From a virus (lineage: Duplodnaviria; Caudoviricetes): DNA of 53,091 nucleotides. The first letter of the stretch is position 1; each line of letters starts with the position of its first letter. The stretch lies in IMG/VR virus record IMGVR_UViG_3300021963_000167, positions 1 through 53,091 of that record; one strand, written 5' to 3'. The translations under genes were made by a program, and so were the position numbers. The notes under the pieces were generated by a model. The model worked only from the letters and a program-made list of their open reading frames with translations. It searched no databases and had not been told where the DNA came from. This document shows positions 1 to 53,091 of this stretch, piece by piece.

Positions 1-1403
1 ACCATAAGTGGAGTTCCCGAGACTGTTGCATTTGTGAGTGAAAATGATGATGCATTTCCCAATTTTTCAAAAGTAGGTGATGTAGTATAGGTTGGTTCAA
101 GATATAAAAACACAACAGCAGGAGCACCACCAGTAACAGTAGCACCGCAAGTAAGTTTTTTAATTATAAGTTCTCTACTATTAATTTTATTGTTTGATGT
201 AAGGTTACTCTTGACTGAAATTAAGTGTGAAATAGTATCTGCTGGTATTGCAGTGCTTCTTATTGAATATGCTGCAAGTGGATAATCAGTTGGAGCAATA
301 TATCCTTCAATTGCACCCATAACTGATGCTCCACATATAGTCACACCAAGTCCAGAATTTCCTGATAGTTCTGCAGCGACATATCCAATTTTAAGTGATG
401 GATTATCTAAATGGACATCATCATTTTCATTACTATAATGATCGTGATGAATAAAAATCATATCTCCATTAGTTGGATTTTCTATCGCATAACGCATTTC
501 TCCGGCACCTAACCAACGGAAATTAATTTGAAACACATTTAACTTTTGTGGATTGAGAGTTACCAGAGATGGATTGGTTGTTCCACCAACACCAGTAAGA
601 TTATCTTCATTCCAATCTTCCTGATAGACCCAATTTTCTGTTTGATTAACTCCTATTTGCGCCGTTGATGATGTTGCAACAAGTGTTCCACTACTCGTCA
701 TAGAGAAGGTTCCACTCTTTGGTCCAAGACTATTTGAGAGGAATATTACCTCATTACTTTTATAATCTACCGTCCATCCCGAAAATGTATGAGTTCCAAT
801 TCCTGCAGCATTATCAAAAGTAGTTGATCCTGCACCAATACTTACTGTTGTAGCAGTTCCTGCAAGAGTAACAGTAATATTTTCTGTTCCTGATGCTTTG
901 GTGTTTATAGTAAATCTGTGAATGTGTGCCTTTCCACCATTTGCACGAACAATACCAAACTTACCATCAGTATTATATCCAACCTGAAGTGCTTGTTCTT
1001 GAGTAAAGAATCCTGCTCTTTGAGAATATCCAGTTCTTCCTTCATCAAATTTTGCAGTAAATCTTGCAAGAGCACCTTGACCTGGACGATACCTTACTGT
1101 TTTTTTAGAACGAACGACTCCATATCCATAAGCACCAGTTCCTGTTGATGCTTGAATTAAAGTATTAGAAGTTGTAATTCCCGTTCCAAAAGAATATCTT
1201 TCGATTTTATTTGAATCAAATCCATAAAGTCCATCAAACTGAACAACTGGTGTTGGACTAACTGTGAGTAATTCCCCAAAAGCACTTCTAGAAGATGCTC
1301 CATCATTTATAAGTTTCCCATATTGATCTGCACGAATATAAACTTCGTGAAGACTTCTTTCCTGATTTAGATAATCTTGTGTAGTCTTATTCCACTGGGC
1401 CAT
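1..1403 (-). CDS. Virion structural protein, partial (runs off window start)
   Basis: Not in track. ATG at 1403, MAQWNKTTQDYLNQERSLHEVY...VRYRPGQGALARF...; frame spot-checked at the start and at position 1; Gly/Thr-rich; in the late operon. Confidence 0.75.
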   Translation of the reverse strand, partial: MAQWNKTTQDYLNQERSLHEVYIRADQYGKLINDGASSRSAFGELLTVSPTPVVQFDGLYGFDSNKIERYSFGTGITTSNTLIQASTGTGAYGYGVVRSKKTVRYRPGQGALARFTAKFDEGRTGYSQRAGFFTQEQALQVGYNTDGKFGIVRANGGKAHIHRFTINTKASGTENITVTLAGTATTVSIGAGSTTFDNAAGIGTHTFSGWTVDYKSNEVIFLSNSLGPKSGTFSMTSSGTLVATSSTAQIGVNQTENWVYQEDWNEDNLTGVGGTTNPSLVTLNPQKLNVFQINFRWLGAGEMRYAIENPTNGDMIFIHHDHYSNENDDVHLDNPSLKIGYVAAELSGNSGLGVTICGASVMGAIEGYIAPTDYPLAAYSIRSTAIPADTISHLISVKSNLTSNNKINSRELIIKKLTCGATVTGGAPAVVFLYLEPTYTTSPTFEKLGNASSFSLTNATVSGTPLM

Positions 1404-1406
1404 TTA

Positions 1407-1727
1407 TCAATCAATCCATTCCAATTTTGATGGGTGATATCTTTGTGTGCTTTTAATATTTAAATTTTTTTCTACAACTGGATAAATTTGGTGAACAACA
1501 GCACCTGGATACTCAGATTGTAGTTGCTCACCAAGATCTCTTGGGGAAGGAATTCCAGTTTTTGTGACCATTTCTAAACGATATAAACTTCCATTCCAAA
1601 CCACATCAGCGATATATTCTTCGCCAACTTGTTGTGGATGTTCTGATTGTGAGTTGATATAAAGATTTCCTGTGAAATCACCGGCAATATTAACTGATTC
1701 TGAGATAAATTGCTCGAAAGATTTCAT
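1407..1727 (-). CDS. Putative internal head protein with T4-type capsid-targeting N-terminus
   Basis: Begins MKSFEQFISE, resembling the T4 internal-protein targeting peptide MKTYQEFIAE; lies just downstream of the portal gene. Confidence 0.65.
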   Translation of the reverse strand: MKSFEQFISESVNIAGDFTGNLYINSQSEHPQQVGEEYIADVVWNGSLYRLEMVTKTGIPSPRDLGEQLQSEYPGAVVHQIYPVVEKNLNIKSTQRYHPSKLEWID

Positions 1728-1728
1728 A

Positions 1729-1890
1729 TCACTCCTCTTCTTGGTCCCCTTGATTAAACATAGAGTTTGCTACTACAGGACGAAAATCATCAATTTTTTC
1801 AGATGCTTTTGTAAAGAGTAACTCTTTAATCTTGTCGCTAATCTGAGATGGAGATTCATCCGTAGAAATCATGTCCATTAAATCATCCAT
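1729..1890 (-). CDS. Small acidic prohead-core-like protein (gp67 position), 53 aa
   Basis: Hand-translated MDDLMDMISTDESPSQISDKIKELLFTKASEKIDDFRPVVANSMFNQGDQEEE; directly after g20; late promoter upstream. Confidence 0.7.
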   Translation of the reverse strand: MDDLMDMISTDESPSQISDKIKELLFTKASEKIDDFRPVVANSMFNQGDQEEE

Positions 1891-1918
1891 TTTTATAATC
1901 CAAGTTAATAGTCGCTTT

Positions 1919-1926
1919 TATTTATA
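1919..1926 (-). promoter_or_regulatory. T4-type late promoter TATAAATA
   Basis: Exact motif ~28 nt upstream of ATG 1890. Confidence 0.7.
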
Positions 1927-3613
1927 TCTCTCCACCCTTGGGCATTTCTACTGCTTTAGTATCTACTTGTGTTACTTTTACATCTGATCTTAAATCGGGT
2001 TCCATTATTGGTTGCCCAAGATCCATTCCTGCAGTTTCTGGTTCTAAAGGCATACCTGTTGCAGGATCTACTGGAATACTTGGATCTGGAATAATACCAT
2101 CCTTAATTTCTTTTTCAATTAATGCATCCTGCTCAATAATTTCAACATCAGTTTGCCTTAAAATTTTACGTCTTACATAATCTTGAGAAAAATATTTACC
2201 AATATAAGGTTCGGCAACTTGAACCATATTCAATCTTTCATTTAATAATTCTGCATCCTTAAGTTCTGCAAAGTGATTATCATATAAGAAATCATATTGA
2301 ATATGCTCATCCATTTGCTGCCAATCTTCTGGCGTAATGATGTTCTTAAGAATGAGTTGAGTTCTCAGCATATCACTAAACATATATGAGAATCTCTTTC
2401 TCAGTCTAGAAACAAACTTACTGAACTTAACTTCATCCCGTAGAATTTCTGAAGAACGACCAAGATTAAAACCACCTTCTCCGTCCATTCTTGAGGGTGG
2501 AACATTCAGGGAACTGTAAAGTTTTTTCTTAAAGTATTCAATATCTGTAATTTCTCCAAGGTTTTGCCCACCCGGAAGAGTCGTAATTTCAGTTCCTCTA
2601 CCACCCTCACGACGAGGTAACCAAAAGTCTTCAAGCATAGACATAAACTTTTTATCATCACGAACCTCACCAGTATTTGCATCATATACTAGTTTGTTGC
2701 GATAACGCATCATTACATCACGGAGATATTGCTCAGCCTTTACCTTAGGAAGATTTCCAACATCAATATAGAAAATACGACGTTCTGGTGCGCGTGATAG
2801 TCTATAAATTACCAAAGAGTCTTCAATCATTCTAAGTTGATTGAGAGACTTAATTGCTTTATGTAAATATGAAAGTGATGATCCTTTATTTCTATCTACA
2901 AGACCGGAAGTACAATAAGTGATAGAATCCTTAGTCATACGAATTCCAGCATTTGATCCACCAAGACCACCTGGTGCTGGAGTTCCTGTTGGATATGTCA
3001 TTTTTGGTTCATATACAAAATATTCTTCAATCTCAGGAAACTCATAATCCATCGGATTATCGACCATTCGATTTGAAACTCTGTACTTATCACCTTCTTT
3101 TTTCTTTGCTTGGCGAACATAGCGCATTTTCATAGCGTCTATGTATCTCAGTTCCTGTATTCCTGCTTCAGGATTTTTAAAATCAATTACTTTGTGATAA
3201 TAAAGTCTACCATCAACATACCAATTTCTATAAATTTCGTGAGATTTTTTATCAAAATCTAAAAGTTCTAAAATATGCTTGAACTCTTGTCTGATTTTCT
3301 TTTTGATACCATCACTAGCGTTCAAATTATCCAAATCAATTTGAACAGGACTGTCATTAGTATCTGATACAATTGCTTCATTTACAATATCTTCAATAGC
3401 ACTATCACACTCTGGGTGAAGTGCCATTTCCCGATATCTTTTAATTAGATCAAATTCGGTTCTGTAAACACCTTCAATATCTACATACGAACCAAAAAAT
3501 CCACTACTTAAATAATGATCAACCCCGTCCTCCTTATTTGGAGGAACGGGGGAAACAACGCCGGATGATAATGGTTCATTATCTTCAATTGAAAAACCAA
3601 AAAGTTTCGCCAT
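1922..3613 (-). CDS. g20: Portal vertex protein
   Basis: YRLSRAPERRIFYIDVGNLPK, EDFWLPRREGGRGTEITTLPGGQNLG motifs. Confidence 0.98.
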   Translation of the reverse strand: MAKLFGFSIEDNEPLSSGVVSPVPPNKEDGVDHYLSSGFFGSYVDIEGVYRTEFDLIKRYREMALHPECDSAIEDIVNEAIVSDTNDSPVQIDLDNLNASDGIKKKIRQEFKHILELLDFDKKSHEIYRNWYVDGRLYYHKVIDFKNPEAGIQELRYIDAMKMRYVRQAKKKEGDKYRVSNRMVDNPMDYEFPEIEEYFVYEPKMTYPTGTPAPGGLGGSNAGIRMTKDSITYCTSGLVDRNKGSSLSYLHKAIKSLNQLRMIEDSLVIYRLSRAPERRIFYIDVGNLPKVKAEQYLRDVMMRYRNKLVYDANTGEVRDDKKFMSMLEDFWLPRREGGRGTEITTLPGGQNLGEITDIEYFKKKLYSSLNVPPSRMDGEGGFNLGRSSEILRDEVKFSKFVSRLRKRFSYMFSDMLRTQLILKNIITPEDWQQMDEHIQYDFLYDNHFAELKDAELLNERLNMVQVAEPYIGKYFSQDYVRRKILRQTDVEIIEQDALIEKEIKDGIIPDPSIPVDPATGMPLEPETAGMDLGQPIMEPDLRSDVKVTQVDTKAVEMPKGGEI

Positions 3614-3642
3614 AATTTATTTTTTAACTTAATTCTTTAGAC

Positions 3643-3650
3643 TATTTATT
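3643..3650 (-). promoter_or_regulatory. Late promoter AATAAATA
   Basis: Motif ~30 nt upstream of g20 start. Confidence 0.6.
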
Positions 3651-4218
3651 ATGCTTCCTCAGTTGAAGGTGTCCAGTACTGAACTTGGAATTCAACAGTA
3701 AATTCTTCTATGGTGTCAGAAGAATCATAAGAAAGGTCAATTGCTGCGATATTAGTTGGAAAAATATCAAAGAATTTGTATGTTGCTGCAGTTTCTAAAC
3801 CAGTTCCTACAGCAGTATTCTTTCCTACTGCACTAACCCCTCTTCTAAATTGCTTAACAAAAGCATCGCACATATAATCATTGGGGTCAGTAAAACCACT
3901 TCCATCAGCATACTGTCCAATTGACTGCATCCACTGTTCCATTGCATCCCTAATAAGGAAATCTTGGTCGTTGATGATAGTTACAGTCCAAGTATCGAAT
4001 GTTCTGTCTCCTGCAACTTTAAAAATTCTTCCTCTAAAAGGAACATCAATAGACGCAATATTTGATGCAGGAAGTGCAGCTGATTTACACAACATTCTAA
4101 AAGTTGGTGTATTGATATTTATTCCTGCAGGTGGCGATGGAATACTTACCTCAAATAGATTGGGGCGGGCTCCACCCCCAATAAGTGCCGATTTAAAGTC
4201 TTGAATAGAGTGTGCCAT
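3649..4218 (-). CDS. g19: Tail tube protein
   Basis: GGARPNLFEV, VPFRGR, AGDRTFDTWTVT, IEEFTVEFQVQYW; between sheath and portal. Confidence 0.96.
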   Translation of the reverse strand: MAHSIQDFKSALIGGGARPNLFEVSIPSPPAGININTPTFRMLCKSAALPASNIASIDVPFRGRIFKVAGDRTFDTWTVTIINDQDFLIRDAMEQWMQSIGQYADGSGFTDPNDYMCDAFVKQFRRGVSAVGKNTAVGTGLETAATYKFFDIFPTNIAAIDLSYDSSDTIEEFTVEFQVQYWTPSTEEA

Positions 4219-4250
4219 TTTTTAAGTCCTCCTTATTTTTTGGTTTAGAA

Positions 4251-6848
4251 TCAAACAGTACCAGCAACTTCTTCAAAACTTACACCCGTTCTAGTTGCAA
4301 CGAATGTGAGTGTAACATAGTTAATAGATTTGGCAGGTTTTAGGTAGATGTCAGCTCTAAATTCATTGTTATCAATAACATCTGGAGTGTTATTTGATGA
4401 ATCACAAACAACTAAGAAACCATAAAGACCACGTTTTGCCTGAACATCACGGAGATATGGTTCAACAATATTTCTAAAGTTTGCTCTTGTTATCTCATCA
4501 TTTAATTCAAAGAGTTGAGCCTGGCCACTTCTTTCGAGTGCTTGTTCAACTGTGAGGAACAAGCGACGAACATTAATTCTATCGAATGCGGATGCATATC
4601 CAAGAGCAGTCTTATCGCCAAAGAGAAGAATACCAATACCAGGTTGTTGAACTATAGCGTTAATTCTTTGGGGATAAAGTTGATCTCTTTGTGCTTTATT
4701 TGGACTATATGCAAGTTTAATTGCATTATTTAAAATTCCTCTTTGCTGTCCTGCAGGCGAGAACCAAGGATAGGCTTGAATACTAGTTCTTACACAAAGT
4801 CCAGCAACATCTGGGTTAGTTGGAATGTATCTGAACTTATTATTAAATCTATCATAGGTGTACTTATATCCAGTATCAAATACTGCATATGAAGATGAAG
4901 GGAGGAAAGAGTAGAATGCAATAATATTATCTGTAATTTGATCTGTCGTTAAATACTGTTTAAGTCCAGTTCCAAATTCGGGTTCGGATACAACATCCCC
5001 TCTATGTGGCGAAAGAACCGCCATACAATCCTTTCTTTGCTCTGCAATTGATATCAGGTGCGCTGCTTTTGCTTGTGATTCAAATTTATCAGCAAGACCA
5101 GGACCCATAATTAAATAATCAATTTGAGTTTCATCTCTATTTGCAAAAAGGTCATAAGAATTGAGTAAATCGCCAAGAGTCGCAGTCATTGTTCCAGTTT
5201 CACCTGGTGTAGAATCTGGATCTCCATAATCCTTACCACCATGTAAAACATACTGAGCATTACCAATTGCACTGAATACTTTATCTTGGGCAGATTCATT
5301 CCATAATCCTTCGCCTACAGTATATGGTGTAAATAACTCAGAAAATCCTGTCTGGAAAACCTCTTCATTATTTTCTCCATCTGAAGGGTTATCTCCAGCA
5401 TAAAGATATTGCGAATACTGTGCAAGATATTCTTTATACCAAATTCTTGTACCAGGATTTACCGCAGAAACTGCGTCAACTGCCTTAGAAAGATTTAAGA
5501 ATTTTTCTAATAAATTACCTTGAATTCCAGTAACATCTCCAGTATCATCAATGACTACAACGTGAATACAATCATTTCTACCATTTCTATCTAAAACATA
5601 TCTGGTAGTTATTGGCTTAGGCGCAATAGATTTCCAATATATGTCAGCATTAACAAGATCAAGTTTTTGCTCATCATACCAATCCTTAACTTGCGACCCT
5701 CCAGTAGGAAGTGCATATGAAGTTACTAATCCAACAGACTCATCTATAAATCTAACAGTTGTTATTCCAGATGTTACAGTTGATGGTCTAATTGAAAATG
5801 CTCTGTTCTTTGCCTTATATGTAATATATTCATCTGCATCAGTACCAATTGCAACTCTAGAAATAATTTTTACATCAACAGAGTCATCTCTAACGCCAGT
5901 AACAATACCTTTGATATATCCAGTGAATGATGAATTTATTCCTGTTGAAAGTGTATATGTTACATTAGTTAAAGAAACTGTAACACCAAGACCAACTCCA
6001 TTATCAGATCTAGCTATAAGAGTATTGTAAGTTGTAGTATTGATACCAATTATTTGATCTGCTTTGTCGTCAATAATGCATACTTTAAGATTATTTGACC
6101 AAGAACCTGGATTTTTTGCAGTGAACATATATCCTGCAACATCATCAGCATAGTTTAACTGATAATCATCAAAGTTTTTAATTTTTAGCTCTGGTTCTCC
6201 AACAACAGAAGTACCATTAGTTGTGTAAATGTCTGTAATCGCAAAAGTAAATCCAATTCCAATTGTTGCTGTAGTAGCAACACCAACTACGCCTGTTCCT
6301 ATGCCAATTACATCATTTTCATTGAAACCATTACCACCATTATTAATTGCAACAGTAACAGTAGATCCTAAACCAGCGGTATCAGCTGCAACTGTAATTG
6401 TAAAAATGGCACCAGTGCCACCTGTGGGAGTTACGCTATAAGTAGAAATCCCTGTTGACGATACAACATAAGTTCCAGGACGCCTATTTGTATTAATTCC
6501 TATTGCTACTGTATCAAGATTGGTGTCAATTGCCTCACCACTTCTAATTCTTCTTGCATTAGCATTGATTAGAGAGTCCGAATCTGTTCTTACAATCTTC
6601 ATTACTCCGCCGTAGGAGAGGAAAGAAGATGCACTCATCCAATATTCATATTGTCCATCAAGAGACAGTGGTTTCCCAAAAACATTAATTAAGTCCTTTT
6701 CTGTCGGAATGTCGATAGGATCATCAACTGGACCTTGTGGAAATGGAGCTGCAATTACTCCAATATTGTCCAATACATTATCAGCTCTTCCTACTGTTAA
6801 ATCAACCTCTCTGATTAGTACACCAGGAGATAATTGAGGAGTCGCCAT
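4251..6848 (-). CDS. g18: Tail sheath protein with inserted Gly/Thr-rich domains
   Basis: LSPGVLIREVDLT, PWFSPAG, GDKT, FDRINVRRLFL, YLKPAKSINYVTLTFVATRTGVSFEE. Confidence 0.97.
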   Translation of the reverse strand: MATPQLSPGVLIREVDLTVGRADNVLDNIGVIAAPFPQGPVDDPIDIPTEKDLINVFGKPLSLDGQYEYWMSASSFLSYGGVMKIVRTDSDSLINANARRIRSGEAIDTNLDTVAIGINTNRRPGTYVVSSTGISTYSVTPTGGTGAIFTITVAADTAGLGSTVTVAINNGGNGFNENDVIGIGTGVVGVATTATIGIGFTFAITDIYTTNGTSVVGEPELKIKNFDDYQLNYADDVAGYMFTAKNPGSWSNNLKVCIIDDKADQIIGINTTTYNTLIARSDNGVGLGVTVSLTNVTYTLSTGINSSFTGYIKGIVTGVRDDSVDVKIISRVAIGTDADEYITYKAKNRAFSIRPSTVTSGITTVRFIDESVGLVTSYALPTGGSQVKDWYDEQKLDLVNADIYWKSIAPKPITTRYVLDRNGRNDCIHVVVIDDTGDVTGIQGNLLEKFLNLSKAVDAVSAVNPGTRIWYKEYLAQYSQYLYAGDNPSDGENNEEVFQTGFSELFTPYTVGEGLWNESAQDKVFSAIGNAQYVLHGGKDYGDPDSTPGETGTMTATLGDLLNSYDLFANRDETQIDYLIMGPGLADKFESQAKAAHLISIAEQRKDCMAVLSPHRGDVVSEPEFGTGLKQYLTTDQITDNIIAFYSFLPSSSYAVFDTGYKYTYDRFNNKFRYIPTNPDVAGLCVRTSIQAYPWFSPAGQQRGILNNAIKLAYSPNKAQRDQLYPQRINAIVQQPGIGILLFGDKTALGYASAFDRINVRRLFLTVEQALERSGQAQLFELNDEITRANFRNIVEPYLRDVQAKRGLYGFLVVCDSSNNTPDVIDNNEFRADIYLKPAKSINYVTLTFVATRTGVSFEEVAGTV

Positions 6849-6881
6849 TTTTTTCTCCGTAATCTCAGTTTAACTAAAAAT

Positions 6882-6889
6882 TATTTATT
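6882..6889 (-). promoter_or_regulatory. Late promoter AATAAATA
   Basis: Motif ~33 nt upstream of g18 start; GGAG RBS in between. Confidence 0.65.
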
Positions 6890-6928
6890 AAAACAATACT
6901 TTACGTGGGGGAAATATGACGCGAATAT

Positions 6929-7159
6929 TTACCAATCGGGATATTCCCATTTGATATTGCATGATAGTCCTTTTTTTGAGGCAATAACTCTTTTTACTGT
7001 ACATTCTTTGCACTCATACGAAAATGAAGATGCAACCGGTCCCCTATCTTTGCGTGTTCTATAAAATCCATCTATTAAATTTTTTACTTCACAGCAAACT
7101 CTACATTCTCTATCTGTAAGTAACAAATGACCTAATTTAATTTGCTTATCTAAATCCAT
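6929..7159 (-). CDS. Small zinc-ribbon protein (CxxC...CxxC)
   Basis: RECRVC...YECKEC; start MDLDKQ at 7159 is coupled to the g17 stop (TAATG). Confidence 0.7.
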   Translation of the reverse strand: MDLDKQIKLGHLLLTDRECRVCCEVKNLIDGFYRTRKDRGPVASSFSYECKECTVKRVIASKKGLSCNIKWEYPDW

Positions 7160-8805
7160 TACATATATTCCCACATATAAGCACGATCTCCATATTCATC
7201 TAGATGCCATCTATCACCATCTTGATCAACAAAACTATCTTCATCTAAACCGTCAGAGACAAATCCAAATGGTGACATATCTTGTTCAATTTGATTCCTT
7301 TGCTCTTCGTACAATCTCTTTCTTACGTCTTGATCCGTAAGTTCTTTAAAGTAATCTTGTGCAACCAACCAAGCATAAATTACGAGACACATTGCTAAGT
7401 CATCGTTACATCCTTCTTCTGCTTCAAACGAATTGTGTTTTTGTATAAAGGTTGTAAGCTCACTAATAATCTCATAATCATTTAAGTATAGTTTATCCTC
7501 CTCAATCATTGTTTTTAGATTTAGACATCCAACTTTTTTTACTGTTTTGGACATCTTAACTCCCAATTGAGTCTTCTTTCCAGAAAACCCTTGCCCCACA
7601 ATTTGACCTGCTCTTCCTCTCATAGAGCACATAAGAAGATTATTATATTCCAAATCATATTGAAGAATGGAAGCCACTTGATCTCCAACATCATTAACTT
7701 CACATAAAATATAAGCATCATTATAACTTTTTGCTATATCGTAAATAATACTTGGAAATAACATTGGTTTTATTTCATTATTTCGATACTTAGCAACTAC
7801 TTTATGTGGGAACTCCGTAATATCTACCACAGCAAACGCAGAGTAATCACTTCCTACGCCTCTAGCAACGTCTACAGTGATTAAATAGTCGTGTTCCTCT
7901 ATAGGATCCACATAAACGTCTAGACCCGCGCTACGGGTCTTAGGGTGGTCATATACGAGAGTTCTGAGTTTGCTTGGAGCAATTAGAGTATCGACAGATC
8001 CTAGAAATTCACATTCAAACTCTACCTTAAACTGAGAGTCTGAAGTATTTGCAATTGTTTGCTTTTTCCACTCTTCATCCCTTCCAGGAACTTCACTCCA
8101 ATGAACATCTGTGAATACATATTCATTTTTACCCTTCTCGGCATCGTGCCACATTCGGTAAAAATGATTCATACCGTGTGGGGTAGAAACTATAATAACT
8201 TTAGTATTTTTTCCGGAAGTAATTGTAGGATAAACTGAAGCGAAGAAAGAATCTGCAATGTGATTTGGAACGAAAGCAAATTCATCCAAAAATAAGATAT
8301 TGAATGACATACCACGAACCGCAGAAGCAGAAGTAGAAGCAGCCAAGATCTTACTTCCATTCTCCAATTCAAGAGATCCTTTGTTCCAAGATATAATACC
8401 TTGCTGCATCCACTTGGGTAGATTTTCATATGCAGTTTGAAGTCTGTCTAAAAGTTCTCTAGCAGTAGCTGCTTTGTTTGCAAGAATACCAATATTTACA
8501 TTATCATTAAAGACTGCATAGTGAAGTAGAAAAGATACCACAGTGGTACTTTTTCCAGTTTGTCTGGGCATCTTACAGATATTGAATCTGTGATTATGGA
8601 AATTTCTAATTAATTTTTCTTGAAAATGATATGGTTTAAATGTCTGCAATCCATGATCAAGAGTTACAATCTTTACATAATTATTTGCAAAATAAACGGG
8701 ATCCTCTTGGCATCTAACAAACTCAAGAATTTGTTCTTGAGTAAATTCAATTGCAGTATTTGCCTTTTTTAATAAAGGATTACCAAGATAAACATCATTT
8801 GACAT
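7159..8805 (-). CDS. g17: Terminase large subunit
   Basis: Walker A PRQTGKST, Walker B LFLDEFAF, STPHG coupling motif, nuclease motifs DVARG and DDLAM. Confidence 0.98.
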   Translation of the reverse strand: MSNDVYLGNPLLKKANTAIEFTQEQILEFVRCQEDPVYFANNYVKIVTLDHGLQTFKPYHFQEKLIRNFHNHRFNICKMPRQTGKSTTVVSFLLHYAVFNDNVNIGILANKAATARELLDRLQTAYENLPKWMQQGIISWNKGSLELENGSKILAASTSASAVRGMSFNILFLDEFAFVPNHIADSFFASVYPTITSGKNTKVIIVSTPHGMNHFYRMWHDAEKGKNEYVFTDVHWSEVPGRDEEWKKQTIANTSDSQFKVEFECEFLGSVDTLIAPSKLRTLVYDHPKTRSAGLDVYVDPIEEHDYLITVDVARGVGSDYSAFAVVDITEFPHKVVAKYRNNEIKPMLFPSIIYDIAKSYNDAYILCEVNDVGDQVASILQYDLEYNNLLMCSMRGRAGQIVGQGFSGKKTQLGVKMSKTVKKVGCLNLKTMIEEDKLYLNDYEIISELTTFIQKHNSFEAEEGCNDDLAMCLVIYAWLVAQDYFKELTDQDVRKRLYEEQRNQIEQDMSPFGFVSDGLDEDSFVDQDGDRWHLDEYGDRAYMWEYM

Positions 8806-8820
8806 AATAAAACCTATTTG

Positions 8821-10764
8821 TTAATTACAATTCCAACGACGGAGTGCTTTGTTGATATTACTATCGGGATCTCTTGCAGTCTTTGCTGAAGTAAGTTTAG
8901 ATTTCATTCCAGACATACGTCTACAAAAGGACTTGCGACGAGATGCTCTTTTTCCTGTTGGATTTTTCTCAGTTACTGCAGTTTGTAGTTTTGAACCTGG
9001 ATTTTCTCTACGATATGCCTTAACTGCATCTTGACTTAATCCATCAGTCCTATCCTTCCGATTAACTGCCTGCCAATCTTCTTCAATCTCAACTTCTTCC
9101 CCCATCGGTTTTACATAATTTTTATTTGATCCTGGTTTTGCTGCACTTCCTCCCTGAGGACCAAATGCTTGAATTAATGGTTGCCCTGGTTGAAGTTCAG
9201 AAACAGAATGATAGATTACATTACATCCAGGATAAACTTTTTGAAGTTCACCATTAATTTCTTTACGAGTAGGAAGTTTTACCTGAGGGAAAAATATTTT
9301 GAGTGAATAATATTTTCCTCTCCAAGAAAGAGTAACTGCAATAATATTTCCAGTTTGTGCTTGAAGTCTTGTTGCTTCATCTACTTGTGATTTGAACCCC
9401 CTAATTGGTTCTGGTTCAATCAAATCTATAACTTCTGCAAAGGTATTTCCATCTAAGTCTTCAATAGTTACGTCTTCCGTTTTTACACATCTATTGTATT
9501 TTTTACCAAAAAGTTTCTGAGTACCTTTCTTCTTATATCCAGGCCAACATTTCATCTCATCCATAATTTTATTAACCAATTTTTGTTCTTCCATCTCTCC
9601 ACTTGTAACATAATCAGAAGCAGTATCGATATAATCTGCTGCTTTTGTAATTTTTGACTGTACCCATGCTTCCAAATTACCTTCGCCTTGACCAACTTTA
9701 TTTTGCAATTTTTTTACCGCGTTCATAATTGTTGAAAGTTCTGAGCGAACCATCGAATATTCTTCGTCCTTCACAGAAACTTTATCCCATGCTTTTTCCC
9801 CATAAGAACATTGAGATTTTGTTTCTCTTTTGTCACATAAAGGACAGTATCTTTCTTCTTCGTGCATAGTTGCCTCCGATTTAGTTCCCCAGTTGTCTGC
9901 GCCAACTTTGCGACATTTAACAAGTGCTCCAGATGCATATGCACTCGGCCAAACATCATACCTAGACTTTACTTTATGGTAACAGGCATCTTTTTTGCCA
10001 CTACCTTTACCTGGTTTGTCTTTGACTTCTTGTAGGTCCATTTCTTCAGTTCTTACGTTAGTTGGTTTTGCACCACCAGTTTTTTGTGGTTGATTTGGAT
10101 CTTGAACATTTTTTCTACGTCTTGCTGCTTCCTCTTCATCTTTTGAAAGTACTCTTTTCATTTTAGAACTCCCACATTTTGGTGTAGAAGTTTGACCCTC
10201 TTGACGAGCACATGGTTTCCCTGCCCACTTTCCTCCAAGTTGAACCCATCCACTTTTACCATCAGAAGACTTAGATTTACCAAACCAATCACGAAGACCT
10301 TCATCACCAGATTTAGTTTCTTCTTTTAAATTATCAATCCAATCATCTGGAGTTTTGTCATTTTTATACACAAAAGCATTATGTAATTCTTTTGCAGTCA
10401 TATCATGTTTCTTCATAATACGACGCATCAATTTGTCAATAGAGTCATAAGAAGTATCTTTCAATTTTTTTAGTTGATCTTCAAGTTCTGCAACTGCAGT
10501 ATCTTCACATCCACAATGCTCTTTTACATCTTTGAATTTTTTATGATGCTTTTTAGCATCTGCTTCCATTCTTTTCAAACGAGTATAATAATCTGGAATT
10601 TCATCTAGATGTTGTAAAGCAATATATTTTGCTAAATCATGATTTTGTGTGTGTTCATGCTCAATAGGTTCTCCCATATCAAGTTGCCTTTGTATGAAAG
10701 AAACTTCTAGGCGATGCTTCTTTGCAATTTGTTCAACAGTTTTATGGGACTTAAATTTATTCAT
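8821..10764 (-). CDS. Modular basic/Cys-containing protein, probable internal head polyprotein
   Basis: 647 aa between g16 and g17; short modules separated by Glu-ending linkers; own late promoter. Confidence 0.6.
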   Translation of the reverse strand: MNKFKSHKTVEQIAKKHRLEVSFIQRQLDMGEPIEHEHTQNHDLAKYIALQHLDEIPDYYTRLKRMEADAKKHHKKFKDVKEHCGCEDTAVAELEDQLKKLKDTSYDSIDKLMRRIMKKHDMTAKELHNAFVYKNDKTPDDWIDNLKEETKSGDEGLRDWFGKSKSSDGKSGWVQLGGKWAGKPCARQEGQTSTPKCGSSKMKRVLSKDEEEAARRRKNVQDPNQPQKTGGAKPTNVRTEEMDLQEVKDKPGKGSGKKDACYHKVKSRYDVWPSAYASGALVKCRKVGADNWGTKSEATMHEEERYCPLCDKRETKSQCSYGEKAWDKVSVKDEEYSMVRSELSTIMNAVKKLQNKVGQGEGNLEAWVQSKITKAADYIDTASDYVTSGEMEEQKLVNKIMDEMKCWPGYKKKGTQKLFGKKYNRCVKTEDVTIEDLDGNTFAEVIDLIEPEPIRGFKSQVDEATRLQAQTGNIIAVTLSWRGKYYSLKIFFPQVKLPTRKEINGELQKVYPGCNVIYHSVSELQPGQPLIQAFGPQGGSAAKPGSNKNYVKPMGEEVEIEEDWQAVNRKDRTDGLSQDAVKAYRRENPGSKLQTAVTEKNPTGKRASRRKSFCRRMSGMKSKLTSAKTARDPDSNINKALRRWNCN

Positions 10765-10785
10765 TAGTTAAATGAACCCTTTATA

Positions 10786-10793
10786 TATTTATT
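10786..10793 (-). promoter_or_regulatory. Late promoter AATAAATA
   Basis: Motif ~21 nt upstream of ATG 10764. Confidence 0.6.
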
Positions 10794-11223
10794 GTTCGGA
10801 TTGATTTTGAGATTGTTGCTTTAACAATTTTGCAAGTTCTGTAGTAGACCCAACAAAAAGAGCATTATTGACCGTGGTTGGTCCCTTTACACTATCCTCC
10901 TCAACATCTTTTTTGATCTTATGTAATGCCATAAGTTTTTCTGCAATTTCACTTGTATTTTTAATCAATTGTCCAGCAACTTCATAAGCACGAGGCATCT
11001 CACTTTCTTGTGCTAATTCAAGAATTCCATTAATAGCTTCTTGCCCCTTTTCTACAAGAGAATATAAATTTCCTCTTGCATAATCATAATCTTTTTTAAT
11101 ATCATCTGCATCTGAGGCATATTTTTCTATTTTTTCGGATACCTTTTCTGCTTCAACTGGAACTATTTCTCCTTCAACATTAAAAGTTTCGTTTAACTTA
11201 TCAAACTTTTTAGTCATTTTCAT
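10789..11223 (-). CDS. g16: Terminase small subunit
   Basis: DYDYARGNL, PRAYEVAGQLIK, NNALFVGSTTEL. Confidence 0.93.
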   Translation of the reverse strand: MKMTKKFDKLNETFNVEGEIVPVEAEKVSEKIEKYASDADDIKKDYDYARGNLYSLVEKGQEAINGILELAQESEMPRAYEVAGQLIKNTSEIAEKLMALHKIKKDVEEDSVKGPTTVNNALFVGSTTELAKLLKQQSQNQSEQ

Positions 11224-11229
11224 ATCTTA

Positions 11230-12231
11230 TCAAAATACAGTTCCATTAAACCCAAAATCATCACCATCTTCAATTAGAGTATTATCTGTAGAAGTGATTG
11301 ATTTTATTTCAGCACCTGCTAAGTGTGAAGTGATTGTTGTATTATCCTTACCTCTTTCAACTGTAAGAACATTTCCAGACTTTGAGGTCACATAAACCTC
11401 TTCACCTTCTAGATCAAAATAACTATTAATTGCAATAGAACTTGCATCATTTACAGTTATTTTATTATCAGTTGTAGATATATCATTACTTAAGTTTGTG
11501 AGGACAATACCAGTATAATTTTGAATTGCTCTTGGTTCTACTGAATATACAACTTCTCTTGATGGAGTGGAAGTAAGATCTCCAGCAATATAATTGATAG
11601 TTGCCTTTTTGATAATATCTTTGGTTGCAGAAGAAACTGGACCAAATAGGTATGTTTTTGCAGTAAATCTTAAGGTGTAAATTAAAACTCTTCTAGTTGT
11701 AAAATCTCCTTCATAGTCGTCCTGCATAGTAATATTTTCTAGAATTACAGGAATATCTCTTTTTTCATTAATTGTTTCAACTAGGTCAACCGTCATAGTA
11801 TATGCTGGTTGAAAATATGGTAGAATTTGTTCTACGATTTGAAGAGCATCGTCGTTTAATTTGCACATAATACTCAACTCAAATTGCATATTATACGGAA
11901 CGGGTAAATATGCTTTTTTTGTTTCTCCACCGTCCTCAACAGACTTCGCAGTAAATGTTTGAGTTGTTGTCGATTTTCTTGATGCATCATAAGTTAAACC
12001 GGTAAATTCAAATGACATTCTTGGTAATGTAATTTGAATTGGTTTACTCAAATTTGGCGATTGATTCAGTCTTGCAAGAAATTTTTGAGTCGGTCCATAT
12101 GCAAGAGGAACTTTAATAACACTAACAACTTGTTCTGCATTATTTACGTGCTTGATTGTAATATCATTAAATAGAGAACCAAATGAAATTACGGTTTTTC
12201 TTAAAATTTCGTGATAAAAATATTCAAACAT
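11230..12231 (-). CDS. g15: Tail sheath stabiliser / tail completion protein
   Basis: FGSLFNDI, KVPLAYGPTQKF, LPRMSFE, QIVEQILPYFQP. Confidence 0.95.
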   Translation of the reverse strand: MFEYFYHEILRKTVISFGSLFNDITIKHVNNAEQVVSVIKVPLAYGPTQKFLARLNQSPNLSKPIQITLPRMSFEFTGLTYDASRKSTTTQTFTAKSVEDGGETKKAYLPVPYNMQFELSIMCKLNDDALQIVEQILPYFQPAYTMTVDLVETINEKRDIPVILENITMQDDYEGDFTTRRVLIYTLRFTAKTYLFGPVSSATKDIIKKATINYIAGDLTSTPSREVVYSVEPRAIQNYTGIVLTNLSNDISTTDNKITVNDASSIAINSYFDLEGEEVYVTSKSGNVLTVERGKDNTTITSHLAGAEIKSITSTDNTLIEDGDDFGFNGTVF

Positions 12232-12253
12232 ATGATTGACTCAGATTAAATAG

Positions 12254-12261
12254 TATTTATG
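12254..12261 (-). promoter_or_regulatory. Late promoter CATAAATA
   Basis: Motif ~22 nt upstream of g15. Confidence 0.55.
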
Positions 12262-12262
12262 T

Positions 12263-13672
12263 TTATGGCATTCCAAATGGATTTGATTCGTCAAAATCAA
12301 TAATATCATCTGCTTCTTCCTCAATCTCATCATTGGCAGCATATCCATCTTTTTTGAGAGAATTAATGGAACGTAAGTAATGAGATGCACTTGATGCCGA
12401 ACCAACAATATTTTCTCCAGAAATAAAATTACCAGTTAATTGGAACACCTGAAGAATTTTTGTAGTTGAATTCCAAGATTTAACTCTTGCCGTTACGCCA
12501 CTTTGCGAACCCGTTACTAATTCATTAAAGATAAAGTTTCCACTAGAAGTTAAAAGAGGATTTCCAATTGTAATTATTGGTTCTGCAGTATATCCAAGCC
12601 CAGCGTTTGTAATATAAATCGCTGTGATTGATCCTGCTGTGGATACGACTGCCGTTGCAGCGGCTGATATTGTTGATATTCCCGCAAAGGTGATGCTTGG
12701 TGGTGTTATATATCCAGAACCAGAATTAGTAACAGTAATTATACCAACAATTCCATCCCCAATAGTAGCAGTCGCAGCTGCACCACTACCACCGCCACCA
12801 ATAAATCTTACTCCCGGAGTTGTAGAATATCCATATCCGGTATTAGTAAGTAAAACTCTTTGAACCGATTTTGCTTGTGGGTTTACATTATCATTACATA
12901 CAACAATTCCACCTATCATTTCGGCAACTGCAGTTGCTGTTTTACCTCCAGCTGGAGCAGATGAAATGCCAACAGTGGGTGGATTAATATAACCCCCACC
13001 ACGATTTGTAATCGTAATAAATCTTATACCGCCGTTTACAATTGAAGCAGTTGCTGTTGCAGTTATTCCAATACCTGCCATAGTAAGATTTACAAAATTT
13101 TCAATAGGTGTTTTTTCTGGATCAGATGAATCACTGCCTGATAGTAATTCATCAATTTCGCCAATACTTGTATCAATAAGTTCATCTTCATACCTAAAGA
13201 GTTCACATCTTAACTGATAAGTGTAACTTCCTTGAAGTTGATAAAATGGTTTTTCGTGTTCTACATATTTAATTTCAAATAATCTTCTACCCAAAGGAAA
13301 ATAAATTAGGTCTCCTTCTTTGGGTCTTGAAGATAACTTTATATTTGATTGATTTTGAATTAGGGGAGAAATATAAGTTTTAAATCTTTCTCTTGAAATA
13401 ATTAAAGTAATCTCATTGAGTGCTTGAATGCCAAATTTTGATAAAATTGTTGGATTATCTCCATATCCATCAAAACTATCAACATATGCCTCAATTGGAT
13501 ATGCGTTATTGAATTCTGACTCAATAACTTCTCTTATGACTGTTTTTTCTGTAATGTATTGCCTAGGAAGATAATGAACCTCAACACCATACATTCTCAA
13601 CTGTTCGTTGATTAGATCTTGAATAAGACCTTGTTCTGTTTTAGATCCTTGGAGAAAAAATGGATTAAGCAT
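12263..13672 (-). CDS. g14: Neck protein with inserted repeat domain
   Basis: MYGVEVHYLPR, LSKFG, RPKEGDLIYFP, FEIKYVEHEKPFYQL, C-terminal DFDESNPFG. Confidence 0.93.
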   Translation of the reverse strand: MLNPFFLQGSKTEQGLIQDLINEQLRMYGVEVHYLPRQYITEKTVIREVIESEFNNAYPIEAYVDSFDGYGDNPTILSKFGIQALNEITLIISRERFKTYISPLIQNQSNIKLSSRPKEGDLIYFPLGRRLFEIKYVEHEKPFYQLQGSYTYQLRCELFRYEDELIDTSIGEIDELLSGSDSSDPEKTPIENFVNLTMAGIGITATATASIVNGGIRFITITNRGGGYINPPTVGISSAPAGGKTATAVAEMIGGIVVCNDNVNPQAKSVQRVLLTNTGYGYSTTPGVRFIGGGGSGAAATATIGDGIVGIITVTNSGSGYITPPSITFAGISTISAAATAVVSTAGSITAIYITNAGLGYTAEPIITIGNPLLTSSGNFIFNELVTGSQSGVTARVKSWNSTTKILQVFQLTGNFISGENIVGSASSASHYLRSINSLKKDGYAANDEIEEEADDIIDFDESNPFGMP

Positions 13673-13677
13673 ATTTC

Positions 13678-14526
13678 TTATCCGATCATATCATAAGGAG
13701 GAAGTTCATAAGTATTGGACATTTTCTCCATTAATATATCAATTTCTCTTTGTGCATCATCGTACATTTGTCTTCCATTTAATTCAACACCACCAGGAAG
13801 TTTAACTCCTGTAAATTTCATCATATTTTGCCCCCACTGCTTTTTGATAAGAGAAGTTAGATATGGTTTAATAAATGAATCATTCCACACTCGCGAATAA
13901 TCATTTGGGTCTAATGTTGAGTAACAATCTATGATAATATATTGATCTTTTCTTAAAGATGACCAGTCAACATCAAGATATAATCTATCTTGTCTTTTAT
14001 TAAAACGAATTTGTTTTTGTGTATTTAAAAGAAAATCCAAGTCCTCTAGATATGTTTTAACCATTGCGTAACTTAGGAGTTCAGTTGTTCCCCAATAATA
14101 AATATCATTTAAAAATAATTGATACTTAACACTAAACATATTATTAGTAATAGTATTTGCACCATCAAAAATAAAAATTTTATTCACTCCAATAACATTG
14201 GGTGGAACTTGTAAATAATTACTATTTTCTTCGTATGTAAAAGTTGTTGCAGTTCCTACAATATTAGTTGTAACAGTTGTAGTCACAATACCTACAGGAG
14301 AGGAAGATCCACCCCTAGATCTTCCCCTATCAATATCTTCTTGAGTTACTTTATACTTGTAAAAAGTTGGATACACTCCATCAAAATGTCTTTCTTGAAA
14401 AAACTGAATAGCATCATCTACTAAATCTTCAATTTGTTCATCTGCAACATTAATTTCCAAAACTGGAGCTCCCAGTTTTCTCTTACAGTAATCAATAAGT
14501 TCTTGTCGGGTAGATGGTTGTGCCAT
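13678..14526 (-). CDS. g13: Neck protein
   Basis: LIDYCKRKLGAPVLEINV, KKQWGQNMMKF, LPGGVELNG. Confidence 0.95.
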   Translation of the reverse strand: MAQPSTRQELIDYCKRKLGAPVLEINVADEQIEDLVDDAIQFFQERHFDGVYPTFYKYKVTQEDIDRGRSRGGSSSPVGIVTTTVTTNIVGTATTFTYEENSNYLQVPPNVIGVNKIFIFDGANTITNNMFSVKYQLFLNDIYYWGTTELLSYAMVKTYLEDLDFLLNTQKQIRFNKRQDRLYLDVDWSSLRKDQYIIIDCYSTLDPNDYSRVWNDSFIKPYLTSLIKKQWGQNMMKFTGVKLPGGVELNGRQMYDDAQREIDILMEKMSNTYELPPYDMIG

Positions 14527-14696
14527 TAGATTCTAAGACTTGCAATGACTTCTTGTTGACTGAGATATAATTTAATATGAGATTTTGCAAGGGTTCTCAA
14601 AGTTTCAATATCATCTATACTATCTATATCTCTTGAAAGTTTTTCATATTCAAACATCTTACTCATACTATTAAGAGAAATTTGATTAGGATCCAT
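14526..14696 (-). CDS. Small helical protein, NblA-like pattern (56 aa)
   Basis: Hand-translated MDPNQISLNSMSKMFEYEKLSRDIDSIDDIETLRTLAKSHIKLYLSQQEVIASLRI; coupled to g13 by TAATG. The ORF is solid, the NblA call is tentative. Confidence 0.6.
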   Translation of the reverse strand: MDPNQISLNSMSKMFEYEKLSRDIDSIDDIETLRTLAKSHIKLYLSQQEVIASLRI

Positions 14697-14910
14697 TTGC
14701 TAAGTTCCTCAATAAGGTTTTAATTTCATTTAAATCATTTTTAATTTCACTCACATCAGTCTCAAGATTTTTAATTCTTTGCGTTTCATTGTATATTCTT
14801 TTATAGTTTTCTGTATATTGGTTATACCCATCTACATCAAAATTAACTATGCCGTTTGAATTTATATCTCTTACTAGATGATTTTTATCTTTAACTTTTA
14901 TGTAATCCAT
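14686..14910 (-). CDS. Small coiled-coil virion-associated protein
   Basis: IKVKDKNHLVRD..SNGIVN then heptad C-terminus; follows the VrlC-like gene. Confidence 0.75.
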   Translation of the reverse strand: MDYIKVKDKNHLVRDINSNGIVNFDVDGYNQYTENYKRIYNETQRIKNLETDVSEIKNDLNEIKTLLRNLANGS

Positions 14911-14912
14911 AA

Positions 14913-17900
14913 TTAAACTCTAGGTCTAATGGTTGCAATTGCTCTTAATTGACTAATAGTTGGTGGAGTTGCCTGGTTGGTTCCTGCCATTACAATCTTA
15001 ATAGCAAAAGCGTTGAAATCAGGTAAATCATCCACAGAATATTCGTAATCTAAGAAACCAGTATCTGATGAAATCTGAACAAAACTATCAGATGATCCAT
15101 CATTTAAAGAAGGATCTATAACTCTTTTAATTCCCTGTCCATCTATTTGATAATTTGAATAACCTGGGAATAATTCAAAATTTTGTGATAACTTGGGAGA
15201 ATCATCTCTAAACAGTTGATAAAGAACTCTAATATCATTAGTTTCATTACGATTTGCTGATAATAAAACTTTAATGGAATTTGCGGGAATTTTAAGTCTT
15301 ACCGGTTTTGAAAGATAAATTGTTGCATGTTTGTCATCATATAAACTCCTTATGGTATCATCATTTGCATAATTGGAATTTTCATTTACTCCATATGGAC
15401 TATTGATAAGATTAGATGTTAAAATTGCATTAACTTGAATATCATCTATAACTGGAGAAATTCTAGAATCTTCTGTGGTCAATAAAAATTCCATACTAAA
15501 TGATTTATTTCCAGGAGATTCTGTAATATATCTTTCTTCATTAACATCAGAACAAATAATTCTGGGAGTATCAAAATAATAAGTATCATTTAAGGAAATT
15601 GTTGTAAATCCATCATCAACAAACGATTTTTCATTACCATTAATACTTGTTCCAGTAAAGGTTCTAATCTTACAAGAAATATTTGTTTTTGCTGGAATAA
15701 TATATGCAACATTTGGTGTAATAGCTTCAAATTGAATATTATTTGTCAATATTGTTCCGCTGTTTCCAGTCTGGATTGTTTCTTTAAAGTAAAGATCATT
15801 TGTACGATCAGAACCAATTCCAGCATTATCTGATGTATCAATTTTTATAAAATATGAATTAAGTTCAATTGGGTGAGTACTTACAACATCAGTAAAGTTA
15901 TGAACTTTATTAATTCTTCTCAAAGAAACACCGTTAAATTCATACTTATAAACTGGAACGGAAATACCAGCAACGCCGATTCCATAAGGTTGTGATTTAG
16001 TTCCATCAATTCCTCTAGTAACACCGGTCAATGAATTCCCAGAAATTCCAGTATATGAAATAACCTCCTCACCAATAATAGCATATCCTGGATTGATTGC
16101 ATTTACTTCAATTCCTTCAAAAATTTCAAATCCTAAAGATGATTCTAGAGGTATGGTAGTTTGTCCTGATGTGATTAAAGATGTTGTTGAGGAATTTACT
16201 TCAGACTGCAAAGGTCTAAATGAACTAATTCTTAAAAGATTTTCAGTGGAATGCATTCCGTGATTCATATGTAAAATCTTCATATGTAAACCATCATAAT
16301 ATGGATCTGGTGTAATTGTGTTTATAGTAACTCCAGCACCCGTTACTATTGTTGTTCCTGCTCCAGTTCTATAACTAACAGTTGTGAGTCCAACATTAAA
16401 TTCTCCTTGAACATTGTCAATGATAAATGCATTTCTTGACGCAATATTTTTAACAGTCAATCTCCCACCAAATCCAACATTTTGTCCCATTCCAGTTTCG
16501 GGAATCAGTAGCGAATCGCCAACTTGATAACCAAAACCACCATCAGTAATTGTAACGGTAGCAATTCCTATTACATTTCCGCTAGAAGTGGTTACAGTAG
16601 TAATACCAATTGTTGCCTTTGCTCCAATACCTGTTCCAGTTTCAGTTTCTAGGGAAATATTTGTAAATGTTCCTGCAGTATAACCAAATCCGGGATTTGC
16701 TATAGAAATTCCCAATCCAACACCTGAAGTAATACTTCCAGCAATACCTATTAATTTTCCAGTTGCTGATCCTTGAACTAAGGTTACTCCAGGAACAACA
16801 TTAGTAGTGTCATATCCTGTCGAACCCAGACCAACAATAATTTTTTTTGAAAGTGATAAGACTTGATTTTCTCCGGTTACTGTTAATTTTTCATTTCCCA
16901 AGTCAAGTTTTGGATTAAAGTATCTTACTGCACCTTCATTGGCAATAAAGTCTGCTCTATAAAGTCTATACTTCAAGTCTTCTAATTGTGCTGGAGACCA
17001 AGTTGAACTATTTTGTGACTTGAACAGACTTCCCAAAGTTGGTTGAACCGAAACTCTCACTCCGGTTCCATTATCTGGAGAATCTCCCGGCAATAAAGAC
17101 TTTTTACCTAATTCTGCAATAAAAACTCTATATTGTGGACTTCCTGAGAAAAGAACAACGGCAAATTGTGATGTTTGTTGACTTCCTATAGGAGATTGTC
17201 TAACTTCTAATTGTTGTGGACCTGGTAAATAAACAGGTGAAGAGAATATGAATTTAGTTGCAACTGTTCCATCCTTTGATACATTAACTTGATCTGGAGT
17301 TAGAGTAACTTCAGAAAATGGAACAACAACATTGCTTGGGACTCCAGCGATCAAAGGTCTAATTTGTAAAGATACTGGAAGACTATCATCTTTAGTTTCA
17401 AAAAATATTTCAACAGAGGTTAAAAATATTCCAGTACTTTCGGTAACAAAGAAAGATTGTGCTAGAGGATCTTTATATTCCCAAATCGCAACCTGATTTG
17501 GTTTTGCAGTTACTGTTTGAGTTGAATCAAATGTAGTCGTATTTGTAGTTGTATTTGTAGTTGTTTTAACAGTTAGATTGTAACTACTTAAAATTGTTAT
17601 AGTTCTAGTAGTTAGAATGTTAGTTTGTTCTACTTTATAAGTTCCTTTAGACGCAAATTCTGCCTCAGCTGAACTTTCATTAACTCTTGTATTTGAAATA
17701 AACTCTTTATAAATGTTTCCAGCATTTTGTAATGTTGGCGTGTCAATTAAAGTAAATGTATTTTGCCCATTAATCCACTTTGGATTGCTTGGAATATTGG
17801 GGTTTGGAATATATATAGATCCTAATAATCTTCCAGAATTATCAGAAATTAATCTAATATTAGTAATTTTAGCAACTGCACCAGACTTTTTACCAATCAA

Positions 17901-20900
17901 GGTCATATTCGGTCCTATCATTCCAAAAAATTGAGTTTCAGTAATACGTCCAAGAGATCTTGTATCTACATTTAAAAATGTAGAAGATTCTGTATAGATT
18001 TCTGGTATTGGTTGTTGTGTATATGGATTAAATTTAAAAACGTCTAAAACTGGCTTCAGATTGGGATTTACTGGTAATACTTGACCAGTTGTAAAATCTA
18101 CGATTGGAATTGGATTCACTATGAATCCTGGGTTTGAACCATTTGAAGGCCCAGATTTGTGATTTGGTTTGCACAATTTAAATGTTATTCTTTGAGCAGT
18201 AAAATGTGGATCAGTTTGTACGGTTTCACCAATTTCAAACTTACCAGAAATCATTTGGATTTCCAATAGTTTTGGAATTACATAATTAGACATATCAATA
18301 CCTTCAAAGAAAGGATAAAAACGAGTTAATGGTCTTAATCCTTTCGAATCAAATTCAATATTTCTACTTCTTAAATATTTTATTTCCTCATCATAATGAG
18401 AAATGCTAGAAGTTTTTGTGTCGGAAGTTACAATTCTGGGTGGAACTACAACAGTTTTAATATTTGTAGTTGATTCTGTAGTAGTAGTAATATTTGATCC
18501 TGTGACATTAGTTTCACTACTAGTTCCACCAATATCAAACCTAAGAAGTGCTTCATAATTGCCATTATTGGTTTCAATTGCAGTTATATAATTGTTTGCA
18601 ACATCAGGTGGAACAAGTTTTCTAATTAACTCTTTATCTGCTTGATTTACTCTAGATTTTACTAAATTGAAGTAAATAAAATTGTTTCCAATTACAGTTC
18701 CATCTCCAGATGCATTACTTCCAAATCTAACGACATCTCTTCCTGCTATATCTTTAATATCTTTTAAAATAATTCTTGCATTGGTAATCCAATCAAATCC
18801 GGGAATTCCGGTCTGAATTACTGTTGGTTGGTTGTAAACACTTTGATTTTTAGTAACATTATTTACTACTGTGAGATTTTGGTCTTCTCTTGTTACGTTA
18901 TTTTTAATTTCATTATAACTTGTAGTTTGTACTTTTTTTTCTTCCAACCAGGTATCAATTGGTGGATTTAATTCTACAATTCCCTGCCAATATCTTACCA
19001 AAAATGGAGTTATACTTTCAGTTTTAGTTGCATAAGGTTGTTCAAAATATTGCCTTTCTACATAATCTAATGTAATCAAATCTCCAGTTTTTCTGATATT
19101 TGGTGATCCCAAATCAGTAACATAACTTTGATCATCATTTGGGCTAAACGTTTTACCAATTCCTCTGATTATTTCAGACCCCAATTGCAAATCTATTGAT
19201 GTTGTATAATGCGTTGGTCTTAATGTATTAGTACTAGTGTCAATAGAGGATCTGAATATTCGATTTGATAATTGATGATATTCATGAGAACTAAAATTAT
19301 CTACGAAGAAACCACATTTGAATCTATCTAAACCAGTTTCTGCATCTTTAATATTAAAGTTCTCAGTTTTACTTTCTAACATTGAAAGTGTAGTAAATTT
19401 TTCAACTCTTTCAATCCTGTCCTCAAGTAAGGAAATGTCGGACATTCGATATCTCTTATGTTTGGACATATCGACAGAAACATTTTTTACATCATAAACA
19501 TATGGCGGAATAAGAATAGTTGCAATATCTAAAGAATTTGCTTTGAGTGCTGGTGGAAATGGAGATTCTGAAGGATTTCCTTGAACAACTTCAAAAGTAC
19601 CATCATTATTTACAAAAACTCTGTCAATTCTACCAACATAGTATGAATATGATAAAATTAAATTTTCTCCTGGGCATAGAGTATATTCTGAGTATTGACC
19701 ATCAGAAGCAAAATTTCTTGCAGAAAATTCAAATGGAGACAGCGAGGAAGGTGTATAAGGGGCAACTCTAGGTCTTATATCAATATAATCAGTTAGTCTT
19801 GAATTTTCGTATAAACTTACATCATGTTTAAAATTATCAGGATTATAACTATTTGCTGTAATAAATTCTCCAGTGTCTGAAGGATCGATTGTATAATTTT
19901 GAAATATAATCTTTATCCTTCTGGATGGTGGTTGAATATTGCCCCTTCTTATTATTCTAGAATAATCATAAAAAGTATCTCTTTGTCCATTATCAAATAT
20001 AAAGTTTTGTGTGATATTATTATCACCTAGTGTTTTTTCTGAGATAATTGCTTCTTCTGTTGATTGACTACCAATCACTAATTCGCCAACTGAAAATTGT
20101 ATCGTATTTAGATAAACATAATCCAGATAATTAACACCGGTTTTTTCAACTATAATTGCTACAGCACCAGAAGTTTTTCCTTCAATTTGCTCTCCTATTA
20201 CAAAATTTTGATTATTATTTACATTTCCAGAAATTCTTAATGATGGTACAGAAGGATCTAAACTATTAGTTGACTCATAAATAGCAAGAACTCTAACTAC
20301 ATCTGGAACATTTAAACTTATAATTTTATCCTGAACTCTAGTCCCATAAACATTACTATAAGTAAGTCCATCATTCAGAGTTGTAGTTCCTATTCCAGAG
20401 TTAGTAAGGGATGAATTTGATACAACTAAAGAAGAAACCTTATTAAACTTTTTAATCTTAGAACTTGGATTTATATTTTTTACAGTAGCTATAACAATTG
20501 CATTTGTGCCACTTTCTTTCGATAATCCATAAAAAGTTAATTCTTTTCCGCCATTAGGATTAATATTAAATTGATCTTGTCTTAGTGGTTCTATTGTGCC
20601 ATCGGAATAAGTAATTACAAATCTATCCTCATCAAAAGAATCAAAGAAAATATCTTTATCCCCAGGATCAATGCTAATTGTTATTAAATTACCACTAAAA
20701 TTATTAACATTATATGAACGTCTTTGAATTATTTCATTTTCAATAAAATTGACTTCGGATACATTATTATGATTAAGTTGTGTTAATAGTGAAGAATTCC
20801 TAGATTCTGTTTCTAGTTCAATTTTTATGATATTTGCGACTTCAAAAGATCCGGAAGGTAGTATTCCATTACAAATACCGCTAACGGTAGTAATACCTGC

Positions 20901-22790
20901 GATAGTAAATGAAGTTCCAGACAATCCTACAGATGTTACTTTATTATAAATTGGATCTCCAGTGAAAGTTGTACTGGCGTAAGAAATTATATCTCCAGAT
21001 TTTACTAGATTTATGAAATCGTTTCCCAAACCCGCAGATACAACTCCATTATTAATTCTAAATATAGTTCCTGGTTTGGAAATATAAGAGGCTTTAGATA
21101 GAACTACATCTGCATTGAAAGTATTAACTCCTACTTTAGAATAAATGGATTTTATGTCGGATAAAGAATAATCTGTTACTGAGTTAATTAATCTGCCATT
21201 ATCAATACCATTGATAATAATATACTCATTTTCTAAAAAGTTGCCAGATGTCTCATACAATGTTAACTCTCTATTATTTGCGGATATTGACTCTTTAAGA
21301 TAACCTGTGGCTCTACTTTTCTTACCTTCAATAAAACAAGGAGTTGAAAGACCAGAACCACCAAAAGAAGTCGTTAAACCTATTTTTGTATATGTTTGAA
21401 TATCAAATAATCTCAAATTAATTCTACTTTTATCATCTAAATATCCAGTTTCCGGAACACAATCGTATATTCTTGCAAGACCTATTGTAGATCCTGCAGC
21501 TACTGAAGAAGATTCTTCAATACGAGAATTCATCAAACTTACAGTAGTATTGGTTCCTAGACCAATTGAAGGAAACCCGTAAATGTTATTTACAGTAAAT
21601 GAAGTTCCTGCATTGAAAGGAATAACTTGGTTTGATATGGATTCTGTTGTTCTGGGTTTAGGTACATCTATAAGTGTAGGGGAAATAGTTTCTACATCAT
21701 ATCCTCTTACATATGCTTTGCCTGGCCCAATTTGATACACCATCAAATCTTCTTTTGGTGCATTTCCTTGTACGGTTTCTTGTTCTTTAAAATATATTCC
21801 TTCGTTTAAAACTCTATCATTTAAACTATCTCTAACAAATAAACTAAATGGACGAACAAAATAATCTCCTGACTCATCGTAAGTTCTTCTTGCTAATTCA
21901 TCTCTAATTAAATTATATTGAGAATTGACATTAAAAAATTGAGGTATTCCATTCCTCACTCTTAAAATTTCTATAAAATTATCTACTTGTGTATCATTTA
22001 CATCCTTTTTAGACAGTTCTAGTCTTATTCTAAATCTATCAGCTCCAGGAGCTGCATAATTAGAAAATCCCTGTGCATTGTCAAATAGACTATCATCCTC
22101 GTCTGAAGTTACGATTTCTTCAATAATATCAAAACCAACTCTATATGAAGGTCTGATAGAATATTGATCTAAAAGAATTCTTTGCTCATCTACTCTAGCA
22201 AATACCCCTCTTACAAAATAAATCGCCTGAGCAGCTAAAACGCTAGATCCTTCAGAAGTTGCATTTGTTGTTATTGTATTACATACACCTTGCCCAACTT
22301 GAATTGTAAAATTGCCATAAGTAAGAGGAGTTTCTAAAGTTAAAGTCTCTCCACTTTGAAAAATTTTGTTTGTAAAATTTTCTCCTCCACTTGTAATATA
22401 TTTTAAATAAAGAGTGTAATTTCCTCGATCAGAATCTGTGTTTTTTAAAAGATAAATTACCTCTGCTATAATTCCACTTATAGAACCTCTTAATTTTTTT
22501 CCTAAAAGTTCATCAAAGTATAAAGAGATTGGAGATCCATTGAAAGAATCCTCAATTTCTACTGCATATAATGGGTTTTCATATCTCAAATCTCCCGGAA
22601 TTACAACAGATCCTTCTTTAAAAATATGCTTTCCATATTGTTCGACTTGATTTTGGAGAATTGACTGTAAAGTAGTTAATTCTCTTGCTTGAATTGGATA
22701 ACCTGGTTTAAATAAGACTTTATAATAGTCTTTATTAGAATCAAAATCATCAAAATATGGAGAGACGTTGAGGTTAGTTTCCTGTGGCAT
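14913..22790 (-). CDS. Large VrlC-like baseplate/tail structural protein
   Basis: NLNVSPYFDDF, VLFKPGYPIQARELTTLQS, APGADRF, ELARRTYDESGDY, DPLAQSF. Confidence 0.85.
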   Translation of the reverse strand: MPQETNLNVSPYFDDFDSNKDYYKVLFKPGYPIQARELTTLQSILQNQVEQYGKHIFKEGSVVIPGDLRYENPLYAVEIEDSFNGSPISLYFDELLGKKLRGSISGIIAEVIYLLKNTDSDRGNYTLYLKYITSGGENFTNKIFQSGETLTLETPLTYGNFTIQVGQGVCNTITTNATSEGSSVLAAQAIYFVRGVFARVDEQRILLDQYSIRPSYRVGFDIIEEIVTSDEDDSLFDNAQGFSNYAAPGADRFRIRLELSKKDVNDTQVDNFIEILRVRNGIPQFFNVNSQYNLIRDELARRTYDESGDYFVRPFSLFVRDSLNDRVLNEGIYFKEQETVQGNAPKEDLMVYQIGPGKAYVRGYDVETISPTLIDVPKPRTTESISNQVIPFNAGTSFTVNNIYGFPSIGLGTNTTVSLMNSRIEESSSVAAGSTIGLARIYDCVPETGYLDDKSRINLRLFDIQTYTKIGLTTSFGGSGLSTPCFIEGKKSRATGYLKESISANNRELTLYETSGNFLENEYIIINGIDNGRLINSVTDYSLSDIKSIYSKVGVNTFNADVVLSKASYISKPGTIFRINNGVVSAGLGNDFINLVKSGDIISYASTTFTGDPIYNKVTSVGLSGTSFTIAGITTVSGICNGILPSGSFEVANIIKIELETESRNSSLLTQLNHNNVSEVNFIENEIIQRRSYNVNNFSGNLITISIDPGDKDIFFDSFDEDRFVITYSDGTIEPLRQDQFNINPNGGKELTFYGLSKESGTNAIVIATVKNINPSSKIKKFNKVSSLVVSNSSLTNSGIGTTTLNDGLTYSNVYGTRVQDKIISLNVPDVVRVLAIYESTNSLDPSVPSLRISGNVNNNQNFVIGEQIEGKTSGAVAIIVEKTGVNYLDYVYLNTIQFSVGELVIGSQSTEEAIISEKTLGDNNITQNFIFDNGQRDTFYDYSRIIRRGNIQPPSRRIKIIFQNYTIDPSDTGEFITANSYNPDNFKHDVSLYENSRLTDYIDIRPRVAPYTPSSLSPFEFSARNFASDGQYSEYTLCPGENLILSYSYYVGRIDRVFVNNDGTFEVVQGNPSESPFPPALKANSLDIATILIPPYVYDVKNVSVDMSKHKRYRMSDISLLEDRIERVEKFTTLSMLESKTENFNIKDAETGLDRFKCGFFVDNFSSHEYHQLSNRIFRSSIDTSTNTLRPTHYTTSIDLQLGSEIIRGIGKTFSPNDDQSYVTDLGSPNIRKTGDLITLDYVERQYFEQPYATKTESITPFLVRYWQGIVELNPPIDTWLEEKKVQTTSYNEIKNNVTREDQNLTVVNNVTKNQSVYNQPTVIQTGIPGFDWITNARIILKDIKDIAGRDVVRFGSNASGDGTVIGNNFIYFNLVKSRVNQADKELIRKLVPPDVANNYITAIETNNGNYEALLRFDIGGTSSETNVTGSNITTTTESTTNIKTVVVPPRIVTSDTKTSSISHYDEEIKYLRSRNIEFDSKGLRPLTRFYPFFEGIDMSNYVIPKLLEIQMISGKFEIGETVQTDPHFTAQRITFKLCKPNHKSGPSNGSNPGFIVNPIPIVDFTTGQVLPVNPNLKPVLDVFKFNPYTQQPIPEIYTESSTFLNVDTRSLGRITETQFFGMIGPNMTLIGKKSGAVAKITNIRLISDNSGRLLGSIYIPNPNIPSNPKWINGQNTFTLIDTPTLQNAGNIYKEFISNTRVNESSAEAEFASKGTYKVEQTNILTTRTITILSSYNLTVKTTTNTTTNTTTFDSTQTVTAKPNQVAIWEYKDPLAQSFFVTESTGIFLTSVEIFFETKDDSLPVSLQIRPLIAGVPSNVVVPFSEVTLTPDQVNVSKDGTVATKFIFSSPVYLPGPQQLEVRQSPIGSQQTSQFAVVLFSGSPQYRVFIAELGKKSLLPGDSPDNGTGVRVSVQPTLGSLFKSQNSSTWSPAQLEDLKYRLYRADFIANEGAVRYFNPKLDLGNEKLTVTGENQVLSLSKKIIVGLGSTGYDTTNVVPGVTLVQGSATGKLIGIAGSITSGVGLGISIANPGFGYTAGTFTNISLETETGTGIGAKATIGITTVTTSSGNVIGIATVTITDGGFGYQVGDSLLIPETGMGQNVGFGGRLTVKNIASRNAFIIDNVQGEFNVGLTTVSYRTGAGTTIVTGAGVTINTITPDPYYDGLHMKILHMNHGMHSTENLLRISSFRPLQSEVNSSTTSLITSGQTTIPLESSLGFEIFEGIEVNAINPGYAIIGEEVISYTGISGNSLTGVTRGIDGTKSQPYGIGVAGISVPVYKYEFNGVSLRRINKVHNFTDVVSTHPIELNSYFIKIDTSDNAGIGSDRTNDLYFKETIQTGNSGTILTNNIQFEAITPNVAYIIPAKTNISCKIRTFTGTSINGNEKSFVDDGFTTISLNDTYYFDTPRIICSDVNEERYITESPGNKSFSMEFLLTTEDSRISPVIDDIQVNAILTSNLINSPYGVNENSNYANDDTIRSLYDDKHATIYLSKPVRLKIPANSIKVLLSANRNETNDIRVLYQLFRDDSPKLSQNFELFPGYSNYQIDGQGIKRVIDPSLNDGSSDSFVQISSDTGFLDYEYSVDDLPDFNAFAIKIVMAGTNQATPPTISQLRAIATIRPRV

Positions 22791-22796
22791 AATTCT

Positions 22797-24347
22797 TTAA
22801 AATTGCAAAATAACTTTAATATCTTCTTTTTGGTTTGATGATCTAGTAATAGACGGTCTATTGTCAACATAAATTATATTTCCAGAATATTTTTTTACTT
22901 CTGGATTTGCTAGGCCACCAATAAAAAATTGACCAAGATTATATGTTCTACTATTTAGTGTAGTGGAGATACCAGTAAATGAAGTATCAATAGAAAGATT
23001 TGTTCCTGTTATAAAAGTTGTTCCACCGGTTCCCACAGAGTTTGTAAATCTATTTAAATTGAGTCCATAAGATGGAGATGAATTTTGAGACCCATTGGTA
23101 TTAAATCCTACAAGGCTTTTATCTTGCCAATACTTTAATACACCTGTGTTTTGATCATATGAGATGACTCTACCAACAGCGGTTGTTCCTGCACTAATAG
23201 TTTGTGTAACTATAGAATTTGCAATAAATGATGCCCTATCATATCCAACTCCGGTCAATTTTAACGCATAAACTGCGCTTGCTTTATCTAAATCTAGCAA
23301 TGAATTTGAGTCATACGCCTGAGGATTTTCTACAAGTCCAATTCTTGCTATTTTATTTCCGGTAATAAAATCTGGATTCTCAATATCATTTTCTATTCTA
23401 GAAAAAATAAGAACATTATATGCACCAAGTTCTTTATAAACGTCAAATCCATGTCCTCCTTTTGGTGGAATAATTACATCAAAAGTAGGGGTCACTGTAC
23501 CAACTGGAACATTGCCACCAATTAAATCGACAGTTCCATAGGTATATCCTGAACCACCAATAGAAACAGATATTGATTCTATCTTAGAATCATTATTAAC
23601 TATTATTGTTGCTTTGCCTCCAATCCCATCTCCCTTAATTGGAACATTTGTATAAGTTCTATTTGCTGTTCCCAATCCAACTCCACGATTTGTAATTGTA
23701 ATAATTTTAAGTTGATTGTTTTCTGCAGATGCATTATTTCTAATTGCAGCAGATTCGCTTGAAGATTCCCAATTTTTTGGAACAGGTATAAAATTAACAG
23801 TATCAAATTTTATAATCTCACTTGGTTTAATAGTGTAAAGATATTTCCAGATATACCCATCACCACTGTCGCCAGCTGCTTTTGGCTCTAAATCTGTAAA
23901 AGTTGGTTCATCTAATGAAGGCGTTCCGGATGGATTTTCTGGATCAGTTCCATTTTGAAGACAAATATAAACCCTAAAATCACTGTTAATTACATAATAA
24001 TTTGAAAAATATAAACTTGTGGCCCCCGATGGTTTTGATGTATTAGTCCTACTGATATCATGACGATACATATCATAAGTTGTTCCCGAAGACCAAGTAT
24101 TTTTTTTAACAACCTGGTTCATGTCACTTGCTTTAATTTTTTTTAAAGCAATCATAGTATCCCAATAATCATACTCATGTTCAAAACTGTCTTTGGGTGA
24201 AGGTGGGTTATTATCCCAATCTATAGCATAATCTGATGCATTTGATAATCCAACGAAAGAATAGTAAGAATTAGTAGAAGAAGTTGCCGTGGCGACAAAA
24301 TTCTTAGCATTCAAAATTCTTAATTGATCAGTTATAATTGCAGACAT
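22797..24347 (-). CDS. g8: Baseplate wedge subunit
   Basis: MSAIITDQLRILNAKNF, YDMYRHD, RVYICL, DGYIWKYLYTI, SGNIIYVDNR...EDIKVILQF. Confidence 0.9.
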   Translation of the reverse strand: MSAIITDQLRILNAKNFVATATSSTNSYYSFVGLSNASDYAIDWDNNPPSPKDSFEHEYDYWDTMIALKKIKASDMNQVVKKNTWSSGTTYDMYRHDISRTNTSKPSGATSLYFSNYYVINSDFRVYICLQNGTDPENPSGTPSLDEPTFTDLEPKAAGDSGDGYIWKYLYTIKPSEIIKFDTVNFIPVPKNWESSSESAAIRNNASAENNQLKIITITNRGVGLGTANRTYTNVPIKGDGIGGKATIIVNNDSKIESISVSIGGSGYTYGTVDLIGGNVPVGTVTPTFDVIIPPKGGHGFDVYKELGAYNVLIFSRIENDIENPDFITGNKIARIGLVENPQAYDSNSLLDLDKASAVYALKLTGVGYDRASFIANSIVTQTISAGTTAVGRVISYDQNTGVLKYWQDKSLVGFNTNGSQNSSPSYGLNLNRFTNSVGTGGTTFITGTNLSIDTSFTGISTTLNSRTYNLGQFFIGGLANPEVKKYSGNIIYVDNRPSITRSSNQKEDIKVILQF

Positions 24348-24364
24348 CTTTGCGTTTTTTTATA

Positions 24365-24372
24365 TATTTATG
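24365..24372 (-). promoter_or_regulatory. Late promoter CATAAATA
   Basis: Motif ~17 nt upstream of g8. Confidence 0.55.
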
Positions 24373-27300
24373 TAGTTGAATAACCAATATATTTCAAACG
24401 ATTAAATCTTTGAATAATTGGTGATGTCGAAATTCCACCAATATTTGCATATGTTCTAAATTCATGTGGTTCTTTACGGGTCGGAGTAGAGATTCTTCCC
24501 CAACTATATTCGCCATAGAAACTACTAAATCCAAATCCACTTAAATTGTTATATCCAGAAACACTTACAGTTACTTTAGCAACATATGTAATTCCGACTC
24601 CAGCAACAGCAGTCTGTGCAATTGAAACCGCAGCAACTTGATAGATATTATCAATGAAAGTAGTTCCAATACCAACTGTACTACCAGATGAATTTAATGA
24701 TGTGAGACCAAATCCAATATTTGATTTATTAACAACAAAATAATACCCAGTTTGAATTCCACTAATGCCAGTTGTTGCAATTCCAACCTTTACAGTTTTT
24801 CCATCTCTCAAAGGAGAATTTTGTGGAATATAAAAATCAAATATAATGCATGTAGATGCAACACCAATAGAAGTTGTTTTGATTCCAGTAATAATACCAA
24901 AATCTCCATTGTAAGAAATATTATCCACAATCTCATAGTTTGGTTGAGGTGGTTCAATTAATACTATCGGTGGATTTAAAGTTGTATATCCAGTTCCCGC
25001 GTTTGATATTGAAATAGATGAAACAGTTCCACCAACTGATAGTATAGAAGATGCCAATGCGGTGATACCTAAACCAATTTTAAATTCAATATTCTCATAA
25101 GATTCTGTATTTAAAGTTGTTGTTGAAATTCCAATAGTGCCAATTCCAATAAATGTCACGGTTGTCCCCGTAGAAACTGTATTAAGAGGTTCAAATATTT
25201 CATATCCAACAATAATATTTGAAGTATTAATACCTGTAATTAAATTTGTATTGACACCAACATTTCCTACAGTAGAAATAAGATAACCAATTGGTTTTTG
25301 TATTGAAATACTTGGTGAGGTTGTGTATCCAACTCCACCATCAGAAACTATAATTGAGGAAATAGTACCAGAAGTTGAAACAACAGCTGTTGCAGCAGCT
25401 GCTATCAAATTATCTTGAGATACAATTAAAATTTTATTCTGTGGTTTTTCTGTTGTTCCATTGTGAGTATATTCTTTTTCACTATCAAAAAATGTTCTAA
25501 CACTTTCTACGAAAATTTCAGTTGATGTAATTCCCACATTTTGAATAATATTTGAAACTGGTTGAATATATGGTTCATAAATTACTCTATTTTTCCCAAC
25601 AGATTGCCCATTTACAACCAAATCTTCAGTCTGTTTACACCAAATTACTGGTCTTAATAAATCTCTTTCTTGTGATATTCCTGGACCTGGATATAAATTT
25701 GTGTTGAGAGTATCTGAAGAAATAATTTCTGTTGCCAGTCTATCGTTTTGATTAAAAAGAATAGTTTCATCTTTAAGAGAAACTAAGTCACCTACTTTAA
25801 TAGTCTCTAAAATATCAATCGATTGAGTGTCCACACCACTAGTTCCCCTATAAAATAAAATTTTAGATTTATCACCTTCCTTTGGTGGTTCCGTAAATGT
25901 AATTGTACTTCCTCCATTAAAAATATATCCCTTACCTGGAACTTGTAGGACATCATTTATAAAAATTAACAGAGATGCTTCAAGTGCTTGTTGATCAATA
26001 ATAGATCCTTTTTTAGATCTAATTGTAGTTTGATTACCTTCGATTAGTATTGGAAATATTGTTCTATTTCCATCAAATAGATAATCTATAGGGTCAATTA
26101 CTTGAATGTTACCTATTGACCATGCACTAAAATTATCTGATTGGATAGAATCAACTACAATTTGGAATTCTGAAAAACTTGCCGATGAAGTTGTTTGAAT
26201 TCCAGATGTTCCACCAATAGAAACTGTTAATATTTCTTGTGGTTTATATCCATATCCAAGATTTTTTAACTCGAATGAAATTATACTTGATCCTTGGCCA
26301 ACAATAATATCTACATATGCACCTGTTCCAAATCCTGCCAGCGATTGCGAACTGTAAACCAATGGAAGGTTTGAATATGATAATGGATAATCAAATACAA
26401 CAATTGGTGGATTTGATGATGTATATCCAATTCCGGGATTTGTAATAGCGATGCTTACAACACTTCCATTAATGACTGCGGCCGTACCAATAAATTCAAT
26501 ATTAGAGTTTTCAGTCTTAACTCCAACATTAATGATATTTTGAATTCCAAGCCTATACCCAGAACCACTATTACCTATACTAATAGATTGAATTGTACCT
26601 GCAGAAGATACTAAGGCTGTCCCTCCCGCCGCCACAAGGGGTTGGTATCCAAATCCTTGAGTTGATCCTATTGAAAGGATAATTCCACCTCTGGGTATAT
26701 TTGCGGCGTTTACATCATAACTTGTGGAATTTGCAGTACCAGTAAATGAAATACTAGTTATACCTACATTTTCAATCAGATCATAATCACCCAAAATATT
26801 GGAAGAAACTGGGCCCTGAAAAATATTATTAATTAATACAATTGCATTGTCTGTAGATATTCCGGTTATATTTGATTCTTTTGATTTTAATGTAAATAAT
26901 TTTTGAGATCCATTGAATTTATCAGAGATATCATCAAAAATATAATTATTTTTATAGGATTCGTTTAAAGTGTCAGGTTCTCCAGATCTTAAAAATACTC
27001 TTCCACTAAAAGATGAATTTGTGGTAATTCCTGTATAATCGATTTCGTCTGGTCTATTTGATAAATTTTGAACAGATACTCCACCAAAAGGAGCTTCGGT
27101 AAAATAAAGAACATTATCAAGAATATTATAATTACCCAAAACTTTAGTAACTTGATTGGATAATGAGTGTGCCGATAGTTTGGTTCCCAACCAAGGTCTG
27201 ATAACTGATATTGCATTTGTACTTGCAACGCCAACTGCTGCAACTTTCATGATCTCATCATTAATTTGAATTAAAGATCCATTGTAAATTGAACTTATTT

Positions 27301-30300
27301 TGGAAACATAAATCTCAGAATCAAAAAGTGTTACATTCTTTGTAAGAATAGTTGTAGTTGATGTTGATACAATAGGTGATTGAATCAGATTATCAATTCC
27401 CAAAATGACTTTATTATTTTGATTTTTTGAATCTAAAATATGAGAATTTCCTATTCCAACTGAAGTTAGATTTAAAACGTTCGGAACGCTTTGAAGTGCC
27501 TCTGAAGCTGATGCCGCAACTTTAATATCAAGATCGTTAATTTTAACAACATAAAGAGATGTTGGTAATTTATTAGTAATTCCAATTCCACTAATAGACG
27601 TTGTTGCTATACTAATTGCTTGAGTTGTTCCTAATCCGGGATAGGAATATTGAATTTCCTCACCAGTTGTATAAAAATGATTTGGGATTCTAATTGTATC
27701 ATTATTATTGTTCACAATATCTGAACTACTTGCATCAAAATATCTTTTAAAAATCGGTATATTTTTATGGGTTAAATTAAATGATTTTTTAATATCATTT
27801 TCTGTTCCAGTATAACTACCATAACTGTAATTAACTGATCCATTTGTTAATGATATTTCCTCAGATCCTTCTTTTAGACCAAGGTCTACTTTAAATATCT
27901 TTATATCAACGTCAATATTTTCGGTAGGAGTAAAGTAGATATTTGTGCTTGATCCAGAAATTCCTGCAGTTACAATTCCAAGAGAAGAATTTGTTTCTAT
28001 TATTCCAAATTTTGTTGCATAGCAGGTTGAAGTTGAATTGTCAGTAAGTGTTAAAAACTCAAAGACTTCATACTCAGAATTAGTTGAGTCTTCAATACTA
28101 ACGATTGAATATGAAGCACTATATTCATCCGAATATGACGTAATTATATTTGCAATTGGGGCACTTGAAGATGCAATACCAACCGATGATGAATTAAGAG
28201 AACTGCCTTTAAGTATTTGTGTCCCAATTCCAGAAGAAATTGTATTGCCTAACGATACGTTAAAAGTATTAACAATATACTCAACATCCGTGGAATTATT
28301 AGGTATCAAATCAATTCGAACAACTGATCCTGAAAGGTAGGCATTGTAAGTTCCTATTCCCAAAGATGATTGTGAATTGAAAGTGTTAGTTGTAAGTTGG
28401 CCATAATCAATAAAATAGACATTAGTTCCATTATGAATATAGGTAATTTCTTCATATTCAAAGTAAGATGAATCAGTTGCCCCAATTTGCACAAGAACTT
28501 TTGCAGATCTATAGGTGGATGCAATTCCAACAATATTTGTTGCAGTTGAAGTTCCTATAGGAATAATTTCAGTATTTGTATCAATTTTTACAGAATCTCC
28601 TAAATTTATAGTTCCAATTCCTGAGTTAATATTATTTAAATTAAAGGAAAATAATTCTACATGGTAATTATTAATTTTTGATTTGGTTGGATAAAATAAT
28701 AAATTTCCTTCGTCTTCAAAAATACTAAAATCAAAAAATCCAATATCATCCGCAGAATTTATATTTCCATATTGATTTAAAAATCCAAAAGAATCGTTAT
28801 GGAGTAAAGTGATTACACTCAATTCAGATTGATTTGAAAATCTTTTATCAATAACAAACCCGATGTATTTTTTGGATCTAAAATTATCCAAATTAAAAGA
28901 ATCAACTACACTAAACTCTGTTGAACGGGGATTACTATTAAATTGATTGGAAATATCATCAATTACTAGTACTCTATTTCCAATCGATTCTACATAATCT
29001 TGAATAACTGCAGAATTAAATATTATTTGATTCGATTTAAATGATTTATCTATATTAAGAATATTTTCTTTTGCTAAATCAAAATCATTAATACAATTTA
29101 AATTGGCGACTGAAGATAGATCAGAAATTCCAACTAAATCACCTTGATTTTGATTCGTCGAAATCCCTACATTTAATTGATTGGATTCAATTACTAAATT
29201 ACTAAATTTTTTAAATCCTACGGTATGATTTAATGTGCTTACTGGATTATCCCAGGTGTTTAAATCTTTTTGAGATTTTAGTGCATAAGAAAAATATTGA
29301 TAATAATCACCATCATGAACTCTTTGGAAATCGTTATTTAAAAATCCAGTTTCCTGGTTCCACCCTCTTCTAACCTGAGAATATGCGTCAATTTTGTAAT
29401 CAGATTCAAAATTAATTATTTTTTTGATGATTCCCGCAGATCCGGAGGTTTTTCCTTTTATTTTTTGATTTACAGCAAAATCACTTATACTAGAAACTTT
29501 GAGATATTGATTGTCAGCATCCCAATACTCAACACTTCCACTTGCAGATAGCGAATAAATAACTTCCCCTTCATAAAAAGAACTTTTTTTAAGTATTGGA
29601 TTAAAAATTGGAAAATGAGACTCTGGAACTATTCTGCCTGAGGAATTGAAGATGTTAAAAGTTCCTGGAGTTTCTTCATTATTTAAATATGAAGAAAGGT
29701 TATAAGTGACGCTCGCTCCAATTCCGCCAAGGGCAGCAGTCACACTAGTTAATGTAAATAGAGAATAATCATAATTTGAAGAATTGTATCCATTCCCAGT
29801 AGATCCAACACCAACACTTATACCTTCAACTAAAACTTTGCTCCCAATTTCAAAAGGAAAATCTTCAGGATCACTAAAACTTGCACCCAATGTAACTATT
29901 ACATCTTTTGATGTGCTGTTAAATGTAATATTTTTAATTGGAATTCCATTAGAATTATTTGTTGGAATAATTTTTGGAATAGAATTACTTAGTTCTGCAG
30001 TATTTTCTTCAATAGTAACTCTTGAATCCCCAAAAGAATATGAAAGATTAACATTTGACATTATCTTATTTGATAAACCGTCAACTACAACGAGGGTTGG
30101 TATAGTATTATAATTCCTTCCAAATGATACAATTCCAATATAATCAAATGTTGATAATGTATCAAGAACTAAAATATCTGGATATTTTGCCTTAGGTCTA
30201 ATACTATAATCCGCAAAGTATTCAAAACCAATATCCTGTATCTCTACAGAAGTAATTTTTCCAATTGAATTACTTATTGGAGTAAGAACCGCACCAGAAC

Positions 30301-33300
30301 CAGAATTGGATAAAATTGAAGTAACAGAAGGTAAAGAATTATACCCCTTTCCTTTGTTTGTTATTGAAATTTTTTGAATCGCACCTTTAGGGCCAATAGA
30401 ATTAGTATAATATTCTATATTGTTTGAACTCGCATCAAGTGCTTCAAATTCAGGACTTTCTAAAATATTAAATTTAAATGAAGTTGGGGTAATTTCATTA
30501 ATAATATAATTTCCGTTATATCCACTTTCAACTATTGAAATTTTATTCGCAGAAATTACCTCATCATCAACAATGATTTCTTTCTTGACATCTAAATTTA
30601 AATTTAAATTTGTCGGTACTAATTTGTAATATAAATTATTTGGAGTTTCATCATTCACAATTAAGGTCACTCGTGCATCGGAATCAATACCAACTTTACC
30701 TGTTTTTACAACATCAAAAACAGGTAACGATTGACTAGTATCAAATTCTTCAATAAATTGACTATCTCTATAAATTCGAAGTTCAAATGCTGAATATGTT
30801 GCAACACCAGTGTTAGAAAAATAATTTAAAGAATCATCAGATAAATCAAAAGTTATTGGTTGATTTTTTACTACTTGGAGTGGTGGATTAATTGCAGAAA
30901 TAGTTCCTATAGAAGAAGATAAAATATCAACTATGTTTGGTGTGGCTTTGGTTGCACCATAATAACTATCAGATAGCATAATTGTATTTGAGTCTACAAC
31001 TATTACATAATAAAAATTTTGATTAACTAATCCACTTGCTGGGGTATTTGATGTATATAAAACTTTTTGGCCAGTATAGTATTTGTGATTATCGATTTGG
31101 ATAGTATTATTAGAAGTATTAATAAATGTGAATATTCTTGGGTTGACCAACATTCTTCGAGTATAATCACTGTATTTAATTACAAACGTTGTATTAATTC
31201 CTGGTTTTACGTTAAGAATTATATTATCAAGTAAAGAAAGACCGTGAGTTTCTGCAGTAGATACTGTAACTACATTTTTACTAATAGTTCCTGTCAGAGA
31301 ATTTTGATAATTAGTTTTAAAACTATGATAATTTTCAGTTCCAGTAGAGGTAAAGTATAAAATATTGCTCGGAGTAGAACCAACACCAACAAATGTACCT
31401 TCTGATCCCAATCCAACTTTAATAGTTGAAATTCCAATTAAGTTATTTGAAATTTTTGCAACATATACAATTGAGTTATTGTTGAGTTGGAAACTAGAAG
31501 TGCCGTTAGTAGAAACAGAAATTACTGTTCCACCATTTGAAGAATAAATTAAAGAATCTCCAGTAATTAAATTGTGATTTGGTAAATATATTGATTGTGT
31601 TGGAATTGTAAGTTGAGTAATTCCTACTCCCGGATTTGAAAAATAAATTGTACTAACAATACCAACTCCAGAAGTTGTTCCTAATCCAACTGATTCTACT
31701 GGATTAAAATAAAACTCCTTAGTAGGTCTAAAGTTATATGAAGTTGAAATTCCAAAGTTAATTGTGAATTTTTTTGTTTTTTCTGTAAGTGCAATGCCCG
31801 CACTATACGTTGCTAGCCCTAAAGTATTATTTTGATTGCGAAGTACTTTAATCCTTGAAGATTGTAAATCTATGTCTAAAACTTTTACTTGCTCCTCACC
31901 GATTTGATATATATCATTTTTTTCAATATTTGGATAATTAAGATTTCCTGCAACATTAAAATACGTTACTAATCCAGTATATTGTGTTGATCCAACACCA
32001 ACAGTTAAAGAAAGAATATTGTTATTTATTAAAATATTTGCTGTTTTTTTATAATCAAAGTTTCCAGTAAAGGTTATTAAATCATTATTAATGTAATTAT
32101 GAGGAACTGTACTAAATGCAATAAATTCATTTTTACTTGGATATAGAGTAACACCTTCGAGAGAATACTTTGTGACACTAACTTGTGAAACTTTTTTTCC
32201 CTTAATTAAAGAAACTTTTGCCTTTGCACTTGAAATAAAATTGCCTTTATTTTTAAATACTAAAGTGTCCTCAACTTGATAATCTTTACCTCCATTAATT
32301 ATTTCAATAGAGTCTATAGTTCCTGATGAAACATTTTTTACTACAGAATTTTGTACCTTAGTATCATTTGGGTTTGAAATATATTCATATAAACTTTTTT
32401 CATTTAAAAGATTGTATGGAGTTGTATTTCTTTTCCACCCAGTTTTATTGATATCAATATAATCTTGGTTTGAAAAATTATTAAAATTAAACTCATTTGG
32501 TTTGGACCTATATGCTGGCCCTATTACATAAGGAAAAATTGGTTTTTTATATTTTTCAAATAATCCGGTCGTTTCAACATTTCCACTATTGATTGTTGCA
32601 AAGTACGCATATATTCCATTTGGATATTCTGGAGTAACTCCGAATCTTCCATTATGCTCATCTAAATCCCCGTCACCAACATATTCATAATCATCAGTAA
32701 AAAAACCTGCAGAATAAATCGATTTACTTGGTCTGTTGGGTTTTAACTCCAATTTATAACCAGAATCTAAACTTTTAACAGATCCTCCAGTTTTTGATGA
32801 ATATCCATATGGTCCATAAATTGGATTTCCATCATATGCCCACCCAATAATTGGTGAATGAGCATATGACGTTAATACTTCTCTACCATCTAAAGTTTGA
32901 AGATCTGGTATATAAACTATTTTACCTTCAGTAAAACTAGTTGCTTGAACTATAGATCTTAACTGCCTTGGTGCATATGCGTGCGAATACTGCAATCCAT
33001 AATCACTATTTAATCCGGATGTTAATATTCCATCATCATTTGCAACGTTTAGAGTTTGGATGACTCTCTCTACTAGGTTAATTTTCCAAGATTTAATTTG
33101 TGCTTCAAATTTTGCACCGGACCCAGCTGGGATAACAATAATTGAAGTGTTATTGGGATTATATCCGATACCACCATAGATTACTTTAACGTCAATGAGA
33201 GATCCATTTGAAAAAATTGGAGTTAAAACCGCTCCAGTGCCATCACCAATAACTTTGAGGTCAGGTGAAGAGTTATAATTACTCCCAGAACTGTTAATTA

Positions 33301-36300
33301 ACACATCAACAATTTGTCCATCAGAAATAATTGGAGTGAGTTGAATTCCAGATCCACTATTCAAATCAAATAATGGTTGCCTATTGTAATTAATAATCTC
33401 TTCAGATCCATATTGAGATCCACCAGATGCAACAAATACTGATTGAATTTTCCCCCTAAAAATAGGTTGAATTACTGCATTAAAGTTTTGGTTTGTTAAA
33501 GTAGAAACTCCAATTTTACCTTCAACCAAAATTTTAATTTCTGGATAATTAAACTTATGATCTCCTGTTCCTGTTGAAGTTAAATTGACATATTGTTTTG
33601 TATCATAATAAAATGAGGTAGTAATTCCCAATGTACTAATTCCAATGGAAGATAATTTAAATTGATCATCATTTATTTTAGTAGCATAATAGGAAGTAGA
33701 TGATAATAATCCACCAATCGGACTTTGTGTGGAGTTATAAGTAATTATTTCTCCACTTTGATACCCATGATTTGAAATAGTAATAGTATTTGATGCAGTA
33801 TTAATTCCACTTGCGTTTGTTATGGTTAGTTTATTTTGATAATTAAACCCACCATTTTCAATTGTAATTGTTCCTATTTTTTTCTTTTTATTTTTGGACT
33901 TAAATGTGTGGTTTCCTATTCCATATGAAATTAATTTTATTGTGTTAATTCCAGATACTGCATCAAAGAAAGAATTGTGTAACTTTATTGTAAAAGAATC
34001 TTGAACTGATACGAAATAAGATGAATTTGTTGACAATCCACTTATTGGAATTGATTCTGAACCACCTATTGCAATTTGACTATCTGTAATATAGACTACC
34101 TCTTCAAAATCGCGAAACTTGTGATAACTGGAAAATCCAACAGTGTTTATTGGATCTAACTTTACCAATCCTGCAGAACTTTGCGAATTAAAGTAAACTT
34201 CATGATCAAAACTAATTAAATTTGCACGGGCAGCTGCGCCAAATCCATTTCCACCAAATATTTGTATTTTTGGTTCTTCCAAATAATCAAATCCCGGATC
34301 AATAATATCAATTCTCTCAAGACTACCATTTACAGAACAAATGGCAGTTGCACCAAAACCAATTGGATCAATAATTGTTAAAAATTGAGGGTTAATTACA
34401 TCGTAATTAAATCCTTGTACTATTGGAATAATTCTTTCAATGGGACCATAATAAACATTATCCTTTGACTTATAGTTTAGTAATTCTACACCATTAACAA
34501 AAATTCCAGTAAGGCCTGGATCAGTTTCATAAATCTTTCCATCAATTTCTGGTTCTGAAATTTTTCGAATTAATTTTTGAGACTCTAAAGATTGTGTACG
34601 TAAATCTCTGTAAGTAAATTCTGTTAATTCAAATTTTGCATCTACTACTGTTGCGTCTATAGAAATATAATTTTCCGTGAAAATATTACTTCTACTTCTC
34701 GATAGTTTTACTTCTGTTTCACTTACTTTCTTAATAAAGTAAACGCCGGTTGAAATACCTAAAGTATTTGATGGAGATGGTTTATATACTATAGAATCTC
34801 CAGTATAAAACCCATGCCTACCAATATTCAAACTCGTCCCACTAAAAGTACCACTAAAAGTTACTGATCGATCATTGATTTTGAGTGGTTGCTTTAAATA
34901 ATCTAAGTAAGTTGGCAGTGATGGAGTAGAAACATATAAAGATCCTTCTTTATCTTCATAATATACATTTTGAACATTTGATGTATATTGGTTGAGTGAA
35001 GGATAGTTTTCTGATGAGACTTTGGATAAATTCTTTTTAATAGAGTAAATTAAATTTACATCTAATAATGATTGATCCGATCCAAACTCAATACTAAAAG
35101 ATTTTTCGTTATTGAAAAAAGTTACATATCCAGATTGTTCAAATCCAGAAGAAAATATAGTTACAAAATCACCAACTCTTAATGAATGATTATCATAAAC
35201 GTTAATTTGATACGATCTATTAGAACTATCTAACAATCGAACAGATTTTACTTCATATTTTACTGGAATATTAAAAAACCAATTATTTGACTTATAATCT
35301 TTTAGGTCTATTCCTAAAGTTTTTATTTGTATTACATCATTTTTATCATAAAGAAGTGTTCCATCTGGTATTTTTAATTCAGATAAAACTCCCAAGATAC
35401 GAATTTTTACTTTCTGCCCATTCGAATATCCATAGGCATATAGATCACTTTTTATTTCTGCAGATTCTGGAATATCTTGGATAATTCCAGAACATTCTAA
35501 AAATTGATTTAAAGTTTTTGACCTATATGTAATATTTAAAGTGGTTCCGTTCTCCAAATCAATAATTAAATTTCCATCTCGATTTGGAAACGCCACGGTT
35601 GAATCAACTTCTATCGTAGTTGATCCAGAAGTTATATTGGAAAGTGTTTTTGTTTTGGGATGAATAATAAACTCTCCATATAGAGTTCCAACAGATGCAA
35701 TATCTTTATTATAATCAGAATCTAAACTTATTACATAATAATCTTTATTACCTCTTCTAATTTTTTCAACTTTTGTAATTGTTCCTTGTGCAGCATCCGT
35801 AAAATTAGTTTTGTCTTGATATAATGTTAGATTATTCAAATCTCCTGGATTTCCTTCAATTGCCTCTACAACTAAATCTAGTGTGATTCTATATTGAGCA
35901 TCTGATGGTTGAATTAAATAATCTCTGGGTCGAATAACATCCACATTTTGCCCATAGAGAGACTTAAATAAAATTTTAAAGGAACTATCAGTTCCCTTAG
36001 ATGAATAAAAATCAATAGATTGCTTAATAAAAATATTTTCATTCAATTGTGAGTATAATTCTCTATCTTCAAATCCAGGAGTAATTTGTTTTTTAACTTT
36101 ATTTAAAAATTCTTTAAGAAAAAGAACACTTAAGTTTGTAACCTTTGTACCAGAAATATGCTCTTCTGATTGACTATCTTCAAATGTTAATTCATCTTTT
36201 AGTTTGTATGAAGTAATCCCACTAAATCCACGAATACATCCTTCAAAAGTTGTAGAGGTTTTTGACGTATAAGTTATGATCTCAGAATCAATTAAAAGAA

Positions 36301-36580
36301 TCCCATAAGAATCTGGAAATCCTACAGTTGAAAGTACATTTATAGTCGAATCAAAAAAAGTTACATCTGCAGATAAATTTGTCAATTCAATTAAGTTTGT
36401 TAAATTGTCAACCTTAATATGTTGATCAATATTTTGAAGTATATCACTTGTTCCTCCTTGGTTTTCCAAGGAAGTATAATATTGGGATAAAAATTCAGAT
36501 ACTAAAGGAAATTCTTCTTTAACATACTGTGGAAGTTGATTTTCAATGATGGAACTAATTTTAATTCTGGTTTCTGTCAT
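24368..36580 (-). CDS. g7: Giant baseplate wedge initiator (gp7-like), 4070 aa, multi-domain
   Basis: Between g6 and g8; N-terminal QLPQYV...FLSQYY and FYSSKGTDSSFKILF; DGDYYQYFSYALKS...LNHTVGFKKF; internal repeats and a YHYH-like domain. Confidence 0.8.
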   Translation of the reverse strand: MTETRIKISSIIENQLPQYVKEEFPLVSEFLSQYYTSLENQGGTSDILQNIDQHIKVDNLTNLIELTNLSADVTFFDSTINVLSTVGFPDSYGILLIDSEIITYTSKTSTTFEGCIRGFSGITSYKLKDELTFEDSQSEEHISGTKVTNLSVLFLKEFLNKVKKQITPGFEDRELYSQLNENIFIKQSIDFYSSKGTDSSFKILFKSLYGQNVDVIRPRDYLIQPSDAQYRITLDLVVEAIEGNPGDLNNLTLYQDKTNFTDAAQGTITKVEKIRRGNKDYYVISLDSDYNKDIASVGTLYGEFIIHPKTKTLSNITSGSTTIEVDSTVAFPNRDGNLIIDLENGTTLNITYRSKTLNQFLECSGIIQDIPESAEIKSDLYAYGYSNGQKVKIRILGVLSELKIPDGTLLYDKNDVIQIKTLGIDLKDYKSNNWFFNIPVKYEVKSVRLLDSSNRSYQINVYDNHSLRVGDFVTIFSSGFEQSGYVTFFNNEKSFSIEFGSDQSLLDVNLIYSIKKNLSKVSSENYPSLNQYTSNVQNVYYEDKEGSLYVSTPSLPTYLDYLKQPLKINDRSVTFSGTFSGTSLNIGRHGFYTGDSIVYKPSPSNTLGISTGVYFIKKVSETEVKLSRSRSNIFTENYISIDATVVDAKFELTEFTYRDLRTQSLESQKLIRKISEPEIDGKIYETDPGLTGIFVNGVELLNYKSKDNVYYGPIERIIPIVQGFNYDVINPQFLTIIDPIGFGATAICSVNGSLERIDIIDPGFDYLEEPKIQIFGGNGFGAAARANLISFDHEVYFNSQSSAGLVKLDPINTVGFSSYHKFRDFEEVVYITDSQIAIGGSESIPISGLSTNSSYFVSVQDSFTIKLHNSFFDAVSGINTIKLISYGIGNHTFKSKNKKKKIGTITIENGGFNYQNKLTITNASGINTASNTITISNHGYQSGEIITYNSTQSPIGGLLSSTSYYATKINDDQFKLSSIGISTLGITTSFYYDTKQYVNLTSTGTGDHKFNYPEIKILVEGKIGVSTLTNQNFNAVIQPIFRGKIQSVFVASGGSQYGSEEIINYNRQPLFDLNSGSGIQLTPIISDGQIVDVLINSSGSNYNSSPDLKVIGDGTGAVLTPIFSNGSLIDVKVIYGGIGYNPNNTSIIVIPAGSGAKFEAQIKSWKINLVERVIQTLNVANDDGILTSGLNSDYGLQYSHAYAPRQLRSIVQATSFTEGKIVYIPDLQTLDGREVLTSYAHSPIIGWAYDGNPIYGPYGYSSKTGGSVKSLDSGYKLELKPNRPSKSIYSAGFFTDDYEYVGDGDLDEHNGRFGVTPEYPNGIYAYFATINSGNVETTGLFEKYKKPIFPYVIGPAYRSKPNEFNFNNFSNQDYIDINKTGWKRNTTPYNLLNEKSLYEYISNPNDTKVQNSVVKNVSSGTIDSIEIINGGKDYQVEDTLVFKNKGNFISSAKAKVSLIKGKKVSQVSVTKYSLEGVTLYPSKNEFIAFSTVPHNYINNDLITFTGNFDYKKTANILINNNILSLTVGVGSTQYTGLVTYFNVAGNLNYPNIEKNDIYQIGEEQVKVLDIDLQSSRIKVLRNQNNTLGLATYSAGIALTEKTKKFTINFGISTSYNFRPTKEFYFNPVESVGLGTTSGVGIVSTIYFSNPGVGITQLTIPTQSIYLPNHNLITGDSLIYSSNGGTVISVSTNGTSSFQLNNNSIVYVAKISNNLIGISTIKVGLGSEGTFVGVGSTPSNILYFTSTGTENYHSFKTNYQNSLTGTISKNVVTVSTAETHGLSLLDNIILNVKPGINTTFVIKYSDYTRRMLVNPRIFTFINTSNNTIQIDNHKYYTGQKVLYTSNTPASGLVNQNFYYVIVVDSNTIMLSDSYYGATKATPNIVDILSSSIGTISAINPPLQVVKNQPITFDLSDDSLNYFSNTGVATYSAFELRIYRDSQFIEEFDTSQSLPVFDVVKTGKVGIDSDARVTLIVNDETPNNLYYKLVPTNLNLNLDVKKEIIVDDEVISANKISIVESGYNGNYIINEITPTSFKFNILESPEFEALDASSNNIEYYTNSIGPKGAIQKISITNKGKGYNSLPSVTSILSNSGSGAVLTPISNSIGKITSVEIQDIGFEYFADYSIRPKAKYPDILVLDTLSTFDYIGIVSFGRNYNTIPTLVVVDGLSNKIMSNVNLSYSFGDSRVTIEENTAELSNSIPKIIPTNNSNGIPIKNITFNSTSKDVIVTLGASFSDPEDFPFEIGSKVLVEGISVGVGSTGNGYNSSNYDYSLFTLTSVTAALGGIGASVTYNLSSYLNNEETPGTFNIFNSSGRIVPESHFPIFNPILKKSSFYEGEVIYSLSASGSVEYWDADNQYLKVSSISDFAVNQKIKGKTSGSAGIIKKIINFESDYKIDAYSQVRRGWNQETGFLNNDFQRVHDGDYYQYFSYALKSQKDLNTWDNPVSTLNHTVGFKKFSNLVIESNQLNVGISTNQNQGDLVGISDLSSVANLNCINDFDLAKENILNIDKSFKSNQIIFNSAVIQDYVESIGNRVLVIDDISNQFNSNPRSTEFSVVDSFNLDNFRSKKYIGFVIDKRFSNQSELSVITLLHNDSFGFLNQYGNINSADDIGFFDFSIFEDEGNLLFYPTKSKINNYHVELFSFNLNNINSGIGTINLGDSVKIDTNTEIIPIGTSTATNIVGIASTYRSAKVLVQIGATDSSYFEYEEITYIHNGTNVYFIDYGQLTTNTFNSQSSLGIGTYNAYLSGSVVRIDLIPNNSTDVEYIVNTFNVSLGNTISSGIGTQILKGSSLNSSSVGIASSSAPIANIITSYSDEYSASYSIVSIEDSTNSEYEVFEFLTLTDNSTSTCYATKFGIIETNSSLGIVTAGISGSSTNIYFTPTENIDVDIKIFKVDLGLKEGSEEISLTNGSVNYSYGSYTGTENDIKKSFNLTHKNIPIFKRYFDASSSDIVNNNNDTIRIPNHFYTTGEEIQYSYPGLGTTQAISIATTSISGIGITNKLPTSLYVVKINDLDIKVAASASEALQSVPNVLNLTSVGIGNSHILDSKNQNNKVILGIDNLIQSPIVSTSTTTILTKNVTLFDSEIYVSKISSIYNGSLIQINDEIMKVAAVGVASTNAISVIRPWLGTKLSAHSLSNQVTKVLGNYNILDNVLYFTEAPFGGVSVQNLSNRPDEIDYTGITTNSSFSGRVFLRSGEPDTLNESYKNNYIFDDISDKFNGSQKLFTLKSKESNITGISTDNAIVLINNIFQGPVSSNILGDYDLIENVGITSISFTGTANSTSYDVNAANIPRGGIILSIGSTQGFGYQPLVAAGGTALVSSAGTIQSISIGNSGSGYRLGIQNIINVGVKTENSNIEFIGTAAVINGSVVSIAITNPGIGYTSSNPPIVVFDYPLSYSNLPLVYSSQSLAGFGTGAYVDIIVGQGSSIISFELKNLGYGYKPQEILTVSIGGTSGIQTTSSASFSEFQIVVDSIQSDNFSAWSIGNIQVIDPIDYLFDGNRTIFPILIEGNQTTIRSKKGSIIDQQALEASLLIFINDVLQVPGKGYIFNGGSTITFTEPPKEGDKSKILFYRGTSGVDTQSIDILETIKVGDLVSLKDETILFNQNDRLATEIISSDTLNTNLYPGPGISQERDLLRPVIWCKQTEDLVVNGQSVGKNRVIYEPYIQPVSNIIQNVGITSTEIFVESVRTFFDSEKEYTHNGTTEKPQNKILIVSQDNLIAAAATAVVSTSGTISSIIVSDGGVGYTTSPSISIQKPIGYLISTVGNVGVNTNLITGINTSNIIVGYEIFEPLNTVSTGTTVTFIGIGTIGISTTTLNTESYENIEFKIGLGITALASSILSVGGTVSSISISNAGTGYTTLNPPIVLIEPPQPNYEIVDNISYNGDFGIITGIKTTSIGVASTCIIFDFYIPQNSPLRDGKTVKVGIATTGISGIQTGYYFVVNKSNIGFGLTSLNSSGSTVGIGTTFIDNIYQVAAVSIAQTAVAGVGITYVAKVTVSVSGYNNLSGFGFSSFYGEYSWGRISTPTRKEPHEFRTYANIGGISTSPIIQRFNRLKYIGYSTT

Positions 36581-36584
36581 TTGA

Positions 36585-38495
36585 TTATATTCTTACGAGG
36601 TTCCCGTTTGTGTAACTTGATGTAAATTTATATGTCGATCCAGATATATCTGAACCGGAAGAAATCTCATCGGATAATATATTTAACACACTATTGTTAA
36701 TGTCTAGTTGCAAATATAAATCTTGCAACCCAATCACATCATTAGACTTTGGAACTACTGAAATTTCGATAATAGGTTGATTGAAAGATGTTTTTAAAGT
36801 TGAATTTATATTAATTGGAAATAATCGTATTTCACCTTTTACATAATCGATTGTTCCAACATTTTTTCTCACAACAACTGGTTGCGTGGAAGATGGTAAT
36901 CTAAAGAGGAAAATACTTCCAGTTAAACCATCTGAATTGGGAAGATCTGAAAAGTAAAGAACACTATCAATTCCTGCAATTTTAAATCCAGATGATTTGA
37001 CATTATATCCATTTAAATTTTTAACATAAAATTCATTACCATAACAAATTTCATAATCAGCAAACTTATTTAACTCAACTCTCAAATCTCGTCTCATTAC
37101 AATTTTAGTAATGTTGGAAGTTACTGCAATATCAGAATCGTCAATTACTTTGAGATATTTACTGTATTTAAATCTAGCACCATACTTATTCATCTCATTT
37201 GAATCTGAATATCTTCTAATATTAAAAAATATTGTATCTTTAATAAAATTTGGATCAGATGTAAAATTGGAGTTATAATATGCAGTTGTATCAGTTTCAA
37301 TATACAAATACTTTAGATCAATAATTTCTGGTACAATTCCAGCAACTGAATATCTTCTTAAAGAACTTTCAATATTATTTTTAACTTGGTTTGAAACAAA
37401 TGGGCCATTAATTGGTTTAATACTAATAAAAACTCTTCCATATTTTGGTGGGTTCAAGTCTTCTCCACCAAAAACCGAAATGGATTCTGCTTCTGGATAA
37501 ATGGTAGGTATAATAGTCTCATAGTCTGTCGCAGTGACTGCACGATTTTGGGATGAATATTTTCTAGGTGCATACTTTTTAATTGACTCTACAGATTCAA
37601 TCTCTCTTCCATTTTGAGATTGAGAATTTGTTGATATCAAAGAAATTCCTGTTGTAACTACTCTCCCATTATTATCGACTATACGTCCATTAAAATTAAA
37701 TGAAGAGATACCATTTCCTGATTCTCCGTTTGTTATATTATAAGAAACCTCAATATAATTTAAATTTTCAAGTTTTTGCCCAAAAATTCCATCACCAAAA
37801 ATTAATTCATATCTTTGGTCTTCAATTTCTTGAATAAAGAAAATTTTTGAATCAGAATTAATCTCAAAAAGATTTTTGGATAATTTAAAAGTTCTTCTGA
37901 TGGTACTTGATTGAGTGTCTCTTACGAAGACATTAATCGAATCTATATCAATATTTGCATTATCTAAAATAAATCTTTGATTTGGATTATTTGCATCTAC
38001 AGTAAAATTATTAACAATAAATGTCCCTTCATAGATATCAACATTTTCGAATAGGGCAATTCCATTTACTACAGGAACTGTAATGTCCTGGGCAATAATA
38101 AATGAAAAATTTTGATTACCAAACGAAGTACTTGTAGTGCAAACAACACCACTTTTAAGTGTTAGGGTAATTGGACTTGTTGTAAATGCTGTTGTGTCTA
38201 CAAAAAATGAAATATTTGCTCTCGATGCTGATCGTGAGTGTGGAACATAACCAATATTTCTTGCTAACGATACTACATTTTCTCTTAACGTGGCACTATC
38301 AATAAAAACCTCATTGCTAATCATATTAGCATTGTATGAGGAAATATACGTGTTATAAGCCAACACATCAATCAATGTCGAAAGATTAGATCCTTCAAAA
38401 TCATAATCTGTAAAGTTTGAATTCGCTCTAAGGTACTCGCGAATTGAACTTTTTATTTGATCGAAATCTAAATTTGTAAAATTAACTAATGCCAT
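36585..38495 (-). CDS. g6: Baseplate wedge subunit
   Basis: LDFDQIK, FTDYDFEGS, LAYNT, FIDSATLRENVVS, FGDGIFG, QNRAVTATDY. Confidence 0.95.
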   Translation of the reverse strand: MALVNFTNLDFDQIKSSIREYLRANSNFTDYDFEGSNLSTLIDVLAYNTYISSYNANMISNEVFIDSATLRENVVSLARNIGYVPHSRSASRANISFFVDTTAFTTSPITLTLKSGVVCTTSTSFGNQNFSFIIAQDITVPVVNGIALFENVDIYEGTFIVNNFTVDANNPNQRFILDNANIDIDSINVFVRDTQSSTIRRTFKLSKNLFEINSDSKIFFIQEIEDQRYELIFGDGIFGQKLENLNYIEVSYNITNGESGNGISSFNFNGRIVDNNGRVVTTGISLISTNSQSQNGREIESVESIKKYAPRKYSSQNRAVTATDYETIIPTIYPEAESISVFGGEDLNPPKYGRVFISIKPINGPFVSNQVKNNIESSLRRYSVAGIVPEIIDLKYLYIETDTTAYYNSNFTSDPNFIKDTIFFNIRRYSDSNEMNKYGARFKYSKYLKVIDDSDIAVTSNITKIVMRRDLRVELNKFADYEICYGNEFYVKNLNGYNVKSSGFKIAGIDSVLYFSDLPNSDGLTGSIFLFRLPSSTQPVVVRKNVGTIDYVKGEIRLFPININSTLKTSFNQPIIEISVVPKSNDVIGLQDLYLQLDINNSVLNILSDEISSGSDISGSTYKFTSSYTNGNLVRI

Positions 38496-38896
38496 TATCG
38501 TGTTGGCTGAAGGGCAAATGATAATTGTTGTGGAAGAACATCAATTCCCACAATACGATAGTTTATTGTAACGTTAAATTCATTATCATCATAATTTGGC
38601 GAAACTTCTACATTAATTAAATTTACTCTAGGTTCATAATTTCGAATAGTATTTTCAATTTCATCTTTAATGATTGATGCAGAAATTTCATCCATGTTCT
38701 CAAAAAGAGATCTACTCACTCTTGAACCTAGATTTTCATTAAAAAATTTTTCTCCAGGATATGTAAACACTAAATTGCGAATAGAACGGGCAATAGATGT
38801 CTCATTCTTTAATGCAATCAAATCATAGTTGATTGGATTTATCTGAAAAGACATACTTAAGTCTTTAAATCCCTTACTTACCCGTTCTACAGGCAT
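38495..38896 (-). CDS. g25: Baseplate wedge subunit (gp25 family)
   Basis: FKDLSMSF, SIRNLV.T.PGEKFF, IRNYEPRV. Confidence 0.93.
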   Translation of the reverse strand: MPVERVSKGFKDLSMSFQINPINYDLIALKNETSIARSIRNLVFTYPGEKFFNENLGSRVSRSLFENMDEISASIIKDEIENTIRNYEPRVNLINVEVSPNYDDNEFNVTINYRIVGIDVLPQQLSFALQPTR

Positions 38897-38916
38897 AAAA
38901 TGCTACAAAATCTGTA

Positions 38917-39177
38917 TTATTTATTCGGATTTTTAAACTCATAAAGTGGTTCTGTACCATATTCCCAATCATCATAGTCATTATCATTACGAATTTTTGA
39001 ATGAATCTCATTTTGAATCGCAAAATCATGTTTTTTTGGCGTTAAATCATCATTTGAAATCTCGCGAAGCATTTTTTTCTTTTCAATTTGAGACTCCCAA
39101 CCATATTCGCTTGACAAATATTCAGTTGCCCACTCATTTCTCATAAAATTTTGATTTTTATCGACTTTTTTAGTCAT
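38917..39177 (-). CDS. Hypothetical protein
   Basis: AGGAG RBS upstream; same strand as neighbours. Confidence 0.7.
   Translation of the reverse strand: MTKKVDKNQNFMRNEWATEYLSSEYGWESQIEKKKMLREISNDDLTPKKHDFAIQNEIHSKIRNDNDYDDWEYGTEPLYEFKNPNK
38918..38925 (-). promoter_or_regulatory. Late promoter AATAAATA
   Basis: Motif ~21 nt upstream of g25. Confidence 0.6.
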
Positions 39178-39221
39178 TTTTAGCTCCTGATTTGTGTAAA
39201 TCAGAACTTTTTACGGGGTTG

Positions 39222-39500
39222 CTATCCCGTTTTAATCATATCGTAGTCATCTTCGAGTATTTCTTTTAGATATTCATCATCCCACATATCATAATATGAT
39301 GTTTTAGCAAGATTTTTTCTAAATTTTTTTAATTTATCAGTTGGTTGGGACAAAATTAAATTGTATTTGCCGTTGCACTCTATGATTTTAAATTTTGAAT
39401 TTGATGCAAAGGGGCAAATAGCAAATCCATTTAGTTCTTCTCTAACTTGAGAAACTTCTTTAATCCAATTGAGTATATGAATTTCTTTATCTGAAAACAT
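39222..39500 (-). CDS. Hypothetical protein with CPFA motif (possibly internally deleted)
   Basis: Start moved to ATG 39500 (MFSDKEIHIL...) because the upstream part of the track ORF overlaps another gene and a hairpin. Confidence 0.6.
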   Translation of the reverse strand: MFSDKEIHILNWIKEVSQVREELNGFAICPFASNSKFKIIECNGKYNLILSQPTDKLKKFRKNLAKTSYYDMWDDEYLKEILEDDYDMIKTG

Positions 39501-39534
39501 AAAAAAAGAGTGCTTATTTCTATTTAAGCACTCT
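39501..39534 (-). terminator. Rho-independent terminator-like hairpin overlapping a TAAATA late-promoter-like motif
   Basis: 10-bp stem AGAGTGCTTA/TAAGCACTCT followed by a T-run on the minus strand. Confidence 0.6.
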
Positions 39535-39540
39535 AAAATA

Positions 39541-39684
39541 TTATTTACCTTGTCCCCGATACTTTTTCTTTCTTCCATTACGAGAAGTTGCTGAAAGAAG
39601 AGTGCGAGCAGACCGCCCCTGACGAGTCTTCTTTGGTGCTCCTGCTTCAAACACCGTTTTATTCATTCCACCTTTAGATGCCAT
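39541..39684 (-). CDS. Small very basic protein (47 aa)
   Basis: Hand-translated MASKGGMNKTVFEAGAPKKTRQGRSARTLLSATSRNGRKKKYRGQGK; GGAGG RBS. Confidence 0.8.
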   Translation of the reverse strand: MASKGGMNKTVFEAGAPKKTRQGRSARTLLSATSRNGRKKKYRGQGK

Positions 39685-39696
39685 AAGTTACCTCCA

Positions 39697-40464
39697 TCAA
39701 ATTACGCGAGTTTTTTCATGTCCTACTCTGATACGAGGATCGCACCAGATTTGATATCCTTGCTCAATTGCATCAAGACAGAATGAGACATCTTCGCCAC
39801 ACATATCTTGAACTGCACCAGACTCAAAGACTTGCATCTTTGGAGCAAACCAAGGATACTCAAGATTCTCAAAGACTCCGTGCTTAATCAGAACCCAACC
39901 AAAGCCAGTGTAGTCAACTGTGAAAGGCTTTCTACGCTTGGAGATTGACTCCACAGTTTCATGATTCATCACACCACCGTTCTTACGGAAATCATCTTCT
40001 TCCAACCAGTGTGCGACAGAGGTTGTGTGTCCATCTTCAGTTGCATACCATCCTGCAACAATTTCACGCTCTTCTCCTTCTTCTGAAAGAGCAACATCAC
40101 AGAGTTGCCAGAACTTGTTAGAATCAAAAACAATATCACTATCAATCCAGAGTTGATAATCATATTGAAGTTTACCGTCCCAAGGAATCTGCTTCGGACC
40201 TCGGAGTACATTTGCTCCAAGTACCTTACAACGTGCGAAGTTAACCATCGATGAGTAATCTTGAGAAATCTGAATACTCATTCCATTTTGAACTAGATCA
40301 AAGCAAAGTTGTACAAATGCTTTGAGAAAAATAAAAGAACATCCTCTTCCAGGTAAACAGAAGATAATACTCTTTCCTCTCATTCTTTCTTTAATTGCAT
40401 CAAAATCCCATTCTTGTTCTTTGGGTTTTGGTGTTGCGGCTTTAACAGTAAATCCTTTTGCCAT
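39697..40464 (-). CDS. GT-A fold (GT2-like) glycosyltransferase
   Basis: NFARC, DxD motif in LWIDSDIVF, TGFGWVLIK, GEDVSFC, RVGHEK. Confidence 0.85.
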   Translation of the reverse strand: MAKGFTVKAATPKPKEQEWDFDAIKERMRGKSIIFCLPGRGCSFIFLKAFVQLCFDLVQNGMSIQISQDYSSMVNFARCKVLGANVLRGPKQIPWDGKLQYDYQLWIDSDIVFDSNKFWQLCDVALSEEGEEREIVAGWYATEDGHTTSVAHWLEEDDFRKNGGVMNHETVESISKRRKPFTVDYTGFGWVLIKHGVFENLEYPWFAPKMQVFESGAVQDMCGEDVSFCLDAIEQGYQIWCDPRIRVGHEKTRVI

Positions 40465-40488
40465 AAGTAAAAAATAACCTTCAGATCA

Positions 40489-40517
40489 ATTTTATCAGTT
40501 TATTTAGTATCTGTCAA
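40489..40517 (-). promoter_or_regulatory. sigma70-type promoter TTGACA-N17-TAAAAT with late-type CTAAATA in the spacer
   Basis: -35 at 40517-40512, -10 at 40494-40489, CTAAATA at 40507-40501. Confidence 0.7.
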
Positions 40518-40705
40518 TATGAAGAGTTTAATGGTATGAGTTTATTCACATACATCATTTCATATTGTAAGTCTTCCTTTGAAATATCAGCATCAAGTAA
40601 ATCAATCATTCTGTGTAGCATCTCCCAGATTTCAGAAAATTTTTCCTCTGAAAGATTGTGATACACACACCGATTCTTTGCATATATGTGATATATTTTT
40701 TCCAT
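40514..40705 (-). CDS. Hypothetical protein
   Basis: Track ORF MEKIYHIYAK...; collinear with neighbours. Confidence 0.7.
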   Translation of the reverse strand: MEKIYHIYAKNRCVYHNLSEEKFSEIWEMLHRMIDLLDADISKEDLQYEMMYVNKLIPLNSSY

Positions 40706-40728
40706 AAAATTTTTCCGGAAAATTTTTA

Positions 40729-40887
40729 TTATTTTGTCAACGCATTATATATCATCACTATGAGTATTCCAAGGGGGATTCCAATGAATCTGAACATCTT
40801 TCCAGGATAGCGTATCATCCATCCTGCAAAGACTACCTTCCAGAAATTCCAATAGGGCGTTCTTTGTGGGGTTCTGCGACTTATCAT
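40729..40887 (-). CDS. Small membrane protein (52 aa)
   Basis: Hand-translated MISRRTPQRTPYWNFWKVVFAGWMIRYPGKMFRFIGIPLGILIVMIYNALTK; hydrophobic C-terminal helix; CTAAATA at 40915-40921 upstream. Confidence 0.65.
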   Translation of the reverse strand: MISRRTPQRTPYWNFWKVVFAGWMIRYPGKMFRFIGIPLGILIVMIYNALTK

Positions 40888-41028
40888 AGTTCCGGAAAAA
40901 TTTTAAGAGGTTGATATTTAGAGGTCGATTTGTCACCTCTGTAGGTTAGGAGGGACCCAAAAAATAATATACGGGACAACGCCGCGTCGCGACAACAACA
41001 AACGCCCATAAAACACTGTCGAATCACT

Positions 41029-41070
41029 ATAATAACACTGGTGCCCCCCAGCGTCAACTAGAGGGCACAC
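41029..41070 (-). promoter_or_regulatory. sigma70-type promoter TTGACG-N17-TATTAT with the -35 in the loop of a GC-rich stem
   Basis: -35 at 41057-41052, -10 at 41034-41029; arms GTGCCCTCTAG / CTGGGGGGCAC. Confidence 0.7.
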
Positions 41071-41081
41071 AGTCAGTTACA

Positions 41082-41204
41082 TCAGAACTCTACATCTGCC
41101 TCCACACTATCATCAGCATCGGCTGCAATACTATCAAGAATCTGCAGAATTTCGTTGCCGTTGTTACCTTGTGCAAGAAGAGAAAGAAGAACTTGCTTAG
41201 ACAT
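41082..41204 (-). CDS. Hypothetical acidic peptide (40 aa)
   Basis: Hand-translated MSKQVLLSLLAQGNNGNEILQILDSIAADADDSVEADVEF. Confidence 0.6.
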   Translation of the reverse strand: MSKQVLLSLLAQGNNGNEILQILDSIAADADDSVEADVEF

Positions 41205-41277
41205 AATAAAGGAGAAAAGTGTTAGAAACTGTGTGTGAATTGAGTGTCTTTATAGAGGCGCATCTCATTCCTCTTGA

Positions 41278-41520
41278 TCATACCTTACTCTCTAGGACCT
41301 CACGATACATCTCAACGTTGAAAGGTTCGGGATAGGCAGTACAGAACTTGTCCACAGTGTCGATCATTTCGTAGGCAGCAACATTTGCATCCTCATCATA
41401 ATCATCTGTCTGTGTGCATTCTTGATAGTAACTGGTGTTCTTGGCGACATAGATCAGATCACGCAGTATCTTATATTCACTGTCGGTCAGAGTGAGAGTG
41501 ATCTTGGTGGAGATTTTCAT
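41278..41520 (-). CDS. Hypothetical protein
   Basis: Track ORF; ACACTTT leader like neighbours. Confidence 0.7.
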   Translation of the reverse strand: MKISTKITLTLTDSEYKILRDLIYVAKNTSYYQECTQTDDYDEDANVAAYEMIDTVDKFCTAYPEPFNVEMYREVLESKV

Positions 41521-41598
41521 TAAGAAAGTGTAAGAAACTGTGAGACTGGGAAGAGTATATTTAATGACCCCTCTGCCTAATGGGTCAGTATACCTTAC

Positions 41599-41757
41599 TC
41601 AGGCAGCGATAAGTTCACGATACTCTTCGAATTGCAGAAGTTCGCTATAGAAACTGTCATCGTTCGGAGTGCTCATCGTAGGAATGCGATTGATAGCATC
41701 ATAGCATTGCTGAACGATCTCATCAAAAGTATACTGAGAAGAAGGAACGTAGCGCAT
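41599..41757 (-). CDS. Hypothetical protein (52 aa)
   Basis: Hand-translated MRYVPSSQYTFDEIVQQCYDAINRIP...EEYRELIAA. Confidence 0.6.
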   Translation of the reverse strand: MRYVPSSQYTFDEIVQQCYDAINRIPTMSTPNDDSFYSELLQFEEYRELIAA

Positions 41758-41856
41758 GAGAGTGTGTGTTAAAGTGTGCTGTGAGAGATACAGTGTTGCC
41801 CCTGTGGCTGCCTTGTGGGATGTACTCTTAGCAATCCCACTGTCTGATACTAATTC

Positions 41857-42111
41857 CTAGAAATCGAACACATCAGAGTTAAGTTGAATCACGTTAACTT
41901 TCGGATCATCAAACCTCACACCGTCCTTAGTTTCCTTCACGCCATACTCTTCATAAAGACGATTTACCAGGGTTTCGTAATCACCACACTCAGCAGCAAG
42001 ATGATACAAACCCTCATCATTGTTGATCCACAGTGCAACGTTCCAGGTCTCATAATTCTCCCAACCATTATAGGAAACGTCGAGAGCATTACGTTGGAAA
42101 GTGGTAGTCAT
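41857..42111 (-). CDS. Conserved phage hypothetical protein (YNGWxNYETWNVALW type)
   Basis: Motif visible; start moved to MTTTFQ at 42111 to avoid overlap with the upstream gene. Confidence 0.75.
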   Translation of the reverse strand: MTTTFQRNALDVSYNGWENYETWNVALWINNDEGLYHLAAECGDYETLVNRLYEEYGVKETKDGVRFDDPKVNVIQLNSDVFDF

Positions 42112-42145
42112 TTTAGGAAAAGTGTGATGGTAAAGTGTAACGGAA

Positions 42146-42328
42146 TCAGGCGAACTTTTGCTCTTGAATACGCTCCCAGAGTTCCTCAATCTGTTTGTAG
42201 GTAAGCGTCACTTTCCCATCAAAATCCAGAAAGTCGTCTTCAGTTTTGCCGCACCAATCTTCAATACAATGCATCAGAAATTCTGCTTCTTCGAAGGTAA
42301 CGGAAACGGCAGGAGTTGCGGTGATCAT
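42146..42328 (-). CDS. Hypothetical protein
   Basis: Track ORF; TTACACTTTTCTCC leader. Confidence 0.65.
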   Translation of the reverse strand: MITATPAVSVTFEEAEFLMHCIEDWCGKTEDDFLDFDGKVTLTYKQIEELWERIQEQKFA

Positions 42329-42349
42329 TTGGAGAAAAGTGTAAGGAAT

Positions 42350-42526
42350 TCAGTTAGAAGTGAGACGGAAGATTGTGTTGATTTTTGCATCAATCGAATC
42401 TGCAATCTCAGACTCTTCATCACCATAATCGGCATAATCTTTCAGTGCGGAACTGATAGCGTCCCACTCTGCATCTGTGAAGAGTTGGCGATAGATGGAA
42501 GCGGAGAGGTTTTGGTTGGTGTTCAT
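42350..42526 (-). CDS. Hypothetical cassette protein (58 aa)
   Basis: MNTNQNLSASIYRQLFTDAEWDAISSALKDY...; ATG supplied by repeat copy 1. Confidence 0.7.
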   Translation of the reverse strand: MNTNQNLSASIYRQLFTDAEWDAISSALKDYADYGDEESEIADSIDAKINTIFRLTSN

Positions 42527-42554
42527 ACTACTGATGCACTTTCAGGGGCCCAGT
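42525..42554 (-). repeat. 30-bp intergenic element, copy 1 (exact)
   Basis: + strand ATACTACTGATGCACTTTCAGGGGCCCAGT. Confidence 0.97.
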
Positions 42555-42558
42555 AGTG

Positions 42559-42735
42559 TTAACTCAGACGGTCTTCGATATCATTGAGAACTGCAGCTAT
42601 GACCTCTGTGCTATCCTCACCGTTCTCCTCTAGTTGTTGCATTACGTCTTGCAACTGTGGTAGAATTGCGGTGACGATTTCAGGCACCCGAATCATCACT
42701 CCACTGCCCAAATTCTTATACTTTAGGGGTCTCAT
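42559..42735 (-). CDS. Putative small DNA-binding protein (ribbon-helix-helix-like), 58 aa
   Basis: MRPLKYKNLGSGVMIRVPEIVTAILPQLQDVMQQLEE...; basic arm, IRVP strand, then helices. Confidence 0.55.
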   Translation of the reverse strand: MRPLKYKNLGSGVMIRVPEIVTAILPQLQDVMQQLEENGEDSTEVIAAVLNDIEDRLS

Positions 42736-42787
42736 AGTTTTGATAGCATAACTGGGGGTATTTATGGGGGGTTATGCTATCAAAACT
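42736..42787. repeat. Perfect 17-bp inverted repeat enclosing a CATAAATA late-promoter motif
   Basis: AGTTTTGATAGCATAAC (42736-42752) / GTTATGCTATCAAAACT (42771-42787). Confidence 0.9.
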
Positions 42788-42799
42788 CAAAGTGCTGTT

Positions 42800-42973
42800 T
42801 TACCACCTTTCAGGGCAACTTAGGTCTTCGACATAAGCATCCACACGCTCAGCTGGTTCCAGTTGAAATAGTTTCTCCCAGTCAATCTGATGCGGGTCGA
42901 AGTCTGGAAACGCTGAAATATCCAAGGTCACTCTATAACGTACCTTCTGTGCTTGTTGAAATGCAACCGACAT
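42800..42973 (-). CDS. Hypothetical protein (57 aa)
   Basis: MSVAFQQAQKVRYRVTLDISAFPDFDPHQIDWEKLF...; AGGAG RBS and own promoter. Confidence 0.75.
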   Translation of the reverse strand: MSVAFQQAQKVRYRVTLDISAFPDFDPHQIDWEKLFQLEPAERVDAYVEDLSCPERW

Positions 42974-43002
42974 AAGTGTGCTCCTGAACGTGTTATCAGA
43001 CC

Positions 43003-43031
43003 ACTATAAGTCTTCTGGGGCAGAAAGTCAA
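43003..43031 (-). promoter_or_regulatory. sigma70-type promoter TTGACT-N17-TATAGT
   Basis: -35 at 43031-43026, -10 at 43008-43003. Confidence 0.75.
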
Positions 43032-43113
43032 GGTCTTGGGGGTATTTATGATGGCGTGGGTGTATTTTTGAGGGGTGTGTGAGGGTTTATGAACGTCCGG
43101 AGCGGGATTATAC

Positions 43114-43142
43114 TTGACGGAATCGCGTTTCTGTGTTAGCGT
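43114..43142 (+). promoter_or_regulatory. Possible sigma70-type promoter TTGACG-N17-TAGCGT with extended TG
   Basis: -35 at 43114-43119, -10 at 43137-43142; points into the DnaA-box cluster. Confidence 0.45.
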
Positions 43143-43203
43143 CGCCTAAGATAACGAGCCCCAGAGACATTTAAAGAGCACAAGTTCTCCACCATTTTAA
43201 CAG

Positions 43204-43259
43204 TTTTCCACACCTTTTTCCACACTTTTATTATACTTTTTCCACAGGGCTGTGGAATA
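43204..43259. promoter_or_regulatory. Cluster of cyanobacterial-type DnaA-box sequences
   Basis: TTTTCCACA at 43204, 43216, 43238; inverted 1-mismatch copy TGTGGAATA at 43251. Confidence 0.6.
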
Positions 43260-43285
43260 CTTAAGTCAGAAAATGCACACTTAAG

Positions 43286-43293
43286 TATAAATA
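43286..43293 (+). promoter_or_regulatory. Late promoter TATAAATA for the GIY-YIG gene
   Basis: Exact motif; overlaps inverted repeat ATACTTAAGT (43257-43266) / ACTTAAGTAT (43279-43288). Confidence 0.7.
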
Positions 43294-43319
43294 ACACAGG
43301 TATATTTTTTACGTTTTTG

Positions 43320-44336
43320 ATGGCATATATTTACTCAATCACCAACCTTGAAAGTAACAAACTCTATGTGGGTAAGACTAGCAAACCTAACCCCTATGAT
43401 AGATGGAAACAACATCTACAATTAGCAAGGAGTTTCAATAACTTACAAGAAAACAATTCTGCTCTCTCTATGCCTATACTTCGTGCTATCAGTAAATACG
43501 GAGCAGACAACTTTAAGTTTAGAGTGATTGAAGAATGTGATGATGATAAAGTAAATGAACGTGAAATGTATTGGATACAAAAACTAGAAGCAAATGGTAA
43601 GAATGGTTATAACATAACATTAGGTGGTGAAGGTATAAAGAAACCAAAAAAGTATTGGTCTAATCATCCTCATTCCAAAGCAGTAAGTTGTTATACATTA
43701 GAAGGTGAATGGATTAAAGACTATGAGAGTATAGGATTAGCAGTAGATGATGTAAGTGAAAAGAAAAAAGGTGGTCCCATTCGTGCTTGCATTAAGGGTA
43801 CAACATTTCAAGCATTTGGTTATAGGTGGAGTTGGAAAGGTGAGGAACTTAAGTTAATTGAAAAAAGAGTAAATGTTCGTGGTAATGTATATGGTATCAA
43901 TCCAACATTAGGACAAAAAAAGATGTGGAAGTCGATGGCAGATGCAGCAGAAGAAATAACTGGAAATCGTAAGAATAATGCAACTATTTCATACTCTTTA
44001 TGCAGTCCCAATCATAACAAATACCACGCTTATGATTGGTATTTTTTTAGAACAAAACCTACAAAATGGAAGGCAGCGGAGCATAAAGGATTTACAACTG
44101 AAAGTGCAAAGAAAGCAGGTAAAATAAGTGCAGAAAAAACTAAAAAACCTGTCTATGGAGTAAGTATTACAACGGGTGAAATTGTAGAGTTTGATAGCAT
44201 ATTAGCAGCTTCATATTTTATTAAAGGTGATGGAAATAAAAACGGAGTTGCTAACATTTGGAGTAACATTCAACGTATAAAGAACGGGCAAACTTGGTGT
44301 TATGCTTTTGGTTACAGATGGTATGAGAAGCAATAA
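43320..44336 (+). CDS. Free-standing GIY-YIG homing endonuclease (Seg-like) with repeated NUMOD1-like domains
   Basis: AYIYSITN...KLYVGKT, RWKQH, AISKYGADNF, REMYWI, NGYNIT.GG; three C-terminal repeats ending in GYRW-like motifs. Confidence 0.88.
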   Translation: MAYIYSITNLESNKLYVGKTSKPNPYDRWKQHLQLARSFNNLQENNSALSMPILRAISKYGADNFKFRVIEECDDDKVNEREMYWIQKLEANGKNGYNITLGGEGIKKPKKYWSNHPHSKAVSCYTLEGEWIKDYESIGLAVDDVSEKKKGGPIRACIKGTTFQAFGYRWSWKGEELKLIEKRVNVRGNVYGINPTLGQKKMWKSMADAAEEITGNRKNNATISYSLCSPNHNKYHAYDWYFFRTKPTKWKAAEHKGFTTESAKKAGKISAEKTKKPVYGVSITTGEIVEFDSILAASYFIKGDGNKNGVANIWSNIQRIKNGQTWCYAFGYRWYEKQ

Positions 44337-44365
44337 AAAAGCAGAGAATTACCAGTCCTCTGCTT
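44335..44365 (-). terminator. Rho-independent terminator at a convergent junction
   Basis: AAGCAGAG/CTCTGCTT stem followed by a T-run on the minus strand. Confidence 0.65.
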
Positions 44366-44454
44366 ATACACCCAACCACCATTTGATTGAATTATCTATA
44401 CTCTACGATGTAACTTTGTTGTATAGCAGAGGCAAACATCTTCCTCTTCATCTA

Positions 44455-44592
44455 TTAGACTTGTCCTCCTTGAATCAGTTGAATTGCATCACAGATTGAA
44501 CTTGTTTGACTATAACATTCACCTGTAGTTACATTGCATACAGCATACATGAGTTCACGAGAATGAATGTCGAAAGTATAACGAATGGTCAT
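44455..44592 (-). CDS. Hypothetical protein (45 aa)
   Basis: MTIRYTFDIHSRELMYAVC...; ATGA overlap with upstream ORF. Confidence 0.6.
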   Translation of the reverse strand: MTIRYTFDIHSRELMYAVCNVTTGECYSQTSSICDAIQLIQGGQV

Positions 44593-44732
44593 TGGATTTG
44601 AGAATTAGGAACTTCTTGAATTGTTTCTTGAATTGTGATAATTTGATTCGTTTGAGTAAGGTATTCAGTTTGCATTACATTCGGACCAATGATAGATTGA
44701 CCGACAATAGTTGCGACTAGGAGTTCAATCAT
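44589..44732 (-). CDS. Hypothetical protein (47 aa)
   Basis: MIELLVATIVGQSIIGPNVMQTEYL...; ATGA overlaps on both sides. Confidence 0.6.
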   Translation of the reverse strand: MIELLVATIVGQSIIGPNVMQTEYLTQTNQIITIQETIQEVPNSQIQ

Positions 44733-44905
44733 TGTGCGTTTTCAGAATAAAGAATGTCGTTCACTATTTGGCGAAACTTATCAGCATCAGTCACACATTC
44801 ATGAGATAATTGTGAATCTTCGATGTCGTATTGTTTCATCTCTAGCGTGTGAATCACGTCATTCATGATTTCAGTCAATGCGAAAAGTTTGTCTGCGTCA
44901 GTCAT
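44729..44905 (-). CDS. Hypothetical protein (58 aa)
   Basis: MTDADKLFALTEIMNDVIHTLEMKQY... Confidence 0.65.
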   Translation of the reverse strand: MTDADKLFALTEIMNDVIHTLEMKQYDIEDSQLSHECVTDADKFRQIVNDILYSENAQ

Positions 44906-45002
44906 TGAAAAAGTGTAGAATTAAAAGTGCAATTTGTTGATCACTGAATACATCTAACTCATCATCAGTGAATGTACTTAACAGAGAGAGAACTTGCGTC
45001 AT
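44898..45002 (-). CDS. Possible 34-aa peptide
   Basis: MTQVLSLLSTFTDDELDVFSDQQIALLILHFFND fills the gap between neighbours. Confidence 0.4.
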   Translation of the reverse strand: MTQVLSLLSTFTDDELDVFSDQQIALLILHFFND

Positions 45003-45008
45003 TAGGAT

Positions 45009-45320
45009 TCAGTCGAGTTTGATACCATTGTTGAAAGGAACATCACCATTGGATGTTGATACAAACCATTGATAGTTCTTTTGATAGACATACTCTCCAG
45101 ATCCATGAGTTTGGAGAATAGCATTGAGACGGGACTTTGTGGTGTTTGATTGATACCCGCCATCGAACAATTCAAGGAAAGTATCAGCAACCATTGCAAT
45201 CAGATTGTTATACAGATAAACGAAACTTACGCCTTCGATGTTAATGACTTTCGTATTGTCGCATTTCCAATCCTTTTCATTCAGGATTGCATCATTCATT
45301 TGTGATTCGATCTTACGCAT
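45009..45320 (-). CDS. Conserved phage hypothetical protein
   Basis: MRKIESQMN..., GGYQSNTTKSRLNAIL, VYQKNYQWFV. Confidence 0.8.
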   Translation of the reverse strand: MRKIESQMNDAILNEKDWKCDNTKVINIEGVSFVYLYNNLIAMVADTFLELFDGGYQSNTTKSRLNAILQTHGSGEYVYQKNYQWFVSTSNGDVPFNNGIKLD

Positions 45321-45363
45321 TTGTGGTTTGGGAAGTGTAATAAAGTGAGAAAGAGTTTGTGTA

Positions 45364-45570
45364 TCAGACCTTCATTTTTGCAAGGTCTTTCATACAGGAA
45401 GGCATCATCTCCTGAACGTACTCATAGAAGTAAGAGTTATTCATCGAAGATAATTGCTGACGCTCTGCTTCTTCACTTCCATCAACAAACTCTGACTCAG
45501 TATCAATCAGGCAGTCAATGTACCAGTCGATTAAGATTTGGCGTTGTGCTTTGGTGAGAAAGGTAGTCAT
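45364..45570 (-). CDS. Hypothetical cassette protein
   Basis: Starts 20 nt after repeat copy 2. Confidence 0.7.
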   Translation of the reverse strand: MTTFLTKAQRQILIDWYIDCLIDTESEFVDGSEEAERQQLSSMNNSYFYEYVQEMMPSCMKDLAKMKV

Positions 45571-45590
45571 TTTGTTTTGGTTGAGTGGTG

Positions 45591-45620
45591 ATACTACTGA
45601 TGCACTTTCAGGGGCCCAGT
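45591..45620 (-). repeat. 30-bp element, copy 2 (exact; followed by C, no ATG)
   Basis: Direct match. Confidence 0.97.
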
Positions 45621-45621
45621 A

Positions 45622-45783
45622 TCAGTAACGTTGGCGATCATGAATTGACTCATTCCATCCGTTACGATAGTATTCACGAGCATCATAATCTTCTGCGGTG
45701 AAATGATCATCGTGCTCGGGTTCTTCATAGTAAGCATCAAACTTAGAATACGATTCTCCTTTATAGAAACTGGTGGTAGTCAT
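45622..45783 (-). CDS. Hypothetical acidic Tyr-rich protein (53 aa)
   Basis: MTTTSFYKGESYSKFDAYYEEPEHDD...; stop 1 nt before copy 2. Confidence 0.65.
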   Translation of the reverse strand: MTTTSFYKGESYSKFDAYYEEPEHDDHFTAEDYDAREYYRNGWNESIHDRQRY

Positions 45784-45941
45784 TTGTGATTCTGAAAGTT
45801 GTTTGCGTTGTTTGTTTGAACTGCATTGATTGTCTGGTTCTGAACAAACCTAACTCCGTTGTCCAGAATAGGTGCAAGACCGTTAAAGCCTACCGTTCCG
45901 ACTGAAATACCAAGAACGGTTCCAAGTATAAAGGATTTCAT
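45780..45941 (-). CDS. Small membrane/signal-peptide protein
   Basis: MKSFILGTVLGISVGTVGFNGLAPILD...; start moved to ATG 45941. Confidence 0.65.
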   Translation of the reverse strand: MKSFILGTVLGISVGTVGFNGLAPILDNGVRFVQNQTINAVQTNNANNFQNHK

Positions 45942-45970
45942 TCTGCAATGTTGTAGTTTGAGATTAGAAA

Positions 45971-46243
45971 TCAAGCAAGAATTGGAGATTTGATGTTCAG
46001 AAATAGCATACGAATTGGTTGCTCTTGAATGTAAAAGAACACAGCATAATCGTCATCCAGTTCGATGTCTCCATCTACCTGTGAGAGATCAACATAATCA
46101 TTCCCATCATTGTCTGCGATGTAAGGATTATCGTCCGTATCATACCCTACAAAGTATAGCGTATCATTCGCACACACAGCATAAGCATTAGCAAGCAAAT
46201 TATGAAACTGATCGAGAGTAATTGTTTGAGTAGTTTGAGTCAT
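45971..46243 (-). CDS. Hypothetical protein
   Basis: Track ORF. Confidence 0.7.
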   Translation of the reverse strand: MTQTTQTITLDQFHNLLANAYAVCANDTLYFVGYDTDDNPYIADNDGNDYVDLSQVDGDIELDDDYAVFFYIQEQPIRMLFLNIKSPILA

Positions 46244-46281
46244 TTTGTGTGATTGTAGTTTGTGTTAAGTATAAAGGAGAA

Positions 46282-46626
46282 TCAAACTCCCAGGTCAACA
46301 AGTTTCAGGAAAACATTCTTGAGTGCAACTACCTTACCGTTCACAGTGTAAGAGTAACGAACTCCACCCTTTACAGTAGGTGAGCAACGGCAATAGAGTT
46401 TGACCTCGTTAATTTTATCACCTTGCTGATTGTGCAGAGGAAAGTAATAAGAACACTCACCAGCAATATATGAAGCTTTGGAGCGAGAATCAACAACAAC
46501 GGTAGAGTTCAGGCGGTCAATAATACCATTGCGAGCATCATAATTATCGCGGGCAAGTTTGGATGCAAGATTGATGCTATCTTGAATGTCGTTGATGGTC
46601 ATTTGGGAGATTTGGGTGTTGCTCAT
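46282..46626 (-). CDS. Hypothetical cassette protein
   Basis: ATG supplied by repeat copy 3. Confidence 0.75.
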   Translation of the reverse strand: MSNTQISQMTINDIQDSINLASKLARDNYDARNGIIDRLNSTVVVDSRSKASYIAGECSYYFPLHNQQGDKINEVKLYCRCSPTVKGGVRYSYTVNGKVVALKNVFLKLVDLGV

Positions 46627-46654
46627 ACTACTGATGCACTTTCAGGGGCCCAAT
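46625..46654 (-). repeat. 30-bp element, copy 3 (1 mismatch)
   Basis: Ends ...GGGGCCCAAT on + strand. Confidence 0.97.
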
Positions 46655-46786
46655 TCAATAATTGGGAACAACTGCGAGATGATACTCTGGGTGAACAAGT
46701 GAGAGATCAAAAGCATAACGATCTGCTTCAGATTTAGTGAAGAAACATACTATTGCGACAGATGCAAGATAGAGAGTGTAAGTCAT
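46655..46786 (-). CDS. Single-gene cassette protein (43 aa)
   Basis: MTYTLYLASVAIVCFFTKSEADRYAFDLSLVHPEYHLAVVPNY; fills the space between copies 4 and 3, stop abuts copy 3. Confidence 0.65.
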   Translation of the reverse strand: MTYTLYLASVAIVCFFTKSEADRYAFDLSLVHPEYHLAVVPNY

Positions 46787-46806
46787 TTTAGTTTGAATCA
46801 GTGGTG

Positions 46807-46836
46807 ATACTACTGATGCACTTTCAGGGGCCCAGT
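46807..46836 (-). repeat. 30-bp element, copy 4 (exact; no ATG)
   Basis: Direct match; flanks AGTGGTG and ATCAGT shared with copy 2. Confidence 0.97.
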
Positions 46837-46837
46837 A

Positions 46838-47005
46838 TCAGTTACTTACTGAAACCCAGTTGTTACCATCATACTCAACCATCTCTCCATCGACTATACA
46901 AAACTCCATCAAATAATAATCAAGATTTACGCCAAGTTCATCAGCTTCGGATTTGAGTTCAGTAAATTGTTGAACGTCAAGAATAAAGAAATTAGTTTCA
47001 ATCAT
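46838..47005 (-). CDS. Hypothetical protein (55 aa)
   Basis: MIETNFFILDVQQFTELKSEADELGVNLDYYLMEFC...; stop 1 nt before copy 4. Confidence 0.65.
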   Translation of the reverse strand: MIETNFFILDVQQFTELKSEADELGVNLDYYLMEFCIVDGEMVEYDGNNWVSVSN

Positions 47006-47006
47006 C

Positions 47007-47168
47007 TTACCAATTAATGAGTGTAGCTGTGTTGCCTAGTTGATTTTGTTCGTTAATGATTTCCTCTGCGTGTGCATAAGTTTTAACTGTGATGTATCGT
47101 GCTTTGCCTCTTGTTTCAGGAAACAAATTGAGACGGTCAATGATACGAACTGTGTTAGAATGTTTCAT
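47007..47168 (-). CDS. Hypothetical protein (53 aa)
   Basis: MKHSNTVRIIDRLNLFPETRGKARYI...; TGATG coupling. Confidence 0.65.
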   Translation of the reverse strand: MKHSNTVRIIDRLNLFPETRGKARYITVKTYAHAEEIINEQNQLGNTATLINW

Positions 47169-47404
47169 CAGTGAGTGTTAAGAACGTGACGATAATTGAG
47201 AGAAACTACACACCATTCAGCATAATCTGTAACCTCTTCAACTAAAACATCTGCAATTTCATCATCATCATTTGGATTGAGAACTTCAACCTCAAAGACA
47301 TTACCAACGACAGAATCTACAACTTCTTGTTGTTGCTCTTCAGTGAAATCTTCATCATCAAAATCAAACAAAACTTCGGTGACTTGGAGTGTAAGAGTTC
47401 TCAT
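47168..47404 (-). CDS. Hypothetical acidic protein
   Basis: Track ORF MRTLTLQVTEVLFDFD... Confidence 0.75.
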   Translation of the reverse strand: MRTLTLQVTEVLFDFDDEDFTEEQQQEVVDSVVGNVFEVEVLNPNDDDEIADVLVEEVTDYAEWCVVSLNYRHVLNTH

Positions 47405-47406
47405 AA

Positions 47407-47556
47407 TCAGTTCAGTTGGTTAAAGTTATCAACGACAATTTGGCAGGCAAGAGACTTAACTTCATCCAGGTAATCTACCTCACCAAATTGAGATTCAAGA
47501 AGACAAATTAGATCCTCTTGGAGTTGTTCGCGGACAGAGAGTAGTTGAGTGTTCAT
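47407..47556 (-). CDS. Hypothetical protein (49 aa)
   Basis: MNTQLLSVREQLQEDLICLL...LACQIVVDNF. Confidence 0.65.
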   Translation of the reverse strand: MNTQLLSVREQLQEDLICLLESQFGEVDYLDEVKSLACQIVVDNFNQLN

Positions 47557-47559
47557 AAT

Positions 47560-47733
47560 TCAGACAGTAGCAGGAGAGAGGGAAACTTCGACTCGTTTGA
47601 GATTCAAACCTTGCAGTTGTTCATTCACACGTTTGCAGATAGCTTCAGTTGGATTCTTGAGTTTGGACTTTTCGTACCAAATAGTACGACAACCGTCATT
47701 AGTTTCGACTTGAATACGAATAGTTTTCATCAT
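47560..47733 (-). CDS. Hypothetical protein (57 aa)
   Basis: MMKTIRIQVETNDGCRTIWYEKSK... Confidence 0.65.
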   Translation of the reverse strand: MMKTIRIQVETNDGCRTIWYEKSKLKNPTEAICKRVNEQLQGLNLKRVEVSLSPATV

Positions 47734-47736
47734 CAA

Positions 47737-47904
47737 TCAGATAACAGAGTAACAAGCAACAGAGGAAGGAATACCAGATAATGCTAAAGAACCGTTGCGA
47801 TCATCAGCATAATCGTAGGCATCATCTTCGCTGTAGAAAGGTCCAATAAACTCAGGAGAATCGAGAGCGTTGGAATCGAATCGGACGGTGTAGGTGGTGT
47901 TCAT
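47737..47904 (-). CDS. Hypothetical cassette protein (55 aa)
   Basis: MNTTYTVRFDSNALDSPEFIGPFYSEDDAYDYA...; its only Met is the repeat-supplied ATG. Confidence 0.7.
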   Translation of the reverse strand: MNTTYTVRFDSNALDSPEFIGPFYSEDDAYDYADDRNGSLALSGIPSSVACYSVI

Positions 47905-47932
47905 ACTACTGATGCACTTTCAGGGGCCCAGT
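47903..47932 (-). repeat. 30-bp element, copy 5 (exact)
   Basis: Direct match. Confidence 0.97.
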
Positions 47933-47937
47933 TGTTA

Positions 47938-48117
47938 TCAAAGACCGTTGATAAAGTCAGCGAGTGCCTCATCATACTCCTCTTGAGTGTTGTAAATACG
48001 ACCGTAAATGTTGAGAGGAAACTGTTTCTTAAGACCAGCAGCTGCAACAGTTTGACAGTCTTTCTCATCATAACCCATTTCGATGAGATTCTGAACGTAG
48101 GGATTGAAGTGTGTCAT
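47938..48117 (-). CDS. Single-gene cassette protein (59 aa)
   Basis: MTHFNPYVQNLIEMGYDEKDC...EEYDEALADFINGL; fills the space between copies 6 and 5. Confidence 0.75.
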   Translation of the reverse strand: MTHFNPYVQNLIEMGYDEKDCQTVAAAGLKKQFPLNIYGRIYNTQEEYDEALADFINGL

Positions 48118-48145
48118 ACTACTGATGCACTTTCAGGGGCCCAGT
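48116..48145 (-). repeat. 30-bp element, copy 6 (exact)
   Basis: Direct match. Confidence 0.97.
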
Positions 48146-48166
48146 TGTGATTAACTTGCAGAAAAC

Positions 48167-48358
48167 TTATAGAGTTTGAAATGCCTCTGCACGGGTGTTT
48201 TCATACTTTTTCTTGAGATACTTTTGTGTGATACTATCAATCACAGGATACCACTGTTCTTTATTGGAAAGGTAGCTAATACCTCGTGCATCGTTGAGAA
48301 GAAAGATGATACAGTTCTCCTCATCTTGAGTGAGATTCAGTCGATTGAGAATAGTCAT
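48167..48358 (-). CDS. Hypothetical protein
   Basis: Start moved to MTILNRLNL at 48358. Confidence 0.65.
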   Translation of the reverse strand: MTILNRLNLTQDEENCIIFLLNDARGISYLSNKEQWYPVIDSITQKYLKKKYENTRAEAFQTL

Positions 48359-48434
48359 TTTTTGTAGTTGTAAGGTTGTGCAATCCAAACAATTTGTTTA
48401 GTTTTAAGGTCAGAAGCCATGTTGTAAATCATAA

Positions 48435-48593
48435 TCAATCGTCTCCAAAATTGTTTACAAGAAAGTCCTCAAGTTCTGTGAATTGGTCTTCATTCAAGTT
48501 GAGAACATACTCGTTAATAATTGTATTCACAAGGTCAACATCTTGAAGGCATTTTTCTTCAAGAATCTCAATCATTTCCTGTCGTGAAGTCAT
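48435..48593 (-). CDS. Hypothetical acidic protein (52 aa)
   Basis: MTSRQEMIEILEEKCLQDVDLVNTIINEYV... Confidence 0.65.
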   Translation of the reverse strand: MTSRQEMIEILEEKCLQDVDLVNTIINEYVLNLNEDQFTELEDFLVNNFGDD

Positions 48594-48595
48594 AA

Positions 48596-48877
48596 TCAAA
48601 CTAGATTAAGTTCAGGAGCAGGTTCAACCTTAAAGTTACCAAATCGACCACAAGAGATAGAAACAGCGTGAGAAGGTGCGCCGAGTTCATCAACAACATC
48701 CCAGAAATCTTCACCTTCTTCGATTACAACATAACCGAAAGTTCCAGCATTAGAAAGTTGGTCAAGTCCGCAACGTTCAGCAGCACGTTGAGTGGAAAAT
48801 CGCTCTTTACGATTCCACCAACCGTTTCGTGCTACATCTTCACTTGGACCGAAAGTGATGCAAATAAAATCAGACAT
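48596..48877 (-). CDS. Hypothetical protein
   Basis: Start moved to MSDFICITFG at 48877. Confidence 0.7.
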   Translation of the reverse strand: MSDFICITFGPSEDVARNGWWNRKERFSTQRAAERCGLDQLSNAGTFGYVVIEEGEDFWDVVDELGAPSHAVSISCGRFGNFKVEPAPELNLV

Positions 48878-48878
48878 T

Positions 48879-49007
48879 TTAGTAGTTTTCTTTGGTGTTT
48901 TGTTGACGTTGAGAATCTTTATCTTCCTTGAATGGTTTATACTCAGGATGAGCATTTTCCTATTTGATTAGTTCATCAATCCAGGAAGAGTTTTGATTAG
49001 TTTTCAT
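48879..49007 (-). pseudogene. Small ORF interrupted by an in-frame TAG
   Basis: MKTNQNSSWIDELIK*ENAHPEYKPFKEDKDSQRQQNTKENY*; TAG at 48962-48960. Confidence 0.5.
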
Positions 49008-49014
49008 AATCCTA

Positions 49015-49272
49015 TCAGGCAACTTGAATAGCGCGGGAACCGAAGGTTTTGTTTAGCATTTGTTGGAAAGCTTGTTTGCCTCCATTCTCCCAACGTTGAT
49101 CCATTTCAACTTTGAGAGCATCACGGAATTGCAGAGTTTGCTCTACAGTCAGACCAGGATAGTTGGTATTGTGCTGAATACGCTTAGTCACAATGTTCCA
49201 CTGATGATCTAATCCAGCATCGCTAGCTTCTTGGACAAAAGAGAAATCGTAGGTCATTTGGGTTGTGCTCAT
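49015..49272 (-). CDS. Hypothetical cassette protein
   Basis: ATG supplied by copy 7. Confidence 0.75.
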   Translation of the reverse strand: MSTTQMTYDFSFVQEASDAGLDHQWNIVTKRIQHNTNYPGLTVEQTLQFRDALKVEMDQRWENGGKQAFQQMLNKTFGSRAIQVA

Positions 49273-49300
49273 ACTACTGATGCACTTTCAGGGGCCCAGT
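49271..49300 (-). repeat. 30-bp element, copy 7 (exact)
   Basis: Direct match. Confidence 0.97.
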
Positions 49301-49305
49301 AACTA

Positions 49306-49758
49306 TCAGCAACTGAACATAAGTGCTCCGATACCTGCTCCAAAAATACCCCACGAATTACTTCTTTTGTTTCCATAAGAATAATTGTAACTACCAGAGT
49401 TACGATTGCGAGTATAGTTAGAATTGTAGTTGTATCCTGTTTGACCTGAGAGTGCAGTTGCTAAACCATAACCAACCGCAGCACCTGCGGTAGGATTACA
49501 AACTCGCTGACGATAGTATGGTTGTTGATTGTAGTATGGTTGAGGATTTACAACCACATTATCACCACAAGGAACACGATTGCGAGCACGATTTACATAA
49601 CCAGGAATGTATCTACCATAAGCATCATAATACCCAGGAACGTATTGTTCTACATTTGTATAACAATAGCTTTCACCATAAACATTCACTTGTTGTGCCT
49701 GAGTTGGTGCAACAAATGCAAATGGAAGTAAGAGTGAAAGAGTGAGTAGATGTTTCAT
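49306..49758 (-). CDS. Exported protein with signal peptide and glycine-zipper-like C-terminus
   Basis: MKHLLTLSLLLPFAFVAPTQA-Q; EQYVPGYY..G.YIPGYV; GAAVG and GAGIG segments. Confidence 0.75.
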   Translation of the reverse strand: MKHLLTLSLLLPFAFVAPTQAQQVNVYGESYCYTNVEQYVPGYYDAYGRYIPGYVNRARNRVPCGDNVVVNPQPYYNQQPYYRQRVCNPTAGAAVGYGLATALSGQTGYNYNSNYTRNRNSGSYNYSYGNKRSNSWGIFGAGIGALMFSC

Positions 49759-50022
49759 TTACCAAGTACCATTTTGGATGTGGATCTTTTTGATTTCAGT
49801 ATAAAGAAACTGACGAAGTTTAGTGTCTGTGGTGTTATCAAAAGCATAATAGAGGCGATTGAGGTATTCTTTCTGTGTGGTGCATTTGACTACTTTTGCA
49901 TCAGTTACACCAATACCATTTAGGGGAGAACCTGCTTTAGATTTTGGAACACCAAAGTTACCCGTAATGTTACCCTTTGTCCTAAACTGAGTTTTAATCT
50001 TGGAGAGATTAGAGTAAGTCAT
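49759..50022 (-). CDS. Hypothetical basic protein
   Basis: Track ORF, tightly packed. Confidence 0.75.
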   Translation of the reverse strand: MTYSNLSKIKTQFRTKGNITGNFGVPKSKAGSPLNGIGVTDAKVVKCTTQKEYLNRLYYAFDNTTDTKLRQFLYTEIKKIHIQNGTW

Positions 50023-50228
50023 CGTGGAAACACAAGATTGTATTTGGAGATTAGCAAATCACGCACACATTCACGATCAATACTATCACCAGCAAACTCA
50101 TCTCCTTTCAGTTTAAGTATCTTGAGATGCGTAGAAGTTGCTTGTTTGATGAGTTTCAGAGTTGCACCCATAGGATACAATCCATCGGGACCATAGAAAG
50201 AGAGAACATAATCGTAAAAGTCAGTCAT
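50019..50228 (-). CDS. Hypothetical protein
   Basis: MTDFYDYVLSFYGPDGLYPM...DSIDRECVRD; start moved to 50228. Confidence 0.7.
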   Translation of the reverse strand: MTDFYDYVLSFYGPDGLYPMGATLKLIKQATSTHLKILKLKGDEFAGDSIDRECVRDLLISKYNLVFPR

Positions 50229-50229
50229 T

Positions 50230-50436
50230 TCAGTTACAATCATAGTTGTTGAGAATGTTACGGGCAAACTTCATAAAATCGTATGCAGTTACACCACCTT
50301 TGTGATTATCAACAGCATAACCATCAAGCATGTCTGTCTGGTTGTAGGTATTCACAATCAGCAAACAAGCATCATAAAGTGCTGCCTGATGTTCTTCTTC
50401 AGAGTGAAAAGAGATTGCGTTGTGGGAGGGAAGCAT
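50230..50436 (-). CDS. Hypothetical protein
   Basis: Track ORF. Confidence 0.7.
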   Translation of the reverse strand: MLPSHNAISFHSEEEHQAALYDACLLIVNTYNQTDMLDGYAVDNHKGGVTAYDFMKFARNILNNYDCN

Positions 50437-50441
50437 AATAA

Positions 50442-50600
50442 TCAGTTGGTAGGTTCAGTAATCCAAATTGCACGATCAGTTCCCATAGTAAACTGATTGT
50501 CCCAAATGAAATGAGTTGCTTGCTGATTGCTCATCTGAAACTCACTCATCAGAAAGTTGAGTGCCTCTTTGAAACTTTGGAAGCGGTGTGTGGTTCTCAT
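50442..50600 (-). CDS. Hypothetical cassette protein (52 aa)
   Basis: MRTTHRFQSFKEALNFLMSEFQMSNQQATHFIWDNQF...; ATG from copy 8. Confidence 0.7.
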   Translation of the reverse strand: MRTTHRFQSFKEALNFLMSEFQMSNQQATHFIWDNQFTMGTDRAIWITEPTN

Positions 50601-50628
50601 ACTACTGATGCACTTTGAGGGGCCCAGT
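50599..50628 (-). repeat. 30-bp element, copy 8 (1 mismatch)
   Basis: ...CACTTTGAGGGGCCCAGT on + strand. Confidence 0.97.
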
Positions 50629-50841
50629 TCAATTCATAGCAAGAACAAGATTAGCAACACGATTTTCAGGCACGAAATCCTGAAGTTTATCATAAATCAG
50701 TTGAAATTGATCTACCATATTTTCATAATAAACTGCAAGATGTGGATCAGAAACCATTTGTGCCTTAAGTTGGAGACTATCCATAATGTCCAGGATTTCG
50801 CCAGAGGTGAATGAAATTTGCGTCATTTCAGTTGTGCTCAT
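50629..50841 (-). CDS. Single-gene cassette protein
   Basis: Starts in copy 9; stop abuts copy 8. Confidence 0.75.
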   Translation of the reverse strand: MSTTEMTQISFTSGEILDIMDSLQLKAQMVSDPHLAVYYENMVDQFQLIYDKLQDFVPENRVANLVLAMN

Positions 50842-50869
50842 ACTATAGGGACACTTTCAGGGGCCCAAT
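50840..50869 (-). repeat. 30-bp element, copy 9 (variant, 6 mismatches)
   Basis: + strand ATACTATAGGGACACTTTCAGGGGCCCAAT. Confidence 0.9.
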
Positions 50870-50877
50870 TTCAATCA

Positions 50878-51378
50878 TTAACGAATAAGACGATAACCTT
50901 TACAAGGCATCTGTGGATTTCTCAAGGATCTTAACATATTTCCTGATGATTTAAGACCTAAAACTTCACGACACCATTTTGTAAGATTTGTAACTTCAAT
51001 GGTTTCTCCCGTTGGTGTTTCAATAAGTCGCGTTTTTGCTTGTGAATATGCTACATTATCAGCATTACTCATCCATTCCAAGTTCTCAACCCTGTTATCA
51101 GTTTTATCCTCATTGATGTGATTAACTGTATCATAGTTGTGAGGATTTGGAATGTAAGTTTCTGCTACTAATCTATGAATACTTGTACTTTTCATTCTAT
51201 CGGTATTTTGTTCCAGAATGATTGTTAAATAACCTTTACGATTTGGTTGTGGTTTTAGTTCTCTTTTGTATGAATAATCAAGAACTTTTCCTTTACCATT
51301 TCCTCCAGATTTTTTGTGTGAGAATACTCTACCATCAGGTGTGATGGAGTATTCGGGATAGTTTGGAATGAGTTTCAT
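50878..51378 (-). CDS. Free-standing HNH homing endonuclease
   Basis: YSITPDGRVFS N-terminus; HRLVAETYIPNP...VNHINEDKTDNRVENLEW. Confidence 0.9.
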   Translation of the reverse strand: MKLIPNYPEYSITPDGRVFSHKKSGGNGKGKVLDYSYKRELKPQPNRKGYLTIILEQNTDRMKSTSIHRLVAETYIPNPHNYDTVNHINEDKTDNRVENLEWMSNADNVAYSQAKTRLIETPTGETIEVTNLTKWCREVLGLKSSGNMLRSLRNPQMPCKGYRLIR

Positions 51379-51381
51379 AAC

Positions 51382-51429
51382 TGATTGGAAGTGATTTATC
51401 TCTATTTATAAGTATAACACTTCCAATCA
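51382..51429 (-). promoter_or_regulatory. 12-bp hairpin enclosing late promoter TATAAATA, upstream of the HNH gene
   Basis: TGATTGGAAGTG (51382-51393) / CACTTCCAATCA (51418-51429); promoter at 51410-51403. Confidence 0.8.
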
Positions 51430-51435
51430 CATTAG

Positions 51436-51879
51436 TCAACGTTTGTATAAGTATCCTCCACACCAAGTTGCATTTTCCAGCAACCATTCACGATCTTTGA
51501 TCAATCGCAGATCATAACGAACACCTTTCGCAGGAGATTTCCACGATGCAGACTTATACACTTCTCCAGTATTCTTATCCACAAAAGCGTGAACGGAACG
51601 GGCAATGTGACGCTCAGGACCATTATCAATCACCATAATGATTTTGTGATACTTTTTACCACTTTCAATCACATAAGAATAGTTACATTCACCATTCTTC
51701 AGTTTAGCAATACAATTCTCGTGATAATCTGTATTGTCTCCATTAGACAGAGAACGATAATGAGACTTGATGATATAATCAATAAAGTTTTGACGAAGTG
51801 CTTCACATAGTGCTTGCGTATGACGCAGAACACTATCACAAATTGTTTCTTGTGCTTGTTGTTGAAGAGTTGCAGTCAT
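51436..51879 (-). CDS. Conserved phage hypothetical protein
   Basis: GKKYHKII...SVHAFVDKNTGEVYKSASWKSPAKGVRY; starts 13 nt after copy 10. Confidence 0.8.
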   Translation of the reverse strand: MTATLQQQAQETICDSVLRHTQALCEALRQNFIDYIIKSHYRSLSNGDNTDYHENCIAKLKNGECNYSYVIESGKKYHKIIMVIDNGPERHIARSVHAFVDKNTGEVYKSASWKSPAKGVRYDLRLIKDREWLLENATWCGGYLYKR

Positions 51880-51892
51880 TTTCTTTGTTCTG

Positions 51893-51922
51893 ATACTACT
51901 GATGCACTTTGAGGGGCCCAGT
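51893..51922 (-). repeat. 30-bp element, copy 10 (1 mismatch; no ATG)
   Basis: Same C>G variant as copy 8. Confidence 0.97.
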
Positions 51923-51948
51923 TATCAACCCCAACTAAATAATGTGCC

Positions 51949-52022
51949 TAAGTGGGTGGTACTTCTCAGGCGGGGACACTAGAAATAGTGTCCCTTATAA
52001 ATAATACTACCACCCAAACTTA
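51949..52022 (+). promoter_or_regulatory. Structured leader with late promoter TATAAATA (51996-52003)
   Basis: Inner hairpin GGGACACTA-GAAA-TAGTGTCCC (51973-51994); outer arms GGGTGGTA (51954-51961) / TACCACCC (52008-52015). Confidence 0.75.
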
Positions 52023-52032
52023 GAGTAGAACT

Positions 52033-52653
52033 ATGACGAACCTTAACAGGTTTTATACTTACGCTTACTTGCGTGAAGATAGGACACCTTACTATATTGG
52101 TAAGGGAACCAGAGATAGAATATTTGCTAATAATAGAGTGACTAAGAAACCAAAAGATAAATCTAAAATAATCTTCCTTAAACAAAATCTAACTGAAGAT
52201 GAGGCATTTAAGCACGAAATCTATATGATTGATGTCTTTGGTAGAAAAGATTTAGGAACTGGTATTCTTCACAATAGAACTAATGGTGGTGAGGGTAGTT
52301 CTGGTTTTACACATAGTGAAGAAACTAAGAATAAAATGAGTCAAACTCGTAAGGGTAAAGTTCCATCTGAGGAAACAAGAAACAAAATAGGAGAACGACA
52401 GAAAGGTAAAGTTATACCAGAATATCAAAAAAATAAAATAAGTCAATCACACAAAGGAAAAAAACACTCCGAAGAAACAAAAAAGAAAATGAGCGAGATG
52501 CGTAAAGGAAGAACCTTATCAGATGAACATAAGAAGAAATTAAGCGAAAGTCGTAAAGGAATACAATACTCCGAGGAAACTAAAAAGAAAATGAGTGAAG
52601 CAAGAAAAGGAAAAACTCCCTGGAATAAAGGAAAATCTATGCCCAAGATTTAG
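52033..52653 (+). CDS. GIY-YIG-like homing endonuclease with tandem NUMOD3 repeats
   Basis: FYTYAYLRED.TPYYIGKG, EDEAFKHE, ILHNRTNGGEG; about five repeats of the form SEETKKKMSExRKG. Confidence 0.88.
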   Translation: MTNLNRFYTYAYLREDRTPYYIGKGTRDRIFANNRVTKKPKDKSKIIFLKQNLTEDEAFKHEIYMIDVFGRKDLGTGILHNRTNGGEGSSGFTHSEETKNKMSQTRKGKVPSEETRNKIGERQKGKVIPEYQKNKISQSHKGKKHSEETKKKMSEMRKGRTLSDEHKKKLSESRKGIQYSEETKKKMSEARKGKTPWNKGKSMPKI

Positions 52654-53091
52654 TATTATTAAAGTTTGCAACGGAAAATTGTTCCCTCTTGACTAACTTC
52701 ATAATGGTACTATCATTTTTCAACACAAACCCTTCGCCTACGATTTGCTCACCATTCAGATAGGATTTTGGGGCATCCGTCACAATCATCATTTCCATTA
52801 AATCTTCTTTGATTTCCATCATCGTGAGGTAAAGATGTGCAAGATATTTACAACCAAATATCTCAGTTAAGTTCCACCAGTTTAGTTCTTTTTCTTGTTT
52901 CAGAATAGCATTGATTTGCTTCTTAGCTTCTGCTGCTTCCTTATCAGTCAGAAACTTTACACCAGTTACATCAAGGTCGGGCATCTGTGGATGAATAAAG
53001 TCTACACAAGGTTGCACAAACTTGACGCTCTCAGTATCATCAAAGAACGGTGTAGTTCCAGACACATAAGCATCCTTCAGTTCACCATCAG
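52637..53091 (-). CDS. C-terminal part of a ligase-fold nucleotidyltransferase-like protein (partial)
   Basis: Frame stays open to the window end; GEGFV...MKLVKREQFS.ANF resemble ligase motifs IV and V. Confidence 0.55.
   Translation of the reverse strand, partial: DGELKDAYVSGTTPFFDDTESVKFVQPCVDFIHPQMPDLDVTGVKFLTDKEAAEAKKQINAILKQEKELNWWNLTEIFGCKYLAHLYLTMMEIKEDLMEMMIVTDAPKSYLNGEQIVGEGFVLKNDSTIMKLVKREQFSVANFNNTKSWA

What the first reader, a model, noticed from the sequence alone, without database searches (positions are those of the whole stretch)
42350..51922. Array of gene cassettes delimited by a near-identical 30-bp element that often supplies the start codon
Seen: ten same-orientation copies of ACTGGGCCCCTGAAAGTGCATCAGTAGTAT (minus strand) begin at + coordinates 42525, 45591, 46625, 46807, 47903, 48116, 49271, 50599, 50840 and 51893. 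Six are exact, three have one mismatch, one has six. In 8 copies the upstream gene's stop is 0-8 nt from the element. In 7 copies the final AT plus the next G is the ATG of the downstream ORF; in the other 3 an ATG follows 13-20 nt later. The three shortest units (182, 213, 241 bp) each hold exactly one ORF, and the cargo genes are unrelated small unknowns. Known parallels: integron cassette arrays and the PeSL regulatory cassettes that shuffle small genes in RB49-like T4 phages; this element lacks the attC palindrome, a TTGACA -35 and a PeSL stem. Inference: a combined expression and recombination module that lets early host-takeover genes be gained, lost or reordered as cassettes. Near-identity across 30 bp is more than a promoter normally needs.
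Basis: partly seen in the sequence, partly recalled or inferred. Interest (0 to 1): 0.9.

Follow-up and report, generated by a model that had tools for sequence, protein, structure and literature searches.

The report
Repeated early-gene promoter in a cyanophage
A 30-base sequence repeated ten times between small genes of a T4-like cyanobacterial virus is most likely that virus lineage's early-gene promoter; its copies sometimes recombine, but it is not a dedicated gene-cassette recombination system.

Summary
Ten co-oriented copies of a 30-bp element (six exact, three with 1 mismatch, one with 6) lie in the small-gene region of a 53-kb fragment of a T4-like cyanomyovirus (Kyanoviridae).

The element fills the stop-to-start gaps. 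It has an invariant GGGCCC box, AAA, TG and a -10-like T-A-n-T-R-T hexamer. It has no -35, no stem and no terminator.

The family occurs in at least 119 IMG/VR stretches, always on one strand. A complete 219-kb relative has 12 copies, confined to one region. The cultured phage S-SM2 has a homologous 12-copy element. By my hand count, Syn9's syntenic region shows a similar GC box, about 14 nt, then a hexamer.

Best reading: the lineage's early-gene promoter. The ATG overlapping the hexamer is a true start codon (49 of 51 in frame). It is probably served by read-through from upstream copies.

Copies do recombine: two exact one-cassette indels, concerted evolution, and half-element linkage to flanks. 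But element junctions break synteny no more often than element-free gene junctions, and no recombinase was found.

It behaves partly like a PeSL but is neither a PeSL nor an integron member.

The parts
51893..51922 (-). Element copy E1 (1 mismatch). First of the array. The ATG lies 13 nt downstream (147-aa DUF7717 gene).
50840..50869 (-). Element copy E2 (6 mismatches). Its 3' half is of the S-SM2 type. An ATG overlaps its end (70-aa ORF).
50599..50628 (-). Element copy E3 (1 mismatch). An ATG overlaps its end (52-aa ORF).
49271..49300 (-). Element copy E4 (exact). An ATG overlaps its end (85-aa ORF), with a second in-frame ATG at codon 6.
48116..48145 (-). Element copy E5 (exact). It starts the 213-bp one-gene unit (59 aa, phrog_649 aligned from residue 1). 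This unit is absent from relative G001.
47903..47932 (-). Element copy E6 (exact). An ATG overlaps its end (55-aa ORF with no other ATG).
46807..46836 (-). Element copy E7 (exact). It starts the 182-bp one-gene unit (43 aa; ATG 20 nt downstream). This unit is absent from G001.
46625..46654 (-). Element copy E8 (1 mismatch). An ATG overlaps its end (114-aa ORF).
45591..45620 (-). Element copy E9 (exact). The ATG lies 20 nt downstream. The unit runs to the terminator-like hairpin at 44339-44365.
42525..42554 (-). Element copy E10 (exact). An ATG overlaps its end (58 aa, phrog_35733 aligned from residue 3).
44339..44365 (-). Terminator-like hairpin plus T run. It closes the block E1-E9 and is the only such site inside the array.
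41041..41068 (-). Terminator-like G+C-rich hairpin at the end of the small-gene region, ahead of the baseplate genes.
43003..43031 (-). Ordinary sigma-70-like promoter match (TTGACT, 17 nt, TATAGT) ahead of the two small genes that precede E10.
41278..51922 (-). The whole small-gene (early-type, hyperplastic) region that holds the ten copies: about 40 short minus-strand ORFs by my hand list.

Best explanation
The element is the early-gene promoter of one lineage of T4-like cyanomyoviruses (Kyanoviridae), repeated in front of blocks of one to six small genes.

Anatomy (shown). It has an invariant GGGCCC box, then T, AAA, TG, then about six variable bases, then a hexamer T-A-n-T-R-T with the conservation pattern of a -10 box. 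After the hexamer comes a conserved purine-A-n-C-A-C and a C/A-rich stretch with no Shine-Dalgarno sequence.

How it works (inferred).
- Host RNA polymerase binds the hexamer as a -10 box. The GC box stands roughly where a -35 would be.
- Transcription starts about 7-8 nt after the hexamer and runs through all downstream units, because there is no terminator until 44339-44365. The early mRNAs are therefore nested.
- Where the hexamer overlaps an ATG, that ATG is the gene's true start. It is translated from transcripts that began at an upstream copy. A copy's own transcript serves a second in-frame ATG or the following genes.

Recombination. Because the copies are near-identical direct repeats in a phage with very active homologous recombination, they also cross over and convert each other. 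This occasionally deletes, inserts or swaps a unit. That is a by-product, not a dedicated recombination system.
For: Position.
- All 10 copies are co-oriented with the genes and fill the stop-to-start gaps.
- In 120 sequences with 546 copies, the 84 sequences that were tested for it never had copies on both strands.
- In the complete 219-kb relative G001, 12 copies lie on one strand: 11 between 199.7 and 213.9 kb and 1 at 5.0 kb.
- The window's array lies just ahead of the baseplate genes, as the small-gene block gp55-gp93 does in Syn9.

Sequence.
- In 88 distinct copies T25, T28 and T30 are invariant and A26 is 84 of 88, as in a TAnnnT -10 box. G4-C9, A13-15 and T17 G18 are also invariant.
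- A32 is 81 of 88 and A35 is 73 of 88. The next 15 nt are almost free of G.

Relatives.
- S-SM2 has 12 same-strand copies of a related element in its small-gene region. By my hand alignment of the and consensus sequences, 23 of 36 positions are shared.
- Window copy E2 carries the S-SM2-type 3' half.
- Syn9's small genes show, by my hand count, a GC box, about 14 nt, a hexamer, then 16-21 nt to the ATG.
- The 37 copies here without an overlapping ATG have their ATG 13-45 nt downstream.

No rival signal. No RNA structure, no Rfam family, no terminators between units.

Read-through.
- First copies of arrays carry the overlapping ATG in 2 of 12 cases, against 235 of 410 later copies (Fisher p = 0.0065).
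- The window's own first copy E1 lacks it.

Recombination as by-product.

Recalled, not seen: the abstract of Doron et al. 2016 (ISME J) reports a novel regulatory element controlling early genes of Syn9 and P-TIM40, conserved among T4-like cyanophages.
Against: - No transcript data. No RNA run was listed, so promoter activity and the start site are inferred from sequence only.
- There is no recognisable -35.
- The pattern was found in none of the cellular genomes scanned, apart from two short MAG contigs that look like phage fragments. It therefore does not mimic a common host promoter and may need an extra factor.
- The ATG overlapping the hexamer is a real start codon. It is in frame with an ORF of at least 30 codons in 49 of 51 copies. 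Twenty of those 49 have no other in-frame ATG within 45 nt. PHROG profiles align from residues 1-3 for two such genes. A start site downstream of the hexamer cannot serve those genes, which is awkward for a promoter placed right in front of them.
- The 2 of 12 result rests on related contigs. By my reading of the sequences printed they represent about 8 independent loci, so it is only suggestive.
- Syn9's four identical copies have TATAAG, which lacks the final T of a -10 box. A formal CCCC-N14-TAnnnT count found only 1 site in Syn9's early region and was not above the control (9 hits vs 5). The paper that maps Syn9 start sites could not be read.
Confidence: 0.65

Rival explanations
1. A dedicated expression-and-recombination cassette module. 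The element is the site at which gene cassettes are excised, inserted and reordered, as in PeSL mini-circles or integron cassettes. This function is what keeps the 30 bp near-identical.
For: - Relative G001 has one element where the window has E5-gene-E6 (213 bp) and another where it has E7-gene-E8 (182 bp). It also has an E1/E3 hybrid context in place of the 1.3 kb from E1 to E3.
- L009 has the E6-type unit before the E5-type unit, with both matches starting 1 nt before an element.
- Copies within a contig differ by 3.10 mismatches on average, against 5.24 between contigs (0 of 300 label shuffles as low).
- The 5' half of the element follows the upstream flank (1.17 vs 1.45 mismatches). The 3' half follows the downstream flank (2.97 vs 3.80). 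This is what crossovers inside the element would produce.
Against: - In the same window-G001 comparison, indels of 223, 233, 383, 325 and 236 bp and several replacements lie at gene borders without an element.
- Across 120 sequences, linkage of flanks across 437 element junctions is about the same as across 918 element-free junctions inside arrays. Downstream to upstream: 0.08 vs 0.12, 0.21 vs 0.27, 0.33 vs 0.55, 0.94 vs 0.97. In the other direction the sign reverses in two of four bins.
- Distinct upstream neighbours per gene family: 0.44 vs 0.45, p = 0.75.
- No tyrosine or serine recombinase in the window or in complete G001.
- No palindrome or stem.
- Metagenome contigs can be chimeric between strains.
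Confidence: 0.15
2. A promoter for leaderless early mRNAs. Transcription starts at the A of the ATG at the end of the element, so each unit is a self-sufficient promoter-plus-gene module whose start codon is supplied by the element.
For: - The ATG at positions 29-31 is a true start codon (49 of 51 in frame; PHROG alignments from residues 1-3).
- Position 29 is always a purine (77 A, 11 G of 88).
- There is no Shine-Dalgarno sequence anywhere in the array (read).
Against: - The only -10-like hexamer overlaps that ATG. The six bases where a -10 box for such a start would lie (positions 17-22, TGCATC) lack the key A and T.
- 37 of 88 copies have no ATG there.
- First copies of arrays tend to avoid the overlapping ATG (2 of 12 vs 235 of 410). 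A leaderless design would not predict this.
Confidence: 0.1
3. An RNA-level signal within one long early transcript, such as a processing site or the binding site of a translational regulator (for example a RegA-like protein), rather than a promoter.
For: - The element always lies just upstream of, or overlapping, a start codon and just after a stop codon.
- Cyanomyoviruses carry regA (passage in PMC2984593).
Against: - No stable or conserved RNA fold.
- The variants CAG to CTA at positions 22-24 are not compensated elsewhere.
- The distance to the start codon varies from 0 to 45 nt.
- The conservation pattern T-A-n-T-R-T fits a DNA -10 box.
- No Rfam family.
Confidence: 0.07

Closest known systems
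PeSLs (promoter-early stem-loops) of RB49/phi1 and other T4-like phages (Arbiol et al. 2010, PMC2839356, abstract and sections 13 and 16 read; Comeau et al. 2014, PMC4122927, abstract and introduction read)
   Same: - Repeated, co-oriented regulatory motifs in the hyperplastic small-gene regions of a T4-like phage.
- They start right after the upstream stop codon and end at the downstream start codon.
- Some gene presence/absence differences between close relatives are bounded by two copies, leaving a single hybrid copy.
   Different: - No sigma-70 consensus -35.
- No AT-rich upstream tract.
- No stem-loop or terminator.
- No Shine-Dalgarno sequence.
- About 36 conserved bp rather than about 100.
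- Here the element junctions are not richer in synteny breaks than other gene junctions.
- Mini-circles could not be tested.
Early-gene regulatory element of Syn9 and P-TIM40 (Doron et al. 2016, ISME J; paper not held, abstract recalled only)
   Same: - Lies upstream of small genes in the block ahead of the baseplate genes of a T4-like cyanophage.
- Not a standard sigma-70 promoter.
- In the Syn9 sequence itself I see, by hand count, a GC box, about 14 nt, a hexamer, and a short C/A-rich leader.
   Different: - The sequence differs.
- Syn9 also has an upstream GGTGnCnAC-like box and mostly TATAAG. Its best repeat is a 24-mer in 4 copies, and no ATG overlaps the hexamer.
- The window pattern has no match above control in Syn9, S-SM2 or Bellamy.
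- A formal CCCC-N14-TAnnnT count in Syn9 was not above control.
- Whether Doron's published motif is the one I picked out in Syn9 is unverified.
The 12-copy element of Synechococcus phage S-SM2 (NC_015279, 42.7-58.5 kb). I found no description of it in the passages of its genome paper that I saw (PMC3037559).
   Same: - Homologous by my hand alignment: 23 of 36 positions shared, including GGG, AAAG, G18, TAGTAT and the following GAGCAC.
- Same strand and same kind of region.
- The ATG overlapping the hexamer is annotated as the start of SSM2_041, 070, 071 and 075.
   Different: - The 5' box is GGGGGGTCG rather than GGGCCCC.
- The middle is GTCCCTA rather than GCATCAG.
- By eye it could form a short hairpin (GGG-T-CGC, loop, GCG-T-CCC) that the window's version cannot. 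This was not tested on the full sequence.
Integron gene cassettes with attC sites
   Same: Arrays of short, co-oriented, mostly single-function units separated by a repeated sequence.
   Different: - No imperfect palindrome.
- No integrase.
- In an integron the cassettes are promoterless and read from one common promoter. Here the repeat itself looks like the promoter.

Membership tests
PeSL (Arbiol et al. 2010) | Strong sigma-70-like promoter with consensus -35 and -10 boxes | tested here: not met
   A -10-like hexamer is present. None of the 40 sigma-70-type sites is an element copy. Seventeen nt upstream of the hexamer the sequence is CTGGGC.
PeSL (Arbiol et al. 2010) | Stable stem-loop that acts as terminator or attenuator | tested here: not met
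   folds of three window copies with flanks give z = -1.27, +0.58 and +0.45; no terminator-like site at any copy.
PeSL (Arbiol et al. 2010) | AT-rich tract upstream of the -35, and a Shine-Dalgarno sequence before the start codon | tested here: not met
   Upstream of the element the information content is near zero, apart from the upstream gene's stop codon. No GGAG-type sequence precedes the start codons (read).
PeSL (Arbiol et al. 2010) | Located in hyperplastic regions, mostly just upstream of ORFans | tested here: met
   The copies occur only in the small-gene region. Eleven of 20 cargo ORFs have no PHROG match and 8 match families of unknown function.
PeSL (Arbiol et al. 2010) | Differential genes between close relatives are bounded by the motif | tested here: inconclusive
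   Two exact one-unit indels, plus three events with one end at or within 23 nt of an element, out of about 12 events against G001. There is no excess of breaks at element junctions over 120 sequences.
PeSL (Arbiol et al. 2010) | Mini-circles formed by exchange between neighbouring motifs | not testable with these tools
   No sequencing run was listed, so read laying could not be used.
Integron cassette array | attC site: imperfect palindrome that folds as single-stranded DNA | tested here: not met
   No significant fold. The only self-complementary part is the 6-bp GGGCCC.
Integron cassette array | Tyrosine-recombinase integrase next to the array | tested here: not met
   PF00589 has no match in the window or in the complete relative G001. 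PF00239 likewise has none.
Early-gene regulatory element of T4-like cyanophages (Doron et al. 2016, recalled) | Lies upstream of early-expressed genes, with mapped start sites | not testable with these tools
   No RNA data. The paper is not held. The position is syntenic with Syn9 gp55-gp93.
Early-gene regulatory element of T4-like cyanophages (Doron et al. 2016, recalled) | Shares the published motif | tested here: inconclusive
   The published logo was not seen. By hand count Syn9 shows a GC box, about 14 nt, a hexamer, then 16-21 nt to the ATG. The window's exact pattern is absent from Syn9. A formal CCCC-N14-TAnnnT count in Syn9 was not above the control.
Bacterial sigma-70-type promoter | -10 hexamer TAnnnT with conserved T, A and final T | tested here: met
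   T25 88 of 88, A26 84 of 88, T30 88 of 88.
Bacterial sigma-70-type promoter | Start site 6-9 nt downstream of the hexamer that serves the gene behind it | tested here: inconclusive
   In 51 of 88 copies the gene's start codon overlaps the hexamer. No transcript data are available.

The most novel reading that the evidence does not exclude
These phages use an early promoter type that no host promoter resembles: a GGGCCC box plus a hexamer, with no -35. It would be read with the help of a factor brought in with the virion or made at once. The promoter is fused to the start codon, so that promoter plus gene forms a minimal 180-240-bp mobile unit. Such units spread within and between genomes by crossovers inside the element, which would make them a cyanophage counterpart of PeSL mini-circles. 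Some early mRNAs may be leaderless.
Probability: 0.15. Interest if true: 0.65.

Novelty: new member of a known kind. Interest (0 to 1): 0.35.

Why it matters
How T4-like cyanophages start their infection programme is only partly understood. They lack the T4 proteins that retune the host polymerase (passages in PMC2984593).

This element gives a sharply defined, abundant, lineage-specific candidate early promoter. It occurs in at least 119 IMG/VR stretches. A homologue sits in a cultured phage (S-SM2), where it can be tested directly.

It can also be used to mark early genes in uncultured cyanophage contigs.

The comparison adds a caution. Repeated promoters do recombine, but in this lineage gene shuffling is just as frequent at gene borders without them. 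The cassette look of such arrays should therefore not be read as a dedicated recombination system.

Tried and rejected
Searches that found nothing or only chance matches
- Cultured phages carrying the window's element: blastn of a 51-nt query against 50,697 GenBank phage records gave only chance 26-nt matches in T5-like phages.
- Pattern searches in S-SM2, Bellamy and Syn9 gave no match or none above control.
- A simple CCCC-N14-TAnnnT count was not enriched in Syn9 or S-SM2. Syn9 gave 9 hits against 5 in the control and S-SM2 gave 9 against 10. This is partly because Syn9's hexamer is TATAAG.
- Known RNA family: none. tRNA or tmRNA: none.
- T4-type late promoter (TATAAATA, a motif recalled from memory): 4 matches against 8.15 expected. 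It says nothing here.
- RNA evidence: no RNA holder was listed.
- Host mimicry: the family pattern occurs in only 2 short MAG contigs (2.2 and 2.5 kb) among the genomes scanned. They are probably mis-binned phage pieces.
- By eye I also considered an NtcA site and a sigma-54-type -24/-12 promoter and dropped both. The half-sites or the spacing do not fit. No call tested them.

A result that changed on re-analysis
- A first linkage test suggested more synteny breaks at element junctions.
- The difference largely disappeared when the controls were restricted to junctions inside the arrays. I report the latter.
- Those tests use crude ORF calls, 150-nt flanks and non-independent pairs.

Literature
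- Searches.
- They found no paper in the held library that describes this element or PeSL-like cassettes in cyanophages. The exception is Puxty et al. 2015 (PMC4503421, passages seen), which judged PeSLs unlikely in S-PM2.
- Doron et al. 2016 is not held. Its content is recalled from the abstract only.
- Supplements were not consulted. Fig. S5 of Sullivan et al. 2010, which shows predicted promoter logos, could bear on S-SM2.

Full report
WHAT IS THERE

The 30-mer occurs nine times with at most three mismatches, all on the minus strand, where none is expected by chance. A tenth copy with six mismatches lies at 50840-50869. The core GGGCCCC occurs on the minus strand in these ten places only.

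I call the copies E1 (51893) to E10 (42525), in the direction of the genes.
- The upstream stop lies 0-8 nt before the element in 8 of 10 copies.
- An ATG is formed by the last two bases plus a G in 7 of 10 copies.
- In the other three the ATG lies 13, 20 and 20 nt downstream.
- There are three one-gene units, of 182, 213 and 241 bp.

CONTEXT

The window is a whole record of 53,091 bp, rated about 25% complete.

Positions 1-38,900 encode, on the minus strand, the structural module of a T4-like myovirus: portal, sheath, large terminase, neck proteins, baseplate wedge proteins, and two giant proteins of 2,625 and 4,070 aa.

The portal is 77-79% identical to those of Synechococcus phages S-SM2, Bellamy, SynMITS9220M01 and S-SCSM1. 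One small gene matches the Pfam family Kyano_Gp96. This is therefore a fragment of a Kyanoviridae cyanomyovirus.

The array, about 41.3-51.9 kb, is the block of roughly 40 small genes just ahead of the baseplate genes (my hand list). This is the position of gp55-gp93 in Syn9.

Of 20 cargo ORFs scanned, 11 have no PHROG match, 8 match families of unknown function and one is an HNH homing endonuclease.

There is no terminator-like site between units. The first is at 44339-44365, after the unit of E9, and another at 41041-41068 closes the region.

THE FAMILY

The exact 27-base core is in 12 IMG/VR stretches.

Within a contig the copies are always on one strand. This was tested on the 84 sequences, and none had copies on both strands.

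The complete 219-kb relative G001 has 12 copies: 11 between 199.7 and 213.9 kb and one at 5.0 kb.

No GenBank phage carries the window's version. But S-SM2 has 12 same-strand copies of a related element in its own small-gene region, at 42.7-58.5 kb. By my hand alignment of the consensus sequences, 23 of 36 positions are shared. The window's divergent copy E2 has the S-SM2-type 3' half. The S-SM2 type is also in SynMITS9220M01.

In Syn9, the intergenic regions of the syntenic block show, by my hand count, a GC box (GCCCC or GGGTCG), about 14 nt, a hexamer (TATAAG, TATACT or TACTAT), and then 16-21 nt of C/A-rich leader before the ATG. A formal count of CCCC-N14-TAnnnT was not above control in Syn9, partly because TATAAG lacks the final T. 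This resemblance is therefore a lead, not a test.

Cellular genomes hold the pattern only in two short MAG contigs that look like phage fragments.

ANATOMY

In 88 distinct copies (found with at most 7 mismatches, which inflates conservation), the following are invariant: G4-C9, A13-15, T17, G18, T25, T28 and T30. A26 is 84 of 88.

The last six bases thus read T-A-n-T-R-T, the conservation pattern of a -10 box. After the element come a purine (never T), A32 (81 of 88), then C-A-C, then a stretch almost free of G.

Upstream there is nothing conserved except the neighbour's stop codon. There is no -35 match, no stable fold and no Rfam family.

THE START CODON

Of the 88 copies, 51 have ATG at positions 29-31. 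In 49 of these that ATG opens at least 30 codons, where about one third would be expected if it were incidental. Twenty of the 49 have no other in-frame ATG within 45 nt.

PHROG profiles align from residue 1 (phrog_649, unit of E5) and residue 3 (phrog_35733, unit of E10). For the NPYVQNL family, homologues in other contigs differ by synonymous changes right after that ATG (read).

This clashes with a start site 6-9 nt after the hexamer. Two ways out exist.
- The gene is read from transcripts begun at an upstream copy. All units are co-transcribed, as there are no terminators.
- Or transcription starts at the A of the ATG, giving a leaderless mRNA.

The first option fits better. The bases where a -10 box for a leaderless start would lie (TGCATC) lack the key A and T. 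First copies of arrays also carry the overlapping ATG in only 2 of 12 cases, against 235 of 410 later copies (Fisher p = 0.0065). The window's E1 lacks it too.

Those 12 first copies include related contigs. By my reading of the sequences printed they come from about 8 independent loci, so this is suggestive only. No RNA run was listed, so nothing here is shown by transcripts.

RECOMBINATION

Against G001 (75-97% identity per segment), G001 has a single element where the window has E5-gene-E6 and another where it has E7-gene-E8. It has an element with E1's upstream flank and the start of E3's downstream flank in place of the 1.3 kb from E1 to E3.

Contig L002 lacks the HNH gene plus the E2 unit. 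L009 has the E6-type unit before the E5-type unit.

Copies are homogenised within contigs: 3.10 mismatches on average against 5.24 between contigs, with 0 of 300 shuffles as low. Genome-wide variants at position 10 stand out: C in the window (10 of 10), T in L105 (10 of 10), G in L061 (10 of 10).

Where only one flank is shared between two contigs, the half of the element next to that flank is the more similar one, as expected if crossovers fall inside the element.

But the same window-G001 comparison has indels of 223, 233, 383, 325 and 236 bp at gene borders without any element.

Over 120 sequences (546 copies, 437 element junctions, 918 element-free junctions inside arrays), the chance that both flanks stay together is about the same for both kinds of junction. 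The number of different upstream neighbours per gene family is 0.44 against 0.45, p = 0.75. An apparent excess came from controls outside the arrays.

No tyrosine or serine recombinase is present in the window or in G001.

The copies therefore recombine as any 30-45-bp direct repeats would in a phage whose replication depends on homologous recombination (established for T4-like phages). They are not the privileged borders of mobile units. The whole region is shuffled gene by gene.

COMPARISON WITH WHAT IS KNOWN

PeSLs are defined by a consensus sigma-70 promoter, an AT-rich tract, a terminator stem-loop and a Shine-Dalgarno sequence spread over about 100 bp (PMC2839356, section 13). They mediate indels and mini-circles (section 16).

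This element shares their location and, in part, their behaviour. It fails the -35, stem-loop, AT-tract and Shine-Dalgarno tests, so it is not a PeSL. It fails both integron tests: no attC-like palindrome and no integrase.

The nearest kind is the early-gene regulatory element reported for Syn9 and P-TIM40 and said to be conserved among T4-like cyanophages (Doron et al. 2016). I could not read that paper and cite only from memory of its abstract.

The passages I saw in the S-SM2 genome paper searched only for sigma-70, T4-late, Pho and NtcA promoters. A 2010 review called early and middle transcription in cyanomyoviruses unclear. My searches found no paper in the held library that describes this sequence.

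VERDICT

This is a real, abundant, lineage-specific regulatory repeat. It is most likely the early promoter of this cyanophage lineage (confidence 0.65), with recombination between copies as a side effect.

I file it as a new member of a known kind. The odd feature worth a bench test is the start codon buried in the -10-like hexamer.

Noticed in passing
window 50878-51378 (-), 43317-44336 (+), 52033-52653 (+): Three homing-endonuclease-type genes lie in or beside the array. One has HNH_3 plus NUMOD4, one has a GIY-YIG domain, and one is a NUMOD3-repeat protein. Relative G001 lacks the HNH gene and the GIY-YIG gene, and L002 lacks the HNH gene. They may contribute to the local gene turnover.
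   Followed up: partly
window 42975-43316: A non-coding stretch of about 340 bp between the GIY-YIG gene and the next minus-strand gene. It holds repeated GTGGAAAA words and a good sigma-70-like promoter match (TTGACT, 17 nt, TATAGT at 43003-43031). A 14-base word, CATAAATACCCCCA, recurs near 43045 and 42765 (read). No tRNA or Rfam match.
   Followed up: no
window 14913-22790 and 24368-36580 (-): Two giant ORFs of 2,625 and 4,070 aa in the baseplate region. They have only DUF4815 and YHYH domain matches. They are presumably baseplate or fibre proteins.
   Followed up: no
L149 and L150 (genome contigs): Two short contigs of 2.2 and 2.5 kb, binned into MAGs labelled Thermoplasmataceae and Polynucleobacter, carry 1 and 4 copies of the element. 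They are probably mis-binned phage fragments. The Polynucleobacter label hints at a freshwater source for part of this phage lineage.
   Followed up: no
S-SM2 record NC_015279, 42.68-58.5 kb (L040): The S-SM2 version of the element could, by eye, form a short hairpin (GGG-T-CGC, 5-nt loop, GCG-T-CCC) just before its hexamer. That would be closer to the PeSL layout than the window's version. My two folds were cut inside the G run and do not test it properly.
   Followed up: partly
Syn9 record NC_008296, 46337, 48606, 51048, 53044: Four near-identical copies of a 24-mer (TCGTGTATTCTATAAGAGTCAAAG) lie upstream of small genes. The annotated GTG start of gp73 lies inside one copy and looks mis-called. 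An ATG follows about 33 nt later.
   Followed up: no
window 50840-50869 (E2) and contigs L007, L052: Some genomes mix element variants. In the window, 9 copies are of one type and 1 is of the S-SM2-like type. L007 has T at position 10 in 6 copies and C in 5. This suggests that single units are imported from other lineages together with at least the 3' half of their element.
   Followed up: partly
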